64,000 nt of DNA from an uncultured Desulfobacterales bacterium (GTDB lineage Bacteria; Desulfobacterota; Desulfobacteria; Desulfobacterales; C00003060). This document shows positions 1-64,000 of the stretch, piece by piece. Numbering within the stretch: the stretch's first letter is position 1; each line of letters begins with the position of its first letter. The translations under genes and the position numbers were made by a program. The stretch lies in NCBI GenBank assembly GCA_964430705.1, contig CAYSGJ010000231.1:3245-67244 (forward strand). The letters are read 5' to 3'. Below the pieces are notes generated by a model. The model saw only the letters and a program-made list of their open reading frames with translations. It searched no databases and was not told the DNA's origin.

Positions 1-115
1 GGAACGCGGGATCTGCATCGTTGGATTGCCGCATCCGATCTTGTTCGGTGCGCATCATAGAGATCATTCGTTCAATAAGACGGTGTTCTATCATCAAAGG
101 TCCGATTGGCAACAT
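1..115 (-). CDS. hemerythrin-like (HHE cation-binding) protein, 5' fragment; gene runs off the left edge
   Basis: Minus-strand ATG at 115-113 with AGGAG 8 nt upstream. The translation MLPIGPLMIEHRLIERMISMMRTEQDRMRQ resembles N-termini of hemerythrin-domain proteins (recalled similarity, not searched). Only 38 codons are visible. Confidence 0.35.
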   Translation of the reverse strand, partial: MLPIGPLMIEHRLIERMISMMRTEQDRMRQSNDADPAF

Positions 116-424
116 CCTGCACGCTCCTTGGGATCGGTCGCCGATCCGCTCTGTTTTTTTATTTTCTTTTATTTTCCCAACGATTATCATGATCATCCTA
201 TCACGGATTGAATCCGGTTCAATACGCGTATACACGTATTTCTCAAACCGACCGGACAAATTCCGGCCGAGGTATTTCCAAATGTCCGATAGCCGAAGTC
301 TTGACCGTGACGCCACGCGCAAATACACGATTGACTCTATTGATACCGTTCGGCCAATAAAGATATCGTTGTCGCGTATGTTTGGTGTTGGTTGGATCCG
401 CCGATACCAACGGGAAGGCGATTC

Positions 425-1291
425 ATGACCTATCTGATTGCCACGTCGGCTGCGCATATCAAGTTCGCCGATGCAGCATGTTTTTACATTGACATCGATC
501 ACTTTCCATCGGGCGAAATGCGTATCCGTCTTCCCGATGAGATCTCCGGACAAGACGTTCGCCTTATCGGTTCGGTCCTTGCCGATGGGAACAGTATTTT
601 GGAATTGCTGATGGCCGCCGAGGGGCTCCATAATCGGGGTTGCCTTGTCGACCTGACGATCCTCTACATGGCATATGCACGTCAGGACAAGTCGAGCGAA
701 AAGGAAATCTTTGCCGCCAAGATCATCTGCCAAATCCTTCAGATCGCCCGCGCCGATCGGGTACATGTCATCGATGTCCACAATACCGAGCTCCAACGAT
801 TCTTTGCGTTTGAAAACGTGATCCCGGCGGAAATTTTCCGCAATGCTTTTTCCTTTCTCAAAGCGCCGGTCATCGTAGCGCCGGACAAGGGGGCCTTGGA
901 GCGGGCGGATTTCATTGCGAAACAGTGGGCTACGGATATGGCCGTCATGGAGAAAAAGCGTCTGGGACCTGGAAAAAGCGATGTTTTAAGGTTACAGGGA
1001 AATGTGCGAGACAGAGATGTGGTCATCGTCGATGATATCATCGACTCGGGAAATACGATCATGCAGGCCGCGCGCGTACTGCGCGAAAACGGGGCTCTGG
1101 CCGTATTCGTCGGCGCAACCCATGGCGTTTTCTCGGGCAATGCCCTGGATGTGCTCCGAGAATCGGAGATCAAAAAAATTGTTGTCACCGATACATTGCC
1201 GGTTCATGGAAAATCGAATGGAATCGTCGAGGTTTTTCCGATCGAAAGCGAATTGGAGCGGATCAGTCGGCGGCGGATAGCGAAGATTTAA
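425..1291 (+). CDS. prs: ribose-phosphate pyrophosphokinase (PRPP synthetase family)
   Basis: ORF 392-1291; the internal ATG at 425 (MTYLIATS) is the preferred start. It carries the PRPP-binding loop DVVIVDDIIDSGNT and the DVHNTELQRFF block typical of Prs. Confidence 0.8.
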   Translation: MTYLIATSAAHIKFADAACFYIDIDHFPSGEMRIRLPDEISGQDVRLIGSVLADGNSILELLMAAEGLHNRGCLVDLTILYMAYARQDKSSEKEIFAAKIICQILQIARADRVHVIDVHNTELQRFFAFENVIPAEIFRNAFSFLKAPVIVAPDKGALERADFIAKQWATDMAVMEKKRLGPGKSDVLRLQGNVRDRDVVIVDDIIDSGNTIMQAARVLRENGALAVFVGATHGVFSGNALDVLRESEIKKIVVTDTLPVHGKSNGIVEVFPIESELERISRRRIAKI

Positions 1292-1356
1292 ACGCGCCAA
1301 GATCCTCTGCCGGTCGCTTGTGAACAGAAGACCACAGCAGGTTTGCAACAGAGATG

Positions 1357-1878
1357 TCAGAAAGACCGGCCCAGCGTGCACAGCAGGGTCTCGACCCCTG
1401 GATTTCGTGTCGCCGTGCCGGCGTTTGACTTATGCCCGAGCGACAAGCCCAGTCGCCAGTCCGGCGCGATCCGATAGGACGTCCCGATCTGACTGCGAAA
1501 CATCGGCGCTGACGTTCCGAGGTCATTACCGACGCCTTTTGAATACACCCCCGGCATGATGCTTCCCTCAAGACGCCAGGAATCGGACAGGAGTACATAA
1601 AACACCGGGCCGGCGCCGCCCCAAAAGTCCCCGTCTCCGTCGGTTTCCGCTGCAAAGCCGAATCCGAACCACGCCCGCCGCGATGTCCATACGGCATCGC
1701 CGCGCACTTCCAAGCCGAAGGCCAGGGTGCGCCCCCGGTTTGCCCGATCACACACGTCGTCGATGCCGACTCCCAAAAGGAACTCGCCCGCCGACGCGAA
1801 CGAGACAAGCATTGCGGTAGAAACGATCCATGCGGCTGCGATGGCCGCTTTCAATGGTTTTTTTGAATGCATACGCAT
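1357..1878 (-). CDS. PagL-like outer-membrane lipid A deacylase / acyloxyacyl hydrolase family protein
   Basis: Start taken at internal Met (ATG 1878) giving signal peptide MRMHSKKPLKAAIAAAWIVSTAMLVSFASA. The body is Gly/aromatic-rich and beta-barrel-like. The C-terminal HKSNAGTATRNPGVE resembles the His-x-Ser-Asn catalytic block of PagL (recalled). Confidence 0.5.
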   Translation of the reverse strand: MRMHSKKPLKAAIAAAWIVSTAMLVSFASAGEFLLGVGIDDVCDRANRGRTLAFGLEVRGDAVWTSRRAWFGFGFAAETDGDGDFWGGAGPVFYVLLSDSWRLEGSIMPGVYSKGVGNDLGTSAPMFRSQIGTSYRIAPDWRLGLSLGHKSNAGTATRNPGVETLLCTLGRSF

Positions 1879-2605
1879 TTCCGCCCAGTCTCCGATTATT
1901 TGTTTTGTGAGACCCACATAGGAAAATCCCTTCAGCAAGCTCAGCAAATCTCGTACCAACCTGACAATTGACAACTATTGTTTCACCCGCCGGGTACATA
2001 CAAGGGGCACATGAAAGAATCTCAAGATTGTCGAATTGTCAGCCGATGATACAAATAAGGCATTGATGTGGCTGTTTGAAAATGGTTCGGATTGACAAAG
2101 GGCTGCACGGTTACGAAATGGAGAATTCCGGCAGGGAGGTGTGGTAATGTCGTTGGATGCTTTTGAACAGGAAGAGCAAGACCGAATACAGTACGAGTTG
2201 CAGCTTGCCGGCCAAGGCGGAAAAAAAGCAAAAGTATGGCCTTCTTCAGACCCGAGCCAACGGGATCGACCGAAAAAATCAAAAGCCGCACAAGTGGTAT
2301 CCAGTGCTGATTACCGGTTGACGCTCCAAGATGTACGCTCCAGGAGCTAGAAAAAAAACAATCACGTTTTTCTTCAAAAACATCCGTTCGGATTTCATCA
2401 TACCCGATCCCGGACGCGGACTATCCGTTTTCCGGTTTTCCGTGCCTACCGAAATAAGGCCCTTTGCCTTGCCCTCGATATATGTTTGTGTTCAACGCCG
2501 TTTCGGATTATATCCTGTTTCGATCCCGTTGGGCCTAAGAACAGGCCGGATGTACCGTGTGATGTCCAACGCTTCGAAAAAACGGGCACTAACCGGTTTA
2601 ATTTC

Positions 2606-2635
2606 TTGACTAAACGATACCCTCTGCGCTAGGGT
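2606..2635 (+). promoter_or_regulatory. possible sigma-70 promoter for ihfA
   Basis: TTGACT (2606-2611), an 18-nt spacer, then TAGGGT (2630-2635), about 40 nt upstream of the ihfA ATG. The -10 is weak. Confidence 0.25.
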
Positions 2636-2676
2636 AATTACAGAGCAGGGGGAAAAAACATTGGGAGCGAACAAGT

Positions 2677-2964
2677 ATGGCGCTAACAAAACATCACATT
2701 GTTGACACGGTGTATTCCAAGCTCGGTCTTCCCAAGAACAAAGCGGTTGATGTGGTTGAGTCTCTTCTGGAGATTATCAAGAAGAATCTGGAGAACGGCG
2801 AAGATGTCTTGATAAGTGGGTTCGGAAAGTTCTGTGTCAAAGAAAAGAGACAGAGACGGGGCCGAAACCCTCAAACTTCCCAAGAGATGATGCTTCGGGG
2901 CCGACGGGTTGTGACGTTCAGGTGTTCCGGAGTTCTTCGAGACAAGATTAACCGTGGGATGTAG
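2677..2964 (+). CDS. ihfA: integration host factor alpha-like DNA-bending protein (HU/IHF family)
   Basis: 95 aa. MALTK start, GFGKF..K.KRQRRGRNPQT arm and RRVVTFR..GVLRDKIN closely follow the IHF-alpha pattern. Confidence 0.8.
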   Translation: MALTKHHIVDTVYSKLGLPKNKAVDVVESLLEIIKKNLENGEDVLISGFGKFCVKEKRQRRGRNPQTSQEMMLRGRRVVTFRCSGVLRDKINRGM

Positions 2965-3035
2965 TGGGCCGGCAGAGCGAATTCTGTGTCGATCTTCCAA
3001 AAGTGTAGCCAAAACAGCGGAAACCCTTCAATATC

Positions 3036-5408
3036 GTGCTTGAAGTTTCCACCGTCAACGAAGGATTTTGGGTGAAAAACATCGTCGAGTCGCCATCCCT
3101 ATGTCCTTATCTCGAGTCCGGCGAGGCAAGGTTTTACTTGGCTTTTTCTCCTGTTTTTCGGGACAATGTGATCGAGGGTAAAGCCCCTTTCCCTTTTATC
3201 AGTATGGATTCTTCAGGCCCCTTGTCCCGCATTGTCATGGCCGATATACTCAGCGATGCCGGCGCCAAAATAAGCAGTGTTTTCGTGTTGCTCCAACAGG
3301 ATGTTTACAGAATTCCAAAAGACCCGATGCGCCCTTTTAGTAATAAGGACGTCGAGACCTGTTGGCAAAAAACGTTTTCCCTTTGCTCGGGCCGGAATTC
3401 GGATGACTCTCCGATGGTGTTGTCCGTGCAAACCGGCAAAGGCGGGCAACTGACGCCTTTTGAGTCACTGTTTTATTGCAAAAAAACAAAGGTTTTTTTT
3501 CCTCCTCCATGCCCCGCTTGCGGCAACACCCTTCATCAATGCTATGATGACGATTTGTTAATTGACCACGGACTTCAGCCTTATTCGACCTCGCTCAAAC
3601 GCTATCTTTTTTGTCCAACGTGTTTTGATCCGGCGGGGCAGTCGGATTTTTACGTATATGAGTTGGACGGTTCCGATTCCCCCAAACTAAAAGACCGATG
3701 GGATCTGATTGGGGAATTTGGACGACTGTTGGATGGAAACGTACAGGCCCATCGTTTTCCCTGTCTGCGGTGTTCGGAAAACAAGGCTTGTTACGGTACG
3801 GATGGTCAAGCGGCGGCAAGGATGACGCCTTTTTGCTTCTATCCTTTTTTCATGTTGATTTATCCCGCCATGTCTATACAGGCCCAAGATTTTCTTGCGC
3901 TCCTGTCAGGGAGAAAAGCGGAGGCGCTCAGGAAGCAACTTGAGGCAACGGAACAAATTGGACGAGCGCGTTGCGTGGAAAAAATTGAGAAAAAGAATGA
4001 AATCGGCACAGGGTTTCTTTTTCATGGGGACAAGAGACACTTTTTGGAAGTATTGTATCTCAAGCTCTGCTTTGTGGATATGCTGTTTCGGACGCTGGAT
4101 TTGAGACAGGATTCATTGAGTTTTCATGATATGGCGCCATCCCTGGAAGGCGTTTGGGTCAAGGTCAACAACCAGGGGGCTCTTCTGCCTTTCCTCTGGG
4201 CCTTCCACGCCGGGACTATCGGGCCGCGGGGAAGCACCGAAGGCCGTGGCATGCCGGCAATTTCTTTGAGTCAAGCCTTGTATTCCATGGGCATGTTTTG
4301 GCTGTATGCTCTTCTTGTGAACAAGGTGCAAGGGGTTGCTGCGGTTTTCGACGCGATGAACACGGTCATAGAAAAGGCGGTCGATTTAGATGAAGCCGGC
4401 CAAAAAGAACTTCTGAAAAATGGGTTTGCACATACGACTTCTCCTGAAAATATCTTTTGGGATCCCCTGAAGTACCCACAAAAGATTCTTGAGCCCGAGT
4501 GGCTGACGCTTTGGAATAAGGCTATTGAATTGGGGTGGTCTTTGTTGATGGCCGGTATCAAAGGACATTCGGGTTTTTCCAAGGAAATGTTTTGCCAAGA
4601 TTGCGAAACATTGAGAGAGCAGATAAAAAAACATCTGTTTGCCCGGCAGCCGTCACCGGCTGCGGTTGAAGCCGGCGGGGTTGACACAACACCGGATATT
4701 GAGGCACAAAAACAGTTTTCAGCCGACAAAACTATTTCCAATATGCTTGGCAACATTGTTGATACATGGCGGGAAGAATTGGAAACAGCCCATGGCAAAG
4801 ACAGCGGGGCCGGAACAAAAGAAATAGATGGCGACCTGGAAGAAACGGTTATGCTGGCGCCCGGGCAAACAGAGGCCGGGGAGCAAGCGGCCGTAGCGGG
4901 TGAAGACGAAGACGAGACCTATGAAACCGTGATTCTTTCGTCGGGCGATTTCGTCGAGGGCCCAGCCGCCCATGTCCCCACGGAACAAACGGATTTGGAA
5001 GAGACTGTAATCATTTCAACTTCAACCGGCCCCGCAGAAACCATCGAACCGGAAAAGACGGCGCCGCAGGAATCTTCCTCGGGTGCAACGCCCGAGGAAG
5101 AAATGCTTGACACGGTGGTTATCTCTCCTTCCCAGGCAAGGGATGCGGCGTCTCGTTTTGGGAAACCCGAAGCAGGGCCGCCGGAGGCCGTAACTCAGGA
5201 AGACGAGGCGCCCGAGACCGTGATTATTTCCCCGGTCCAAGGCAGGGTCGGCGCCTCCGGATCTGACGCGGATAAGCGCGGGGCCGGGTTCGGCTCTGAT
5301 GAGAGATCTGAAGATGTCGGCTCTGAAGGAGCTACGGCAAGAGCGCAAGACGAAGATTTCACCGAAACGGTTGTTATCAACACCAAAAAACCCGTGGACG
5401 AAAAATAG
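3036..5408 (+). CDS. large Zn-ribbon protein with acidic disordered tail carrying six [DE]-T-V-[IVM]-[IL] repeats; function unknown, T6SS-linked
   Basis: 790-aa ORF (GTG start; 5' boundary uncertain). It has Cys pairs CPACG...HQC, CPTC and CLRC..C. The C-terminal ~190 aa are E/P/G/A-rich with a repeated ETVxI motif. Its stop is 2 nt before the next gene. Confidence 0.6.
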   Translation: MLEVSTVNEGFWVKNIVESPSLCPYLESGEARFYLAFSPVFRDNVIEGKAPFPFISMDSSGPLSRIVMADILSDAGAKISSVFVLLQQDVYRIPKDPMRPFSNKDVETCWQKTFSLCSGRNSDDSPMVLSVQTGKGGQLTPFESLFYCKKTKVFFPPPCPACGNTLHQCYDDDLLIDHGLQPYSTSLKRYLFCPTCFDPAGQSDFYVYELDGSDSPKLKDRWDLIGEFGRLLDGNVQAHRFPCLRCSENKACYGTDGQAAARMTPFCFYPFFMLIYPAMSIQAQDFLALLSGRKAEALRKQLEATEQIGRARCVEKIEKKNEIGTGFLFHGDKRHFLEVLYLKLCFVDMLFRTLDLRQDSLSFHDMAPSLEGVWVKVNNQGALLPFLWAFHAGTIGPRGSTEGRGMPAISLSQALYSMGMFWLYALLVNKVQGVAAVFDAMNTVIEKAVDLDEAGQKELLKNGFAHTTSPENIFWDPLKYPQKILEPEWLTLWNKAIELGWSLLMAGIKGHSGFSKEMFCQDCETLREQIKKHLFARQPSPAAVEAGGVDTTPDIEAQKQFSADKTISNMLGNIVDTWREELETAHGKDSGAGTKEIDGDLEETVMLAPGQTEAGEQAAVAGEDEDETYETVILSSGDFVEGPAAHVPTEQTDLEETVIISTSTGPAETIEPEKTAPQESSSGATPEEEMLDTVVISPSQARDAASRFGKPEAGPPEAVTQEDEAPETVIISPVQGRVGASGSDADKRGAGFGSDERSEDVGSEGATARAQDEDFTETVVINTKKPVDEK

Positions 5409-5410
5409 CC

Positions 5411-6139
5411 ATGGCGACACACAGCGGATCGTTGGTCGACGATATCAGGCGAATTTACCAAGCCGAGGGCGCCGGCGCACAGGGCGCCGTGGAGACGTTT
5501 CTATTAAAAACATGGGATGATCTTTCACCCGATGCCCGACTGGCGGCATTGGAAAAGCTGAAGGAGCGGTTTGACGGCAGCGTCCGGCAAATGCCCGGCA
5601 ACGGCGTGGCAATAGATGACGAGGTCCTTTCCAGGGTTTTTTCTCTTTTACTGGGAAGGAAAGTTTCCCGGGCCGATCTTTCTTCAACGGAGCTGCTGGA
5701 GAGGCTGGCTGTTTCACTGAACACTATTTTCGATAACCTGAATCAATTGGTGGGCGTCATCAATACGACGCTTACCGGCCGGGGTGTCGGAGAGGAAACC
5801 ATCCGGCAAGTCATAGGCGGGCAGATGGAAGGGCAAGGCCAAACCGAGTCTCTTGAAAGTTATCTGGGGCAGATTAAAGAGGCGTTCCTGGTTGCCCGAG
5901 AGGCTTTCACAAAAGCCGCTCATGGCAAGGTCCATCAGATTTTGGAGGAACTCAACCCGGAGGCAATTTCGCAGACCCGAGGTGGGGGGTTGAAGTTTGG
6001 ACCGCTTCGCAAAGCCGAATTTTTTGATATTTACAAGGAACGATTTGATAAGATCCAAAAATGGTTTGAAACGGGACGGTTCATGGAGGAATTCTTAAGG
6101 GAATTCGAAAAATGCGCCCGGATACTGTCCCATCAGTGA
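5411..6139 (+). CDS. hypothetical helical protein, T6SS-linked
   Basis: 242-aa ORF tightly coupled to the upstream gene (TAG at 5406-5408, ATG at 5411). No motif I can assign. There is a faint resemblance to the C-terminal half of TagH-type proteins, but it is not supportable without a search. Confidence 0.55.
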   Translation: MATHSGSLVDDIRRIYQAEGAGAQGAVETFLLKTWDDLSPDARLAALEKLKERFDGSVRQMPGNGVAIDDEVLSRVFSLLLGRKVSRADLSSTELLERLAVSLNTIFDNLNQLVGVINTTLTGRGVGEETIRQVIGGQMEGQGQTESLESYLGQIKEAFLVAREAFTKAAHGKVHQILEELNPEAISQTRGGGLKFGPLRKAEFFDIYKERFDKIQKWFETGRFMEEFLREFEKCARILSHQ

Positions 6140-6162
6140 CTCCAAGCATAAGTCATGGGTCC

Positions 6163-6326
6163 TGCCGATGAAAAACAGGTGCGAAACAATGCCGATGAGA
6201 AACGATGGCTCGGTAATCATTTCTAAAAGCCGGGATTTTTTTAATGCGTGCCGCCGACAAAGCGTGGGCTCTTGGACGGGCCTTTTTGATGCCCCCCCGC
6301 CCTGCTGTGTTGGTAGTTGCCGATGA
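6163..6326. promoter_or_regulatory. three copies of TGCCGATGA in the tssJ upstream region
   Basis: Exact 9-mer at 6163-6171, 6190-6198 and 6318-6326. The first two extend to TGCCGATGA[A/G]AAAC and lie 27 bp apart. The third ends 12 nt before the tssJ start. Confidence 0.3.
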
Positions 6327-6338
6327 GGAGGTGACGAC

Positions 6339-6878
6339 GTGAAAAAGTATGGATGGTTATGTGTGTCGTTGGTGTTTTTGAGTGTTTTGTGGTCTTGCGC
6401 CTCTCAGCCGGTTGCCCCGCCTTCGGAGTGGCGATATGAGCAAGGGGCCATTCATCTTAATTTGCAAGCGGATTTTCAATTGAATCTGTACGAAGGACAA
6501 CCCCATACGTTGCTGGTTTGTGTGTATCAGCTCCGAGATCCAAATGCATTCAATCAGCTTACGGAAGACGAAGACGGCCTGTACAAGCTCCTGGAGTGCA
6601 GTCGGTTCGACTCCAGTGTGGTGAATTCAAAAAGGCTGTTTATTCAACCGGGTCAAACCCTGACCGATACCTTGGACAGAGCGGAAGGAGCAAGGTATGT
6701 TGCGGTGGTTGCCGGGTATTATCTGGTGCGCAAAGAGAGTTTGGTTCGACTCTATAAAATTCCCTGGTTTGTTGAGAAAAAGGGGTTCCTTCGCCGCAGC
6801 AAGGTGTCTAAGCCTGGGCCGCTGAAGATCGATCTCGTGCTGGGTTCTGAACAGATACAAGATTCCGGGAGGCAGTAG
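6339..6878 (+). CDS. tssJ: T6SS outer-membrane lipoprotein TssJ
   Basis: Lipoprotein-type N-terminus (LSVLWSC/AS). The body (IHLNLQAD..LNLYEGQPHTLLVCVYQLRD..ARYVAVVAGY) is typical of TssJ/SciN. It lies directly upstream of tssK. Confidence 0.75.
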   Translation: MKKYGWLCVSLVFLSVLWSCASQPVAPPSEWRYEQGAIHLNLQADFQLNLYEGQPHTLLVCVYQLRDPNAFNQLTEDEDGLYKLLECSRFDSSVVNSKRLFIQPGQTLTDTLDRAEGARYVAVVAGYYLVRKESLVRLYKIPWFVEKKGFLRRSKVSKPGPLKIDLVLGSEQIQDSGRQ

Positions 6879-6882
6879 AACG

Positions 6883-8268
6883 ATGGAGAAACCCCTTTTT
6901 TGGCACCAAGGCCTATTTCTTCAGCCTCAGCATTTTCAGCTGGGGGATATCTATCACCAGTCGTTGCTCATTCCGTATCAAAAATACCTTCAGCCTCATT
7001 TTTGGGGGGTGGGTGATTTAAAGATTGAAGAAAGCGCTTTAGGGACGGGCTCCTTCAGCATTTCCAAGGGTCATTTCCTGTTTCCCGACATGACCTACGT
7101 GGAGTTTCCGGGAAATGCCGTTCTGGAGAGCCGTACATTTGACGAGGCCTGGGTGGAAGGGGGCAAACCTTTTACGGTTCTTGTCGGGCTCCGGAAGTGG
7201 AACGGCGCCAGGGAAAATGTGACGGTTCTTTCCAAGTTGGAAAACTTGGCGGAAGTAACCACACGTTTTGTCACGACAACAGACACAGAAGAGGCGCCTG
7301 ATTTGCATCAGGGGGGACCGGCCGCTCACGTCAAGCGACTCCACCACGCCCCGAGAATTTTCTGGGGAACCGAAAGAGACCAACTGGGAGACTATGTTGT
7401 TGTCCCTGTGGCACAACTGGAAAGGGTCGGAGACGAAATCCGGGTTTCCGAGGATTTCGCACCGCCATGTCTTTCCATTTCCAGTTCGCCACCGCTTGTC
7501 AAGTTGGTTCGGGAATTGCGGGACCAGATAGCGGCCAGGAGCCACCATCTCGAATCGTATAAACGGCAAAGGGGGATTCACACTGCAGAGTTTGGATCGC
7601 GAGACATGGTGTTTCTGCTGGCCCTGAGGTCGTTGAACCGGTATATCCCACCGCTTTTTCATATTACGGAAACCCAATGTGTGGATCCGTGGACGGTTTA
7701 CGGGCTTTTGAGGCAGTTGATCGGCGAACTTTCGTCGTTTTCCGAGAGACTCAATGTGATTGGCGAGTTTGAAGACGGTACCCGACTATTGCCGAAATAT
7801 GATCATGCCAACTTGTGGGACTGTTTTTCAGCGGCGTTGGGTTTGGTCACGCAGCTTCTCGACGACATTACGGCGGGTCCCGAATATGTGATGCAACTCT
7901 TGTTTGACGGAACCTATTATGCCGCAGAGCTGTCTCCTCAGATTTTTGAGGGAAGGAACCGTTTTTATCTGATTTTTGAAACGGAAGAAGACCCCAGGTC
8001 CGTGCTTCAGGCAATCGAAACCATCGCGAAACTGGGTTCCCGAGAATCGTTGCCCATTTTAATCGCCCGTGCCCTTCCCGGGATCAAGTTGGAGCATCTG
8101 GCCGTGCCGCCCCAGGAACTGCCGCGAAGGGCGCGCGGGGTTTATTTTCAGGTTGACCATCACAGCGACCAGTGGGCACAGGTTCAAAAGGCAAATAATG
8201 TGGCTTTGTATTGGGACGCCGCGCCGGAAGATTTAAAAATAGAACTGATGGTGGTAGGGAGATCGTAG
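6883..8268 (+). CDS. tssK: T6SS baseplate protein TssK
   Basis: The N-terminus KPLFWHQGLFLQPQHFQ is the signature TssK/ImpJ start. 461 aa. Confidence 0.9.
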   Translation: MEKPLFWHQGLFLQPQHFQLGDIYHQSLLIPYQKYLQPHFWGVGDLKIEESALGTGSFSISKGHFLFPDMTYVEFPGNAVLESRTFDEAWVEGGKPFTVLVGLRKWNGARENVTVLSKLENLAEVTTRFVTTTDTEEAPDLHQGGPAAHVKRLHHAPRIFWGTERDQLGDYVVVPVAQLERVGDEIRVSEDFAPPCLSISSSPPLVKLVRELRDQIAARSHHLESYKRQRGIHTAEFGSRDMVFLLALRSLNRYIPPLFHITETQCVDPWTVYGLLRQLIGELSSFSERLNVIGEFEDGTRLLPKYDHANLWDCFSAALGLVTQLLDDITAGPEYVMQLLFDGTYYAAELSPQIFEGRNRFYLIFETEEDPRSVLQAIETIAKLGSRESLPILIARALPGIKLEHLAVPPQELPRRARGVYFQVDHHSDQWAQVQKANNVALYWDAAPEDLKIELMVVGRS

Positions 8269-8270
8269 CT

Positions 8271-8942
8271 ATGCGCCTGACGGATTGTTTTATGGAACTG
8301 GTTGCGTATGTGGCCTATTTTCTCAAGACGGCCGCATCCAAACAGCCCCCCTTTGATCAAGTCAAAGCGGACATTCGACGCCTCATGACCGAAAGCGAAA
8401 ATCGGTTTAGCGAAGGGGCGTTTTCCCAGGACGATTTTGACCTGGCCCGCTTTGCCATATGTGCCTGGGTCGATGAGGCTATACTGAATTCCGCTTGGAA
8501 TGAAAAAGGCAGATGGCAGACGGAGCCATTGCAAAGACTATATTATCAAACGACGGATGCCGGAGAGATCTTTTTCGACCGATTGAACAGTCTCGGCCCC
8601 CATCAAAGAGACGTGAGGGAAGTGTATTTCTTGTGTCTTGCCATGGGATTCATTGGCCGGTATTGTCATGAAGGGGATGAATATCTATTGGAACAATTGA
8701 AGACATCCAATCTGAAGGTTCTCACAGGAAGCTCAGTGGGAGTTCCGTCACTGGATCGTATAGAACTCTTTACCGAAGCTTATCCCGCCGATTCGGTTGA
8801 GACCGGTTCCAAAAAAGGAAAGTTTCGCTTTTCGGGTTTTACCCTTTTTTGTATCGGGGCGCCTGTGGGGTTATTTTTTATTCTCTTTTTGATATACCGA
8901 TTCATCCTGAGTAACGTCGGCGAAACGATCTTGAAAGCATAG
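8271..8942 (+). CDS. tssL: T6SS membrane complex protein TssL (DotU family)
   Basis: ATG 8271 (MRLTDCFMELVAYV) lies 2 nt after the tssK stop. It has a DotU-like cytoplasmic domain and a single C-terminal TM (FTLFCIGAPVGLFFILFLIY). No peptidoglycan-binding extension. Confidence 0.85.
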   Translation: MRLTDCFMELVAYVAYFLKTAASKQPPFDQVKADIRRLMTESENRFSEGAFSQDDFDLARFAICAWVDEAILNSAWNEKGRWQTEPLQRLYYQTTDAGEIFFDRLNSLGPHQRDVREVYFLCLAMGFIGRYCHEGDEYLLEQLKTSNLKVLTGSSVGVPSLDRIELFTEAYPADSVETGSKKGKFRFSGFTLFCIGAPVGLFFILFLIYRFILSNVGETILKA

Positions 8943-9005
8943 GCGGATATACTCTCCAATGCAATCAAGCAAACCCTTGGAGCAAATTCATTCGGTTTAC
9001 AAGCG

Positions 9006-12000
9006 GTGTCCTATATGAAGCAAATTTTTCTGAAAGCACTGAAGATCTTCTTGGTTATTGCCGTAATTCTCCTGGTTCTTGCCTTGGTTTTCGGTGCCGT
9101 GTTGAGTCTTAATTGGCCCTGGTGGGTCGGCCTTTTTGTTTTGATTGGGCTCCTGGGAATTGTCATAGGCGTCCTGTTTTTGAAAAAGCTCTGGCTCCGC
9201 AGGCGGGAGCAGCAGTTTGTTCAAGAAATCATCGCACAGGATAACGCTTCGATCCAGAAGATGGACGGCAGGCAAAAAGAGCGTTCCAAAGACCTTCAGC
9301 AACGGTGGCAAGAAGCCATTGATGCGCTGCGGAAATCCCACCTCAGAAAACAGGGGAATCCCCTTTATGTATTGCCCTGGTACCTGGTCATCGGGGAGAG
9401 CGGCTCCGGAAAGACTACGGCCATCAAGGGCGCCCAGCTTTCCTCGCCTTTTGCCGAGGTAAGCCGGATGACGGGTATCTCGGGAACGAGAAACTGCGAT
9501 TGGTGGTTTTTCGAGCAGGCCATCATCATCGACACGGCCGGCCGGTATGCGATTCCGGTGGATGAGGGGGCCGACAAGGAGGAGTGGCAGAAATTTCTTA
9601 CGCAACTGGCCAGGTACAGAAAAAAAGAGCCGCTTAACGGTCTTGTGGTGACTGTTGCAGCCGATAAACTTCTGTCCGCCGGACCGGAGGTCTTAGAAGA
9701 CGACGGTCGCAAGATCCGGCAGCGTGTCGATGAATTGATGCGGGTGCTCGGGACCAAGTTTCCTGTTTACGTGATGGTCACAAAAGGGGACTTGGTGCAG
9801 GGCATGAGTCAGTTTTGCGACCGTTTTCAGGACAAGACATTGCAACAAGCCATGGGGCTGGTGAACCACAATATGTCAAAAGACGCCATTGCTGTTCTGA
9901 GGCGGGCGATTGGAGTGATTGCAGATCGTTTGAGGGATTTAAGACTCATTCTTTTTCACAAATCGGATGCCAGGGCCCAAGGCGTTGATCCGGCTCTCCT
10001 TTTGTTTCCGGAGGAATTTGAGAAACTGGAACCGGGGTTGCAGGCCTTTTTCAAGGGCGCTTTTCAGGAGAACCCATACCAGGAGACACCTCTTTTAAGA
10101 GGGGTGTTTTTCAGCAGCGGTCGGCAGGAAGGAACTCCCTATTCCCATTTCTTGAGTGCGCTGGGTCTCATACAGGAAAAAGAAGTTTTGCCCGGAACAA
10201 ACAAAGGATTGTTCCTTCATGATTTCTTCGGCCGTATTCTGCCCGGAGACCGGGGGCTTTTCGCGCCTACCCAACGGGCCATAGAGTGGAACAGGCTGAC
10301 GAAAAACCTGGGGTTGACGTCGTGGGTTGCTCTGGGCCTTGCCGTTTGCGGAATCCTTAGTTTCTCTTTCGTCAAAAACCTTGCAACCCTCAGAAGCGTT
10401 TCCCATGAATTTGCCAAGCCGCCGGTATTGCAGGGCGAGGTCCTTTCGGACGTGGTCATCATGGACCACTTCAGGCAGGCGATCGTGAACGTGGAGAATC
10501 AGAATAACAACTGGTGGATTCCCAGGCTCGGATTGAACGAAAGCAAGGCTGTAGAGATCGGCCTCAAGGAAAAATATTGCGAGCAATTCAGGGGCGGTTT
10601 TCTGGTTCCCTTTGACAAGGCGATGGCCGATACGATGTCCCGGTTCTCTGATGCCACGCCGGGTCATGTCTTGGGACAGCACGTGGCGCACCTGGCCAGG
10701 CGTATTAATCTCTTGAAGGCGAGATTGCAAGGACAAGCCATGGAATCGCTCTACACCATGCCTCAACCATCTTATGCCCCTATCACTTCCATGGCGGATC
10801 AGAAGGTGATTCCGGAAATAAAGAAGAAGTTTTCCGAGCTCTATTTGAAACACCTGGAGTGGCAGGCGGACCAACCCGGTCTTAACCGGGAAATGAATGC
10901 GTTGCAGACCTGGCTGAAACATGTGTTGACCTTAAAGGGCACGGATCTGCGCTGGGTGGTTGATTGGATCAACAACGAAGAGGGGATGGCATCGGTGACG
11001 CTGGAAGGTTTCTGGGGCGGCGGCTCCGATGCGACCGAGGAGGTGTCGGTGCCGCCTGCTTTTACCGTGAAGGGCAAGGCGCAAATTGATGGCATTGTGG
11101 CTGAAATAGAATCAGCCCTTGTTGATCCGCTGGTTGTCGCCGGCAAGAAGCTCGAGTTCTTAGGTTGGTACCGAAAAGTGTATCTGGACCAATGGCATAC
11201 GTTCGGTGAAGGGTTCTCCAATGGCATTGACCGGCTTGATGGGCGAGAAGAACGCCGCCAGGTCGCCGGAAAAATTGGAACTGATGAAGGCCCTTACTTT
11301 GCGTTGATGGAAAGGATGGCTGATGAGTTGGATCCAGTGGCAGAGGGAGAGGACGTCCCCACCTGGGTTGCCCTGGTCTACAAGTTCCGAGCGACAAAAA
11401 TGGCGGCGATCCAGGATGCGGCGTTGAAAGAAAAAGGGAGCCTTGTCAAGGCAACCAGAAAGGGGCAAGCTCTCATTGCCAGGTTGGAACAGAAGCTGAG
11501 CAAGGGTGGCGCCGAAAAGGTCCTCGAGTCTCAACTGAAGGCGGTGCGGGGCGTTGGCGATTATGTGTCCGCCCTCGGGCAAATCAGACCGGCCGCCGTT
11601 TCCAGGTCGAAGGCTTTCGATATCGCAGCCCAGGCATTCCAGGACGATCCCGCCACGAGCAAATCGCCCATCTATGCGGCGCAAGACGGGCTGGAGACCC
11701 TGACGACGCACTTGGCCGGCGGGGAAGCGGGACAAAAGATGTTCTGGGCCCTGGTCGGGGGACCGCTTGATTATCTGTGGCTTTATGTGCGCATGGAAGC
11801 CGCGTGTCATCTTCAGGACCTTTGGGAAAAAGAGGTGTTGGTGGAACTTCAAGGTCTGGGTGACCAGAAAGCGGCTACGAGCCTACTTTTGGGAGACGAC
11901 GGTTACGCCACAAAATTCGCGAAAGGTCCGGCAGCCCCATTTTTGGGGCGAAGCCTGAAGAAAGGGTACTACGCAAAACAATGCCTGGGAAAGGGTATCC

Positions 12001-12506
12001 CTTTTCAAGAGTCTTTTTTGAGTTTTCTGACCAAAGGGGCCAAGGCTGCCAAGCCCATCCAGGGAAAATACTCGGTATCCATACAGGGACTGCCCACGGA
12101 CACGAACAAAGGCGCCCAGTTGAAAGCACACGCCACGCGCCTTGAGATGCATTGTGCAAAGGAAACCCAAACCTTGGTCAATCTGAATTATCCCGTCAGC
12201 AAAACCTTTGACTGGTCGGCTCAGGACTGTGGAGACGTTATATTTAAGATTGAAGTGGGCAAGCTTGTTCTGACAAAAAAGTATACCGGTTACCAGGGGT
12301 TCCCTGAATTTCTAAAAGACTTTAGGAATGGGCTGCATACTTTTTATCCCGGTAATTTTCCGAGAGAAGAGGCCGCCCTGAAACGCTTGGGAATTGAGTC
12401 GATCACAGTCAAGTACCGCTTCAAAGGGCATGAACCGGTTCTCAAACTCCTCGGAACGGCGCCCGGCAGGGCGCCAAGGAGCATTGTCACGTGCTGGGAT
12501 CAATAA
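9006..12506 (+). CDS. tssM: T6SS membrane complex protein TssM (IcmF family)
   Basis: About 1160 aa with N-terminal TM segments, Walker A GESGSGKTT and a long periplasmic domain. The start is GTG 9006 or ATG 9015. Confidence 0.9.
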   Translation: MSYMKQIFLKALKIFLVIAVILLVLALVFGAVLSLNWPWWVGLFVLIGLLGIVIGVLFLKKLWLRRREQQFVQEIIAQDNASIQKMDGRQKERSKDLQQRWQEAIDALRKSHLRKQGNPLYVLPWYLVIGESGSGKTTAIKGAQLSSPFAEVSRMTGISGTRNCDWWFFEQAIIIDTAGRYAIPVDEGADKEEWQKFLTQLARYRKKEPLNGLVVTVAADKLLSAGPEVLEDDGRKIRQRVDELMRVLGTKFPVYVMVTKGDLVQGMSQFCDRFQDKTLQQAMGLVNHNMSKDAIAVLRRAIGVIADRLRDLRLILFHKSDARAQGVDPALLLFPEEFEKLEPGLQAFFKGAFQENPYQETPLLRGVFFSSGRQEGTPYSHFLSALGLIQEKEVLPGTNKGLFLHDFFGRILPGDRGLFAPTQRAIEWNRLTKNLGLTSWVALGLAVCGILSFSFVKNLATLRSVSHEFAKPPVLQGEVLSDVVIMDHFRQAIVNVENQNNNWWIPRLGLNESKAVEIGLKEKYCEQFRGGFLVPFDKAMADTMSRFSDATPGHVLGQHVAHLARRINLLKARLQGQAMESLYTMPQPSYAPITSMADQKVIPEIKKKFSELYLKHLEWQADQPGLNREMNALQTWLKHVLTLKGTDLRWVVDWINNEEGMASVTLEGFWGGGSDATEEVSVPPAFTVKGKAQIDGIVAEIESALVDPLVVAGKKLEFLGWYRKVYLDQWHTFGEGFSNGIDRLDGREERRQVAGKIGTDEGPYFALMERMADELDPVAEGEDVPTWVALVYKFRATKMAAIQDAALKEKGSLVKATRKGQALIARLEQKLSKGGAEKVLESQLKAVRGVGDYVSALGQIRPAAVSRSKAFDIAAQAFQDDPATSKSPIYAAQDGLETLTTHLAGGEAGQKMFWALVGGPLDYLWLYVRMEAACHLQDLWEKEVLVELQGLGDQKAATSLLLGDDGYATKFAKGPAAPFLGRSLKKGYYAKQCLGKGIPFQESFLSFLTKGAKAAKPIQGKYSVSIQGLPTDTNKGAQLKAHATRLEMHCAKETQTLVNLNYPVSKTFDWSAQDCGDVIFKIEVGKLVLTKKYTGYQGFPEFLKDFRNGLHTFYPGNFPREEAALKRLGIESITVKYRFKGHEPVLKLLGTAPGRAPRSIVTCWDQ

Positions 12507-13327
12507 GGTCTTCAGGAAAATCTTCCGGGTCCTGGCAGTGGGCTGCCGGCGGGAAACATCCCGTAGTAAAAGACTATTTTGAGGTCGGCTCAGGAGTGCC
12601 CGTGCTGAAGGCCTTTTTGGGTTGGATGGAAAAAGGCTACGGCGCGGCAAGTTCCAAGGGGCCGCCCGCCATGGGTTTTTGTTCTTGGCGCTTTTGGGCC
12701 AGGGGATCCGGACGTCAATCTTTAGTGTGCGGCCTTTGTAAGGACAGCAGCGACGGGCTGGGAAGACGATTCCCTCTGCTGATTTCCGGGACGGGCCTGC
12801 TTGGGGATTGGCAAAATGCCTGGGAACTATTGCCGCTTGCCTGCGAAAAAGTGTGGAGTCAAATGGAAAACCTTTCTGCGACACGGTTTTCCGGTTTTGA
12901 TCAGTTCGAAACCCGTGTGGGTCAACTCAGCGCGCCGTCGGGCGATTGGTCTGTGTTGAACGAGCACATGGCAATGGCGGCGTCTCAGTGTTCATCACTG
13001 CCCGACAATGATACTGTAAGCCGGTGTCAACGATCTTTTGATGATGCGCGGCAGCCCTTGGCGGATGCGCAGGTGGTGTTCTGTGCACTTGACGCGTGGT
13101 CATTGGAAGATATATCCGTGGTATCATCGCGACTGCATAACCTGTTGAAGCAACATAACCCCGATGCGCCGAATGCCGTATTCATCGGCGGCAATATAGA
13201 AAGAACTTTTCTTGCCGTATTCAGAAGGGCGCTGGCGCCCCTGGACTTCGTACGGCTCTGGGCGCAAGAACCGGGTGTCGAAAAAAACGGCAATGAACCT
13301 TTTTACTCTGCTGAAGTTACCGGTTAG
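12491..13327 (+). CDS. tagF: T6SS-associated protein TagF (ImpM family)
   Basis: GTG start overlaps the tssM 3' end by 16 nt. The N-terminal SWQWAAGGKHPVVKDYFEVG resembles the GK.P...DF motif of TagF. Its position after tssM is typical. Confidence 0.65.
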   Translation: MLGSIRSSGKSSGSWQWAAGGKHPVVKDYFEVGSGVPVLKAFLGWMEKGYGAASSKGPPAMGFCSWRFWARGSGRQSLVCGLCKDSSDGLGRRFPLLISGTGLLGDWQNAWELLPLACEKVWSQMENLSATRFSGFDQFETRVGQLSAPSGDWSVLNEHMAMAASQCSSLPDNDTVSRCQRSFDDARQPLADAQVVFCALDAWSLEDISVVSSRLHNLLKQHNPDAPNAVFIGGNIERTFLAVFRRALAPLDFVRLWAQEPGVEKNGNEPFYSAEVTG

Positions 13328-13351
13328 AAAATGAAAAGACCAGTCAGAACT

Positions 13352-13370
13352 GTCCGAAATTCGGACGTCC
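13352..13370. promoter_or_regulatory. palindromes GTCCGAAATTCGGAC / GGACGTCC, candidate enhancer (UAS) for the tssA sigma-54 promoter
   Basis: Perfect 7+1+7 palindrome at 13352-13366, overlapping the 8-bp palindrome GGACGTCC at 13363-13370. It lies about 100 bp upstream of the -24 element, a typical bEBP distance. Confidence 0.3.
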
Positions 13371-13464
13371 GGGCCATGGTTTGGTTTGAAAGATTTTCTC
13401 GGCATCAGGAAAAAACAAATATAACTATTCATAATAACGGCATAAGCGTTTATTTAGGCAAAAT

Positions 13465-13480
13465 TGGTATCGTTTTTGCT
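13465..13480 (+). promoter_or_regulatory. sigma-54 (-24/-12) promoter upstream of tssA-tssBC-hcp
   Basis: TGGTATCGTTTTTGCT has GG and GC in the exact spacing of the consensus TGGCACG-N4-TTGCW. It lies 55 nt upstream of the tssA ATG. Confidence 0.55.
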
Positions 13481-13534
13481 GTACTATGAGCCCGCAACGA
13501 CGTTCCCTTTTGTGCGCGGCCGGTTTATTGGAAA

Positions 13535-15133
13535 ATGACACCCATGGATCTATTGTCACTCGGTAAAGAACCCGTCAGCGAAACCCATCCTGCCGGCTCG
13601 GACGTGCGGTACGAGCCGGAATTTGAAGAACTTCAGGCTGAGATCGATAAGCTGTCCAACCCTTCATCTTCCGGCAGCATGGACTGGGAAAGGGTTCATA
13701 CGCTCTGTGTAAACATCCTTTCCGACAAATCCAAAGATCTGTTGGTTGCCAGCTATCTTGCGGTGGCTCAGATCCACATCCATCAAATGGAAGGATTCGG
13801 CGTGGGTTTGGCCGTATATCGCGACTTGTTGGAAAAATTTTGGGATGATTTGTTTCCATCTAAGAAGAGGATGAGAGGGCGTATAGGCGCTATTGAATGG
13901 TGGTTGGAAAAGGTTGAATCGGCAGTGGAGGGAGTCAAAGCGGCGCCGCTGCCGGCCGAACGGATTGAAGAATTCCGGGAACATATCCGAATAATCGACG
14001 GCGTTTTGCGAGAAAAGTTGGACGAAGCGCCTCTGCTCAGACCCTTGGAACGGATCGTCGAAAAAATCCCCATTATTGCCGAGAAAAAACCGGAACCGGC
14101 ATCAAAAACAGAATCGACGCCCGGAGAAAGGACGCCCGCGGCCGAGACGGCTCCGGAACGTGCAACCGAGGTCAAGCGGCAAGAGGCCCCGGCGCCCTCG
14201 GCGCCCTCGGAGATTGATTCAGCGGCATCCGCTCAAAAGGCGTTGGACGATGCCGTCAATGGTATTCGGAGGGTGTGCCGTTATCTACAAAAGGAAGACC
14301 TTTCCAATGTATCGGCTTACCGGTGGATGCGAATTGCTGCTTGGGCGGCACTTACGGATCCACCGCCGGCGACAAATGGAAAGACGATTATTCCTCCTCC
14401 GGATCCTATGGTTCGAACCATACTGCTTGACCTGCGGGTCAATAAGAATTGGCAGGGGCTTGTCGAGTCGGCTGAAGACAGAGTGGCGGAGTACATTCTC
14501 TGGCTTGATTTGCATCGATTTGTGGCCGAAGGGCTTTCCAATCTTGGTTCGTCGTATCAGGACTGCCACGACGTGGTATGCGAAGAGACGGCGCTTTTCG
14601 TTCGTCGCTTCGGGGGCGTGGAGAATTTGTCGTTTGCCGACGGAACGCCTTTTGCCGACGCGGAGACCCTTCGGTGGCTACAGGGCATTGCCTTTGGCGA
14701 CGCGGGAGCGAGCTCGGACATGCCGTCCGTTGCGGGCGCAAGCGACGCCGGTCATATGACCGAGGTTGTAGAGAAGGCCCAAGCGCTGGTGAAAAAGAAA
14801 AAGCTGGGCGAGGCCGTGTCAATGCTCGACCGGGAACTTCGCAGGTGTTTTTCCAAAAAAGGGCAACTGTTGTGGCGTCTGGCTTTGGCTCAGTTGCTGT
14901 TAAGTGCGAAACGACCGAAATTCGCGTTGCCCCATCTGGAAGTGGTTCTTCAGGATGTGGATGCCTTTCGTTTGGAGGAGTGGGATCCGGATCTGGCGTT
15001 CAAGGGTCTGAAAACGGTTTGGCTTGGGCTTGATGCCCATGGAGACGAAGCATCCAAGGAACAAGCGGCATCCGTATTAAAGCGGCTCGCGAGGCTTTCT
15101 CCGACCGAAGCCATTGGGTTGGAAAGGGGGTAA
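13535..15133 (+). CDS. tssA: T6SS protein TssA (ImpA N-terminal domain)
   Basis: The N-terminus LGKEPVSETHPAGSDVRYEPEFEELQAEIDK is the ImpA_N signature. 532 aa with a Pro/Ala/Glu linker. Confidence 0.85.
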   Translation: MTPMDLLSLGKEPVSETHPAGSDVRYEPEFEELQAEIDKLSNPSSSGSMDWERVHTLCVNILSDKSKDLLVASYLAVAQIHIHQMEGFGVGLAVYRDLLEKFWDDLFPSKKRMRGRIGAIEWWLEKVESAVEGVKAAPLPAERIEEFREHIRIIDGVLREKLDEAPLLRPLERIVEKIPIIAEKKPEPASKTESTPGERTPAAETAPERATEVKRQEAPAPSAPSEIDSAASAQKALDDAVNGIRRVCRYLQKEDLSNVSAYRWMRIAAWAALTDPPPATNGKTIIPPPDPMVRTILLDLRVNKNWQGLVESAEDRVAEYILWLDLHRFVAEGLSNLGSSYQDCHDVVCEETALFVRRFGGVENLSFADGTPFADAETLRWLQGIAFGDAGASSDMPSVAGASDAGHMTEVVEKAQALVKKKKLGEAVSMLDRELRRCFSKKGQLLWRLALAQLLLSAKRPKFALPHLEVVLQDVDAFRLEEWDPDLAFKGLKTVWLGLDAHGDEASKEQAASVLKRLARLSPTEAIGLERG

Positions 15134-15201
15134 ACAGTACCGAAAAGGTTCTGAAGACATATGGTTCGATGTGAAAATCATCTTCAACAAAGGAGGAAAT
15201 C

Positions 15202-15690
15202 ATGGCTAAAGAGGGAACGGTTGCCCCGAGGGAACGGGTGAACATTGTGTATCGACCGGCGACGGGAGACGCCAAAGAAGAGGTGGAACTTCCCCTCAAG
15301 GTGCTGGTCATGGGAGATTTTACCGGCAAACCGGACGACCGGCCGCTGGAAGACAGGGAACCCATTAACATTGATAAAGACAACTTCGACGAGGTCCTGA
15401 AGGCCCAGGGGGTCAACTTGAACCTTACCGTGTCCAACAAGCTTTCCGGGGAACCTGATGACGAAATGAGCGTATCGCTCAAATTTGAATCTATGAAAGA
15501 TTTCGGACCCGAGGCCGTGGCCAGGAATACGCCCGAGTTAAACCGGCTTCTGGAGCTTAGAGAGGCGCTCGGCGCCTTGAAAGGACCTTTGAGCAATTTG
15601 CCGGATTTCAGGAAGAAGATTCAGGAACTTGTGAAAGATGATGCCGCACGGGAAAAATTATTGAAAGAATTGGGGGCGGAAGATAAATAG
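15202..15690 (+). CDS. tssB: T6SS contractile sheath small subunit TssB (VipA)
   Basis: MAKEGTVAPRERVNIVYRP..ELPLKVLVMGDFTG is the canonical TssB pattern. AGGAGG RBS. Confidence 0.9.
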   Translation: MAKEGTVAPRERVNIVYRPATGDAKEEVELPLKVLVMGDFTGKPDDRPLEDREPINIDKDNFDEVLKAQGVNLNLTVSNKLSGEPDDEMSVSLKFESMKDFGPEAVARNTPELNRLLELREALGALKGPLSNLPDFRKKIQELVKDDAAREKLLKELGAEDK

Positions 15691-15711
15691 CCGCAAAGGG
15701 GAGGTGATAGC

Positions 15712-17196
15712 ATGGCAGAAGAACAACAACAGGAAGTTGCCGCGCAGGAAGAGACCGTAGAGGAAACGTCTTTGTTGGAATCGATTGTCCAGGCAACGAA
15801 ACTGAAACCGAAAGACGAAGCGTATGGGATGGCCAAACGAGGGGTGGAGGCCCTGATCTCGCAACTTCTTGAACCGGGACGGGTCGTACCCAAGATTTCC
15901 AAGGCGGTCGTGGACGACATGATTGCCGAAATCGATAAAAAGCTCAGCCTCCAGCTGGATGCGGTCCTACACCATCCGGAGGTTCAAAAGCTCGAATCTG
16001 CCTGGCGTTCTCTGAGATTTCTAGTGGACAGGACGGATTTTAGAGAAAATACCAAGCTGGAAATCCTCAATGTCAGCAAGGAAGACCTTCTGGAAGACTT
16101 TGAAGATTCTCCCGAGGTCGTCAAGTCCGGTCTGTATAAAACGGTGTATACGGCCGAATACGGACAGTTCGGGGGGCAGCCTTATGGGGCTATGATCGGA
16201 AACTACGAGTTCGGACCGGGGCCTCAGGACATGAAACTTCTACAATACGCGGGCAGCGTGGCCGCTATGGCGCATGCCCCCTTTGTGGCCGCGGTCGGGC
16301 CGGCCATGTTCGGTCTTGATGACTTCAACGGTTTGCCGAACCTGAAGGACCTCAAGTCGTTGTTTGAAGGCCCTCAGTACACCAAATGGCAATCGTTCAG
16401 AGAGAGCGAAGACGCCCGATACGTGGGGTTGACCGTGCCGAGGTTCCTGTTGCGGCTTCCTTACGGGCCGGACACGGCTCCGGTTAAGGCTTTCAACTAC
16501 CAGGAGGACGTTTCCGCCAGTCATGACGATTACTGCTGGGGAAATGCCGCTTTTACGTTTGCTTCCCGTCTTACGGATTCCTTTGCCAAATGGAGATGGT
16601 GCGCCAACATCATCGGCCCCAAAGGCGGCGGGGCGGTGGAAGATCTTCCGCTTCATCAGTTTGAGGCCATGGGCGCCGTGCAAACAAAGATACCGACCGA
16701 GGTTCTGGTGTCGGAAAGACGGGAATTTGAACTGGCTGAAGAGGGGTTTATCGGCCTGACCATGCGCAAGGGAAGCGACAATGCGGCTTTCTTTTCCGCC
16801 AACTCGGTCCAAAAACCCAAGTTTTTCGGCATCAGCAAAGAAGGAAAGGAGGCGGAACTCAACTACAAGCTGGGGCTGCAGTTGCCTTACATGATGGTGA
16901 TCAATCGGTTGGCCCATTATCTTAAGGTGATCCAACGGGAAAACATCGGCACCTGGAAAGAACGCGCGGACCTGGAAAGGGAGTTGAATGCGTGGATCGG
17001 TCAGTATGTCACGGAAATGGACAACCCGCCGCCCGGAGCCAGGAGCCGCAGGCCGTTGCGCCAGGCCCAGGTCACGGTGGAAGATGTGGAAGGCGAGCCC
17101 GGCTGGTATCGGGTCGGAATGAAAGTAAGGCCCCACTTTAAATACATGGGCGCTTTTTTTACCCTTTCCCTGGTTGGGAAACTGGACAAAGAATAG
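15712..17196 (+). CDS. tssC: T6SS contractile sheath large subunit TssC (VipB)
   Basis: 494 aa. Blocks such as LRFLVDRTDF, YGQFGGQPYG, PRFLLRLPYG and WKERADLERELN..WI..YV are typical TssC. Confidence 0.95.
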   Translation: MAEEQQQEVAAQEETVEETSLLESIVQATKLKPKDEAYGMAKRGVEALISQLLEPGRVVPKISKAVVDDMIAEIDKKLSLQLDAVLHHPEVQKLESAWRSLRFLVDRTDFRENTKLEILNVSKEDLLEDFEDSPEVVKSGLYKTVYTAEYGQFGGQPYGAMIGNYEFGPGPQDMKLLQYAGSVAAMAHAPFVAAVGPAMFGLDDFNGLPNLKDLKSLFEGPQYTKWQSFRESEDARYVGLTVPRFLLRLPYGPDTAPVKAFNYQEDVSASHDDYCWGNAAFTFASRLTDSFAKWRWCANIIGPKGGGAVEDLPLHQFEAMGAVQTKIPTEVLVSERREFELAEEGFIGLTMRKGSDNAAFFSANSVQKPKFFGISKEGKEAELNYKLGLQLPYMMVINRLAHYLKVIQRENIGTWKERADLERELNAWIGQYVTEMDNPPPGARSRRPLRQAQVTVEDVEGEPGWYRVGMKVRPHFKYMGAFFTLSLVGKLDKE

Positions 17197-17216
17197 GAAG
17201 AGAAAGGAGAAGGACC

Positions 17217-17705
17217 ATGGCGTTAAATGCATACCTGAAACTGAAGGGCGAGACACAAGGGGAAATCAGGGGTTCGGTGACGCAAGCGGGACGGGAAGAC
17301 TCCATCATGGTGATTGCCACAAACCACGAGGTCGTTTCCCCTCGCGACGCCGCCTCCGGTTTGCCTACCGGCAAGCGGCAGCACAAACCGTTTACAATTA
17401 CCAAAGAGGTCGATCAATCGACGCCGTTGCTCTACAATGTTCTTGTCAATAACGAAAATATTACGGAATGGAAACTGGAATACTGGCAACCCTCGGCATC
17501 CGGAAGGGAAGTGCAGCACTACCACGTCGAGTTGGTAAACGCTTCCATCTCAGCCATCCAGCAGGAGATGCTCAACAACAAGTATCCGGAGAACATGCAG
17601 CACAAGGAACGCGAACACGTGTCTTTTTGCTACCAGAAGATTATTTGGACTTGGACTGACGGCGGCATTACGGCGGAGGACGATTGGGAAGCACCGCAGG
17701 CTTAA
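17217..17705 (+). CDS. hcp: T6SS inner tube protein Hcp (TssD)
   Basis: 162 aa. MALNAYLKLKGETQGEIRGS..GREDSIMVIA..HKPFTITKEVDQSTPLL follows the Hcp1 family pattern. Confidence 0.9.
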   Translation: MALNAYLKLKGETQGEIRGSVTQAGREDSIMVIATNHEVVSPRDAASGLPTGKRQHKPFTITKEVDQSTPLLYNVLVNNENITEWKLEYWQPSASGREVQHYHVELVNASISAIQQEMLNNKYPENMQHKEREHVSFCYQKIIWTWTDGGITAEDDWEAPQA

Positions 17706-17713
17706 GCGGGCGG

Positions 17714-17743
17714 GGAGCGAGGCTGCAAGGCCTCGCTCCTTTT
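17714..17743 (+). terminator. intrinsic terminator/attenuator immediately after hcp
   Basis: Perfect 10-bp GC-rich stem GGAGCGAGGC / GCCTCGCTCC (17714-17723 / 17730-17739), a 6-nt loop, then TTTT (17740-17743). It sits 9 nt after the hcp stop and 16 nt before tssE. Confidence 0.6.
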
Positions 17744-17758
17744 GTCGGATGATGCATT

Positions 17759-18172
17759 GTGCGAGAAGAAAGATTGCTGGAGCGGCTGCAGAGCTGGAAA
17801 AAAGATCCCGGCAGAAGATCGCGAGAGGATCCGCGAAGGACGGTGGACTCTGTCTTAGCGCACCTCCAGCGCGTTCTGAACACGAGACAGGGCAACGTGC
17901 CGATCGCCGATGATTACGGGGTGCCCGACTTCACTTCTTTTTTGGAGCAATATCCAGATTCTCTTCGCAGTTTTGAACAGTCCGTCCGGGAAACGATTGA
18001 AAAATACGAACCGCGACTAAAGGCGGTTCGGGTGCGTTTTACTCCCGATGAGCACGATCCGCAGTTGATACGGTTTCAAATACTGGGAAAGTTGGCGAGC
18101 AGCGACCAAAGCGACCCGGTACACTTCGAAAGCACCGTGGGGCCGGACGGAAAGATTCGGATCAGACGTTGA
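17759..18172 (+). CDS. tssE: T6SS baseplate protein TssE (gp25-like)
   Basis: 137 aa. LLERL..SVLAHLQRVLNTRQG..DYGVPDF is the gp25/TssE pattern. GTG start. Confidence 0.85.
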   Translation: MREERLLERLQSWKKDPGRRSREDPRRTVDSVLAHLQRVLNTRQGNVPIADDYGVPDFTSFLEQYPDSLRSFEQSVRETIEKYEPRLKAVRVRFTPDEHDPQLIRFQILGKLASSDQSDPVHFESTVGPDGKIRIRR

Positions 18173-18229
18173 CATGGATGGACGGCGGAATTTTTTTTTG
18201 CAAGGTCATGAGTTGAAGCGCAAAGGCGT

Positions 18230-19963
18230 ATGATCAACAAGTATTTTCAAGACGAACTGGCGCATTTAAGAGAACTGGGCGAAGAATTTTCCAGGGCCCA
18301 TCCCGCTTTGGCCCCAATGCTGATCGGTTCTTCAACAGATCCCGATGTAGAGCGCCTGCTGGAAGGCGTGGCTTTTTTAACCGGGTTGTTGCGGGAAAAG
18401 CTGGACGATGATTTTCCTGAAATCATTCATGAACTCATCCGGTTGCTTTGGCCCCATTATCTCCGGCCGGTACCTTGCGCCACAATTATGGCCTTTAAAC
18501 CAAAACCCACCGTGAAACAAACCATGCGAATTCCTGCAGGAGTGCAGGTTTCGTCATTGCCGGTTGAGGGGACATCTTGTGTCTTTCGAACCTGTTACGA
18601 CGTGGAGTTGCACCCACTTCATATTTTGGATGCGAAATTCATAGAAACCGGGGGTCGTCCCCCCGCTGTGGAGATTTCTTTGGAGTTAAGAGGGCCGAAT
18701 CTTTCCGATTGGCAACCCCAAGCGCTGCGGTTTTATCTCGCCGGGACTTACGGACTCGCCACGGAGATGTATCTGTTGCTGCGGCATTACCTGAAACGGA
18801 TCGTGGTGATGCCCGAGGAGGGCGGCAGTACGTTTGTTTTATTGCCGGATGACTTGAAACCCGTCGGTTTTTCTGATGATGAAGAGTTGATCCCTTATCC
18901 GACCCATTCCTTCCCGGGGTACCGTATTTTGCAGGAGTTCTTCTGGTTGCCCGAAAAGTTTCTTTTTCTGGAGATTGCGGGCTGGGAACGTTGGGTGGAA
19001 AGAGGCAGCGGCACACGATTTGAGATCCGTTTTGAACTCGATCCTTTTCCATTTCCAGCTCCACGAATAAAACGGAACAGTTTCGTCCTGTCGGCGGTTC
19101 CCGCGATCAATGTTTTCCCGTTTGACGCGGACCCCATCCGGCTGGATCATCGGGCGACGGAATATGCCGTGCGACCTGCCGGCGCCAATGCCGACCATTA
19201 CCAGGTGTACGGTGTGGAGGAGGTCAAGGGTTTCGTTCAGGGGACGGCGGAAGAGCGGACCTATTTGCCCTTCGAAATGTTTAGTTCGGACTTTCAAGCC
19301 ACCCCTGTGTATCGCTTGAAAACCAGGAAGTCCCTAAGCGGAGAGACAATAGATAGTTTTATATCTGTGGCCTATCCGAAAGACGGGGGCGTGCCGGCCA
19401 TTGAAACTCTTTCTATAGGGCTTTCGTGTACGAACGGAAGATTGCCGGAGAATCTTCAGGTTGGGGATATTTCAAGACCCACGACCAGCACACCGGAGTT
19501 CGTTGAGTTCGAGAACATTGTTCCGGTGACGAACAATGTCCTTCCCCCTCTCGGTTCCAATTTGTTGTGGCGGTTGTTGTCTCATCTGTCGTTGAATTAC
19601 GTGTCGCTGGCCAAAGCGGACAATTTGCGGGCATTGTTGGAATTTTATATTTTTCAAGACAGCCGAGACAGGGGGATCCGACTTGCAAACCAAAAAAGAA
19701 TCCTCGGCATTGAAGATCTCCAGGCGCAAGTGTCGAACAGGCTTGTTTCGGGCGTCATGCTGAGGGGACAGGAAATAACGATAAAGATGCGGCAGGACCA
19801 TTTTGCCGGTCCGGGAGACCTATTTCTTTTTGGGTGTATCTTAGACTATTTTCTCGGGACGTACGCTTCCATCAACTCCTATACGAAGCTATATGTCGAC
19901 GAGGCGATAAAGGGAGAGCGTTATCAATGGCCGCCGAGGGTCGGAGATCATCCTTTGATCTGA
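18230..19963 (+). CDS. tssF: T6SS baseplate protein TssF (ImpG)
   Basis: MINKYFQDELAHLRELGEEFSRAHPALAPML is the canonical TssF N-terminus. 577 aa. Confidence 0.9.
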   Translation: MINKYFQDELAHLRELGEEFSRAHPALAPMLIGSSTDPDVERLLEGVAFLTGLLREKLDDDFPEIIHELIRLLWPHYLRPVPCATIMAFKPKPTVKQTMRIPAGVQVSSLPVEGTSCVFRTCYDVELHPLHILDAKFIETGGRPPAVEISLELRGPNLSDWQPQALRFYLAGTYGLATEMYLLLRHYLKRIVVMPEEGGSTFVLLPDDLKPVGFSDDEELIPYPTHSFPGYRILQEFFWLPEKFLFLEIAGWERWVERGSGTRFEIRFELDPFPFPAPRIKRNSFVLSAVPAINVFPFDADPIRLDHRATEYAVRPAGANADHYQVYGVEEVKGFVQGTAEERTYLPFEMFSSDFQATPVYRLKTRKSLSGETIDSFISVAYPKDGGVPAIETLSIGLSCTNGRLPENLQVGDISRPTTSTPEFVEFENIVPVTNNVLPPLGSNLLWRLLSHLSLNYVSLAKADNLRALLEFYIFQDSRDRGIRLANQKRILGIEDLQAQVSNRLVSGVMLRGQEITIKMRQDHFAGPGDLFLFGCILDYFLGTYASINSYTKLYVDEAIKGERYQWPPRVGDHPLI

Positions 19964-20967
19964 GGGTTGATCTGCTCAAGGAATCACGCTCATTTTCTTT
20001 TTTTCAGGTGTTGCGTCTTTTGCGTTTGTTCGCTCGCGCGGGCTCAAAGGGCTGCGATTCCGGGTTCACGGACTTTAACAACGTAAGGGTCCGGCCGTCG
20101 CTGTCCCTTGGCTTTCCTCCCGCCGATGTCGACGGCATTGTCGATGTCGACGAGGAGGGACATTCGTATCAAGTAACGGCAACCCCGTTGGGTCTTTATG
20201 GCTCTTCATCGCCTTTGCCGACGTTTTATACCGAAGACCTTCTTGAGGAAGCCTCTGAGGACGAAACTGTCAGCAGAGCCTTCATCGACATTATCAATCA
20301 TCGGCTGTATGTCCTTTTGTTCCGATGTTGGAGCAAGTATCGTCAGTTCGTTCAGGTGGTCGAAGAAAAAAACCCGGCAATACTCCAACGCTTGTTCTCT
20401 TTGGTGGGGCTCGGGGAAGATTTACTCAGACAAGATATTCCGGACGCCTATGGTCTGATTCGATATGCCGGCTTATTGACGCAATTTCCTCGATCCGCGG
20501 TTGGTCTCAGGGCCCTGCTGCAAGCCGCCCTTGACGATATTGCCGTACAGGTGATCCCGTGTGTTTTGAGGGTGGCGAAAATTCCGCCGGATCAGCGCGT
20601 GATGCTGGGAGAATCCGGCGGACGATTAGGACAAGACAGCCATATAGGGATGGAAGTCGATGACCGGATGGGCAAATTCAAGCTGCGTATCGGTCCTTTG
20701 GATTGTTTGCAGTTTCAGTCGTTGCTGCCCGGCAGGGGGAAATGCGAAAAACTTTCCTTCCTGACGCGTTTTTATGTACAGGACCCTCTCGAGTATGAAA
20801 TCGAACTGATTTTGGCCGAAAAGCAGGCTGGTTGTGCTTGTCTGGGTGCTCCGGAGTGGTCAAAGTTGGGGCTGGACACCTGGATTTTTTCGGGGGACGG
20901 CTTGGAGGAGGTTCACGTCGGATTTTCGCCGGATCAGACGCCCACAACAGGCGTCGGCGGAGGTTAG
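19927..20967 (+). CDS. tssG: T6SS baseplate protein TssG (ImpH)
   Basis: ATG 19927 overlaps the tssF 3' end by 37 nt. It carries the SFSFFQVLRLLRL motif and the LTRFY..P...EIEL tail typical of TssG. Confidence 0.85.
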   Translation: MAAEGRRSSFDLRVDLLKESRSFSFFQVLRLLRLFARAGSKGCDSGFTDFNNVRVRPSLSLGFPPADVDGIVDVDEEGHSYQVTATPLGLYGSSSPLPTFYTEDLLEEASEDETVSRAFIDIINHRLYVLLFRCWSKYRQFVQVVEEKNPAILQRLFSLVGLGEDLLRQDIPDAYGLIRYAGLLTQFPRSAVGLRALLQAALDDIAVQVIPCVLRVAKIPPDQRVMLGESGGRLGQDSHIGMEVDDRMGKFKLRIGPLDCLQFQSLLPGRGKCEKLSFLTRFYVQDPLEYEIELILAEKQAGCACLGAPEWSKLGLDTWIFSGDGLEEVHVGFSPDQTPTTGVGGG

Positions 20968-21159
20968 GGTTTGGAAACAGGGCTTCCGCCGTATTGCAAC
21001 AAGGCTGGTCCCGGCGTGTAAAGACCGCTTTGCCATGCAAACAAGGCACACATTGCACTCGCTTTGCTTTTGTCCGCGGGCGATGGATGTAGGGCGGCGT
21101 CGGACAGGAGTCGTTACGCTGGATGGAATACATTATCATAAGGAGCCAGGAGATTCGCC

Positions 21160-23787
21160 ATGATCAGAGTCGACATCAAATCGCTGTTGGGTCGTTTGAA
21201 TTCTTACTGCACCCGGTGTTTGGAAAATGCAGCCGGGTACTGCGTTTCTCGGACCCATTATGAAGTAACCGTAGAGCATTTTCTGGCAAAAGTCTTAGAA
21301 GAACCCCAATCGGATCTTCCTTTGATATTCCGCCAGTTCGACATGGATCCGGGCCGTGTTCAAAAGGCGATAGAGGATACGGTCGAAGACTTTCGAACAG
21401 GCAATGCGGCCAAGCCGGTTTTTTCCCCTTTGCTTATGGAGCTTTTTCAGGAAGGTTGGTTGGTGGCCTCCGTCGACCTTGACGAAAACCGCCTCAGGTC
21501 CGGCGCCATCCTTTTGACCCTGCTGAAAAACCCTACGCAATTTGCTTCCGGAAGCTATGTGGACTTGTTGACCACGATCGGCAAGGATGCCCTTCAGTCC
21601 CGGTTCTGGGATATCGTCAAAGGATCAGTGGAAAAACCAACGGCCGCAGAAGGGCCGGTAAGAGAAGACGGCAGGCCCGCGGAGACCACGGCCATTGGGC
21701 GTTTCTGTGATGACTTTACGGCAAAAGCACGATCCGGAGAGATCGATCCGGTTTTCGGGCGGGATCGGGAGATCCGTCAGATGGTCGATATTCTGGCGCG
21801 ACGCCGGAAGAACAACCCGATCTGCGTGGGTGAGGCCGGTGTGGGAAAGACCGCGGTTGTTGAAGGACTGGCTCTTAGAATCGTAGAAGGAGATGTCCCT
21901 GATTTGTTGCGCGACGTCTCTATCTTGGGGCTGGATATGGGGCTTCTGCAGGCGGGGGCGGGAATGAAGGGGGAGTTTGAAAACCGCTTGAAGTCGGTGA
22001 TCAACGAGATCAAGGCCTCCCCGAAACCGATCATCCTGTTTATTGACGAGGCCCACACCCTGATCGGCGCCGGCGGACCGGCCGGCGGCGGCGATGCGGC
22101 AAATCTGCTGAAACCGGCCCTGGCCCGGGGTGAACTCAAAACAGTGGCGGCTACCACATGGTCGGAATACAAGAAGTACTTTGAAAAGGACCCGGCCCTG
22201 GCCCGGCGCTTTCAACTGGTGAAGCTGGATGAGCCATCGCAGCAAACGGCGGTGTTGATTCTGCGGGGGTTGAAGAAAAAATATGAAGATGCTCATGGCG
22301 TAGTCGTAAGAGATGATGCCGCGGAGGCCGCGGCGGAACTGTCGAGCCGGTATATTTCCGGCAGGCAGCTTCCGGACAAGGCGGTGGATCTTTTGGATAC
22401 CAGCGCGGCGAGGGTCAAAGTCCTGCTTTCTGCCAAACCCGATGTCATTGAGGACAAGGAAAGAACGATGCAGGCCCTGGAACGAGAAAAGAGCGCACTG
22501 GAAAGGGATGATCTCCACGGTATTGACGTGGACCCGGAACGGCTCCAGACCATCGATGCGCAAGTAAAGACCTTGCAAGAAGAGCTGGCGGCCCTGAAAG
22601 ACCGATGGCTGAAGGAACAGGAACTGGGGAAAACCCTTGTTGAAAAAAGACGGGAACTGTATGAACTTAAGAGCGGCGGCGGCCTGGATAAGAGCAAGGA
22701 GGAAGAGCTTAAGAACGAAATCGGAAAAGGCATCCATGCATTAAAGAGCCTTCAGGGCGAGAATCCCCTGGTTCGATTCGAAGTGGATCCGGACGTGGTT
22801 TCCAAAGTGGTTTCGGACTGGACCGGCATTCCTCTTGGAAAAGTCATGCGGGACCAGGCCCGAAGCGTGCTGGATCTGGAGGAAAATCTTCAGAAGCGGA
22901 TTAAGGGGCAGGACGAGGCCCTTGGGGTGATCACCGAGGTGATCAAGGCCGGCAAGGCAGGATTGAAAGATCCCGCCCAGCCTTTGGGCGTGTTTTTGCT
23001 GGTCGGTCCCAGTGGGGTCGGAAAAACAGAAAGCGGGCTGGCGGTGGCGGACCTGCTTTTTGGGGGCGAGCGATTTATGGTCACCATCAACATGAGCGAG
23101 TTTCAGGAACGGCACACAGTGAGCCGACTGATCGGTTCGCCTCCGGGATATGTAGGCTATGGGGAGGGGGGTGTGCTTTCCGAAGGCGTTCGGCAGCGGC
23201 CTTATTCCCTGGTACTCTTGGACGAGGTGGAAAAAGCGCATCTAGAAGTTCTGAATCTTTTTTACCAGGTTTTTGACAAGGGGACTCTGTCCGATGGAGA
23301 GGGCAGGGTGATCGATTTCAAGAATACCGTCGTTTTTCTCACAAGCAATCTGGCTACGGATGTGATTACGGAGCTATGCTCCAACGGACAACGGCCGGAC
23401 TATGAGACTTTGATGGCCGCTATCCGACCGATTTTGAGCAATCATTTCAAGCCCGCCTTGTTGGCGCGGATGAATATTGCGCCGTTCTACACACTTCCGC
23501 CCGACATCATGAAGAAAATCGTTTCTCTCAAGATGAACAAGCTGGCGACAAGGCTGAAGGAAACGCACAAGATGAGGCTTGTCACCGCTCCGGAAGTGGA
23601 AGATCAAATTGCAGCCCGGTGCACGGAAGTGGAGACGGGCGCCAGGAACATCGACCACATTATGAATGGGACCATCATGCCTCTGATGTCCAGAGAAATT
23701 TTGGCCCGGTTGAGCGAAGAGGCCATGCCGTCCTTGGTGCATTTGGGAGTGGCCGAAGACGGCGCCTTTAAGATCGATTTTGAATAG
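21160..23787 (+). CDS. clpV: T6SS AAA+ disassembly ATPase ClpV (TssH)
   Basis: 875 aa with a Clp N-domain, two Walker A loops (GEAGVGKT, GPSGVGKT) and a coiled-coil middle domain. Confidence 0.95.
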   Translation: MIRVDIKSLLGRLNSYCTRCLENAAGYCVSRTHYEVTVEHFLAKVLEEPQSDLPLIFRQFDMDPGRVQKAIEDTVEDFRTGNAAKPVFSPLLMELFQEGWLVASVDLDENRLRSGAILLTLLKNPTQFASGSYVDLLTTIGKDALQSRFWDIVKGSVEKPTAAEGPVREDGRPAETTAIGRFCDDFTAKARSGEIDPVFGRDREIRQMVDILARRRKNNPICVGEAGVGKTAVVEGLALRIVEGDVPDLLRDVSILGLDMGLLQAGAGMKGEFENRLKSVINEIKASPKPIILFIDEAHTLIGAGGPAGGGDAANLLKPALARGELKTVAATTWSEYKKYFEKDPALARRFQLVKLDEPSQQTAVLILRGLKKKYEDAHGVVVRDDAAEAAAELSSRYISGRQLPDKAVDLLDTSAARVKVLLSAKPDVIEDKERTMQALEREKSALERDDLHGIDVDPERLQTIDAQVKTLQEELAALKDRWLKEQELGKTLVEKRRELYELKSGGGLDKSKEEELKNEIGKGIHALKSLQGENPLVRFEVDPDVVSKVVSDWTGIPLGKVMRDQARSVLDLEENLQKRIKGQDEALGVITEVIKAGKAGLKDPAQPLGVFLLVGPSGVGKTESGLAVADLLFGGERFMVTINMSEFQERHTVSRLIGSPPGYVGYGEGGVLSEGVRQRPYSLVLLDEVEKAHLEVLNLFYQVFDKGTLSDGEGRVIDFKNTVVFLTSNLATDVITELCSNGQRPDYETLMAAIRPILSNHFKPALLARMNIAPFYTLPPDIMKKIVSLKMNKLATRLKETHKMRLVTAPEVEDQIAARCTEVETGARNIDHIMNGTIMPLMSREILARLSEEAMPSLVHLGVAEDGAFKIDFE

Positions 23788-23831
23788 CGGCTCGATCTTT
23801 ACGCGCCGTGCAGTCATTGGGGGGGTAATCC

Positions 23832-25886
23832 ATGGCCCAAGAAAGAAGAATCAACGAAGCTGAGTTTCGTTTCAAGGTTATCGATCCGGAAAAGGAATTC
23901 GGAGTCCTGTCTTTCACGGCGACGGAAAGCATATCGGCTTTGTTCGATGTGCGTCTGAACCTGGTTTCGGAAGACGTGGCGCCGTTTGACGAGGTCATCA
24001 ACAAGGCGGCCGTGTTGACCATCTTTAGTGAGGATGATAAAGGAAACCGCAGCTATCGTTACTTCCACGGCATTATCTGCGAATTCGGACAGGCCGGAAC
24101 TTCGGGTCGTTTCCACATCTATCGCGCCCGCATCGTACCCGCGCTTTGGCGCCTTTCTCTGAAGCAAAATTGCCGGATATTTCAAGAGGAAAAGATTACC
24201 GAAATTATCGAAAAAATACTCAAAGAAGGAGAAATCGAAAGCGACCGCTACAACATACCCGGCAAAGTCAAGGGGAATTGTGAAGTAAAAACATACAGCG
24301 TCCAATATCGTGAAACGGACATGAACTTCATTTCTCGACTTCTGGAAGAAGAGGGGATCTTTTATTTTTATGAACATGCCGAGGACAAGCATGTGTGGTT
24401 GTTGGGAGACGATCCGGTAAGCTATAAAACGATCTCCGGCAACGAGGAGGTCCTTTTCAGCGATGCGGAATCCATGGTGCCGAAGGAAGATTTCATCAAC
24501 GTTTTTGCCTTGTCTTGCCAAGTGCATTCGGGAAAAATCACCTTGAGAGATTTCAATTTCGAAAAGTCTCTGGTGGATTTAACCGCACAAGATGAGAAGG
24601 ATCCCTACAAAAAGTTGGAGGTATACGATTACCCCGGAGAATATTTGGAAGAAGGGGTGGGAAAGAAATTGGCGAAAATGCGCCTGGAAGAAGCGACGAT
24701 GTTCAAAGAAAAGGCCGTCGGCAAGAGCAATTGTTTCCGGTTCGCCCCGGGTTTTACTTTTAAGCTCAAGGGACATACCACATCGGCATTAAACAAAGAG
24801 TATCTTATCGTCGAGAATATGCACCGGGGCACCCAACCCCAGGTCCTCGAGGAGCGGGCCGCGGCCGGCGGCACCGACTACTCCAATGAGTTTGTATGCA
24901 TCGACTCTTCCATTGTGTTTCGTCCGGTAAGACGCACGCCCAAACCCATCGTGGAGGGGGTTCAGACGGCCATGGTGGTCGGTCCAAAAAGCGAGGAAAT
25001 CTATACGGACAAACACGGCCGGGTCAAAGTGCAGTTTCACTGGGACCGGGAAGGCAAGTACGATGAAAAGAGTTCATGCTGGGTCCGGGTGGCCCAGAGT
25101 ATGGCCGGCAGGAACTGGGGATCCATGTATCTTCCCCGGATCGGCCATGAGGTGATCGTCAGTTTCATAGAAGGGGATCCGGATCGACCCATCATTACGG
25201 GAAGCGTGTATAACAGCGAGGCCGTTCCGCCTTATGAACTTCCCGCGGAAAAAACCAAGTCCACATATAAAAGCTATTCTACGCCTGATGGCGATGGCTT
25301 CAATGAAATTCGTTTCGAAGACAAGAAAGGCGAAGAACAAGTCTTTATTCATGCGGAAAATGCTCATGACCTTCGGGTGAAAGGCATGTCCCGGGAATTT
25401 GTGGGAGGCGAACGACATTCCATCGTAAAAAAGAAATACGTGGAAAAAATCGAGGAAGACAAGCATCTGTGGGTGGTGGGAGATCACAGAGAATACATCG
25501 AAAGCGACGCGCACCGAAAGATTGACGGCGATAAGCACGAACTGGTGGAAGGCAACTGGATGCATCAGGCCCGGGGCGAGGCTAAACTGGGAAGCCATCA
25601 AAAGATGGTGATTGTTTCGGGCATGCAAATATCGCTTAAGGTGGGGGGGAATTTTATTGATATCAGTCCAAGCGGCATTACGATTAAAGGCACACAGGTA
25701 CTGATTAACAGCGGCGGATCCAGTGCCAGCGAATCCGCTTTTTCAGGCAACCCGCCCGATGAACCGTTGGAGGCCGATACCGCAGTGACGGGACAACGCG
25801 TGGAGTTGAGGCAACAAGCGCCCTGCGCCCAGGCGCAAGCCATGCAACAGGCCTCCCAGTCCGGCGCGCCGTTCTGTGAGGGCTGA
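23832..25886 (+). CDS. vgrG: T6SS spike protein VgrG (TssI) with a ~60-aa non-helix C-terminal tail
   Basis: 684 aa. The gp27/gp5-like core includes FHWDREGKYDEKSSCWVRVAQSMAGRNWGSMYLPRIGHEVIVSFIEGDPDRPIITG. It has a Q/A-rich, two-Cys tail. Confidence 0.95.
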   Translation: MAQERRINEAEFRFKVIDPEKEFGVLSFTATESISALFDVRLNLVSEDVAPFDEVINKAAVLTIFSEDDKGNRSYRYFHGIICEFGQAGTSGRFHIYRARIVPALWRLSLKQNCRIFQEEKITEIIEKILKEGEIESDRYNIPGKVKGNCEVKTYSVQYRETDMNFISRLLEEEGIFYFYEHAEDKHVWLLGDDPVSYKTISGNEEVLFSDAESMVPKEDFINVFALSCQVHSGKITLRDFNFEKSLVDLTAQDEKDPYKKLEVYDYPGEYLEEGVGKKLAKMRLEEATMFKEKAVGKSNCFRFAPGFTFKLKGHTTSALNKEYLIVENMHRGTQPQVLEERAAAGGTDYSNEFVCIDSSIVFRPVRRTPKPIVEGVQTAMVVGPKSEEIYTDKHGRVKVQFHWDREGKYDEKSSCWVRVAQSMAGRNWGSMYLPRIGHEVIVSFIEGDPDRPIITGSVYNSEAVPPYELPAEKTKSTYKSYSTPDGDGFNEIRFEDKKGEEQVFIHAENAHDLRVKGMSREFVGGERHSIVKKKYVEKIEEDKHLWVVGDHREYIESDAHRKIDGDKHELVEGNWMHQARGEAKLGSHQKMVIVSGMQISLKVGGNFIDISPSGITIKGTQVLINSGGSSASESAFSGNPPDEPLEADTAVTGQRVELRQQAPCAQAQAMQQASQSGAPFCEG

Positions 25887-25941
25887 CCGGAAACCCTCTG
25901 AGCCCGTGCAGGCTCAACACAATAGAGAAACGAGACAGTCT

Positions 25942-26502
25942 ATGACGGATCCAAAACAGATTCAAAATACGGTGATACCCCTTTGGTGGCCAGGCGACAA
26001 AAACCTTCGAAAAAATATCTATGCCATACTGGACCCGGCAAGAGACGACGGCATGTTGGAGAAGCTTTTTGAAACCGACCTGGAAATGTGCTGCCTTTTT
26101 CCCGGAACTGAGGGAAACGACTTGCGCGCTGTGGCGCCGTATCTGGTAGCCCTGAAAGAGACAAATCCTGTTACCAAGTGGCTCTTGGAACGCGGCTGGG
26201 GGAAGAGCTGGGGCATTTTTGCCGAATCATCGGAAAACTTCATTGTTATGCGGCGCCATTTCCGCAAATTTTTTATTGTCTATGACGAACAGGGGCAGTC
26301 CCTGTTTTTTCGATATTATGATCCGAGGGTGCTCCGCGTCTTCTTCCCGACTTGCGACAAGATGCAACTCGCGGCTTTTTTCGGCCCCGTCGTCCGCTAT
26401 TTTGTGGAATCAGAAGACGGCAACGCCCTGATCCAGTACTCCCCGGCAAAGGGCAGGTTGATGGAACATACCATAGACTTTGCCGGAGTGGGCGCCGAAT
26501 AA
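25942..26502 (+). CDS. DUF4123-family T6SS effector adaptor/chaperone
   Basis: IYAILDPARDD..APYLVAL..WG.SWGIF..FRYYDPRVLRVFF is the DUF4123 signature. Start taken at ATG 25942. Confidence 0.8.
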   Translation: MTDPKQIQNTVIPLWWPGDKNLRKNIYAILDPARDDGMLEKLFETDLEMCCLFPGTEGNDLRAVAPYLVALKETNPVTKWLLERGWGKSWGIFAESSENFIVMRRHFRKFFIVYDEQGQSLFFRYYDPRVLRVFFPTCDKMQLAAFFGPVVRYFVESEDGNALIQYSPAKGRLMEHTIDFAGVGAE

Positions 26503-26556
26503 CGGCGGTTGATTTCATGTGTTGATCATTTAAACATTCGAATTATGGATTTGTTT

Positions 26557-26579
26557 GCCGTTCTCGCCTTGAGAACGGC
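26557..26579. other. 9-bp perfect stem-loop in the DUF4123-PAAR spacer
   Basis: GCCGTTCTC gcctt GAGAACGGC with no U-tract. Function unknown. Confidence 0.3.
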
Positions 26580-26708
26580 ATGAAAGTCGAAATTATATAT
26601 TGGGTTTTAAAAGAGGCGCCGGATAAGCCCCCTTTATACGGGGCAAACGAAAATCCGGACACTCCGGACCCGGATTATTATTGCCAATAAGGATAAGGAG
26701 GCCAAACG

Positions 26709-27029
26709 ATGCCGCCGCAAGGAAGACTCGGGGATAAGTCGCACGCGCCGGCGGACGCCCACGGATGCGTTGCCTGTCCTCATCCGGTGATCGGCCCCGC
26801 CATTCAAGGATCCCCTGACGTGCTGGTAAACAATCAACCGGCCCTGCGGGTTGGAGACAAGGGCATCCATGCGCCTTGTTGCGGCGCCAACATGTGGACG
26901 GCCGTGAAGGGAAGCGCCACGGTATTCATCAACAATATGCCCGCCCATCGCATGGGCGATGACGATCAACATTGCGGCGGCATGGGTAAGCTTATAGAAG
27001 GCAGTTCGGATGTCTTCGTAGGCGACTAA
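26709..27029 (+). CDS. PAAR-domain spike-tip protein
   Basis: 106 aa. PALRVGD, PAHRMGD and SSDVFVGD repeats with HGC..CPHP Zn-site residues are typical of PAAR. Confidence 0.9.
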   Translation: MPPQGRLGDKSHAPADAHGCVACPHPVIGPAIQGSPDVLVNNQPALRVGDKGIHAPCCGANMWTAVKGSATVFINNMPAHRMGDDDQHCGGMGKLIEGSSDVFVGD

Positions 27030-27147
27030 CTTTCCAGTGACAGCGTTGGATCCGGTCTGGGGCGCAGCATAAGGTTCCGGAGGCGCTGCGAGAACCCGGA
27101 AGCCTATGCGACAGCCGCCTAGACACTATTCCCCATAAAAAGGCGAG

Positions 27148-27184
27148 AAAAAAACGCAAAGGGTGCCGGAGGCGTTTTTTTTTT
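27148..27184 (+). terminator. possible terminator after the PAAR gene
   Basis: AAAAAAACGC (27148-27157) pairs with GCGTTTTTTT (27172-27181) around a 14-nt loop, followed by a run of T to 27184. The stem is A/T-rich, so the call is weak. Confidence 0.35.
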
Positions 27185-27222
27185 CGATTATTGCCTACAC
27201 GAGACTAAAGGGTTTTACGGCC

Positions 27223-27564
27223 ATGCTGCTGATCAGTAAAGAACAAATGAATGCCCTGGATGCCGCGATGGGCGAGCGTTTCATCCAGAAGATGTTGGAA
27301 CATCTTCGCGACGTCTTTTCAGAGGAGATCACGGAAAAGACGGACGAGGACATACGCGCCGTCATTGTGGATGGGATGATGAAAGCCTCCGCATACAACA
27401 TCACTGAAGAACAGGCAGTCGCTCTTTTTATTGATTTGAGGGTGGGAATGGGGCAAGATTTTGAACTGAAAAAGGGCAACGAATGGATGTTGTCCATAGT
27501 GGAAAAAGAAGATCTGTCGGGACAAGAAAAAATGGATCTTCTCTATGCGCGATTGCAGGATTAA
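27223..27564 (+). CDS. hypothetical 113-aa helical protein upstream of the effector candidate
   Basis: Start moved to ATG 27223 because the 5' extension covers the terminator-like structure. Acidic helical sequence with no assignable motif. Confidence 0.5.
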   Translation: MLLISKEQMNALDAAMGERFIQKMLEHLRDVFSEEITEKTDEDIRAVIVDGMMKASAYNITEEQAVALFIDLRVGMGQDFELKKGNEWMLSIVEKEDLSGQEKMDLLYARLQD

Positions 27565-27625
27565 CGCGGGACCATGGAATGCACCGTAAGTTTGTAAAGG
27601 ACTATGTTCAAGGAGCATAGCTTTC

Positions 27626-30600
27626 ATGAGTTGGCTTTCGAAAGCATACGAGAAGGTTAAAAAATCTTTCGGCAAGAAGGATGCGGAAAGCGCGAAGGAG
27701 AAATGCCCGAAGAAAGAAACCGGCCTGCTCGTTGTCGTACTGCGTAAAGAAAACCGCAGGCCGATTGAAAAAGCCGCTGTGCTTATCAAGGGGAAAACCG
27801 GTTCCAGCAAAAGGACCGATAAGGACGGCATTGCTTTTTTCAAGCCCTTGGAGCCGGATGCTTATGAGATCGACGTAACGCTGCCGCGGGATATGTCGGA
27901 GGATTATGAAAAACCGGAGGCGGGAAAACAAACCGTCGGCGAAGGGTCTTGCCCCATCAAGGTGGTTCATGCCGGATCGTTGGCCGCTTTGAAAGTGCAG
28001 GTTCATCACAAGGGGGATCCTGCAAAGGTATTGGGCGGCGCGACGATAGAGGTTTCGGGCGTCCAGTCCCATTCTCCGCAAAAGACGCAGAAAGCGGACG
28101 GCACGGCCGACTTTGGCAAGACAAAAGCCGGAAAATATACCATTCGCGCAACTCTCAAAGAAGAAGACAAGAAATCTTTTGGCGTGATCCATACTCCCGT
28201 CGAAGTCGTACTCCAAGCCGGAAAGGAAAAAGTCATTCCAATAGAAGTAGCCCCGGTCAATGTTGTCACCCCAAAAATTGACATGGAATATAAAGTGGTT
28301 CTTCTCGAGGCCGACCTTCCTGATCCCGAAAAAGCCAAGATAAACACCGATCCAACATATATCGTTGTCTATGTGGAACAAACGAACAAGAACAACCCGT
28401 TCAGGAATAATGGAAAACTGAAATGTTCCCCGGCAAAAGTAAAGGCTTTTCTGGATGAAGCCTGCACGAATGAGATTCCCGGTGAACCGGGAAGTGGTAT
28501 AACGCTGTCCAATGCGCAGCTGACCGGCGCTCAAAAAACGAAGATCTATCTTAAAGGAAAAACAGCCGGTCAGTTTGAGGTGTCGTTGGAGTTGGAAGAT
28601 CCATCCAACGGTTCTATTAAGGTAGAGAAGCCTGTTGAGACCAAGGGAAAGGAGAAGATGGGCGTTGTAAACCTTCAATTGCTGCTTTACCAACAGGATG
28701 CAGATGCTTTAAAAAACATCCAGGTAGATCCGGATGCAGATCCCCCGGCACTTTCTGCCCCGGACACATACGCTACGAAGCCCGAAAAATATCATGCCAA
28801 CTTGTTAAAACAATATCATGATAAACTGAGAGACAAGGCCCTTCCAGATCAGAAAGAAATGACTAATGATGAAAAGGTGAAAAAAAGTCGTTTGCTTCAT
28901 GTTCAAAAGGACGGGAACTTCGGCCGCGCAAAACTTGTCTGCAAAAAGTTGGACGCCGGACAATGGCCTGCGGGAACGGACAACTATGAAATTGTATTGG
29001 GTCAGCAAAAACAGAGCGGGCAAGTGGAGGCATACGACAAGGAATATGAGGGAACCGTCAAATCATTTCCCGTGAAGATTGCGCTTGGCGATTTGAAGGC
29101 CGGTGATCAGACCTTCTGGATACAGGGAAAAAGCGCCACGAAGAAATGGGGAGACGTCCGGCTGGATCTTGGAGTCGACCGGCCCGAAGGAGGGCTTGCG
29201 AAGAAACCGAAACGCAATGGGGACTGGGCCCGTTTCACCGTCGTTCAGATCCAAGAGGTCAAGATCTCCTACAAGGATGAGGCCGGCAAGGCATCGGCTT
29301 GGGATCAGTCCCAGCGAAGATTTTATATCAATTTGGCGGCCCAATGGGATACGACCAACAAGAAATTTACGACCGACGGGGATACCGATGAGAAGGGAAG
29401 GACGATTAAAATCGGTGCGCAGTTGAGTGAGAAGCTGAAGGATGTGACCATCCATTTCATGTTGGCGCCCGACAAAAACAATGGAAAGGCGGCGAACTGG
29501 GGCGTCGATCTTCCCCCGAAATGGAAATGGAACAAGATAGCCGTAACGCTCAAACACAAAGATAAAAAAGACCGAAAAGATCTGTTGCACCTGACGGAAA
29601 AAACGAATGACGAGGGCTACGCCGAAAAGGAACTGGTCCTGTCCCGCTTTGGTGGAGATAAGTTTACTCCGGGCTGTTATACCGATCAGGATCCGCATCT
29701 TGCCAAGTATGTGCACGGTCACACCGATCTTGAAAAGAAAAAGCCGGTTTTCGCCCCGTATGCCATAAGGATCTGGCGCAAATTCTGGTATCAATTTACC
29801 AAGGCCGACGGGTTTTCCCCGCCTTTGCCAGCTAATGCCGTGACGGCTTATCGGGACGTTCGCGCGCAAATGGTTCTGGATCAACAAAAGTCGTTTATTG
29901 AAACAGCGACAGGGACGGCCGGTGAAATCGTCGCCCCGGCGAGAACCTTTTATGAAGATTATATTCTAAACGGAGGAAACTCCACGACAAAGGTAGCCAA
30001 CGTGGGCGACTACAACAAGAACGCTATTGCCAATGCCGCCTATGAGGCAAAAAGCGATCAGCCTGTCAAGAATCAATTGATTGTGTGCACTTGCCAGTAT
30101 GATGTCAAAAAAAGCGGGAACAAGCGAAAGGCAACAGGGAGAAGTGCCGCCATTACATCGGATATCCACGGAACAAAGGTTAAAATCACAATGGATAAGC
30201 CGGTATTCGACCCGCCGCTCCACGGCGGTTCCATGGTGCACAAGCTGTACTGGTATCGCAAATCCGCTCCGGGAGTAAAACACAATATTGCGGCCGCAAA
30301 GGCCGGCATCCCGAAGCCCCGAGCGAACAACAGACAGATCGAGGTCGATGTTCCGGTGATTAATCCCGCTCCCGGCGCCGGCAACAACGCCGTCTATATC
30401 GTGGCAACCTGCTGGAGCCCTTGGGGACCCTATCTTGGCGAGAGTTTCGGAAAGCATTCACTCATTGTATACAAATCCACCAGCCAACTGTATAAAGATG
30501 ACTATCATGATACGGTCGTTCATGAGATTGGGCATGCCCTCAGGCAGGTCCCGAAACCCGGGAAACAACCCGGGCATCCGGGAGTTGTGGATCATCCGAA

Positions 30601-30781
30601 TCAGAAAGATGAAGGTCAGGGCAATCACTGCCGGGTGAATGACGGCGTGGACGCCGGAAAGACAAAGTATGTCTGCGTGATGTACGATTCGGGGCCGAAT
30701 CGGTTCAGCAAGCATGTGTATTGCAAGACATGCCATCCCTATATTTTGGTGGAGAATTTTTCCAGCTTTGACGATTTATGA
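27626..30781 (+). CDS. 1051-aa putative T6SS effector: two CarboxypepD_reg-like beta-sandwich repeats plus a C-terminal HExxH zinc metallopeptidase-like domain
   Basis: No signal peptide; Lys-rich N-terminus. Repeats are ..RTDKDGIAFFKPLEPDAYEIDV and ..KADGTADFGKTKAGKYTIRATL. HEIGH lies at nt 30521-30535, followed by GHPGVVDHPNQ..NHC..CKTCHPY. Located after vgrG, the adaptor and PAAR. Confidence 0.7.
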   Translation: MSWLSKAYEKVKKSFGKKDAESAKEKCPKKETGLLVVVLRKENRRPIEKAAVLIKGKTGSSKRTDKDGIAFFKPLEPDAYEIDVTLPRDMSEDYEKPEAGKQTVGEGSCPIKVVHAGSLAALKVQVHHKGDPAKVLGGATIEVSGVQSHSPQKTQKADGTADFGKTKAGKYTIRATLKEEDKKSFGVIHTPVEVVLQAGKEKVIPIEVAPVNVVTPKIDMEYKVVLLEADLPDPEKAKINTDPTYIVVYVEQTNKNNPFRNNGKLKCSPAKVKAFLDEACTNEIPGEPGSGITLSNAQLTGAQKTKIYLKGKTAGQFEVSLELEDPSNGSIKVEKPVETKGKEKMGVVNLQLLLYQQDADALKNIQVDPDADPPALSAPDTYATKPEKYHANLLKQYHDKLRDKALPDQKEMTNDEKVKKSRLLHVQKDGNFGRAKLVCKKLDAGQWPAGTDNYEIVLGQQKQSGQVEAYDKEYEGTVKSFPVKIALGDLKAGDQTFWIQGKSATKKWGDVRLDLGVDRPEGGLAKKPKRNGDWARFTVVQIQEVKISYKDEAGKASAWDQSQRRFYINLAAQWDTTNKKFTTDGDTDEKGRTIKIGAQLSEKLKDVTIHFMLAPDKNNGKAANWGVDLPPKWKWNKIAVTLKHKDKKDRKDLLHLTEKTNDEGYAEKELVLSRFGGDKFTPGCYTDQDPHLAKYVHGHTDLEKKKPVFAPYAIRIWRKFWYQFTKADGFSPPLPANAVTAYRDVRAQMVLDQQKSFIETATGTAGEIVAPARTFYEDYILNGGNSTTKVANVGDYNKNAIANAAYEAKSDQPVKNQLIVCTCQYDVKKSGNKRKATGRSAAITSDIHGTKVKITMDKPVFDPPLHGGSMVHKLYWYRKSAPGVKHNIAAAKAGIPKPRANNRQIEVDVPVINPAPGAGNNAVYIVATCWSPWGPYLGESFGKHSLIVYKSTSQLYKDDYHDTVVHEIGHALRQVPKPGKQPGHPGVVDHPNQKDEGQGNHCRVNDGVDAGKTKYVCVMYDSGPNRFSKHVYCKTCHPYILVENFSSFDDL

Positions 30782-31977
30782 TTTCTCACGTACCACATTT
30801 TACTTTGGCCGTAACGGCAACAATGCTTATCTGTAGCGGCTGTGTTGGTTGCGGACCGACCGGACAACCGGAAAGCCGGCGCAAAAACGCCAAGGAGATT
30901 TCCTCTATGCAGACAAAGAAAATATCAGGATCTGTTGATGCCGTGTCGGGGCTTCTTCGGTTATCCTCTGAGGCCTACTTCGATTTCGATGAATCGACCG
31001 AAGATAAAATCACCAACGAACTGATTGTAATGGATGAGTTCGAGGGTACGGCCATCGGAGCGCCCGGATCAGTGGATATTGCCTCCCAAACACAGCTGCC
31101 GGTGCTCTGGGTGAGAAGGGCTACCGGACTCAGGAGTTGGCAGGTGGAGGTACACCGAAATAGTATTGTTGTCCTCTCGGATTTAATCCGGGGCGAAATT
31201 TCATTGCATAACGCCTGGGGTGGGGAAAAAAGAATGGATTTGAGCGAAGTGCCTTTATCAAGTTCCGGCAACCGGCCCGCCCCGGATATGGCCGAAGGCG
31301 CAACAGTGAGTGCGGAAATTGTTGATCTTCGCTCTATTGCCAACTTTCCTTGGCAACCCGGCCGATTCGCAATTACCTTTATTATTCATGATTGGATGTC
31401 AAATACCGCCCTGGTAGAGCTGAATAGACATGGGGATGGTCTCACGCCCGACGAAGAGCGGGCGATATTTTTTCCAAGAGAGACAGCCGTCGACCTGGTA
31501 AAAATGTATAAAAAGGCCGCTAGTGAAGTCGATTCCGGCATTAGTATTATAGCTCACGAAAAAACCCCCAGGGTGGATAAGCCGGGAGTTGCTTTTGTAA
31601 CGGAAAAAAAGAAGGAACATGGTCTGGATCATTTGTTTGTTCATGGCGCGGCCAAATTGCCGGTTCAACTTGGAGCGATTGTCGAATTATCTGACGATGA
31701 AAAGTCACAACAGGCCGTGGCAATAGAACAGGACAATCTGCGAGCACCTGACGCGGTTGTCGGACTATTGTTGATTTTTAGTCATCTTGACGATCCTGAA
31801 CCCCAGCAAATGTATCTCCAGGTTCCGGTTTATTCAGAGGCAACATTGAAACCAGGAGACATAGTCGATGTGGCATTCAGCATCGATATCGTTGCGGCTT
31901 ACGGGGGATTTTTACCGGCAATTGACCTCATATATTTGGTGGGTGGAGAGTTTATTTACGGACCTTGCCGCACTTAG
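30778..31977 (+). CDS. putative cognate immunity protein (exported/lipoprotein-like)
   Basis: ATG overlaps the effector stop (ATGA, 30778-30781). Hydrophobic N-terminus FTLAVTATMLICSGCVGC. No enzymatic motif. The immunity role is inferred from position only. Confidence 0.5.
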   Translation: MISHVPHFTLAVTATMLICSGCVGCGPTGQPESRRKNAKEISSMQTKKISGSVDAVSGLLRLSSEAYFDFDESTEDKITNELIVMDEFEGTAIGAPGSVDIASQTQLPVLWVRRATGLRSWQVEVHRNSIVVLSDLIRGEISLHNAWGGEKRMDLSEVPLSSSGNRPAPDMAEGATVSAEIVDLRSIANFPWQPGRFAITFIIHDWMSNTALVELNRHGDGLTPDEERAIFFPRETAVDLVKMYKKAASEVDSGISIIAHEKTPRVDKPGVAFVTEKKKEHGLDHLFVHGAAKLPVQLGAIVELSDDEKSQQAVAIEQDNLRAPDAVVGLLLIFSHLDDPEPQQMYLQVPVYSEATLKPGDIVDVAFSIDIVAAYGGFLPAIDLIYLVGGEFIYGPCRT

Positions 31978-31993
31978 ATTCGTTTGGGTTTTT

Positions 31994-33070
31994 TTGCAGA
32001 AAAATCATTTAAAAAAAACCGAGATTATTTGTCCCCGATGCCGGCAAGCCGGCGCCGGCAAGATGATTCAGCATGCGTTGGAGCTTGGGGACGTTTTCAA
32101 GGAAGAAAATGGTTTTATCCTTGAAGGTTTTTTGATTTGCTCGAATGCGCAGTGCCGGTTCCGGCACCCCATTGTTCAAGGCGTTCCGATTCTCATGAAA
32201 AACCTGGAAGGCTGGTTGGAATCGGAAGAGACGACATCCGCCTTTGTTGCCGGCGATACGGCCGGCATGCAAAAATATCTCTATCGGTTGCAACAAAATG
32301 GAGCTCAGGCGGAAGCTGAAAGAAGTCTTTTGAGTACATACATGGATTTCCACTATGGAAGTCCTGATGATGTTCCGGATCCCTTGGCGCCATATACTGA
32401 TCCCAAAGCCCTTTGGCAAAGACTGGTCGAGACGGCGTTGCCTGAGGGGGAAAAAAAGTATAATCTCTCGCTGGATTTGGGATGTTCCGTGGGGCGATAC
32501 ACCTTTGAGCTGGCACGATTCAGCGCGTTGGCCGTCGGCGTGGATATGCACTTTCAAAAGGTTGCCGCCGCAGCGCGGCTTCAGAGGACTCGGCGGGTTT
32601 CTTATCAACGAAAAATGCATGGTCGTTGTTATGAAAACGTGGAGAGTTCTTTTTTACCCGTGCAAAACGCCTTGTTTCTTGCAGCCGATGCGCTGGATCC
32701 TCCGTTTCGTGCGGAAACCTTCGATCTTGTGGCCGGCCTGAATCTGCTCGACAACGTGCGTCTGCCGCTTGTGCTGATAGGACAGATGGATGCTCTGTTG
32801 AAAAAAGGCGGAACCATGGTGATGAGTTCGCCCTACGAGTGGAGGGCCGATATCTGTGAGCCGTCACAGTGGTTGGAAAGCCAAGACATGGCCGGCCCAG
32901 CTGCCGTCAGAAAGTTGCTGGAAGGAGCGATTCTTCCGGAGATGGGATTGACATATGAAGTCGTGGAGGACAGAGAGAATGTCCCCTGGATGCTGAGACA
33001 TCACGACCGGCACTGGAGTCTTTTCCTGCTGCATCTTCTGAAAGCCGGGAAAAAACAGGGTAGGCCGTAG
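31994..33070 (+). CDS. class I SAM-dependent methyltransferase with N-terminal Trm112-like zinc ribbon
   Basis: CPRC..(C..C)RFRHPIVQGVPILM ribbon followed by motif I SLDLGCSVGRY. The 5' end is uncertain: TTG 31994 keeps the CPRC pair, and the next ATG is 32063. Confidence 0.65.
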   Translation: MQKNHLKKTEIICPRCRQAGAGKMIQHALELGDVFKEENGFILEGFLICSNAQCRFRHPIVQGVPILMKNLEGWLESEETTSAFVAGDTAGMQKYLYRLQQNGAQAEAERSLLSTYMDFHYGSPDDVPDPLAPYTDPKALWQRLVETALPEGEKKYNLSLDLGCSVGRYTFELARFSALAVGVDMHFQKVAAAARLQRTRRVSYQRKMHGRCYENVESSFLPVQNALFLAADALDPPFRAETFDLVAGLNLLDNVRLPLVLIGQMDALLKKGGTMVMSSPYEWRADICEPSQWLESQDMAGPAAVRKLLEGAILPEMGLTYEVVEDRENVPWMLRHHDRHWSLFLLHLLKAGKKQGRP

Positions 33071-33200
33071 CTTCTTAAAAATGGCTGAAGTAGACGTAGC
33101 CTCAGCATTTCAAAGCGCTGAACTGGTACGAAAACAGTTTTTCGCAGAAGACAAAGAGAAAAGATGATTGCGCATACACACACAGATAGAGGATAAGCAT

Positions 33201-34052
33201 ATGCCTCCGATTAACACGCAACTCATGACCTTTACGGCGAAGATGACATTCATCGCCAATATGAAACCGCTTCCCATGGACTGGAATAAACCAGGGATTC
33301 AATACAACGACGCCTTCAAGCCGGAAGAATTGGCGGTCCCGATCAATGCGCCGGCCCCGCCGTACCTTTTCAGAGAAGCCACTCCCAATAAGTATCACGT
33401 GGACACGGCCAAAACCATCGGAAATCAACACGCGGACTTTATCGACAAAATATGCAATGCCATCGGATTTTCTCATGATATGTGGAGACTTCAGGCCAAA
33501 TTCAAGGATCTGAAGATCAACGCCCTTACCGCCCTTGGCCTCCCGGGATGTCTGGACGGGCCGGGGCTGGGACCCAATATTAAGAATGCTCCCGCGATGG
33601 CGGGCGCCACGAAACAGGAGAAAAAGTACGGAGCGGCGATTGCCGAAGCACTGGAAGACAAATACAAAAAGTGGCAGGACCATGTCATGGTCCCGGGGTT
33701 GCCGTGGTATCCGGCTTTTGTCGCCTTTCCGGGACCGATGGCGCCGCCGATGCCGAATATCCCCATGCCCTTGATCACCTGCCCGTCGCCCATGATGGGG
33801 GAGTTGAGCCCCCCCGTCCTCAAGCAGGCCATGGCGGATGCGCTGGGCGAAAAGGATGCTCTGCATCACAAAGAACTCTTCGACGCGGTGGCGACGGGTT
33901 TTTTCCTCGCGTTTATGTTGTGGTTGGTGTCTCAACAGGTCATGATGGTCATGGGCAAAGGCCCTATCCCCACGTTCGCACCGCCCTACGTTCCGGTAGG
34001 GCCGGTCGTAATGGGGGACAACATTCCCATTCCGGGACACTTGGCGGTGTAA
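33201..34052 (+). CDS. hypothetical 283-aa Pro/Met-rich protein with a C-terminal hydrophobic segment
   Basis: ATG 33201 with GAGGA 8 nt upstream. Pro-rich tracts PGLPWYPAFVAFPGPMAPPMPNIPMPL and GPIPTFAPPYVPVGPVVMG. Hydrophobic stretch VATGFFLAFMLWLVSQQVMMVMG. No known family recognised. Confidence 0.6.
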   Translation: MPPINTQLMTFTAKMTFIANMKPLPMDWNKPGIQYNDAFKPEELAVPINAPAPPYLFREATPNKYHVDTAKTIGNQHADFIDKICNAIGFSHDMWRLQAKFKDLKINALTALGLPGCLDGPGLGPNIKNAPAMAGATKQEKKYGAAIAEALEDKYKKWQDHVMVPGLPWYPAFVAFPGPMAPPMPNIPMPLITCPSPMMGELSPPVLKQAMADALGEKDALHHKELFDAVATGFFLAFMLWLVSQQVMMVMGKGPIPTFAPPYVPVGPVVMGDNIPIPGHLAV

Positions 34053-34132
34053 TCGGATTCAAGCAGAGGCGCCGGGTAAGCCTCTTTTAAGGGGGTAACA
34101 AAAAGCCGGCCCTCTGGACCCGGATCTTTATT

Positions 34133-35143
34133 ATGCTTATCGAAAACAATACTTGCTTTCAGCACTTTGCATTGCCCGGCATAGGGCCCTCGGACGGGCC
34201 GGTGGTGACCGTGGTGGTGAAAGGGACTTTTGACATCCCACACGAAGGGCCGGCGGTGGTCTCCGCCCAACAGGAGCCCATTTTTTTCGGTGATCAACTC
34301 CAGGATCCGAACAAGGGCGGCAGCACCCGGTTCGAAGACGATCTCGCGATTTTCAAGCCTCGATGCGATGTGGTAATCGTGGGCAAGGCGCTGGCGCCGA
34401 AAGGGTCCGGCGTGCAGGTGCTGGATGTCGGTTTTCATTTTGGAAAGATTCAAAAGATCGTTCGCGTTTTCGGCGACCGACATTGGCAATCCGGGGGACT
34501 CATGGGAGATGTCTTGGCGTCTGCGCCGGCACCGTTTGCCGAAATGGACCTGGTCTACGAAAATGCCTTTGGCGGCATGGATTTGACCTCGGGAGATTAT
34601 TGCGCTGAAAATCCTGTTGGCCGCGGCGTGATAAGCGGCAGGAAAAAGGATGCATGGGAATACAAAGCATTGCCCAATCTTGAAGACCCGAACAATCTGA
34701 TCAAGTCCTGGAAGGACCGACCAAGGCCGGTTGGTTTTGGTTTCATAGGAAAAGGCTGGGCTCAGCGGGTGCGGTATTTGGGCGCCTATGATGAGAAGTG
34801 GAAGAAAGAACGGTATCCCGGACGGCCCTTGGATTTTACGTTCGACTTTTTCAACGCTGCGCCGTTGGATCAACAAGTGGAAGGCTATTTAAAAGGAGAT
34901 GAATCGGGAGAGCTTTTTCATCTGACCCCGGAAGGTAAGAGATCCTTTGAACTGCCAGGGAAAAAACCCGTGGTCTCGGTGTCCAGATCCTTTGAAGGAT
35001 CGGATTTCGAAGACGTGTCCATGAATCTGGACACCCTTTGTCTCATGCCTGCAGAAGAACGATTTTATCTCCTGTGGCGCGGTCTGGTTGCCGTCGAAAA
35101 GATAGATGAACCGGATGTGGCGCGCATTAAGATCTCGGTGTGA
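34133..35143 (+). CDS. DUF2169-family T6SS adaptor-like protein, copy A
   Basis: VVVKGTFDI, DLAIFKP.CDVV.VG.A, VRVFGDRHW, MDLVYENAFGG and PNLEDPNNLIKSWKDRPRPVGFGF are the DUF2169 pattern. Confidence 0.8.
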   Translation: MLIENNTCFQHFALPGIGPSDGPVVTVVVKGTFDIPHEGPAVVSAQQEPIFFGDQLQDPNKGGSTRFEDDLAIFKPRCDVVIVGKALAPKGSGVQVLDVGFHFGKIQKIVRVFGDRHWQSGGLMGDVLASAPAPFAEMDLVYENAFGGMDLTSGDYCAENPVGRGVISGRKKDAWEYKALPNLEDPNNLIKSWKDRPRPVGFGFIGKGWAQRVRYLGAYDEKWKKERYPGRPLDFTFDFFNAAPLDQQVEGYLKGDESGELFHLTPEGKRSFELPGKKPVVSVSRSFEGSDFEDVSMNLDTLCLMPAEERFYLLWRGLVAVEKIDEPDVARIKISV

Positions 35144-36150
35144 ACTCTCCTGCTGAAAGAGTTGAAAATAAATTCTGTGTTATTTCCAACGAGAACGGCC
35201 CTTTTCAGTGCGAGAATCATTGTTCAGATATTTTTGGTGATGTTTTCGAAAAGAACCGGTCGTTTTTCCGCAATGCCGCCCTGCTTGCAGGTCTTGAACT
35301 GGGCGTTTTCCCATATCTGACGCATCCCATGACATGCGAGGAGCTTTCCTTCGCTTTATTGGGAAACCATTCGCGGCGGCTTCGCGCCCTGCTTAACGCA
35401 CTGGTTATCGAAGGCTATCTCCACAGGCAGGATGGCTTCAACTATGGGATAGCGCACGTGCCGGATTCGAAACCGGCATTGCCGAAATCGGGTTGGGGAA
35501 GATTGGCCGAGGTCATTTTCACGAATGAGCCCCTGCAAGACATGGACAACGCCGGCAGTGCGATGGAAATGCAAGCGCGGTTGCACGACCATTTGTTCGA
35601 GACGGGTTATCCGGCTGCCCTGAGATTATGGAGGCGTCTTGGCATAGAGACGGGAAGTTTGTTGGATATCGGCTCAGGTTCAGGGGCCTACAGTGCGGCG
35701 TTTCTTGATGTCAATGAAGATACTCTGGCGGCCCTTGTGGATCGTGATGATGTCTTGGAGCTGGCCCGCCGCCGTCTCGGGAAATATGCAAGCCGTGTTC
35801 GGTTTGAAAAAAGCGACGCATTTGAAACCGTTCCGGGCCGATATGACTTTGTACTTTTGGCCAATGTACTGCATTTGTGCGGCCCAACGGCCTGTATGGG
35901 CCTTGTAAACACGGCTGCGCAGGCTTTGGTTCCCGGTGGACGTCTGATCATAAAAGATCTACGCATTGAAAATAACCATACCGGTCCTCCCGTCTCCGTT
36001 TACTTCGCCCTGAATATGGCCCTTTATACGGAGGCCGGCGATGTTTATGCGAAGGACGATGTGTGCAGTTGGATCAGGGCCGTGGGCCTCCGGGATTTGC
36101 ATACGGTTAACGATTCCCGTAGTCTTGTTATCATTGCAAGCAAGAGGTGA
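35140..36150 (+). CDS. SAM-dependent methyltransferase, O-methyltransferase-like (N-terminal winged-helix/dimerisation region)
   Basis: GTG start overlaps the DUF2169-A stop (GTGA). Motif I is LLDIGSGSGAYSAAF, followed by DFVLLANVLHL and GGRLIIKD. Confidence 0.75.
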   Translation: MNSPAERVENKFCVISNENGPFQCENHCSDIFGDVFEKNRSFFRNAALLAGLELGVFPYLTHPMTCEELSFALLGNHSRRLRALLNALVIEGYLHRQDGFNYGIAHVPDSKPALPKSGWGRLAEVIFTNEPLQDMDNAGSAMEMQARLHDHLFETGYPAALRLWRRLGIETGSLLDIGSGSGAYSAAFLDVNEDTLAALVDRDDVLELARRRLGKYASRVRFEKSDAFETVPGRYDFVLLANVLHLCGPTACMGLVNTAAQALVPGGRLIIKDLRIENNHTGPPVSVYFALNMALYTEAGDVYAKDDVCSWIRAVGLRDLHTVNDSRSLVIIASKR

Positions 36151-36165
36151 AGGCGGATTTTTTTT

Positions 36166-37572
36166 ATGGCAATAGTCCTTTTGATCATGCCCGGACTGCC
36201 CCAGAAAAACGGGGCGCCGTACATCGGACAACAATACGTCGCGGCGAGTCTTCTGCGCGACGGTCACGAGGTGCGGTGTGTGGATCTTGCGGCGGTTGGG
36301 TCTACGAATTCCGAAGAAGACCTGGTTGCTTTGGCGGAGGCATTGGCGCCGGATATGATCGGAATGACCTTGTTTACGCAAAACGCGGCACGGGGATACG
36401 CACTTGCGAAAAAGCTCCGCCATGCGGGCAGGCTCCTGGCGGCAGGAGGTCCTCATGCGACGGTATTGCCCAATGAAGCGCTTGAGAATGGTTTTGAAGT
36501 TGCGGTTTGCGGAGAGGGAGAGCGGGTTGCGGTGTTGTTGGCCAGGTGGTTGGACAAAAAAGTAAAAGAACCGTTTCCGGAAATTGCCGGATGTCATACG
36601 CAAGGCGTCCGGGGTCTTGCTTGGAGTCCCATTGAAAACCTGGATGATCTGCCGTTTCCACATGAAAGCTATCCATGTTTTGACGAAAAGGCTTATTCCC
36701 CGGAAGGCATCGCGGTCATCGGCGGGATGATTACAAGCCGAGGTTGCCCGGCGCAGTGTACCTTTTGCGCCAACTATGTCACCGGACGCAGCCACCAATG
36801 GCGATCCGCCGCAAATGTGATCGAGGAGATGAAAGAGCTTCGCGTAGGATACAACGTGAGGCATTTTTCGATATGGGATGACGCTTTTGCGGCGAAACAT
36901 TCCCGGGTTGAAGAACTGTGTGAAGCCATGCTGAAGGAATACACTCTGAACGGCGTTACCTGGTCCTGTAACACGCCGGCAAATATGGTGAATCCCGAGG
37001 ATTTGGCGCTTATGCGAAAAGCGGGGTGCGCGGCGGTGAATTTTGGAATTGAAAGCGGCGACAAAGAAATTTTAAAGATCATTAAAAAGGGGCAACGGCC
37101 GGATCAGATCAAGAAAGCGGTGGCCGCCGCCAAAGCGGTTGGGATGACCACCATTGTCAACTTTATGTTCGGATTTCCCGAAGAAGGGATAGCGGAGTTG
37201 AACAACACCCTGCGTCTTATGACTGAGCTGGCGGACGACGCGGATTATTTCAATCACAGGGGTACGCTGACGCCGTTTCCCGGCACGGCGATATACGATC
37301 AATATCATGATCAATACGGTTTCAGCGAGTGGTGGCTCAATTCCGGCTATGTTCCGGATGAGCCAAGCTGGGCGGAGCTTGATCCGGAACAAGTCGGAAA
37401 ATATCTGGAACACGACCCCGTATTGGACCTGGACTTTTTTCATTACGCGAATGAGGTTCGCGAGAAGATTGCCGAGTGCATTGTTTTTAAGGCGAAACAC
37501 AATCAACATGCGATAATGCGCACACATGATACGTGTCACGGAGTAACCGGATCACGTGGAAATCATCAATAA
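36166..37572 (+). CDS. B12-binding (class B) radical SAM enzyme
   Basis: The N-terminal cobalamin-binding-type Rossmann region (..DMIGMTLFT..LLAAGGPHATV..VCGEGE) is followed by SRGCPAQCTFCANY (CxxxCxxC). Confidence 0.85.
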   Translation: MAIVLLIMPGLPQKNGAPYIGQQYVAASLLRDGHEVRCVDLAAVGSTNSEEDLVALAEALAPDMIGMTLFTQNAARGYALAKKLRHAGRLLAAGGPHATVLPNEALENGFEVAVCGEGERVAVLLARWLDKKVKEPFPEIAGCHTQGVRGLAWSPIENLDDLPFPHESYPCFDEKAYSPEGIAVIGGMITSRGCPAQCTFCANYVTGRSHQWRSAANVIEEMKELRVGYNVRHFSIWDDAFAAKHSRVEELCEAMLKEYTLNGVTWSCNTPANMVNPEDLALMRKAGCAAVNFGIESGDKEILKIIKKGQRPDQIKKAVAAAKAVGMTTIVNFMFGFPEEGIAELNNTLRLMTELADDADYFNHRGTLTPFPGTAIYDQYHDQYGFSEWWLNSGYVPDEPSWAELDPEQVGKYLEHDPVLDLDFFHYANEVREKIAECIVFKAKHNQHAIMRTHDTCHGVTGSRGNHQ

Positions 37573-38629
37573 TACGCCCCTTGAAGCGATAGCATTGCCC
37601 GGGGAAGTGTTCCGGGGGTGTCCTGTTTTGCTTGTGGTGGTCAAGGGGACTTTCGATATTTTTTCCGATTGTCGGGTCGTGGTGGCCCAAGAGCAGATCC
37701 CCATTGCTTTCGGAGACGAATTTTACGACGGGATGGGTCAGGGCAGTGTCAAGTTCGAGTCCGACATCGCCCCGTTCAAGTCCTGCGCGGATATCGTCTT
37801 GGTGGGAAAAGCCCACGCGCCGGCGGGACACCCTGTGCAGGTTTTGGATGTGATGCTCAGGGTCGGGACCACGAGCAGGATCATTCGCGTATTCGGTGAT
37901 CGGTTCTGGCGTGGCGGCGGAAGTCTGTCGCCGGATAAGCCGTCTGTTACGATGCCCTTTGTGACCATGGATCTCGTTTATGAAAAGGCCTTCGGGGGCA
38001 TCGACATGGAAGGCGGCGGTTATTGTGCGGAAAACATGGTAGGGAAAGGATTTCTGACCGGCAGATCAAAGATGTCCGCGGAAGGCATGCCCCTTCCCAA
38101 CCTTGAAGATCCCAACCATCTGATCAAATCATTGAAAGACCATCCGCGCCCGGTCGGTTTCGGTTTTTATCACAGAGCCTGGATGCCTCGGCTTGGATAT
38201 TTGCTGGCCTTTGAACGACAACAGAATCAGGAGCTTCCACCTGCAACAGTTGACGACTTGATTTTCGAGCAATACAATGGCGCCCATCCTGATTTACAAT
38301 TGGATGGCTATTTAAATGGTGATGAAGAAGTAGACCTGGTGAATCTCTCGCCTGAAGGAAGGGTTCGGTTTGAATTGCCCGGAACCAAAGTGACCTGCAA
38401 GGTGAGCAAAAAATCCGTTTCCGACGAGGAGACCCGGGAAGCGATGGGAGAAGAAAAGAGTGCCGTCGTAAAAGAAAAAGCAACAGAGGTAGAAGAAGAA
38501 ACAGTCCGACTTAACCTTGATACCCTATGTCTGATTCCCGAGGACAAGAAGCTGTTCATGCTGTGGCGAGGACTGTGTCCAATCGATACCTTGGATGCCG
38601 CGGAGGTGGACAGGGTTTATATTCTATAA
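37556..38629 (+). CDS. DUF2169-family T6SS adaptor-like protein, copy B (with acidic insert)
   Basis: GTG start overlaps the rSAM 3' end by 17 nt. It shares the conserved blocks of copy A (VVVKGTFDI, IRVFGDRFW, MDLVYEKAFGG, PNLEDPNHLIKSLKDHPRPVGFGF) and adds the insert SVSDEETREAMGEEKSAVVKEKATEVEEETV. Confidence 0.8.
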   Translation: MEIINNTPLEAIALPGEVFRGCPVLLVVVKGTFDIFSDCRVVVAQEQIPIAFGDEFYDGMGQGSVKFESDIAPFKSCADIVLVGKAHAPAGHPVQVLDVMLRVGTTSRIIRVFGDRFWRGGGSLSPDKPSVTMPFVTMDLVYEKAFGGIDMEGGGYCAENMVGKGFLTGRSKMSAEGMPLPNLEDPNHLIKSLKDHPRPVGFGFYHRAWMPRLGYLLAFERQQNQELPPATVDDLIFEQYNGAHPDLQLDGYLNGDEEVDLVNLSPEGRVRFELPGTKVTCKVSKKSVSDEETREAMGEEKSAVVKEKATEVEEETVRLNLDTLCLIPEDKKLFMLWRGLCPIDTLDAAEVDRVYIL

Positions 38630-38641
38630 CGGAGGTGACCT

Positions 38642-38878
38642 ATGTCAAACCCGGGACACGCTATGGCTGCAACCAATGCCGCCGACATTCAAGTCTTGCG
38701 GATGGAACTGAACCAACTGAAACTCAACCATCAGATGGCCATGACGCAACTGGCCAGAGGCATGAAAGAATTGACGGATTTGCTGGTGGAAAAAGGCGTG
38801 GCGGGGAAAAACGATATCCAGTCGCTCGCCGGCCTGAACATTTTTATGACCATGAATCATCAGCAAAACGAGTGGTAA
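38642..38878 (+). CDS. hypothetical 78-aa coiled-coil protein
   Basis: Strong RBS GGAGGTG 5 nt upstream of the ATG. Heptad-like DIQVLRMELNQLKLNHQMAMTQLARGMKELTDLL. Confidence 0.45.
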   Translation: MSNPGHAMAATNAADIQVLRMELNQLKLNHQMAMTQLARGMKELTDLLVEKGVAGKNDIQSLAGLNIFMTMNHQQNEW

Positions 38879-38947
38879 GGGGTGGTTGTTTTCAGTCTGA
38901 TCCTGTAAAATGGGATGCGGATTCGACCCGACCATTCAAACTTGCAC

Positions 38948-40501
38948 ATGACAAAACACATCGTCCTTGAAGAACTGCCTTCCGGTAGAACCCACGTGAT
39001 CGATCTGCCCTGCATGATCGGCCGGCGCGACGGCGCCGACCTGGCTGTTTCCGACCCTGCTGTTTCTCATGAGCACGCCCTGATTGAAGAAATCAACGAA
39101 CAACTATGGATTCAGGATCTAAACAGCGTCAACGGCGTGGTTGTCAATGGCGGAAAGATCAAGGATAGAGCAATGTTGCATTGGGGGAATCGCATTCAAT
39201 TGGGCCAAACCGAGTTCCTGGTCTCCCGGGAAAAGGAGAACGTTTCAGAACAAACGATCGTCTTGCATGCCGTGGGTTCGGAATCCGACTGGAGACCGGA
39301 CCAGAAGAGGCTCAAACTCCTGTACGGCATTACGACGGAGCTGGCCGAAAATCAGGATCTGGAGACGTTGGGGAAAAAGATCTTTTTGCGACTGCAAGAG
39401 ATTTTTGAACAGGACCGAGGTTATCTGGCTGCGTTTCAGGAAGACGGCGCCCTCAAACCGCTCTTTTCCCATTCTTTTTCCGGAACCGCTCCGATCAGCA
39501 GGAGCATTGTCAATCGGTTGTTCGAAAATGCGGAGTCATTTCTTCTGCAGGATGCATTGGGCGATGTCGGCTTCAAGGAACAAGAAAGCATTATTGGTCT
39601 GAGAATCCGTTCAGCGCTGTGCGCACCACTGATCTACCACGGTCAGATCTATGGAATGGTCTACTTGGATCGCAACGTCCCCGGGGCGTACAGGCAAGAA
39701 GACCTGGAACTGCTGAAAGCCATTGCCTTTATGCTTGCCCCCCTCATTGAGAACGCACGTCTTTGGTCGCAGCTCAACAGACAATATGCAAAGGCTGTGG
39801 AAACCTTGAAGAAGACGGAGTCGCGACTGATCGAAACAGAGCGCACGGCAGCGTATGTGCATCTGGCCCAGGCCATGGCCCATGAGATTCGGAACCCCCT
39901 CATGGCCATAGGAGGATTGGTCAAGCGAATGGATAAGGCAAGTCCGGCCGGTTCAAGCAACAGCAAGTTGAAGACGGTTATGGCCCTGGTGGAAAGAATG
40001 GAAACGGTTCTCAAAGAGGTGGACCGATTTGTGACGCTTCCCAAGCCCCGGAAGCAAATGGAGCGGATGGACCGTCTGATTCAAGAAATCGTTGAAAACT
40101 ATGATTGGGGTTCAGCGGGCCGTTCCCACGGTCCGTCCCTGTTCGTTCGCACTTCGCGACTGGCGATCCCGGTCGACGCCGAGTTGTTTACAAAAGCCCT
40201 TCACATGATTTTCAAGGAAATCCTTCTGAGCCCGTCTCAAGAGAAGGGGTTGGAAATCTCGGTGGAAGATTACGGCGATGCGCTTCAGATCCGCATGGGA
40301 TCCATCGAAAAGAACGGGCTGATGCGTGAACTGTTTGACGGTGAGCTGCAAGACAAGCCCTGGAGTCTAGGGCTGTTTTTGAACATAGCTCACAAAATTA
40401 TTTCCGATCATGGAGGCACGCTCCTCCTGGATTCGACGGGGAATTCGGTGTTGCCCGTGATCATTCGAATCCCCAGGATTGACAGAAAAAACGTTTTCTG
40501 A
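38948..40501 (+). CDS. FHA-GAF-HisKA sensor protein with an apparently degenerate ATPase domain
   Basis: FHA: IGRRDGADLAV.D..VSHEHALI....LWIQDLNSVNGVVVNG. The middle region is GAF-like. The H-box AHEIRNPLMAIGG is intact. In the C-terminal domain I cannot find the N-box Asn or DxGxG (KEILLSPSQ, MGSIEKNG); only SLGL...HGG remains. Confidence 0.75.
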   Translation: MTKHIVLEELPSGRTHVIDLPCMIGRRDGADLAVSDPAVSHEHALIEEINEQLWIQDLNSVNGVVVNGGKIKDRAMLHWGNRIQLGQTEFLVSREKENVSEQTIVLHAVGSESDWRPDQKRLKLLYGITTELAENQDLETLGKKIFLRLQEIFEQDRGYLAAFQEDGALKPLFSHSFSGTAPISRSIVNRLFENAESFLLQDALGDVGFKEQESIIGLRIRSALCAPLIYHGQIYGMVYLDRNVPGAYRQEDLELLKAIAFMLAPLIENARLWSQLNRQYAKAVETLKKTESRLIETERTAAYVHLAQAMAHEIRNPLMAIGGLVKRMDKASPAGSSNSKLKTVMALVERMETVLKEVDRFVTLPKPRKQMERMDRLIQEIVENYDWGSAGRSHGPSLFVRTSRLAIPVDAELFTKALHMIFKEILLSPSQEKGLEISVEDYGDALQIRMGSIEKNGLMRELFDGELQDKPWSLGLFLNIAHKIISDHGGTLLLDSTGNSVLPVIIRIPRIDRKNVF

Positions 40502-40589
40502 TTGTTTCTTTTCTCATATTGGATTGTTGAATCATGAATCAACGTTCATAACCGGAAACCGACAACAGAACCACAGAAAGGATGAAAGC

Positions 40590-41369
40590 ATGAAAAACGT
40601 CTGGCTAAGCGCTTTGGTTTCTTCAGAAGCGGCGGTACAAAAGGTCATGGCTCAACTGAAGACCTATGGCCTTCAGGTCGGCGGCCATTTCTGGGAAGAC
40701 GATCTGGAAAAAATGGCGTGGATGAAACCCCGGGGGGAACTTGTGGACAAGAAAGTCGTGCTTTGGGCCATTCTGGGTGCTGATCAGGATTTCCGGAATC
40801 CAGCGTTTCGCTACGGCCTTTCTATGCTCGCTATTGCGGTGCAAGCGCAACGGGGAATCGGCTTTCCCATTGTAATTTTGCAAACAGAAGGTGAGACCAT
40901 CGATCCGGAAACACTGACGACGCCGCTCAAGGCGGTGGATGTTTTCTCGGTAGGCGGTGCTACCGTCGGAGCAAAACTGGTTGCCAAGGTTCACAGCGCA
41001 TCCAAGGAAACAACGCATCCGGACTATCGCCTGGACCTATACGGCAATGAGCACCTAGGGCAGTGGTTTGAAGTCGGGCCGGCCGACGGGACCTGGTCCG
41101 GCGGCATGTTTGCCGTATCGGACGCAGACATTGTTTTCCACGGCGTGGGCCCAAAAGGAAACCTGCCGGAAAAATCGGTGCTTAACTACCCCATGGAGGG
41201 GCTGAAATTGCATTGGAACGGGCAAGAATTTGCGGCATGGGCCGTTCAGAACGAACTCGATGCGGACACCTCTTATTATGTGAAAGTGAAAGGGTCACCG
41301 GGCGCCATATTGTTCGGCTCTTACTCTCATGAAGAAGAAGCCGAGGTTTTTGCGGTTTGCCTTAAGTAG
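40590..41369 (+). CDS. hypothetical 259-aa protein
   Basis: ATG 40590 after GAAAGGA. No family recognised. Confidence 0.5.
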   Translation: MKNVWLSALVSSEAAVQKVMAQLKTYGLQVGGHFWEDDLEKMAWMKPRGELVDKKVVLWAILGADQDFRNPAFRYGLSMLAIAVQAQRGIGFPIVILQTEGETIDPETLTTPLKAVDVFSVGGATVGAKLVAKVHSASKETTHPDYRLDLYGNEHLGQWFEVGPADGTWSGGMFAVSDADIVFHGVGPKGNLPEKSVLNYPMEGLKLHWNGQEFAAWAVQNELDADTSYYVKVKGSPGAILFGSYSHEEEAEVFAVCLK

Positions 41370-41378
41370 TCATTTTTT

Positions 41379-41417
41379 TTGACATCATATCCGGAATCTG
41401 ATATACAAGTTATCAGA
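41379..41417 (+). promoter_or_regulatory. sigma-70-type promoter with an overlapping 7-bp inverted repeat (candidate operator)
   Basis: TTGACA (41379-41384), a 17-nt spacer, then TATACA (41402-41407). TCTGATA (41397-41403) and TATCAGA (41411-41417) flank and overlap the -10. It lies 25-60 nt upstream of ATG 41442. Confidence 0.45.
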
Positions 41418-41441
41418 ATTTCAAAAAAAAGGGGACTGCTC

Positions 41442-42215
41442 ATGGGCAATGAAGAAGTGGTCAGAAAGAATTTGGATAGTCAGGAATTCCTGCAGCTTCG
41501 TCAAGCTACGGAAAAAATCGCGGTTGCCTTGGGAAACCGGCTCAAGAATCATCTTTCTATACTACGGCCCCTGTTTGTACCTCGAAAGCTTTTTGGCACA
41601 TACGTCAAAAGCGCGTCCATGCAAGAAGTTCCCGGAGGAGACAAAGCCTTTGCGGAACTGCAGGAACGCTATGCCGCCGTCTGCGCGAAGCCGTTTAATC
41701 TGCCCAAGAGGCTCCAACCGCCGTTACCTCCCATATCGCATCAATTGGACGGCAGTCCTTTGCAATACACACTCGAATCCGCAGGATCGGCGGATAAGGG
41801 AACCAAGGTGACCTGTCCGACCAAATGGGTGCTGTCTTATCGCAGCGAATGCCCGATTTCTCGCCTTCATGCCATGGTTGCCGGCAAAGAAACCCCGCAG
41901 GCCGATGATGTTAAACAGGCCCTGATTGATTATCTGGCCATCGTGGTTTTTTTGAAACATTTTCCCGGTCTGACTCGGCTATTCGAGGACCTTCGGTATG
42001 AGGTGGAAACACAGGAGATATCGGACCTGGGAGGTCTTCCCGTGATTATTTTAAAAGCGCCTGTCAAGACGTTTTTGCCTCCGGATGATTTCATACAGCA
42101 AATTACCCAATTGTCCGGTATTCGCGCATTCCAGGAAATCGTTGATCTTGATGCCGCGGCACATATCCCGGATCCGTTGAAAGCGTCGATTGAGCAGGCA
42201 CTGGGCACCGCATAA
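41442..42215 (+). CDS. hypothetical 257-aa protein
   Basis: ATG 41442 with AAGGGG upstream. The TTG-extended version would swallow the promoter. No family recognised. Confidence 0.5.
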   Translation: MGNEEVVRKNLDSQEFLQLRQATEKIAVALGNRLKNHLSILRPLFVPRKLFGTYVKSASMQEVPGGDKAFAELQERYAAVCAKPFNLPKRLQPPLPPISHQLDGSPLQYTLESAGSADKGTKVTCPTKWVLSYRSECPISRLHAMVAGKETPQADDVKQALIDYLAIVVFLKHFPGLTRLFEDLRYEVETQEISDLGGLPVIILKAPVKTFLPPDDFIQQITQLSGIRAFQEIVDLDAAAHIPDPLKASIEQALGTA

Positions 42216-42485
42216 CGTCGTTTGACGACGACCGGCAACAAGCCTTTGGGGCCATTTTGTGAACCTTTAGCCTTTTTAAAACACCGGCACTGCATACAGC
42301 ATCGGATTCCAATTTCTAATCCAAAAGGCGGCCCCGCCGGGAGGCGACCAAAGGTCTCTTTCTCGTCAAAAATATCGCCGTACATCCACCCAAAGGGCTT
42401 GCGGCGCCTTGCCGATCTGAAATCATCCCTTTTTCAAACATCGCCGGTTGTTTTTGGTTCGCAAAGGTGATAATTTGAAATATCT

Positions 42486-42513
42486 TTGACATGTTGTTTT
42501 GGCGACATATAAT
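42486..42513 (+). promoter_or_regulatory. consensus sigma-70 promoter
   Basis: TTGACA (42486-42491), a 16-nt spacer, then TATAAT (42508-42513), 79 nt upstream of ATG 42592. Both hexamers are perfect. Confidence 0.6.
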
Positions 42514-42591
42514 GAAAAATAATAGGTTGAATGTTGAAATAACGAATCAAAAAACATTGACGGTTCCGGCAAACAAGCTTGGGAAAAGCTT

Positions 42592-43488
42592 ATGACGACG
42601 TATAGATATATCATGCGGGCAAGCTTTTTTTTTCTATGGATGGGCTTGTCGGCAACGTGTTGGGCCGGTCAGTTCGTGACGCAAGAACTCAGAACCTGGG
42701 CAACAGATGCCGTCGAGAAAGAAAGCGCCCTGGAAACCCGGAGTGCCGACAAACGCACCCTGGCTGTCCTTTATTTTCACAACAAGACAGGGTGGGCTGA
42801 ATTAAAGCCGGTTGAAAAGGGCTTGGCCATTATGCTCATTACCGACTTGGCCAAGGTCAAGGAAATCCAATTGGTGGAAAGAGCCAGAATACAAGCCCTG
42901 GTGGAAGAGTTGGATTTTGGAATATCCGACTTGGTTGTCGCAGAGCATGTCCCTCGGGTGGGGAGGCTTTTGGGTGCTACCCTGGTGGTAGGCGGGGCCA
43001 TCGAAAAGAAAAACCAAGCTGAGTTTCAACTCAGCTCAGGTTTGATGAACGTGCCCGGGGAAAAGATGCTGGGAGAACCGACCGTGGGGGGCAAGCTTTT
43101 GGAAGAGTTGTTCCGCATGGAAAAAGATCTCTTGTTTGAGATCATCAGACTCTTGGAGATTGAACTCACGCCGGAGCGTCTGGCTGAGCTAAGAGAGCCC
43201 TTGACGGACAGCCTGGAGGCCCTATTGTACTTTTTTCAGGCCATCGAAGCAGCCGATGAGGGGGATTTCAAAGATGCGAATGATTTGTTGGATAAATCGT
43301 TGGGTGAAGATCCTGATTTCAGTCTTTCCGGGAATGCGAAGAGAGAAATCGCCGGGATTATCCCGGCCGACCAACGGTATTCAAACCAGGCAAACGGCAA
43401 TGGGAACGGTGCGGAGATTAAAAAAGAGTGCGCTGCGGCCCGGAACAATTTAAAAAGAAACGTTTTTAAGTCAAGACGAAGATTCTGA
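42592..43488 (+). CDS. exported protein: CsgG/LpoB-like periplasmic module plus TPR-like C-terminus
   Basis: Signal peptide ASFFFLWMGLSATCWA. Module signature LAVLYFHNKTG..LVERARIQALVEELDFGISDLV..VGRLLGATLVVGG is shared with two neighbouring proteins. Confidence 0.6.
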   Translation: MTTYRYIMRASFFFLWMGLSATCWAGQFVTQELRTWATDAVEKESALETRSADKRTLAVLYFHNKTGWAELKPVEKGLAIMLITDLAKVKEIQLVERARIQALVEELDFGISDLVVAEHVPRVGRLLGATLVVGGAIEKKNQAEFQLSSGLMNVPGEKMLGEPTVGGKLLEELFRMEKDLLFEIIRLLEIELTPERLAELREPLTDSLEALLYFFQAIEAADEGDFKDANDLLDKSLGEDPDFSLSGNAKREIAGIIPADQRYSNQANGNGNGAEIKKECAAARNNLKRNVFKSRRRF

Positions 43489-43489
43489 T

Positions 43490-43987
43490 CTACAAATCCT
43501 TTGCTGCTGCTTCTGCGGCGTTGAGCCACGCAGACATGTCGCCGCCCGGACAGATCCTGCCGGCGACGTTGACGATCTTCCCTGTTTCCACTTCCACAAG
43601 CCTTAGGTCGAGGCGCATAGTGCCTGCAATCACTTGATACGCGCCGAAGACCATGAACCGAGCGCCGAGCATTTTGCCGACGTCAAGGCGCGTATCTTGA
43701 TCCACAAGGGAGGAAGCCCCCAGGTTGAGTTCCTCCAGGGCAAGGAGCAGTCGCTGCCTTTCCACAACGGTTGCTTTTCCCGAGGCTTTGATGGTTTCTA
43801 TGACCCTGCCGGCCAGAACCTCTCCCAAATCCGGATGTGCCTGATCCGCAGGGGTCAGATTTTCCAGGTCCCAGACAGCGATCGTTGGGTACTGCGTCGT
43901 CCTGACCCGTTCGTGGGCCGTACAACCGGCGAGACAGGCTAGAACAACAAACAAAAGAATCCCCGTAATGATTTTATCGGACCGCAT
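43490..43987 (-). CDS. lipoprotein consisting of the CsgG/LpoB-like module
   Basis: ATG 43987. Lipobox LACLAGC. IAVWDLENL..VVERQRLLLALEELNLGASSLV..VGKMLGARFMVFG. Overlaps the upstream gene by 14 nt. Confidence 0.6.
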   Translation of the reverse strand: MRSDKIITGILLFVVLACLAGCTAHERVRTTQYPTIAVWDLENLTPADQAHPDLGEVLAGRVIETIKASGKATVVERQRLLLALEELNLGASSLVDQDTRLDVGKMLGARFMVFGAYQVIAGTMRLDLRLVEVETGKIVNVAGRICPGGDMSAWLNAAEAAAKDL

Positions 43988-45944
43988 GTCGGGCTTCCAC
44001 GGCAATAAGATCCACAATTTTTTCCTTGACCTTGTCGTCTGTCTTCAAGGCCCTTTCTTGATTGAGAATGCGGGCATAAGACAGATCGGGTTCCACCCGC
44101 ACGATTTCAATTTGGGCAACGGTTTTTGGCGCACCGCGCAAGAGCTTGCCTTTGTATTCTACGGGCGCCTGCTCTTCGATAACGTCGAATTTGGTACCCA
44201 AAACCACGCCCTGCTTGGCGCCAAGGTTCACCATCACCTGTTGGTCGGCAGAAACCTGGACCACGTAACCCTGTAGGGGGTAGTTATCGATAATCGCTTT
44301 GAGGATCTCCCGGTTAAGCTTGCCGATTTCCTTATCGAAAGACACCTCCGGTGTGAATTGTTTGGTCACCACTTTCGGGATGGCCGATGTTTCCGTATCG
44401 ATAAGCCGCATATTTAAAATCGTGCCGTCAGGCAGGAAAAAAAGGGTGCCCGTGCCAATGACTTTTGCGGCGAGAACCTTGCCGAGTTTCAGAGCGGTTT
44501 CCGGGTCCGCCAGTTCGGAAGAGCCCAGGTTCAGTTCCTCGAGCAGCCGCTCTATAAGCACCCGCTCCACTGCCCGGACTCTACCCGAGGCATTAAGTTG
44601 GTCTGAAAGCTGGGTGGTCAACACTGTAGAAAACCCGTCTCGTTCGGATAAGCCCCCTTTTTCCTGAAAATCGACAAACGACAGTACCATGGGCCGTGAC
44701 GTCCACGCGTCTTGTTCCTTGGTTTTGGATGTTTTCTGACTGCGATACCGCGCTGCCAGGTCTTTCACGAGTTTGTCCATTCTTTCTTTTTTTGCCACGT
44801 CTTGTTGGATTGCCAACATCTCTTCGGCTTTCCTCGCCAACACAGCCGCAAAGGTATCCTGTTTGTTGAGACTCAGTGCCTTTTGATAGGCCCCCAGGGC
44901 ATCATTCCATCTTCCTTCCTTTTCGTAGGTCATGCCCTTGTTTGATGTGGCTTCAATGTTATAAGGGTCTATTTCAACTGCTTGGTCGTAAAGGTCTCTT
45001 GCCTGCTCGTATTTTCCGAGGCTGGCATTAAGACGACCGAGCTGGTTGTAGGCCATAGCCTTTTGAAAGGATGCTGCGGAGGTTTTTTCCACACCCTTTT
45101 CGTATTCTTGCCGAGCTTCGTCCTTTCTATTTTGGCTGTACAGGATGTCTCCCTTGACGACATGCACGAAAGCTCTGTCCGGGGCTTTTTGCTCAACCTC
45201 GGCAGCGATCTTTAAGGCGTCCTCTGTTTTTCCCTTTTTGGCGTACACCGCACTAAGACCTTCTTTGCCCAGAATTTCCGCTTCGCCTTTGTTCTTCGAC
45301 AATGTATGAAAGGTGGTTTCCGCCTCATCCAGATTCCCCTCTTTCAGAGCAGCATACCCTTTTACGGTTTTGGCATTGATGTTGTCAGGGTTCTTTTTTT
45401 CCACCTCGTTGCTGATAGCCTTTGCCAGCATGGTTTGTTTGCGCTGAAGCGTCCTTTCGGCCAGCCTCGTGAGCATGATTTCCGTGGTTTTGCCGCCGCC
45501 CTGAAAAAAGTCCATCACCAGAAGACCAGGACCAACAACGCATACGGTCGGCATAATAAACCGAGCTTCATATCGGTCACTGACACCGATATCATCCAAC
45601 AAGATCGGCAGGCGAAGCCGGGTTCGGGCAAGAAACGTATTCACTGCTTCTGCTGAAGAAAGGGTAATTCCCCAGACCGTCAAATCCGCGTCGGCATATT
45701 GTTTTGCTAATTGATCCAGGCTCAGAAGTCCTTCCTGGCTGGGCCTGGACTCGGCGTCAAAAAAATAGAGAATGATCATAGGGCGCTGTCTTATCTCGTT
45801 TAGGTCGTAGGTGGTTGCTTTGACGTCTTTGAGAGAAAACGTTGGCGCCATATCTCCCGGGGTAACCCGGCCAAAACACAGGGCGGGAACAACCACGATG
45901 GCCGTCATGGCAAGCAATGCCAGGGATTTCGTAAAACGTTTCAT
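43974..45944 (-). CDS. exported multidomain protein: Cys-less thioredoxin/redoxin fold + TPR repeats + CsgG/LpoB-like module
   Basis: ATG 45944 with GGAGG RBS and a signal peptide. The redoxin-like block ..MIILYFFDAESRPSQ.. has SRPS where CxxC is expected (nt 45738-45749). Multiple TPR repeats. C-terminal ..VRAVERVLIERLLEELNLGSSELA..LGKVLAAKVIGTG. Confidence 0.65.
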   Translation of the reverse strand: MKRFTKSLALLAMTAIVVVPALCFGRVTPGDMAPTFSLKDVKATTYDLNEIRQRPMIILYFFDAESRPSQEGLLSLDQLAKQYADADLTVWGITLSSAEAVNTFLARTRLRLPILLDDIGVSDRYEARFIMPTVCVVGPGLLVMDFFQGGGKTTEIMLTRLAERTLQRKQTMLAKAISNEVEKKNPDNINAKTVKGYAALKEGNLDEAETTFHTLSKNKGEAEILGKEGLSAVYAKKGKTEDALKIAAEVEQKAPDRAFVHVVKGDILYSQNRKDEARQEYEKGVEKTSAASFQKAMAYNQLGRLNASLGKYEQARDLYDQAVEIDPYNIEATSNKGMTYEKEGRWNDALGAYQKALSLNKQDTFAAVLARKAEEMLAIQQDVAKKERMDKLVKDLAARYRSQKTSKTKEQDAWTSRPMVLSFVDFQEKGGLSERDGFSTVLTTQLSDQLNASGRVRAVERVLIERLLEELNLGSSELADPETALKLGKVLAAKVIGTGTLFFLPDGTILNMRLIDTETSAIPKVVTKQFTPEVSFDKEIGKLNREILKAIIDNYPLQGYVVQVSADQQVMVNLGAKQGVVLGTKFDVIEEQAPVEYKGKLLRGAPKTVAQIEIVRVEPDLSYARILNQERALKTDDKVKEKIVDLIAVEARHAVR

Positions 45945-46014
45945 GCCTTTTTCCTCCAATATTTTAGGGGTTTCAATGTTAAATCCTTGTTTCATCAAAA
46001 CACGAAAGGTGTTG

Positions 46015-47235
46015 TCACTCCATAGGAATCAACCTCACAAACAGCGGCGTTTCACGCTCTTCACGCAATTGGAGCTGTGCTTCCCATTCATAATAGTTGG
46101 GCAAGTTGAGGCGCACTTCGTGTTTGCCTGCGGGTAGATCCAGGTCGATCGGAGATTTTCCTTTAAAAGCACCACCAACAAATACTTGCGCTCCAGGCGG
46201 AGAACTTTCAACCTTGAGCAGGCCCACGGCGCCGACAGGCGCCGTGTTTTTCTGCGCCACAGAACCGTCAACGGTTTCGCCGGATTGTTTGGAAGCTTGT
46301 TGCGGCTCAGGGGAAAAATAGTAAAAAGCCCCCCCCAACGCCGCAACAACAAGTGCAATGCTTAATACCCATCCGGTTCTACGGGATTTCTTTTCATCGG
46401 GCGCCGGCGGCATCACCATGGTCTTGTCTTTGACGATGCAAACCTTCAGGGCCTGGGACAACGCCTTGCCTGTTTGGAAACGTCTGTCAGGGTCCTTATC
46501 AAGGCTTTTCAGGATCAAAAGCGACAGGGCAGGTGACGTACCAGGATTTGCCGTTGCCGGGTCAACAGGATCATCTTGTGTGATCGCCCTGAATATGGCT
46601 GCAAGACTATCGCCTCCAAAAGGCCTTTTCCCCGCACAAAGCTCATACAGGATGACACCCAAGGAGTACAGATCAGAACGCCCGTCAACGGTTTTTCCCA
46701 TGACCTGCTCGGGAGACATATAGGCAGGTGTGCCGAGAATCTCTCCGGCCAGCGTCTGTTGAGGGGCTGTGGGGTCTTCAATGCGGGCGATGCCAAAGTC
46801 GGTGATTTTCACCTGGCCCGCGGATGTCACGATAATGTTGGTTGGTTTAATGTCTCTGTGGACAATGCCTTTCTGGTGCGCGTAGTCCACAGCCTCGGCC
46901 ATCTGAACGCCCAGGTCGACGATACCGTCGAGGCCCGGTTTTTCATTGGCGATGAGGTCATTCAAAGGACTGCCCTCCAGGTACTCCATGGCAATATAAA
47001 TGGTGTCATGGTCGTGTCCCACGTCGTACACCGTAACGATATTGGGATGGGATAATCTGCCGATGGCCTTGGCTTCCTTGAGAAAACGTTTTGCCAAATC
47101 TTCGCTGGTGACTCGGTCCGGACGCAACACTTTTAAAGCTACCATTCTGTCGATCTGCGGGTCATGGGCCTGGTACACCACTCCCATGGCGCCCCTGCCG
47201 ACTTCCTTTACGATCTCATAGCGGCCGAAATTCAT
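46015..47235 (-). CDS. Hanks-type Ser/Thr protein kinase with one TM and an extracytoplasmic PEGA-like domain (PpkA analogue)
   Basis: GRGAMGVVY, VALKVL, HRDIKPTNI, DFGIA and GTPAYMSPE kinase subdomains. TM segment GWVLSIALVVAALGGAFYYF. C-terminal LLKVESSPPGAQVFVGG..GKSPIDLDLPAGKHEVRL. The start region overlaps the protease stop. Confidence 0.9.
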   Translation of the reverse strand: MNFGRYEIVKEVGRGAMGVVYQAHDPQIDRMVALKVLRPDRVTSEDLAKRFLKEAKAIGRLSHPNIVTVYDVGHDHDTIYIAMEYLEGSPLNDLIANEKPGLDGIVDLGVQMAEAVDYAHQKGIVHRDIKPTNIIVTSAGQVKITDFGIARIEDPTAPQQTLAGEILGTPAYMSPEQVMGKTVDGRSDLYSLGVILYELCAGKRPFGGDSLAAIFRAITQDDPVDPATANPGTSPALSLLILKSLDKDPDRRFQTGKALSQALKVCIVKDKTMVMPPAPDEKKSRRTGWVLSIALVVAALGGAFYYFSPEPQQASKQSGETVDGSVAQKNTAPVGAVGLLKVESSPPGAQVFVGGAFKGKSPIDLDLPAGKHEVRLNLPNYYEWEAQLQLREERETPLFVRLIPME

Positions 47236-47240
47236 CACCC

Positions 47241-48197
47241 TCACATGTCTTTTGCGAATTCAACGATGGTCTCAAAAGGGATGAGAAAACCCACGGTATC
47301 CGTGCCCCGAAAGCGGCCTTTTACGACAGCCACCAGATTGCCTTCCACGTCAAAGACCGGACTGCCGCTGCTGCCCGGATGGATCTCCATGTTGACCTGC
47401 CACAGCGGCAGATCGTCCGCCTTTCTTGGTGGGCCATTGACGACGCCGGGGTATACGGTGCCCCTTAGATTAATCGGGCAGCCCACGGAATAAAGCCATT
47501 CGCCGATGCCCAGCAGGTTGCGTCCTTGGGCTACGGAGATGCAGGTAGCAAATGTTGTGTCAACATGAATAAAGGCCAAGTCGCGTCTGGGATCGGTTCT
47601 AATGATATTTCCCGTAAATTCACGACCGTCATAGAGAATTACGGTGATTTGCTCTAACCCCTTCAGGTCATGTGCTGTAGAGAGAATCAGTCCTTCTGTG
47701 TCGATAATAAAACCCGAAAACTGTATATTATTGTTTTCAAGTGTTGCTTTGAGACAAACGACGGATTCGAGTTTCGCGAGCACAGCGTTCGGGATAACCT
47801 GCCCAGGCTCTTCTCTTCTTCCGGCGTCCTCATGAGTTTCACCGTTTAAGTAGGCCTTGACGTGCTTGTTTAACGCTTCGTGTGGGGTCGTATCAGGTTT
47901 CCCGTTCTGTGTCCATGTGCTGTGAATTTGCGTGGCGAGGGGTGAACGTGGTTTGAGCAAAATTCGGGCTGTTTGATGTTCTTTTTGGGCTAACAACTCT
48001 TTTTCGCCGGTGTCAAAGCCTGTCCCGTCAATCCGAAAGCCACGTTGACCCAGCCAATCGGTGACGACTTTTTCCAGTTCGGCAATAGGCAAAGGATATT
48101 GTTGGACCCACGTGTCCGCATTGGCAACAGTCAAGGCACGCAAGCAGGAGAGAAATAACAACAGAAAGCAGAAACCCTTATTCATTGATCCGGCCAT
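47241..48197 (-). CDS. secreted trypsin-like (S1C/DegP-like, no PDZ) serine protease
   Basis: Signal peptide NKGFCFLLLFLSCLRALTVANA. Catalytic triad contexts STAHDL, RRDLAFI and HPGSSGSPVF. The start is ATG 48197, or ATG 48185. Confidence 0.8.
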   Translation of the reverse strand: MAGSMNKGFCFLLLFLSCLRALTVANADTWVQQYPLPIAELEKVVTDWLGQRGFRIDGTGFDTGEKELLAQKEHQTARILLKPRSPLATQIHSTWTQNGKPDTTPHEALNKHVKAYLNGETHEDAGRREEPGQVIPNAVLAKLESVVCLKATLENNNIQFSGFIIDTEGLILSTAHDLKGLEQITVILYDGREFTGNIIRTDPRRDLAFIHVDTTFATCISVAQGRNLLGIGEWLYSVGCPINLRGTVYPGVVNGPPRKADDLPLWQVNMEIHPGSSGSPVFDVEGNLVAVVKGRFRGTDTVGFLIPFETIVEFAKDM

Positions 48198-48402
48198 CAC
48201 TGTTCAGATTCGGGGGCCTATGCGACATTCAACCATCCGGTTTTTCCCAAAGGTATCAGCGAGCAACAGACGCTACAAAGAAGAGCGACAACCCGTTATA
48301 ATCTAGCACAGCATTGTCATTAGTGTAAAGCACTGAGTTCGCCCTGCTTGCAATCGGTATCATCATCAATCCGACTCAGATTTGGCGCTGAATTCAACAA
48401 AC

Positions 48403-48864
48403 TCAATGTTCCCGGATATCTTCAACAAGATCCGGCTGTGCGGCTGCCGTCACCGCGAGGCGGTCGCACCGCTCGTTTTGGGGGTGGTGATTGTGTCCGC
48501 GCACCCAGGTAAACGTGACCCTATGGGTGTTGATTAGCACCAGCAGTTTTTTCCACAAATCCACATTCAGGGCTTTTTCTTTTTTGTTGCGCATCCAGTC
48601 GTTTTTCTCCCACTTCAGAACCCACCCTTTTTCTATGGCGTCTACGATATAGCGCGAATCGGTTACGACCGTCACATCGCAAGGCTCCGTGAGTTCGGAA
48701 AGACCGGCAATGACCGCCATTAATTCCATACGGTTGTTTGTGGTATCGGCGAAGCCGGCGGAGAGTTCTTTGGTTTGTTTGTCATATTCAAGAATAACCC
48801 CGTAACCTCCGGGGCCCGGATTGCCCGAGCAAGCACCGTCTGTATAGATAGTTACTTTTTTCAT
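48403..48864 (-). CDS. rnhA: ribonuclease HI
   Basis: ATG 48864 (MKKVTIYTDGACSGNPGPGGYG..TTNNRMEL..VVTDSRY..W..VRGH..NERCDRLA). The ORF-track 5' extension is not coding-like. Confidence 0.9.
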   Translation of the reverse strand: MKKVTIYTDGACSGNPGPGGYGVILEYDKQTKELSAGFADTTNNRMELMAVIAGLSELTEPCDVTVVTDSRYIVDAIEKGWVLKWEKNDWMRNKKEKALNVDLWKKLLVLINTHRVTFTWVRGHNHHPQNERCDRLAVTAAAQPDLVEDIREH

Positions 48865-49118
48865 GAAAAGCATCTTTTTCAATAAAGGCGCAAACGTCAA
48901 GACAAAAACAAAACGCGGGGCCAGGCAAATCGTTGAAAAGGATTGGAGGAAAAGCAAAGAGACGGGGAAAACCGCCCCGCCCTTTGGAACAAAACGCCCC
49001 GCACGACAGCTTTTCATCCCGTGCGTCTGTTGTCCGCCAAGGTGTGTGCAATCCATTTTTTTGCGTGAAAACAATTAGCTATAGACTTAAGCGTGGGATT
49101 TGTCCGACCTTTGTAAAA

Positions 49119-49134
49119 TGGCACAAAGATTGCC
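49119..49134 (+). promoter_or_regulatory. sigma-54 (-24/-12) promoter upstream of acs
   Basis: TGGCACAAAGATTGCC has both TGGCAC and TTGC exact and in consensus spacing, about 170 nt upstream of the acs ATG. Confidence 0.5.
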
Positions 49135-49301
49135 AAATAAAAAAATTGCACAGCCCAACAGCACATTGCCGATAAGCACACGGTTTTCTTGCTGATCTTG
49201 ATTGTCGGCTTTAAGGGTGGCAAGAACCGTGTCGCTGCGACAAAACTGTATGCCCAAACTCAAAATCCAAAGGCGGACAATAGAGAGGAAGGAGGAGATG
49301 T

Positions 49302-51254
49302 ATGGACACAAAAGAAAAAAAAGCGAACACGGGGAGCAAAGTCTCGGAACATGAAACCACCGAGTCTTTGTTGGAAGAAGGGCGGGTATTCCGGCCGCTG
49401 CCCCAACTGGTCGTAGATGCCAACTTGAACCCCAACGATTATGAAGAAGCCGTTAAAAAGGGGCGATACGATCTAGAGGGCTTCTGGGAAGACGCTGCCA
49501 AGGATCTGCACTGGTTTAAAAAATGGGACAAGGTGCTGGATCGTTCAGATGCGCCTTTTTTCAAGTGGTTTGTCGGAGGCAAGATTAACATTGCCTACAA
49601 TGCCTTGGATCGTCACATCAGCAGCCACCGAAAAAACAAAGTGGCCATCATTCATGAAAAAGAAGACGGTTCCCGGGAACGGATGACCTATTTTGACCTG
49701 TATCGCGACGCCAACAAATTTGCCAATGTGCTCAAATCACTTGGCATAGTGAAAGGAGACCGGGTTGCGATCTACCTTCCCAACATTCCGGATATCGCCA
49801 TTGTCATGTTGGGCTGTGCCAAGGTCGGCGCCGTTCACAGTGTGGTGTACGGCGGTTTCAGTGCTACGGCCCTTCGGGAGCGTATCAACCATGCCGAGGC
49901 CAGGCTGGTGATAACCGTGGACGGGTTTCAAAGAAACGGCAAGATCATCAAACTTAAAGAGGTGGTGGATGAGGCCATGACCAGCTGTCCCACTGTGGAA
50001 AATGTTGTGGTTGTAAAAAGGGCCGGTGTCGATATCGACATGACTGACGGCCGCTACCTGTGGCTTCATGACCTGATGGATGGAGAGTCCACCGAGTTCA
50101 ATACCGTCGAGTTGGACGCGACAGATCCATTATATATTCTTTACACTTCGGGCACAACCGGCAAACCCAAGGGGGTGGTTCACTGCCATGGCGGTTATGC
50201 CGTGGGCATCAACCGAACCCTTAAATGGGTCTTTGATATTAAGGAGACGGACATTTTCTGGTGTGCTGCGGATCCGGGCTGGGTAACGGGCCACAGCTAT
50301 ATTATCTATGGGCCGCTTTGCGCAGGCACGACCACGGTCATGTACGAAGGCCATCCGATGTACCCGGGACCCGATCGGCTGTGGCAGATCATTGCAAAAT
50401 ACGGCGTCAATATTTTTTACACGGCGCCCACGACCATCCGAATGCTCATGCGGTTCGGATCCCAGCATCCCAAGAAACACGATCTTTCCACATTGAGGAT
50501 TCTGGGTACGGTAGGGGAACCCATCAATCCCGAGGCGTGGGTATGGTATTACGACCACATCGGCAAACAGAACTGCCCCATCATGGATACGTGGTGGCAG
50601 ACGGAAACCGGCATGTTTATGGTCTGTCCGACACCGTGTAATGTTCTCAAGCCGGGCTCGGCTTTTAAGCCTTTTCCCGGCGTGCACGTGGACGTTGTGG
50701 ATGCCCATGGAGAGCCTGTAGAGGCAGGCAAGGGAGGCCACGTGGTTGTCAAGGAGCCATGGCCCGCCATGCTTCAGGGGCTGTATAAGGATTCGGACAA
50801 ATACAAAGAGGTTTATTGGTCTAAGATTCCCGGCATGTATCTGGCCGGCGACATTGCCACCAAGGATGAAGACGGGTATTTTCGTTTCCAGGGTCGTTCC
50901 GATGATGTGCTCAGCACGGCTGGTCACCGTATCGGCACGGCTGAAATAGAAAGTGCGCTCGTAAGTCACAAATTCGTGGCGGAAGCTGCCTGCATCGGCG
51001 TGCCCGACAAGATTAAGGGCGAGGTTGCCAAGCTGTTTGTAACCTTGAAAGAAGGGGTGGAAGAAGACGAGGCCACCTTGGTAAACGCCCTCAAGGCCCA
51101 CGTTCGAAAAGAGCTGGGGCCCATTGTCGTGATCCGGGACTTTGAATTTACCGACAAACTTCCCAAAACCCGAAGCGGCAAGATCATGCGCCGGGTGCTC
51201 AAAGCACGGGAACTGGGATTGAAGGAGGGCGACTTGTCCACTCTTGACGACTAG
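49302..51254 (+). CDS. acs: acetyl-CoA synthetase (AMP-forming acetate-CoA ligase)
   Basis: 650 aa. YTSGTTGKPKGV AMP-binding motif, WW.TETG, and RSDDV...GHRIGTAEIE with C-terminal PKTRSGKIMRR, all typical of Acs. Confidence 0.9.
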   Translation: MDTKEKKANTGSKVSEHETTESLLEEGRVFRPLPQLVVDANLNPNDYEEAVKKGRYDLEGFWEDAAKDLHWFKKWDKVLDRSDAPFFKWFVGGKINIAYNALDRHISSHRKNKVAIIHEKEDGSRERMTYFDLYRDANKFANVLKSLGIVKGDRVAIYLPNIPDIAIVMLGCAKVGAVHSVVYGGFSATALRERINHAEARLVITVDGFQRNGKIIKLKEVVDEAMTSCPTVENVVVVKRAGVDIDMTDGRYLWLHDLMDGESTEFNTVELDATDPLYILYTSGTTGKPKGVVHCHGGYAVGINRTLKWVFDIKETDIFWCAADPGWVTGHSYIIYGPLCAGTTTVMYEGHPMYPGPDRLWQIIAKYGVNIFYTAPTTIRMLMRFGSQHPKKHDLSTLRILGTVGEPINPEAWVWYYDHIGKQNCPIMDTWWQTETGMFMVCPTPCNVLKPGSAFKPFPGVHVDVVDAHGEPVEAGKGGHVVVKEPWPAMLQGLYKDSDKYKEVYWSKIPGMYLAGDIATKDEDGYFRFQGRSDDVLSTAGHRIGTAEIESALVSHKFVAEAACIGVPDKIKGEVAKLFVTLKEGVEEDEATLVNALKAHVRKELGPIVVIRDFEFTDKLPKTRSGKIMRRVLKARELGLKEGDLSTLDD

Positions 51255-51357
51255 TTTTTTTCTGTGGGGTTCTAGAGAACGTCGTCCCGGCAAAAACGGA
51301 TAAAGAACTCCGGCCCCGGGGTGAACAACGTTGAATCATCTTGTATAGGATGGTATG

Positions 51358-51389
51358 GTCCGCCCATCACTATTCGGTGATGGGCGGAC
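51358..51389. other. perfect 13-bp stem-loop
   Basis: GTCCGCCCATCAC tattcg GTGATGGGCGGAC, about 100 nt after acs. It is followed by AAAAA rather than a U-tract, so it is not a canonical terminator on either strand. Confidence 0.5.
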
Positions 51390-51440
51390 AAAAATGACTT
51401 TTTCGACCCCGCGCCTGGGTGGTGAACAGGTTTTTTTTCT

Positions 51441-51723
51441 GGTTCATCCGGTTAAAGCATACTTGAGGGACAGCCGTGTGTGTCAACAGCCGGCTATTTT
51501 GGTATCAACAGGCAAAAACTCGCTCATAAGTGCGCGTAGGGGCGAACCTGATCCAAGCCGGTAAAATCAAAGGACTGACAAGAACGACCCGTTTACCCTG
51601 TTGCCCCACGCATGGATTGGGCCCGCCCCAACGCGCTCTAATTTGCTCAGACAGTTTGCCGGTTGACACCAAAACACCCGACTTCGTGGAAGATTGAAGG
51701 AGTACGCTTTAACCGGATGAACC
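51441..51723. repeat. 283-bp imperfect palindromic element (MITE-like or structured RNA)
   Basis: The termini GGTTCATCCGGTTAAAGC[A/G]TACT (51441-51463) and their reverse complement (51701-51723) match at 22 of 23 positions. Inverted similarity continues inward (TTTTGGT[A/G]TCAAC.GGCAAA, GCGCGT.GGGGCG) to about 51554 and 51614, leaving a ~59-nt centre. No ORF. Confidence 0.55.
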
Positions 51724-51837
51724 TTTTATCGCAACTTGCAGTTGTTTAGAATAAGGTCAAGTTTTTTTATTCTACGAACCAGCAGGATAATCCTGCTATG
51801 GCCGGTGTTTTCCGACGAAATCGGCATATAATTCGAA

Positions 51838-51904
51838 GTATGCTGAATTGGGCTTTGTCCAGAAAAATTGCAGACCGAACCCAATTGAGCCCAACTCAGC
51901 ATAC
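51838..51904 (-). terminator. long stem-loop downstream of yoeB (possible terminator)
   Basis: GTATGCTGAATTGGGC (51838-51853) pairs with GCCCAACTCAGCATAC (51889-51904) at 15 of 16 positions. It starts 31 nt after the yoeB stop on the minus strand. The trailing sequence is only moderately U-rich. Confidence 0.3.
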
Positions 51905-51934
51905 AATCTTTACCGTTGGGGCTACCAGAATGGA

Positions 51935-52189
51935 TTAGTAGTGGTATCTCAGTTGAGCGATATGAATTGCATCTTCGGAAACTTTATAGATAAATCTGTG
52001 CTCGTCTGTTATTCGCCTGGACCAGTAGCCAGAAAGAGCATGTTTTAAGGCCTCAGGTTTGCCAACGCCCTCAAAAGGATTACGCATAGTTTCCTTAATG
52101 AGGGTATTGATACGTCGAAGAATTTTTTTATCAGTTTGTTGCCAATAGATGTAATCGTCCCAGGCATGATCAGAAAAAATGAGCTTCAC
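51935..52189 (-). CDS. yoeB: YoeB/Txe-family type II toxin (mRNA interferase)
   Basis: 84 aa. KLIFSDHAWDDYIYWQQTDKKILRRINTLIKE..RNPFEGVGKPEALKHALSGYWSRRI..EHRFIY is near-canonical YoeB. GTG start overlaps the yefM stop (GTGA). Confidence 0.9.
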   Translation of the reverse strand: MKLIFSDHAWDDYIYWQQTDKKILRRINTLIKETMRNPFEGVGKPEALKHALSGYWSRRITDEHRFIYKVSEDAIHIAQLRYHY

Positions 52190-52437
52190 TCTACCAGCTC
52201 CTTTTCAACCCCGGTGCCATTTTCAAGTTGGGCGATTGACTCAATCAGCCGTCTCATGTTTTTCGGGGACCGTAAGAGGTAGGCTGTCTCTTCAAGGGCT
52301 TCAAAGTCCTCAAGGGACATAATAACAACAGAATTCGATGATTTTCGGGTCACAATCACCGGAGTACGGTCACTACAAACTTTATCCATTGTTTTCGCAA
52401 GGTTTTGCCTTGCTGTTGTATAGGTGATAGCTTCCAT
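52186..52437 (-). CDS. yefM: YefM antitoxin
   Basis: ATG 52437 with AGGAGG 9 nt upstream. MEAITYTTARQNLAKTMDKVCSDRTPVIVTRK..VVIMSLEDFEALEETAYLLRSP is canonical YefM. Confidence 0.9.
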   Translation of the reverse strand: MEAITYTTARQNLAKTMDKVCSDRTPVIVTRKSSNSVVIMSLEDFEALEETAYLLRSPKNMRRLIESIAQLENGTGVEKELVE

Positions 52438-52641
52438 TTCTTTGTACCTCCTGTACGGAATATTGTACATGTTGATGCCGGATTGTCAAGCTGATTTTCT
52501 TGCCCCAACATGAAAATTCACCGGACCCAAAAAGCCGGGCCGGTGATTTAGGACGTTGGCGTACCCACGGCATTCGGAAACAATCTCTTGATTTATATGG
52601 CATTTAGCAATACATTCAAAGATACAATAGGAGGTACGCTT

Positions 52642-52923
52642 ATGGGTAAGCTATTAAATATCATTCCAGTGAGCGATTTAAGGCAGGATGCCGCTAAGAT
52701 TTTGAAAAATTTACGAAACAATAAAAAACCTTTCATTATTACACAAAGGGGACGGGCAGCTGCGGTAATGATCGATGTACAGGCGTATGAAAAATCTGAG
52801 CATGAAAAAGAGATCTTGCGTCTTTTAGCCAAAGGAGAGAAGGAAATAGAAATAGGTGACGGATATGATTTGGATTCGGTTTTTTCTGAAGCCGCCCTGC
52901 TTCTAACCAAGGATCCCTCATGA
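52642..52923 (+). CDS. Phd/YefM-family antitoxin
   Basis: ATG 52642 after AGGAGG. IIPVSDLRQDAAKILKNLRNNKKPFIITQRGRAAAVMIDVQAYE. The stop overlaps the downstream toxin start (ATGA). Confidence 0.75.
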   Translation: MGKLLNIIPVSDLRQDAAKILKNLRNNKKPFIITQRGRAAAVMIDVQAYEKSEHEKEILRLLAKGEKEIEIGDGYDLDSVFSEAALLLTKDPS

Positions 52924-53210
52924 AGGTACGCTTTACCCCTTCAGCCCGAACGCAGTTTCTTTCCGCCCTTTCATATATTCGACACGATAAACCATCGGCG
53001 GCAACCCGTTTTCGAGATTGAGCCGAAAAAACGCTGCAAAGGCTTGAGGATTTACCTGAATCAGGAAGAATCATACCAGAGTTTCCAGAACTTCCATACC
53101 GAGAGGTGAACATATCCCCGTATCGGTTTTTTTATAGAATCAAAAAAGATGTAGTTTGGATCGTTGCGGTTTGGCATGGCGCCCGGCTTCCAAAGGAGCC
53201 GGCGAGATGA
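52920..53210 (+). pseudogene. ParE/RelE-family toxin interrupted by an in-frame TGA
   Basis: The translation reads MKVRFTPSARTQFLSALSYIRHDKPSAATRFRD, then a stop, then AEKTLQRLEDLPESGRIIPEFPELPYREVNISPYRFFYRIKKDVVWIVAVWHGARL in the same frame. The TGA at 53019-53021 falls where an Arg (CGA) would fit the family pattern. Confidence 0.7.
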
Positions 53211-53343
53211 CCGCCAACCAACGCATTCATGCGGACACCAAACGCAATCGGCCCTGTTTTTCAAGCCGAAGCAGTTGTTTCCGGTGCCTTTGCCAAGTGC
53301 TTGTTTGCGCTTGGTGCCGGCGATGCGTGTGTGAGGATAAGAG

Positions 53344-53541
53344 ATGATAAAAATAGAAGAAAACTACCAACGTATTATTGATGATAGGCGTCTATTCGAC
53401 ATTCGATTCTGGCAATCACAAGGAGATCTTGCTATTTTTGAGGCAGTAACGGAAATGTTAAACGACTATTTTTTGTTACGAGGGAAAAATGCTGACGAGT
53501 CCAGACTTCAAAGATCTATTGAAAATTTTCAAAAGGCATAA
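53344..53541 (+). CDS. hypothetical 65-aa protein (doubtful)
   Basis: The ORF overlaps the next gene by 53 nt in another frame. No motif. Confidence 0.25.
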   Translation: MIKIEENYQRIIDDRRLFDIRFWQSQGDLAIFEAVTEMLNDYFLLRGKNADESRLQRSIENFQKA

Positions 53542-53812
53542 AATTCGATATCTTATTGTAGGTGGCTATGCGGTAATGAAATATAGTGAACCTCGATTTA
53601 CAAAAGATCTCGATGTGTTTATAGCGTCTGACCGAGAAAATGCTAAAAATGTTTTTTCGGCATTGAAAGAGTTTGGTGCACCCATGGAAAATCTTACTCC
53701 TGATGATTTTGCTCATGAGCATCTCCGAGACAATTTGCCTTATTGGAAGCAGGAGGACACCGATATTGTCATAGCAGGAAAGGCAATTAAAGACACAAAC
53801 GATCTTTTATGA
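53489..53812 (+). CDS. nucleotidyltransferase-fold protein (possibly truncated)
   Basis: FKDLLKIFKRHKIRYLIVGGYAVMKYSEPRFTKDLDVFI is the minimal NTase motif (GG..(n)..D.D). The C-terminal half looks shorter than I would expect for this family. Confidence 0.5.
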   Translation: MLTSPDFKDLLKIFKRHKIRYLIVGGYAVMKYSEPRFTKDLDVFIASDRENAKNVFSALKEFGAPMENLTPDDFAHEHLRDNLPYWKQEDTDIVIAGKAIKDTNDLL

Positions 53813-53876
53813 TGGAGGGTGGAAAGTTGAACGATAGAAAACACGTTGTTTAAACATGAAATAATAGGAGAATGAA

Positions 53877-54095
53877 ATGAAGGCAGAATTTACAGCAATT
53901 ATTGAAGCAGCACCCGAGGGAGGCTTTTGGGCTATCTGCCCGGAGGTGCCTGGCGCCAATGGACAGGGCGATACGATTGAGGAAGCTAAGGCCAGTCTTC
54001 GACAGGCTATTGAGTTGATCTTGGAGGATCGCAAGGCTGACATTCTTCGGGGGCTACCGGAAGACGCTATTCAAGACACGGTGATGATTGGATGA
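53877..54095 (+). CDS. hicB: HicB-family antitoxin
   Basis: 72 aa. FTAIIEAAPEGGFWAICPEVPGANGQGDTIEEAKASLRQAIEL is the UPF0150/HicB N-domain pattern. Confidence 0.75.
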   Translation: MKAEFTAIIEAAPEGGFWAICPEVPGANGQGDTIEEAKASLRQAIELILEDRKADILRGLPEDAIQDTVMIG

Positions 54096-54271
54096 AACGA
54101 CGAGAGTTGGAGCGAAGGTTAAGGATCGCGGGTTGCTATTTGAAACGGGAAGGAGCCTCCCATTCACTTTGGATTAATCCGAAGAACGGGGCGATAGAAA
54201 CTGTCCCCCGGCACTCCGAGATCAAAGAACCATTGGCAAAGAAGATTTTGAAGAATCTCAATGCAGATTGA
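54092..54271 (+). CDS. hicA: HicA-family toxin (59 aa, below the ORF-track cutoff)
   Basis: Hand-translated as MKRRELERRLRIAGCYLKREGASHSLWINPKNGAIETVPRHSEIKEPLAKKILKNLNAD. The ATG overlaps the hicB stop (ATGA). Confidence 0.8.
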   Translation: MKRRELERRLRIAGCYLKREGASHSLWINPKNGAIETVPRHSEIKEPLAKKILKNLNAD

Positions 54272-54465
54272 TTGATGACCGAACAAGCGGTTTCACAAAG
54301 GACCGCTCCTACCTCGCGGCTTGTGAACCGCAGCGCCGTTCGCACCGGGACGTCGACATGGATTTTCTTTCCGCGTTCGAGCGAATCGTAGTGGCGAGTG
54401 ATTTGCTCAAGATCGTTGAGAGAGCCGGCGACATGGCCCAGAAGAAACGTTAAAAGGAGATTGTC

Positions 54466-55080
54466 ATGTTCAATCCGGAGTTCCTCTTAACCTCCCTAAT
54501 TGTGGTCCTGGTTCCCGGAACCGGAGTGATCTATACGGTATCCACCGGCCTTTTTCGTGGCCGGCGATCAAGCATCGCCGCCGCATTTGGTTGTACGGCG
54601 GGGATCATCCCGCACCTATCGGCCAGCGTACTCGGGCTGTCTGCCATCCTTCATATGAGCGCTGTTGCTTTTCAGTGCATCAAATTCGCAGGTGTCCTCT
54701 ATCTGCTCTACCTAGCATGGTCGATGTGGTATGAAACAGGGGGCATCAGGTTCGACTCCTCTGCCTCGAAGCACAGCTTCACGCAGATTGCCCTCAGGGG
54801 GTTCTTGATTAACATCCTCAACCCCAAGCTGTCGATTTTCTTCTTGGCTTTTCTGCCGCTTTTCGTCTCCGCAGGGGCGGCATCGCCTATGCTCGAGATG
54901 ATACTTCTTAGTCTTGTTTTCATGGCCATGACGCTGGTTATTTTCATTCTGTACGGCATTGCGGCGAATGGGTTTAGTAGGCACGTGACAAGCTCACCGA
55001 GGTTGGTTCTCTGGCTCCAACGCTCATTTGCAGCCATATTCGCAGCACTTGGGGTAAAGCTGGCAATGGCTGACCAATAG
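54466..55080 (+). CDS. LysE/RhtB-family amino-acid exporter
   Basis: 204 aa with ~6 TM segments. The N-terminal LIVVLVPGTGVIYTVSTGL..G and ILNPKLSIFFLAFLP motifs are typical of LysE. Confidence 0.85.
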   Translation: MFNPEFLLTSLIVVLVPGTGVIYTVSTGLFRGRRSSIAAAFGCTAGIIPHLSASVLGLSAILHMSAVAFQCIKFAGVLYLLYLAWSMWYETGGIRFDSSASKHSFTQIALRGFLINILNPKLSIFFLAFLPLFVSAGAASPMLEMILLSLVFMAMTLVIFILYGIAANGFSRHVTSSPRLVLWLQRSFAAIFAALGVKLAMADQ

Positions 55081-55589
55081 CCCGGCTGGTAGCTTCGCAT
55101 AAGCATACAGTGGAAGGGATGCGATGAAGCTCGGCATTTTTTCTGATAATATCCTTGGTGCGCCGCTCACCGCCATGTTCTGCATTTGCTTCGAGGAAGA
55201 TCGCAAGAATGATAAAGAGATATTTCGATGACTTGAATATGGTTATCGCTACCTGATTGCATGTCAGAATTCCATGATGCCGGGGCTCAAGTGATGATCA
55301 ATTCCCGGCATCACGAAACCATGCACCGGATTACTATTCCGCTATCGCTTTATAGCAACAGGCGACAGAGCCATGACGGATTCAGTCAGATGTGCGGTTT
55401 GAGTTTGTTTTTGTGGATGAAGAGGACTTTGAAAAATACAAACCTGCTTCATTCAGGCAATTATTTGACAACTTCCAGGAATACAAAGAGGAAACATAAC
55501 CAAGCGCTGCACTGGATTTTTACTCCGCTCCGCTTCGTAAAAACAAGTTGTTTCGGCACGTAAAGCCGTGCGTAGTGAGGTGAAACAAT

Positions 55590-55844
55590 ATGAAAGCGAA
55601 ATATGATTTTAGCAAGGGCAAGCGTGGTGCCGTGCTCCCTCAAGCGGGTAATAAAGTTCGGATAACCATCAGACTAGACCGTGATATTGTCGATTGGTTC
55701 CGTTCCAAAGTTGAGGAACAAGGTGGGGGGAATTACCAGTCGATGCTAAATGACGCTCTCAGAAAGCACATTGAACACCAAGATCAACCCCTTGAAGAGG
55801 TTCTCCGTCGTGTTGTACGGGAGGAGTTACGCTCATCTCAATAA
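55590..55844 (+). CDS. brnA: BrnA-type (CopG-like) antitoxin, no partner toxin visible
   Basis: KYDFSKGKRG...KVRITIRLDRDIVDWFRSKVEEQGGGNYQSMLNDALRKHI is the BrnA pattern. No intact BrnT ORF lies upstream. Confidence 0.7.
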   Translation: MKAKYDFSKGKRGAVLPQAGNKVRITIRLDRDIVDWFRSKVEEQGGGNYQSMLNDALRKHIEHQDQPLEEVLRRVVREELRSSQ

Positions 55845-55848
55845 GTAA

Positions 55849-56061
55849 GGTCTATGGCGAACCTTTGCATGCACCAGACCGGAAGGGACGGGCGATTACA
55901 TCTTCGAAAACGAACGGCAGAGCTTCTGTACCAAAAAAGGCCGCTCCCTGGAGCTTGAAAGCGTGTTCCACGAATGTACGCCGGGTCGCAGCAAAATCGC
56001 TGTAAAGGTGGTGGATATCTTCGGCAACGACACCATGACGATTGTTGATGTGAATGTATGA
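55849..56061 (+). pseudogene. 3' remnant of a DNA methyltransferase gene
   Basis: A 70-codon open frame with no start, beginning right after a stop. It ends ..GRSKIAVKVVDIFGNDTMTIVDVNV, which matches my recollection of C-termini of N6/N4 DNA methylases (not searched). Confidence 0.3.
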
Positions 56062-56303
56062 ATCCGCAGATTACGCAGATGAGCGCAGATGCTGCTAACC
56101 GGCAAAAAAGGCCTGAAGTAGGCAGAATTTTCCTTTCGTCGTTCACTATTGACCAGGAACGCCTGCTTTCTCAAATAAAGACGCTTCGGCTATTTCCCCG
56201 TTTTTTTTAAAAAGCCTAACATCTTTAAAAAACAATAAAAGTATCGTATTTATATCGACTGTTTATCAAGTTTCCCGTCCAGGAATGATGCCGCAGTTTT
56301 CTA

Positions 56304-56319
56304 TGGCACCGCCATTGCA
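56304..56319 (+). promoter_or_regulatory. sigma-54 (-24/-12) promoter of the flgF operon
   Basis: TGGCACCGCCATTGCA is an exact TGGCAC-N5-TTGCA, 40 nt upstream of the flgF TTG start (RBS GGAGGG). Confidence 0.7.
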
Positions 56320-56358
56320 CAGTCCCTGTTTCAGCGAAAATACAGGAGGGCGATAGCA

Positions 56359-57036
56359 TTGTACCCCGGCATTAATCAGGTGGTTAGAGGTTGTCGAATA
56401 CAGGAGCACCGGCTTGAAACAATCGCCAATAATCTTGCCAATGCCAATACCACGGGATTCAAAAAAGACATCCTTTCTTTTGATCATTGGTTGCGTGTCC
56501 ACCAGAAAACCAACCTGGCGCAGGGCAATATGCGGCACACGGGAAACGCCGTGGATATCGCTTTGTCGGGAGAAGGCTTTTTCAAGGTCAGTACACCGGA
56601 AGGAATACGATACACGCGGGACGGAAGGTTTTACGTGAACGCCGAGGGCCAATTGTCCACCACTGGCGGCCATCCGGTATTGGGCGAAAGCGGGCCCATT
56701 TCTATCCAGGGCACGGACATCAGCGTTGACGACTACGGAAAAATATCCGTGGATGGAGAAGAGGCGGATACGGTGGCCGTTGTCTCTTTCCCGAGACCCG
56801 AACTTCTTCGGAAGCAAGGCGAGTCAAGTTTTATATACCATGGCGACGACGGGGAAGAACCCAGGCCGCAGGAAACCTTGGTTAAACAGGGATATGTTGA
56901 AGAATCCAACGTGGCCGTGACGCAGGAAATGATCACGATGATCGAAACACTGCGACATTTCGAGTCTTATCAAAAAGTACTACAGACGTTTGACGAAACA
57001 GATGCCAAGGTCATCAACGAGGTCGGCAAACTATAG
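56359..57036 (+). CDS. flgF: flagellar basal-body rod protein FlgF
   Basis: The ..LETIANNLANANTTGFKKD N-terminal rod motif and a conserved C-terminal helix (TQEMITMIETLRHFESYQKVLQTFDE). Confidence 0.85.
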   Translation: MYPGINQVVRGCRIQEHRLETIANNLANANTTGFKKDILSFDHWLRVHQKTNLAQGNMRHTGNAVDIALSGEGFFKVSTPEGIRYTRDGRFYVNAEGQLSTTGGHPVLGESGPISIQGTDISVDDYGKISVDGEEADTVAVVSFPRPELLRKQGESSFIYHGDDGEEPRPQETLVKQGYVEESNVAVTQEMITMIETLRHFESYQKVLQTFDETDAKVINEVGKL

Positions 57037-57059
57037 TCTGGAAATCAAGGAGGAAGCCG

Positions 57060-57842
57060 ATGTTAAGAGGATTATGGACGGCTGCTTCGGGCATGGCGGC
57101 CCAACAGATGAACGTGGATGTTATTGCCAACAATTTGGCAAACGTGAACACGGCGGGTTTTAAAAAAAGCCGGTCGGATTTTGCGGATCTGATGTACCAG
57201 ACCCTTCGTTTGCCCGGGGCTACTACTGCAACGGGCAACCAGCAACCGACAGGTATTCAGATCGGCATGGGCTGCAAGCCCATGGGTGTGGCGAAAATGT
57301 TTTCCCAGGGAGATTACAACCAGACCGGCAACGAACTGGATCTAGCCATTGAGGGAAAGGGCTTCTTTCAGTTGTTGAGTAATGACGAAGAGGTGTATAC
57401 ACGCGCCGGAAATTTCCGAATAGATAGCGAAGGCTATGTTTGCAACCCCGCCGGCGACAGACTCCAGCCGGAGATCAGTGTCCCGGCGGACACCGTTTTC
57501 ATCTCCGTTGATTCCAATGGCAGGCTGACAGCCTTTGGCGCGGGAAATGACGAGTTGGCCACCGCGGACATCAAATTGTACACCTTTATCAATCCTGCCG
57601 GACTCTACAGTGCAGGGAGAAATCTGTTAAAAGCCACCGAGGCGTCCGGAGAGGCCACGGAAGGCGATCCGGGCAGGGACGGCGTTGGAACGGTGTCTCA
57701 AGGCTATCTTGAAATGTCCAACGTGAACGTGGTCGAAGAGATGGTTTCCATGATTACGGCTCAGCGGGCCTATGAGACCAACTCCAAGGCGATTCAGACT
57801 GCCGATCAGATGCTTCAGATGGCGAACAACATTAAACGATAA
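57060..57842 (+). CDS. flgG: flagellar distal rod protein FlgG
   Basis: MLRGLWTAASGMAAQQMNVDVIANNLANVNTAGFKKSR..SQGYLEMSNVNVVEEMVSMITAQRAYE is canonical FlgG. Confidence 0.95.
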   Translation: MLRGLWTAASGMAAQQMNVDVIANNLANVNTAGFKKSRSDFADLMYQTLRLPGATTATGNQQPTGIQIGMGCKPMGVAKMFSQGDYNQTGNELDLAIEGKGFFQLLSNDEEVYTRAGNFRIDSEGYVCNPAGDRLQPEISVPADTVFISVDSNGRLTAFGAGNDELATADIKLYTFINPAGLYSAGRNLLKATEASGEATEGDPGRDGVGTVSQGYLEMSNVNVVEEMVSMITAQRAYETNSKAIQTADQMLQMANNIKR

Positions 57843-57863
57843 TGCAATCCCGGAGATGCATGC

Positions 57864-58868
57864 ATGAAAAACACCCAACGCGTGTTGATCGTATATTTCA
57901 AAGCGGCCGGCCTTATGATGACGATCGTTGCCCAATGGACGATCCTCAGTTTTTCTGTGGCTTGGGCACAAACGGCGCCGCGTATTGTTGTCAGCGAAGA
58001 CTCTTGGATTAAAGGTGATAAGGTTTACCTTAAAGACGTGGCGACCATTGAAGGGACACCCGACCAGCAAAAACGGCTCGGAATGATTCATTTGGCTTTT
58101 GCGCCGAGTCCCGGAAAAGACAAAACGCTTCATGGTTCGTGGATCGTCTCCAAGATTCGTTCTGATAAATGGTCGCCGGGCGACGTCGTCTTGAAAATAC
58201 CGGAGTACGTCCGGGTGCGTAGGACCTCTCAAATCATAGACGAAGAGAGGCTCTTTCGTCTTTATGCTGATTTTATCGCCCAAAAACTGGAAATCCAAAG
58301 GGACGACTACGACATTCTACGTTTCAAGGTGATCGGCAACGGGCCGATTCCGGAGGGAGACTGTGATATTGAAATCACCAACCGAAAGGATGGCGCCCTT
58401 ATGGGGTATGTGCGTCTTTCCGCCGTTGTCCGGGTAAATGGGGAGCGGGAAAGACGCCTGATCCTGTCCGGTTGGATTGATCGCTTTGAACCTGTGGTAT
58501 GCACCCTTGAACCCCTAGAGCGCGGTGCTATTCTTACCGGAGACGAGCTGTGCCTTGAAAAACACAATATCGCCAAGCTTCCAACCAATGTCCTTACCTC
58601 CCTGGAAACCCTCGTGGGCATGAGACTGAAACGCTCAGTAGATGCCGGTACGGTGTTGTCGGCCAGCGCTGTTGACGTTCCGCCCCTTATCGATAAAGGG
58701 GATCGGGTGACGATTGTTGTCGAATCGTTTTCGATCAGGGTTACAGCCCTGGGGGTTGCCAAAGACAAAGGGTCGGAAGGCGATTACATCCGCGTCGAAA
58801 ACCTGATGAACAATATGGAGATTGTGGCCTCTGTCGTTGATGGTTCCACGGTCAGAGTGCACTTCTAA
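57864..58868 (+). CDS. flgA: flagellar P-ring assembly chaperone FlgA
   Basis: Signal sequence. C-terminal SAF-type block GDRVTIVVESFSIRVTALGVAKDKGSEGDYIRVENLMNNMEIVASVVDGSTVRV. Confidence 0.8.
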   Translation: MKNTQRVLIVYFKAAGLMMTIVAQWTILSFSVAWAQTAPRIVVSEDSWIKGDKVYLKDVATIEGTPDQQKRLGMIHLAFAPSPGKDKTLHGSWIVSKIRSDKWSPGDVVLKIPEYVRVRRTSQIIDEERLFRLYADFIAQKLEIQRDDYDILRFKVIGNGPIPEGDCDIEITNRKDGALMGYVRLSAVVRVNGERERRLILSGWIDRFEPVVCTLEPLERGAILTGDELCLEKHNIAKLPTNVLTSLETLVGMRLKRSVDAGTVLSASAVDVPPLIDKGDRVTIVVESFSIRVTALGVAKDKGSEGDYIRVENLMNNMEIVASVVDGSTVRVHF

Positions 58869-58878
58869 GGAGTGGCAG

Positions 58879-59595
58879 ATGATGAGACTTGCGATATCAA
58901 TATGGATGATGTCCATTCTGTTGGGTGCGGTATTCCTTTCCGGTTGTACGACCATGCCTTCTCAGAGAAAACAACTGGAGGTCCATACGACGGACATCCA
59001 AGGACACGAATTTGAAATCCTGGAGGCTTCCATACCTTCTGAGGGGGCCCTGTGGGCGGACGGAACGTGCAGGGGGCTTTTTTCCGACATGAGAGCCATG
59101 CAAGTCGGGGATTTGGTCTCGATAAGAATTTCGGAAAAGCCCAAAGGAGAACTGTCCGCCAAAACACAAACGAGTCGCGATTCGAGTATTGAAGCAGGGA
59201 TCCCCAATTTTTTGGGCATCATGGAGACGTATGGTCAAAATCACAGCCTTGATCCGAGCAACATGTTCAAAGCGAACATGGGCAACAGCTTTACGGGAAA
59301 TGGATCGAATAGTCGCGACGGCGAATTGATTGCCTACGTTACCGCCAGAGTCGTTCAGGTGTTGTCAAATGGGAACCTTCGGATTGTCGGCAGGCAAGAG
59401 ATCAGGGTGAACACGGAAACCCAACATATTACCGTCTCAGGTATTGTTCGGCCCGAAGACATTAACACGAACAATGAGGTCCAATCGACCTATATTGCCG
59501 ATGCCAGAATAGAATACGGAGGTCGGGGTTCGATAGCAGATAAGCAACAACCGGGGTGGTTGATGAGAGGGCTTGATAAAGTATGGCCGTTTTAG
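58879..59595 (+). CDS. flgH: flagellar L-ring lipoprotein FlgH
   Basis: ATG 58879 after AAGGAG. Lipobox FLSGC. LFSD.RA..VGDLVSI.I.E and ITVSGIVRPEDI are FlgH blocks. Confidence 0.9.
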   Translation: MMRLAISIWMMSILLGAVFLSGCTTMPSQRKQLEVHTTDIQGHEFEILEASIPSEGALWADGTCRGLFSDMRAMQVGDLVSIRISEKPKGELSAKTQTSRDSSIEAGIPNFLGIMETYGQNHSLDPSNMFKANMGNSFTGNGSNSRDGELIAYVTARVVQVLSNGNLRIVGRQEIRVNTETQHITVSGIVRPEDINTNNEVQSTYIADARIEYGGRGSIADKQQPGWLMRGLDKVWPF

Positions 59596-59701
59596 TGATT
59601 GTTCATCAGTCATCGGCATAGGGTCACCGGCAACGGTTGGGCCCTTTAGAGGTTAAAAAAAAGGGTCGTAACGATTGAGACATCATACAAGGATAAAACC
59701 G

Positions 59702-60880
59702 ATGAAAGCACTCAAAAAAGCGACGATGGTCCTGATCGCGGCAGCCGTGCTGCAACTTTTTGCCCATCAAGTCTTTGCCGCCAGGATAAAAGACATGGCA
59801 TCGATCAAAGGGGTCAGGAAGAATCAGCTTGTCGGCTATGGTCTTGTGGTCGGCCTTAACGGCACGGGAGATAAGTCGGGGACGGGTTTTACGTTTCAGT
59901 CTTTATCCAACATGATTGAGCGCTTGGGGATTCATGTGGACAAGTCGAGCATATCCGTCAAAAACGTGGCGGCTGTGATGGTTACCGCGGATATTCCGCC
60001 CTTTGCAAAGATTGGAAACAAGGTCGATGTCCTGGTGTCTTCGATCGGCGATGCCAAAAGTCTTCAAGGGGGAACACTCTTGTTGACCCCGTTGCGGGGC
60101 GTGGATCGTAACGTTTATGCCCTGGCCCAAGGTCCGGTAGTTGTCGGCGGTTTTTCCGCTGAAGGAAGCGCCGGCGGGGGCGTAACCAAAAACCATCCCA
60201 CCGTAGGCCGGATCTCCGGTGGGGCGATGGTAGAGCGAGAAATCACCGTATCGGTTCAAGGCAAAGAAGAACTCTTTATTGCTTTGGACAGTGCCGATTT
60301 TACGACGGCGGTCAGGGTTTGTGATGCCATCAACACGCGCTTTGGCGAAGTGATGGCCACGACGGTAGATTCGGGCACACTCAGAATGCAAGTGCCGGAA
60401 AACTACCGCCAACGGGTCGTTGAGATGGTTGCCATGTTGGAAAACCTGGAAGTGATTCCGGATACTGCAGCCAAGGTGGTGGTCAACGGCAGGACGGGTA
60501 CCGTGGTCGTAGGCGAAAACGTAAGAATTTCAACTGTTGCCGTAGCCCACGGGAATATCAGTGTGGTCATAAAGGAAAATACCTGGGTATCGCAGCCGGC
60601 CCCCTTTGCTCCCGGTTCGCCGGAGGGCTCGGGCACGGGGCAGTATCAGCCGGAAGACGGGGCCGTGGTGGCTCCCGGCGGGCAAACAGTCGTTGTCCCT
60701 GATTCGGACGTCACCGTTGAAGAAGAAAAGAACCGGTTGATTCTGCTTCCCAGCGGCACCACCATCGGGGAATTGGTCCGTGCCCTAAACGCCATAGGGG
60801 CAACCCCAAGAGACTTGATCAGCATTTTTCAGACACTGAAAGCCGCCGGTGCGCTTCATGCCCAACTGGAGTTGCTATAA
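59702..60880 (+). CDS. flgI: flagellar P-ring protein FlgI
   Basis: Signal peptide, then RIKDMASIKGVRKNQLVGYGLVVGLNGTGD, the canonical FlgI N-terminus. Confidence 0.95.
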   Translation: MKALKKATMVLIAAAVLQLFAHQVFAARIKDMASIKGVRKNQLVGYGLVVGLNGTGDKSGTGFTFQSLSNMIERLGIHVDKSSISVKNVAAVMVTADIPPFAKIGNKVDVLVSSIGDAKSLQGGTLLLTPLRGVDRNVYALAQGPVVVGGFSAEGSAGGGVTKNHPTVGRISGGAMVEREITVSVQGKEELFIALDSADFTTAVRVCDAINTRFGEVMATTVDSGTLRMQVPENYRQRVVEMVAMLENLEVIPDTAAKVVVNGRTGTVVVGENVRISTVAVAHGNISVVIKENTWVSQPAPFAPGSPEGSGTGQYQPEDGAVVAPGGQTVVVPDSDVTVEEEKNRLILLPSGTTIGELVRALNAIGATPRDLISIFQTLKAAGALHAQLELL

Positions 60881-60883
60881 GCC

Positions 60884-61222
60884 ATGATCGATCTATTGGC
60901 AACGCATAGTATTGCGCACACAGGCCGGCCCGTAACCTGGAAGGGGAATGGCAAGACGGTCGAAGAAAGCGGACTCAGGAAGGCTTGCGCCGAATTCGAG
61001 TCGATTTTTATTCACTATATGCTGCGCGCAGCGCGAAAGGCTCTGCCGGAAGACGGGCTTTTTGATCGAACCAACGAAAGCAAGATCTACAAGTCTATGA
61101 TGGATGAACAGTTGGCCCATGTTGTCACCAAAGGACGGGGCGTGGGGCTTGCAGCACTTCTCTACGACGGATTGAGTGCGGCGGAAGCCAAGGCCCCGGT
61201 CGATGTTTCACAATACGCGTAA
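60884..61222 (+). CDS. flgJ: rod-binding protein (single-domain FlgJ N-terminal homologue)
   Basis: 112 aa. ACAEFESIFIHYMLRAARKAL....IYKSMMDEQLA is the rod-binding domain. No muramidase domain. Confidence 0.7.
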   Translation: MIDLLATHSIAHTGRPVTWKGNGKTVEESGLRKACAEFESIFIHYMLRAARKALPEDGLFDRTNESKIYKSMMDEQLAHVVTKGRGVGLAALLYDGLSAAEAKAPVDVSQYA

Positions 61223-61303
61223 TCCTCTGGATCCTCATAGGGGGTAGGTGCTCAGACAACAGGGTTTATGAAATAATACGAGGAGAGGTCGCAGACGGGG
61301 ACA

Positions 61304-61332
61304 TTTTAGCGGCCGGCTGATTCTACCGATAA
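61304..61332 (+). promoter_or_regulatory. possible sigma-28 (FliA) promoter for flgN-flgK-flgL
   Basis: CCGATAA at 61326-61332 matches the -10 GCCGATAA. The -35 region (TTTTAG, 61304-61309) only weakly matches TAAA. It lies 35 nt upstream of the flgN ATG. Confidence 0.35.
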
Positions 61333-61366
61333 CGACGGTATGGCGCTTGAAAAAGAGGGATAGCCC

Positions 61367-61867
61367 ATGGAAACCAAATTTCAGAATCTCGAAGATCTAT
61401 TTTATAAAAAGTTAATTTTATATCAGGAGCTTAAGGAATGTCTGGAGGAAGAGCGGGGATTTTTGGTTGAGGCGGACATGGACGCTTTATGGGATATTTC
61501 AGATAAAAAACAAGCCATTGTCCCGCGCATTGAGGCTATTCGGGAAAAGATGCTTTTGACCCTGTCGGAGGCATCCATCCACTACCGGCCGGGTGGCCCG
61601 GACTTTTCTTTGACGACCGTGCTCTCGCTTATTCCCGAGCGATACCGAGAGCGTTTCAGGAAACCTTACCTATCCTTGGTAAAACTGAAAACAGAGGTTC
61701 GACAACGAAGCCGGGAAAACAAACATTTTGTGGAAAAGAGTCTTGATTTTCTCGACGAACTCATTGGAATCCTCGCCAGTGCGGGAGGATCCGATAATAC
61801 GTATACCGATGGCAGGGTTTCTTCGAACAGAAGCCATGCCAACCTTTTGCTGCACAAAGAGGCATAG
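61367..61867 (+). CDS. flgN: FlgN-like flagellar export chaperone
   Basis: 166-aa helical protein. Its position immediately upstream of flgK, and L..L...L..E...L.......L heptads, fit FlgN. Confidence 0.6.
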   Translation: METKFQNLEDLFYKKLILYQELKECLEEERGFLVEADMDALWDISDKKQAIVPRIEAIREKMLLTLSEASIHYRPGGPDFSLTTVLSLIPERYRERFRKPYLSLVKLKTEVRQRSRENKHFVEKSLDFLDELIGILASAGGSDNTYTDGRVSSNRSHANLLLHKEA

Positions 61868-61870
61868 ATT

Positions 61871-63673
61871 ATGAGCGGTATTGGAATGATATTGGACATT
61901 GCCAAAGGAGGGCTCGCGGCACAGAGCTACGGCTTGGACGTAACCGCACACAACATTGCCAATGTGAACACCGATGGTTATTCCAGACAACGCGCGGTAT
62001 TTGAGACCAATGATCCTTATCTTTTCGGCGGGGCATTGTTGGGACGTGGGACCAACGTCTCTGATGTGGTGAGAATCAGTGACCAATTCATTGACAATCA
62101 GATGGCGGGTCAAAAAGCGGATCTGTCCGCTTCCGTGGAGATGGAAAACTACATGAAGGTCCTGGAAGGATTGTTCAATGAAAACTCCGATTCCAGCATC
62201 AGCAGCATGCTGTCCGGGTTTTGGAACCTGTGGCACGATGTGATCAACAATCCATCCGGAGATGCCGAACGAATGGCGCTTTACGAACACAGCATTTTTC
62301 TGGCGGAGCAATTCAACGCGGTCGATGCCGACTTGACACAGCTTCAAAGGGATTTGACCGGTGCCGTGAGCGCAGCCGTAGGAGACATCAATCGGATTAC
62401 CAGTGAGATCGGGGAACTCAACAATCAGATCGTGGGCATGGAAGTAGGCAATATCGCCAATGACTTGAGAGACAAACGAAACTTTCTGGTTTGGCAGCTG
62501 TCCGAATACCTGGATGTGAAAAGTTTTGAACAGAATGACGGATCGCTTACCGTTATCACGGCCAAGGGTTGCGTTCTGGTGACCGGAAGAGATAACTACG
62601 AATTGAGCCTCAATGGCAGTGCTGTGGAGTGGACCAGTTCGAGCGGGTCTGCAGTGGATATTACGGATTACCTGACCACCGGGAAACTGGGAGGATGGTT
62701 GGATGTCCGCGACGAAATTATTGCCAAGTACAAGTTGGACCTGGGGTCGTTGGCCGAAGAATTCGTTTGGGCCGTCAACCGGCAACACAGCCAGGGGGTA
62801 GGGCTCGCGGGGTTCAGCTCTGTGACGGGGACGTATGCCGCTACAACGCCAGGCGATGCCATCACTGCCTCCGGGCTGGACTATCAGGGCAAGGTGGACG
62901 ACACGAACCAAACATTCCAGATTTGGCTCTTTGATGCCAATGGGGATCCTTATGATTCTGACGGTGTTACGGCCGGACTTCAAGGAAATCCCGTTACGAT
63001 TACCGTGACGGCCGGCATGACGGTCAATGAATTGGTAGCGGCTATTGACGCGGAGAACGGTGTTCAAGCGTCTATTGATGCACAGACAAACCAAGTAACC
63101 ATCGGAATCGATACAGGCGTCCCCACGCTGGGATCTCTCGCCTTTGCGAATGACGCTTCTAATGCCCTGGCCGCCCTTGGCATCAACACCTTTTTCACGG
63201 GCGCAACCGCCGGAGGCATGGGGGTGAACAGCCTGATCGGCACGAACAAAAACTATATTGCTGCCGCCCAGGTTGATACCACAGCCGCGTCATCGAGCTA
63301 TGGATCATTTGCTGCGGGGGACAACACCAATGCTCGGGCCATTGCCGATCTGCAGCATGCCTCTCAGACCATATCGCAATGGACGGTGGACAGGGTCGAG
63401 GGCAACACCGAGGGCAGCGTTACGGCCACCATGGAAGACTACTTTCATTCCATGGTGAGTTCCATTGGGATCAAGTCGGCCAGTGTTTCCAGGGCCAAAA
63501 GTTTCAATGCAGTCATGACGACGAAACTGGAAGGCGTGCGAGACAGCATCTCTGCGGTGAACCTAGATGAAGAAATGACCAACATGATAAAGTTTCAGCA
63601 TGCCTACACGGCAGCCGCAAAACTGATCAGCGTTGCCGATGAGTTGCTCACATCGTTGCTTGCCACGAAATAG
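61871..63673 (+). CDS. flgK: flagellar hook-associated protein 1 FlgK
   Basis: N-terminal GLAAQSYGLDVTAHNIANVNTDGYSRQR and C-terminal VNLDEEMTNMIKFQHAYTAAAKLISVADELL. Confidence 0.9.
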   Translation: MSGIGMILDIAKGGLAAQSYGLDVTAHNIANVNTDGYSRQRAVFETNDPYLFGGALLGRGTNVSDVVRISDQFIDNQMAGQKADLSASVEMENYMKVLEGLFNENSDSSISSMLSGFWNLWHDVINNPSGDAERMALYEHSIFLAEQFNAVDADLTQLQRDLTGAVSAAVGDINRITSEIGELNNQIVGMEVGNIANDLRDKRNFLVWQLSEYLDVKSFEQNDGSLTVITAKGCVLVTGRDNYELSLNGSAVEWTSSSGSAVDITDYLTTGKLGGWLDVRDEIIAKYKLDLGSLAEEFVWAVNRQHSQGVGLAGFSSVTGTYAATTPGDAITASGLDYQGKVDDTNQTFQIWLFDANGDPYDSDGVTAGLQGNPVTITVTAGMTVNELVAAIDAENGVQASIDAQTNQVTIGIDTGVPTLGSLAFANDASNALAALGINTFFTGATAGGMGVNSLIGTNKNYIAAAQVDTTAASSSYGSFAAGDNTNARAIADLQHASQTISQWTVDRVEGNTEGSVTATMEDYFHSMVSSIGIKSASVSRAKSFNAVMTTKLEGVRDSISAVNLDEEMTNMIKFQHAYTAAAKLISVADELLTSLLATK

Positions 63674-63694
63674 ACATGAAAGGACTCAAGGCTC

Positions 63695-64000
63695 ATGAGG
63701 GTGGCCAACAAATCCATTTATGATTCGATTCGGTTTCAATTGGGAAACATTACGGACGAATTGGCGAAAGCCAACGAAGTCGTTTCTACCACAAAACGAA
63801 TCAACCATCTTTCCGACGATCCGGTTGGACTCAATCAGGTCCTCAATATCAAATCGTATTTGTCGAATATCGATCAACTGAATCGAAACATCGGCATGGG
63901 AAAGTCCTGGATGGTCTCCGGCGAGAGTGCACTGACAAGCGTTGAAAATTTACTCGCTGATGCCAAGGCGCTATGTGTCCAAATGGCCAGCGCTACTGTT
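63695..64000 (+). CDS. flgL: flagellar hook-associated protein 3 FlgL, 5' part; runs off the right edge
   Basis: MRVANKSIYDSIRFQLGNITDELAKANEVVSTTKRINHLSDDPVG has a flagellin-like N-terminus and follows flgK. Confidence 0.8.
   Translation, partial: MRVANKSIYDSIRFQLGNITDELAKANEVVSTTKRINHLSDDPVGLNQVLNIKSYLSNIDQLNRNIGMGKSWMVSGESALTSVENLLADAKALCVQMASATV

What the first reader, a model, noticed from the sequence alone, without database searches (positions are those of the whole stretch)
31994..38878. Class-B radical SAM enzyme and SAM methyltransferases translationally coupled to, and bracketed by, two paralogous DUF2169 adaptor genes
Seen: seven same-strand genes in this order.
- A methyltransferase with a Trm112-like Zn ribbon and DLGCSVG motif (31994-33070).
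- A 283-aa Pro/Met-rich protein (33201-34052).
- DUF2169 copy A (34133-35143).
- An O-MT-like methyltransferase with LLDIGSGSGAY (35140-36150).
- A B12-binding radical SAM enzyme with CPAQCTFC (36166-37572).
- DUF2169 copy B (37556-38629).
- A 78-aa coiled-coil protein (38642-38878).

The copy A stop overlaps the methyltransferase start (GTGA, 35140-35143). The rSAM 3' end overlaps the copy B start by 17 nt. Enzymes and adaptors are therefore built for co-translation.

The two DUF2169 proteins align end to end. Shared blocks are VVVKGTFDI, R[VI]FGDR.W, MDLVYE.AFGG, YCAEN.VG.G, LPNLEDPN.LIKS.KD.PRPVGFGF, NLDTLCL.P and LWRGL. Copy B has an extra acidic insert.

Established: DUF2169 proteins are T6SS adaptors that load a neighbouring toxin onto VgrG/PAAR. 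Class-B rSAM enzymes typically methylate unactivated carbons in peptides, lipids or small molecules.

Inference: no recognisable toxin domain flanks either adaptor; they bracket methyl-transfer and radical chemistry instead. I am not aware of a described T6SS locus with this architecture. Three readings are possible:
- A cargo protein or peptide (the 33201 or 38642 product) is methylated before loading.
- DUF2169 has been co-opted as a substrate-recruitment partner of the rSAM.
- A non-protein product is made for delivery.
Basis: partly seen in the sequence, partly recalled or inferred. Interest (0 to 1): 0.85.

Follow-up and report, generated by a model that had tools for sequence, protein, structure and literature searches.

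The report
T6SS cassette with radical-SAM tailoring enzymes
In the cargo region of a type VI secretion locus, two DUF2169 spike chaperones and a PAAR tip protein are joined to an unannotated 283-aa protein and to the radical-SAM and methyltransferase enzymes that accompany that protein in many phyla, which suggests (but does not prove) a protein chemically tailored before being loaded onto the secretion spike, something not described for this system.

Summary
All seven genes, their Pfam classes, the 46%-identical DUF2169 pair and both start/stop overlaps are real, and they lie in the cargo region of a complete T6SS cluster.

It belongs to a large unannotated family (about 750 clusters at 50% identity) with a confident predicted fold that matches nothing in the PDB.

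- **Outside T6SS loci:** p283 sits next to this same B12-radical-SAM family in about half of 47 genomes. A class-I methyltransferase and a PhyH dioxygenase are usually present too. Some copies carry Tat or Sec signal peptides.
- **Inside T6SS loci:** the triad canonical PAAR, p283, DUF2169 recurs in 16 of 80 metagenomic DUF2169 loci. DUF4150/PIPY, the published DUF2169 client, is never present with it.
- **The window:** it is the merged form. This form is conserved in at least five other loci, three of them GTDB MAGs from three lineages.

Best reading (confidence about 0.45): p283 is tailored in the cytoplasm by MT1, MT2 and the radical SAM enzyme. The DUF2169 paralogues then hold it for loading onto VgrG-PAAR.

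Neither modification nor secretion has been shown. I found no paper linking DUF2169 to radical SAM enzymes. I rate it a new variant of a known kind.

The parts
23832..25886 (+). VgrG spike (context: the presumed carrier)
   Evidence: Phage_GPD, Phage_base_V and Gp5_trimer_C.
26709..27029 (+). Canonical 106-aa PAAR, the conserved first member of the PAAR-p283-DUF2169 triad. In this window it is separated from p283 by an inserted effector-like cassette and MT1.
   Evidence: PF05488 at 2.7e-11. It is not a PIPY domain (hhalign probability 1.6%). It is 70-88% identical in the related loci and lies upstream of p283, adjacent or with only MT1, DUF4123 or small ORFs between, in all 10 evaluable metagenome loci and in L009, L021 and L062. 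In L022 it lies on the opposite strand beyond the rSAM.
31994..33070 (+). MT1: Trm112-like zinc ribbon fused to a class-I SAM methyltransferase
   Evidence: Methyltransf_11/31. The best curated relative is the OvoA C-terminal methyltransferase, at 100 bits against a cut-off of 170. The TTG start was checked. MT1 also accompanies p283 in T6SS loci without the rSAM (L063, L065, L091).
33201..34052 (+). p283: hub protein of an unannotated family and the proposed substrate or cargo
   Evidence: No Pfam or NCBIfam hit. It has 1670 homologues, falling into 750 clusters at 50% identity. Invariant Pro-rich motifs are seen. The AF2 model has pLDDT 81.6 and pTM 0.80, with no PDB match. It neighbours the rSAM in 26 of 47 GTDB loci and neighbours PAAR/DUF2169 in 16 of 80 metagenome loci.
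34133..35143 (+). DUF2169 paralogue A (TvpA-like chaperone)
   Evidence: PF09937 at 2e-90. The A-type subclade is conserved in L007, L062, L063 and L022. The profile matches PDB 8VTH at 7e-31.
35140..36150 (+). MT2: O-methyltransferase-family SAM methyltransferase. Its start overlaps the stop of DUF2169-A.
   Evidence: PF00891 at 45.9 bits against a cut-off of 22.3. GTGA overlap confirmed. It pairs with the rSAM in L008, L009, L021, L022 and L062, and also in a non-T6SS Myxococcales locus, L011.
36166..37572 (+). B12-binding (class B) radical SAM enzyme
   Evidence: PF02310 plus PF04055, with CPAQCTFC. All NCBIfam equivalogs score far below their cut-offs. The family is large, with more than 1000 hits and 53-70% identity among the top 120. 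The T6SS-linked members form one clade.
37556..38629 (+). DUF2169 paralogue B (acidic insert). Its start lies 17 nt inside the rSAM gene.
   Evidence: PF09937 at 2e-78. Overlap confirmed. The B-type subclade is conserved in L007, L008, L062 and L063.
38642..38878 (+). p78: small coiled-coil protein that follows DUF2169-B
   Evidence: No family hit. Conserved at 55-63% identity after the B-type DUF2169 in L007/L009 and L008, and a 78-aa ORF sits at the same place in L062. Its role is unknown.

Best explanation
The seven genes form a conserved accessory/cargo cassette in the variable region of a T6SS cluster, and its hub is the 283-aa protein p283.

**Inferred:** p283 is a protein substrate tailored in the cytoplasm. 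The B12-radical-SAM enzyme most likely C-methylates it, or performs another radical modification. MT1 and MT2 add N- or O-methyl groups. The likely targets are p283's invariant, poorly ordered proline-rich segments.

**Inferred:** the DUF2169 paralogues A and B then act as they do for PIPY domains. They shield a hydrophobic client, here p283 and/or the canonical PAAR, and keep a VgrG-PAAR-p283 assembly competent for secretion.

**Shown:**
- the gene content and the start/stop overlaps;
- conservation of the cassette;
- the two independent gene linkages of p283, one to the enzymes and one to PAAR/DUF2169;
- the absence of a PIPY gene.

**Not shown:** any modification, any physical contact, or any secretion.
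For: 1. **The cassette is conserved with different flanks.** L007/L009 (Desulfobacterales MAG), L062 (Deltaproteobacteria MAG), L008, L021 (Nitrospirae MAG) and L022 (Victivallales MAG) all share it. The 4-nt DUF2169-A/MT2 overlap recurs in L007.
2. **p283 is linked to the rSAM outside T6SS.** A p283 gene lies within 6 kb of the rSAM in 26 of 47 GTDB loci. These span Roseibium, Acidobacteriota, Verrucomicrobia, Rhodocyclaceae, Gemmatimonadota, Eisenbacteria and Myxococcota. No T6SS gene lies within 10 kb in any of them except L009, L021 and L022.
3. **Other tailoring-type enzymes travel with the pair.** A class-I methyltransferase is present in 22 loci and a PhyH dioxygenase in 13-14.
4. **One constant protein, varying enzymes.** Look-ups made without regard to neighbours gave p283 with the B12-rSAM. 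A second gave p283 with a different 623-aa double radical SAM and an ICMT-type methyltransferase.
5. **p283 does not look like an enzyme.** It has 16 invariant prolines and almost no invariant charged residues. The most conserved segments (171-190 and 251-283) are the least ordered parts of an otherwise confident model.
6. **Some copies are exported.** At least 15 of 150 representatives carry Tat- or Sec-type signal peptides, including the rSAM-linked Eisenbacteria copy. This fits a protein modified in the cytoplasm and then exported.
7. **p283 is linked to PAAR and DUF2169 inside T6SS.** 16 of 80 metagenomic DUF2169 loci show p283 directly upstream of DUF2169. A canonical PAAR lies upstream in all 10 evaluable cases.
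8. **PIPY is absent from p283-type loci.** PIPY (PF13665) was found in 11 other DUF2169 loci and in none of the 22 p283-type loci, the whole window included.
9. **The T6SS-linked copies group together.** T6SS-linked rSAMs form one clade. The p283 copies from rSAM-plus-DUF2169 loci form one clade, and those from rSAM-less T6SS loci form another.
10. **Published role of DUF2169.** It chaperones hydrophobic spike-tip clients (PMC11883445, PMC13373197).
Against: - No experiment or complex prediction supports contact between p283 and the rSAM, the methyltransferases, DUF2169 or PAAR. No multimer prediction tool was available.
- Many T6SS loci have PAAR-p283-DUF2169 with no rSAM or MT2 on contigs of up to 21 kb (L063, L079, L080, L098, L115). 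Tailoring by the rSAM is therefore not obligatory for the T6SS role, unless the enzyme is encoded elsewhere in those genomes.
- p283 keeps its Pro-rich motifs in those loci, so no modification site can be named.
- p283 is highly conserved and has no adjacent immunity-like gene, unlike typical polymorphic antibacterial effectors.
- MT2 (O-MT family) and MT1 (OvoA-C-like) belong to families that mostly methylate small molecules.
- L069 shows a different rSAM next to a DUF2169 with no p283 between them.
- Class B radical SAM enzymes are not all methylases.
Confidence: 0.45

Rival explanations
1. p283 is not cargo. It is a second spike-tip accessory protein, functionally like TvpD/PA0098 or TvpB. 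Together with DUF2169 it wraps the canonical PAAR on VgrG. The enzymes, where present, modify p283 or PAAR to tune assembly.
For: The PAAR-p283-DUF2169 triad is conserved, while the putative effectors next to it vary. p283 is conserved rather than polymorphic, and no immunity gene follows it. Published Tvp class II and III systems use extra conserved proteins alongside DUF2169, including an enzyme-fold (thiolase-like) protein.
Against: This does not explain why p283 is encoded with rSAM, methyltransferase and PhyH in many loci with no T6SS gene nearby. It also does not explain why some copies carry Tat or Sec signal peptides. p283 has no detectable similarity to any known Tvp component or to any PDB fold.
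Confidence: 0.2
2. The rSAM, MT1 and MT2 (and PhyH elsewhere) build or modify a small molecule or lipid. p283 is a carrier, scaffold or binding protein for that product, and the T6SS-linked version delivers or uses the product.
For: MT2 is in the O-MT family with a dimerisation domain. MT1's closest curated relative methylates a thiohistidine. The nearest rSAM models include HpnJ, BchE and PhpK, alongside the RiPP enzyme ApyD. PhyH enzymes often act on small molecules.
Against: No other biosynthetic gene is conserved with the module; only p283 is constant. Different rSAM and methyltransferase types accompany p283 in different lineages, which is the pattern of tailoring enzymes converging on one protein. 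No transporter or precursor-supply gene recurs.
Confidence: 0.15
3. There is no functional coupling between the enzymes and the T6SS. The MT2-rSAM pair simply travels with p283, or was inserted between duplicated DUF2169 genes, and acts on an unrelated housekeeping target.
For: Most rSAM homologues lie in housekeeping surroundings without DUF2169. L063 has the two DUF2169 paralogues adjacent with no MT2-rSAM between them. L011 has MT2-rSAM without p283 or any T6SS gene.
Against: The merged arrangement persists at 54-70% rSAM identity in at least five further loci (three of them GTDB MAGs assigned to three different lineages), with different flanks and gene order. T6SS-linked rSAMs form one clade. 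Start/stop overlaps tie the enzymes to both DUF2169 genes. MT1 follows p283 into T6SS loci independently.
Confidence: 0.1

Closest known systems
DUF2169 (TvpA) / DUF4150 'PIPY' spike-tip chaperone systems: synteny types A-C of Sachar et al. 2025 (PMC11883445) and Tvp classes I-III of Monlezun et al. 2026 (PMC13373197)
   Same: Single-domain DUF2169 proteins encoded downstream of vgrG in the cargo region of a T6SS cluster. They carry a strong PF09937 match and sequence similarity to the solved DUF2169 structure 8VTH. A small spike-tip protein gene is part of the conserved set.
   Different: - No DUF4150/PIPY gene is present in the window or in any of 22 related loci; a canonical PAAR is present instead.
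- The paper reports that DUF2169 is rarely near canonical PAAR.
- None of the type markers is present: thiolase-like/PRK06147, stand-alone DUF6484, pentapeptide repeats or DUF3540.
- There are two DUF2169 paralogues.
- A new partner family (p283) occupies the position next to DUF2169.
- SAM-dependent enzymes are interleaved with the chaperone genes.
Synteny type A / Tvp class II clusters with the thiolase-like PRK06147 protein (P. aeruginosa PA0094-PA0101)
   Same: An enzyme-fold protein is encoded between DUF2169 and its client, and is predicted to be part of the chaperoning complex.
   Different: In those clusters the enzyme-like protein is thought to be structural. Here the enzymes keep intact catalytic signatures: CxxxCxxC, a B12 domain and SAM-binding GxGxG motifs. 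They also belong to families that accompany p283 outside T6SS loci.
Proteusin-type RiPP tailoring, as in polytheonamide biosynthesis: B12-rSAM C-methyltransferases, a SAM N-methyltransferase and an Fe/2OG hydroxylase acting on one precursor (from my own knowledge, not tested here)
   Same: The same enzyme set clusters with one constant protein: B12-rSAM, class-I methyltransferase and PhyH-type oxygenase. The best NCBIfam hit of the rSAM is the RiPP enzyme ApyD, although far below its cut-off.
   Different: p283 is 283 aa, is predicted to fold (pTM 0.80), and is highly conserved across phyla. It is not a short precursor with a variable core. No protease, RRE or dedicated transporter gene is conserved with it.
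Protein methylation by B12-radical-SAM enzymes, such as Mmp10 acting on methyl-coenzyme M reductase (from my own knowledge). The related model TIGR04014 is among the weak hits.
   Same: A class B radical SAM enzyme acting on a folded, conserved protein would be the nearest mechanistic precedent for rSAM acting on p283.
   Different: The window rSAM scores 83 bits against a cut-off of 360 for TIGR04014. The substrate family is unrelated, and no activity has been shown.

Membership tests
DUF2169 / TvpA T6SS chaperone | PF09937 domain above the gathering score | tested here: met
   303 bits and 264 bits against a cut-off of 25. The profile of 11 related sequences hits PDB 8VTH at 7e-31.
DUF2169 / TvpA T6SS chaperone | Genetic linkage to vgrG | tested here: met
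   VgrG at 23832-25886 lies on the same strand within a complete T6SS cluster. VgrG is also present in L022, L062, L063, L067, L079, L080, L098 and L115.
DUF2169 / TvpA T6SS chaperone | Cognate DUF4150/PIPY (PF13665) gene nearby, as in synteny types A-C | tested here: not met
   No protein-family hit to PF13665 above threshold among the window ORFs scanned. tblastn with 7 confirmed PIPY domains finds none in the window or in 21 related loci, yet finds 11 in other DUF2169 loci, which serves as a positive control.
DUF2169 synteny types A, B, C / Tvp classes I-III | Marker genes: thiolase-like/PRK06147, stand-alone DUF6484, pentapeptide-repeat fusion, DUF3540 | tested here: not met
   None was found among the scanned ORFs. 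DUF6484 matches only a 22-residue stretch inside VgrG.
PIPY / PAAR-like domain (as a candidate identity for p283) | Sequence or profile similarity to DUF4150, and a conical beta fold | tested here: not met
   hhalign of the p283 profile against the PIPY profile gives probability 0.5%. The AF2 model is mainly helical. PAAR structures are in the PDB, but Foldseek found nothing better than E 0.5.
Class B (cobalamin-dependent) radical SAM enzymes | N-terminal B12-binding domain plus a radical SAM core with CxxxCxxC | tested here: met
   PF02310 at 59.6 bits and PF04055 at 98.4 bits. C194/C198/C201 are invariant across 16 homologues.
Class B (cobalamin-dependent) radical SAM enzymes | Methyl transfer to an unactivated carbon | not testable with these tools
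   Class B also contains non-methylating members (BchE and HpnJ are among the hits). The activity is an inference.
Named rSAM equivalogs (ApyD, HpnJ, BchE, PhpK, Mmp10-type and others) | Score above the NCBIfam curated cut-off | tested here: not met
   The best hit is ApyD at 139 bits against a cut-off of 750. HpnJ scores 126 against 578 and BchE 113 against 481.
OvoA C-terminal methyltransferase (as a candidate identity for MT1) | TIGR04345 above cut-off | tested here: not met
   100 bits against a cut-off of 170. This is a resemblance only.
RiPP precursor (as a candidate identity for p283) | Short leader-core peptide, variable core, and associated protease, RRE or transporter | tested here: not met
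   p283 is 283 aa, has mean column identity of 55% across phyla, and is predicted to fold. No such partner gene recurs.
T6SS antibacterial effector (as a candidate identity for p283) | T6SS-dependent export, toxicity, and an adjacent cognate immunity gene | not testable with these tools
   Export and toxicity need experiments. No conserved small gene follows p283 in the PAAR-p283-DUF2169 triad.

The most novel reading that the evidence does not exclude
p283 would be the first T6SS substrate matured by radical-SAM and methyltransferase chemistry before being mounted on the VgrG-PAAR spike by DUF2169 chaperones. More broadly, the p283 family would be a new class of large proteins tailored in the cytoplasm by a B12-rSAM, a methyltransferase and a PhyH oxygenase. 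Different lineages would export these proteins by different routes: Tat, Sec or T6SS.
Probability: 0.3. Interest if true: 0.88.

Novelty: new variant of a known kind. Interest (0 to 1): 0.72.

Why it matters
DUF2169 has only recently been given a role, as chaperone of the PIPY spike tip. About a fifth of DUF2169 genes remained unclassified in that work. This locus defines a further arrangement: canonical PAAR, a new partner family, DUF2169, and no PIPY.

It also ties that arrangement to radical-SAM and methyl-transfer enzymes. If p283 is modified before loading, post-translational tailoring would become a new layer of T6SS cargo biology.

It would also give a first functional handle on two large 'hypothetical' families that occur together in many phyla. 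One is p283, with about 750 clusters at 50% identity. The other is a B12-rSAM family with more than 1000 detected members.

The hypothesis can be tested directly by co-expression and mass spectrometry.

Tried and rejected
- **p283 as a PAAR-like/PIPY domain.** This was suggested by its PIPTF and PPYVP motifs and by its position next to DUF2169. Rejected: hhalign probability 0.5%, a mainly helical model and no Foldseek match.
- **p283 sequence or structure homologues.** Pfam and NCBIfam gave nothing even at E<=10. The PDB profile search gave nothing meaningful. Foldseek against the PDB did no better than E 0.5. No match in the plasmid collection. Long p283 fusion proteins carry no Pfam domain.
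- **p296 and p278 (40479-42215) as DUF2169-specific partners.** They follow DUF2169 in many loci. However, L145 has them in a T6SS cluster with neither DUF2169 nor p283. They are therefore backbone genes of this T6SS lineage. The p278 AF2 model (pLDDT 74.9) has no PDB match.
- **Locating a modification site.** I compared p283 from rSAM-linked and rSAM-less loci. Only columns 99, 111/113, 167-169 and 241 differ, and the Pro-rich motifs are kept in both groups. Inconclusive.
- **Promoter and terminator scan of 26-43 kb.** Nothing above background inside the block.
- **Literature.** No paper combines DUF2169 with 'radical SAM'. The three papers combining DUF2169 with 'methyltransferase', and the three combining radical SAM, T6SS and PAAR, look unrelated by title and abstract; I did not read them.
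- **L020.** An rSAM of the T6SS clade stands alone there with uninformative neighbours.

Full report

Yes. The seven + strand ORFs are at the stated coordinates. Pfam gives the following:
- 31994-33070 is a class-I methyltransferase.
- 34133-35143 is DUF2169 (2e-90), and so is 37556-38629 (2e-78).
- 35140-36150 is an O-MT-family methyltransferase.
- 36166-37572 has B12-binding plus Radical_SAM domains.
- The 283-aa and 78-aa products match nothing in Pfam or NCBIfam, even at E<=10.

The two DUF2169 proteins are 46% identical over their full length, and copy B has the acidic insert. I read both overlaps from the DNA. GTGA lies at 35140-35143. The GTG at 37556 sits 17 nt inside the rSAM gene, which ends at 37572. 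The MT1 start at 31994 is a TTG; it keeps the zinc ribbon and matches homologue lengths.

The block lies in the cargo region of a complete T6SS cluster. The cluster holds TagH-like, TssJ, K, L, M, TagF, TssA, B, C, Hcp, F, G, ClpV, VgrG, DUF4123 and a canonical PAAR. The same contig is on record as JGI sediment-metagenome contig MLSed_10000229. The closest relatives come from Desulfobacterales and Deltaproteobacteria MAGs.

**2. Is the cassette conserved, or a one-off?**

The rSAM belongs to a large, tightly conserved family. More than 1000 hits score E<=1e-20, and the top 120 are all 53-70% identical.
- Its closest relatives (67-70% identity) sit in the same arrangement. L007/L009 has PAAR, MT1, p283, DUF2169, MT2, rSAM, DUF2169, p78. 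L062 has the same block downstream of VgrG and DUF4123. L008 has MT2, rSAM, DUF2169, p78.
- More distant versions occur in a Nitrospirae MAG (L021: PAAR, p283, MT2, rSAM, DUF2169). They also occur in a Victivallales MAG (L022: p283, DUF2169, MT2, rSAM, with MT1 and PAAR on the other strand).
- Flanking genes differ between these loci, so the block behaves as a unit.
- The A and B DUF2169 paralogues are two conserved subclades.
- In neighbour-joining trees, the T6SS-linked rSAMs form one clade. The p283 copies from rSAM-plus-DUF2169 loci form one clade too.

**3.

I centred a census on the rSAM using one genome per GTDB species (53 loci, 47 in the bacterial family). I searched these loci with all window proteins by tblastn and clustered their ORFs.
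- DUF2169 lies next to the rSAM in only 3 of 47 loci.
- The other loci have housekeeping surroundings, such as ribosomal protein S1, EPSP synthase and anthranilate synthase.

The same census shows why the enzymes are here. A homologue of the 283-aa protein (p283) lies within 6 kb of the rSAM in 26 of 47 loci. These span Roseibium, Acidobacteriota, Verrucomicrobia, Rhodocyclaceae, Gemmatimonadota, Eisenbacteria and Myxococcota. A class-I methyltransferase accompanies it in 22 loci and a PhyH dioxygenase in 13-14.

Two p283 look-ups made without regard to neighbours gave similar pictures. One showed p283 with the B12-rSAM. The other showed p283 with a different double radical SAM and an ICMT-type methyltransferase. 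So p283 is the constant member, and the enzymes around it vary.

**4. What is p283?**

- **Size of the family.** It has 1670 hits in the 90% clusters and about 750 clusters at 50% identity. No source gives it a name.
- **Conservation.** The conserved core is the C-terminal 200 residues or so. Forty-two columns are invariant, and sixteen of these are prolines. They fall in the motifs GxPGCLxGP, VPGLPWYPAF, APPxPNxPxPL and GKGPxPTFAPPxVPxGPV...PGHL. Almost no charged residue is invariant. This is not the profile of an enzyme.
- **Structure.** AlphaFold2 gives a confident, mainly helical model (pLDDT 81.6, pTM 0.80). Its least ordered parts are exactly the most conserved Pro-rich segments, 171-190 and 251-283. 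Foldseek finds no PDB relative, and a profile search of PDB sequences finds none either.
- **Signal peptides.** At least 15 of 150 representative members replace the usual N-terminus with a Tat- or Sec-type signal peptide. One of these is the rSAM-linked Eisenbacteria copy, which begins MTRRQVLTMIGALMG.

In at least part of the family, then, the core domain works outside the cytoplasm. The enzymes encoded next to it need the cytoplasm. This is the pattern expected for 'modify first, then export'.

**5. The T6SS side**

I scanned metagenomes with the DUF2169 alignment and kept 80 loci.
- In 16 of them, p283 lies directly upstream of the DUF2169.
- In all 10 cases with enough upstream sequence, a canonical PAAR (70-80% identical to the window's) precedes p283. 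It is adjacent in 8. In L063 MT1 lies between them, and in L091 DUF4123 and MT1 do.
- These 16 loci lack the rSAM and MT2, on contigs of up to 21 kb. Three of them keep MT1 (L063, L065, L091). L063 has the A and B paralogues adjacent.

The published work says DUF2169 co-occurs strictly with DUF4150/PIPY and is rarely near canonical PAAR (PMC11883445). It also describes DUF2169 as TvpA, which shields the hydrophobic spike-tip protein (PMC13373197). As a positive control, I confirmed PIPY genes (PF13665, 1e-35 to 1e-43) downstream of more distant DUF2169 genes in the same sample. PIPY is present in 11 such loci and in none of the 22 p283-type loci, the whole window included.

p283 itself is not a PIPY domain (hhalign probability 0.5%), and neither is the window's PAAR. 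The window therefore represents a DUF2169 arrangement outside synteny types A-C. It consists of a canonical PAAR, p283 and DUF2169, and in one subclade the p283-associated enzymes are interleaved.

**6. Most likely mechanism**

- **Shown:** the two independent gene linkages of p283, conservation of the cassette, the start/stop overlaps, and the absence of PIPY.
- **Inferred:** p283 is the substrate of the rSAM, MT1 and MT2.
- **Inferred:** DUF2169-A and B chaperone p283 and/or PAAR on VgrG.
- **Inferred:** p283 leaves the cell on the spike.

I put this at about 0.45. Weaknesses:
- There are no contact or modification data.
- Many T6SS loci have p283 without the rSAM.
- p283 has no neighbouring immunity-like gene and is not polymorphic.
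- The methyltransferases belong to families that are mostly small-molecule enzymes.
- One locus (L069) puts a different rSAM next to a DUF2169 with no p283 between them.

Rival explanations:
- p283 is a conserved spike-assembly accessory protein rather than cargo (0.2).
- The enzymes make a small molecule or lipid, and p283 carries or binds it (0.15).
- The enzymes merely hitch-hike with p283 and have no T6SS role (0.1).

**7. Comparison with what is known, and novelty**

The DUF2169 genes are true family members by domain score, by similarity to 8VTH and by linkage to vgrG. They fail the PIPY co-occurrence feature and carry none of the markers of types A-C.

The rSAM meets the class B architecture. 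It fails every curated equivalog by a wide margin.

The nearest analogies for the chemistry are proteusin-type RiPP tailoring and Mmp10-type protein methylation. Both come from my own knowledge and were not tested here. p283 is not a RiPP-like precursor.

I found no paper that links DUF2169 with radical SAM enzymes, and a 2026 review of T6SS accessory factors contains no word beginning with 'methyl'. I rate the finding a new variant of a known kind. It has a realistic chance of being the first example of enzyme-tailored T6SS cargo.

Noticed in passing
window 27163-31977: Between PAAR and MT1 lies an effector-like cassette of three genes. The first is a 133-aa protein whose N-terminal motif M(L)xI(R/S)KEQ(M/L) recurs in front of variable large genes after DUF4123 in L080, L098, L063 and L022. 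The second is a 1051-aa protein with a C-terminal HEIGH (HExxH) motif and weak CarboxypepD_reg/Ig-like hits. The third is a 399-aa protein with a lipoprotein-like N-terminus. Together they are probably the DUF4123-dependent effector plus an immunity protein. None of the three has a significant Pfam family.
   Followed up: partly
window 38915-40501: An FHA-GAF-HisKA protein with no detected HATPase_c domain lies directly after the cassette. A 53%-identical homologue follows the cassette in the Nitrospirae locus L021 (8404-9948).
   Followed up: no
window 40479-42215; L145 9165-10762: Two conserved proteins with no known family (about 259 and 257 aa) belong to the backbone of this Desulfobacterota-type T6SS. 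They also occur in L145, which has neither DUF2169 nor p283. The AF2 model of the second (pLDDT 74.9) has no PDB match.
   Followed up: yes
L069 436-3632: A divergently transcribed B12-rSAM-like gene, only 34% identical to the window's, sits 0.7 kb upstream of a B-type DUF2169 with no p283 between them. This is a second rSAM-DUF2169 adjacency, and the p283-hub model does not explain it.
   Followed up: partly
L040 3458-5078; L021 2995-3655: The acidobacterial locus L040 carries two tandem p283 paralogues upstream of the rSAM. In L021 the p283 gene is split into two ORFs, which could be a frameshift, an assembly error or a pseudogene.
   Followed up: no
Place returned for P0146 (no DNA or locus id held): Here p283 is followed by a 623-aa protein with two radical SAM domains (no B12 domain) and a 195-aa ICMT/PEMT-type membrane methyltransferase. 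This is a different enzyme set around the same protein.
   Followed up: no
window 52001-54000: A low-GC patch (0.43, against about 0.51 for the rest of the window) lies between the acetyl-CoA synthetase gene and the LysE gene.
   Followed up: no
window 3036-5408: A 790-aa ORF with no Pfam family lies immediately upstream of the TagH-like gene, at the start of the T6SS cluster.
   Followed up: no
window 42592-48200: Downstream of the T6SS genes are two CsgG-like lipoproteins, an AhpC/TPR protein, a Ser/Thr kinase with a PEGA domain and a trypsin-like protease. The same set flanks the T6SS in L145, which suggests a conserved regulatory or envelope module for this T6SS lineage.
   Followed up: no
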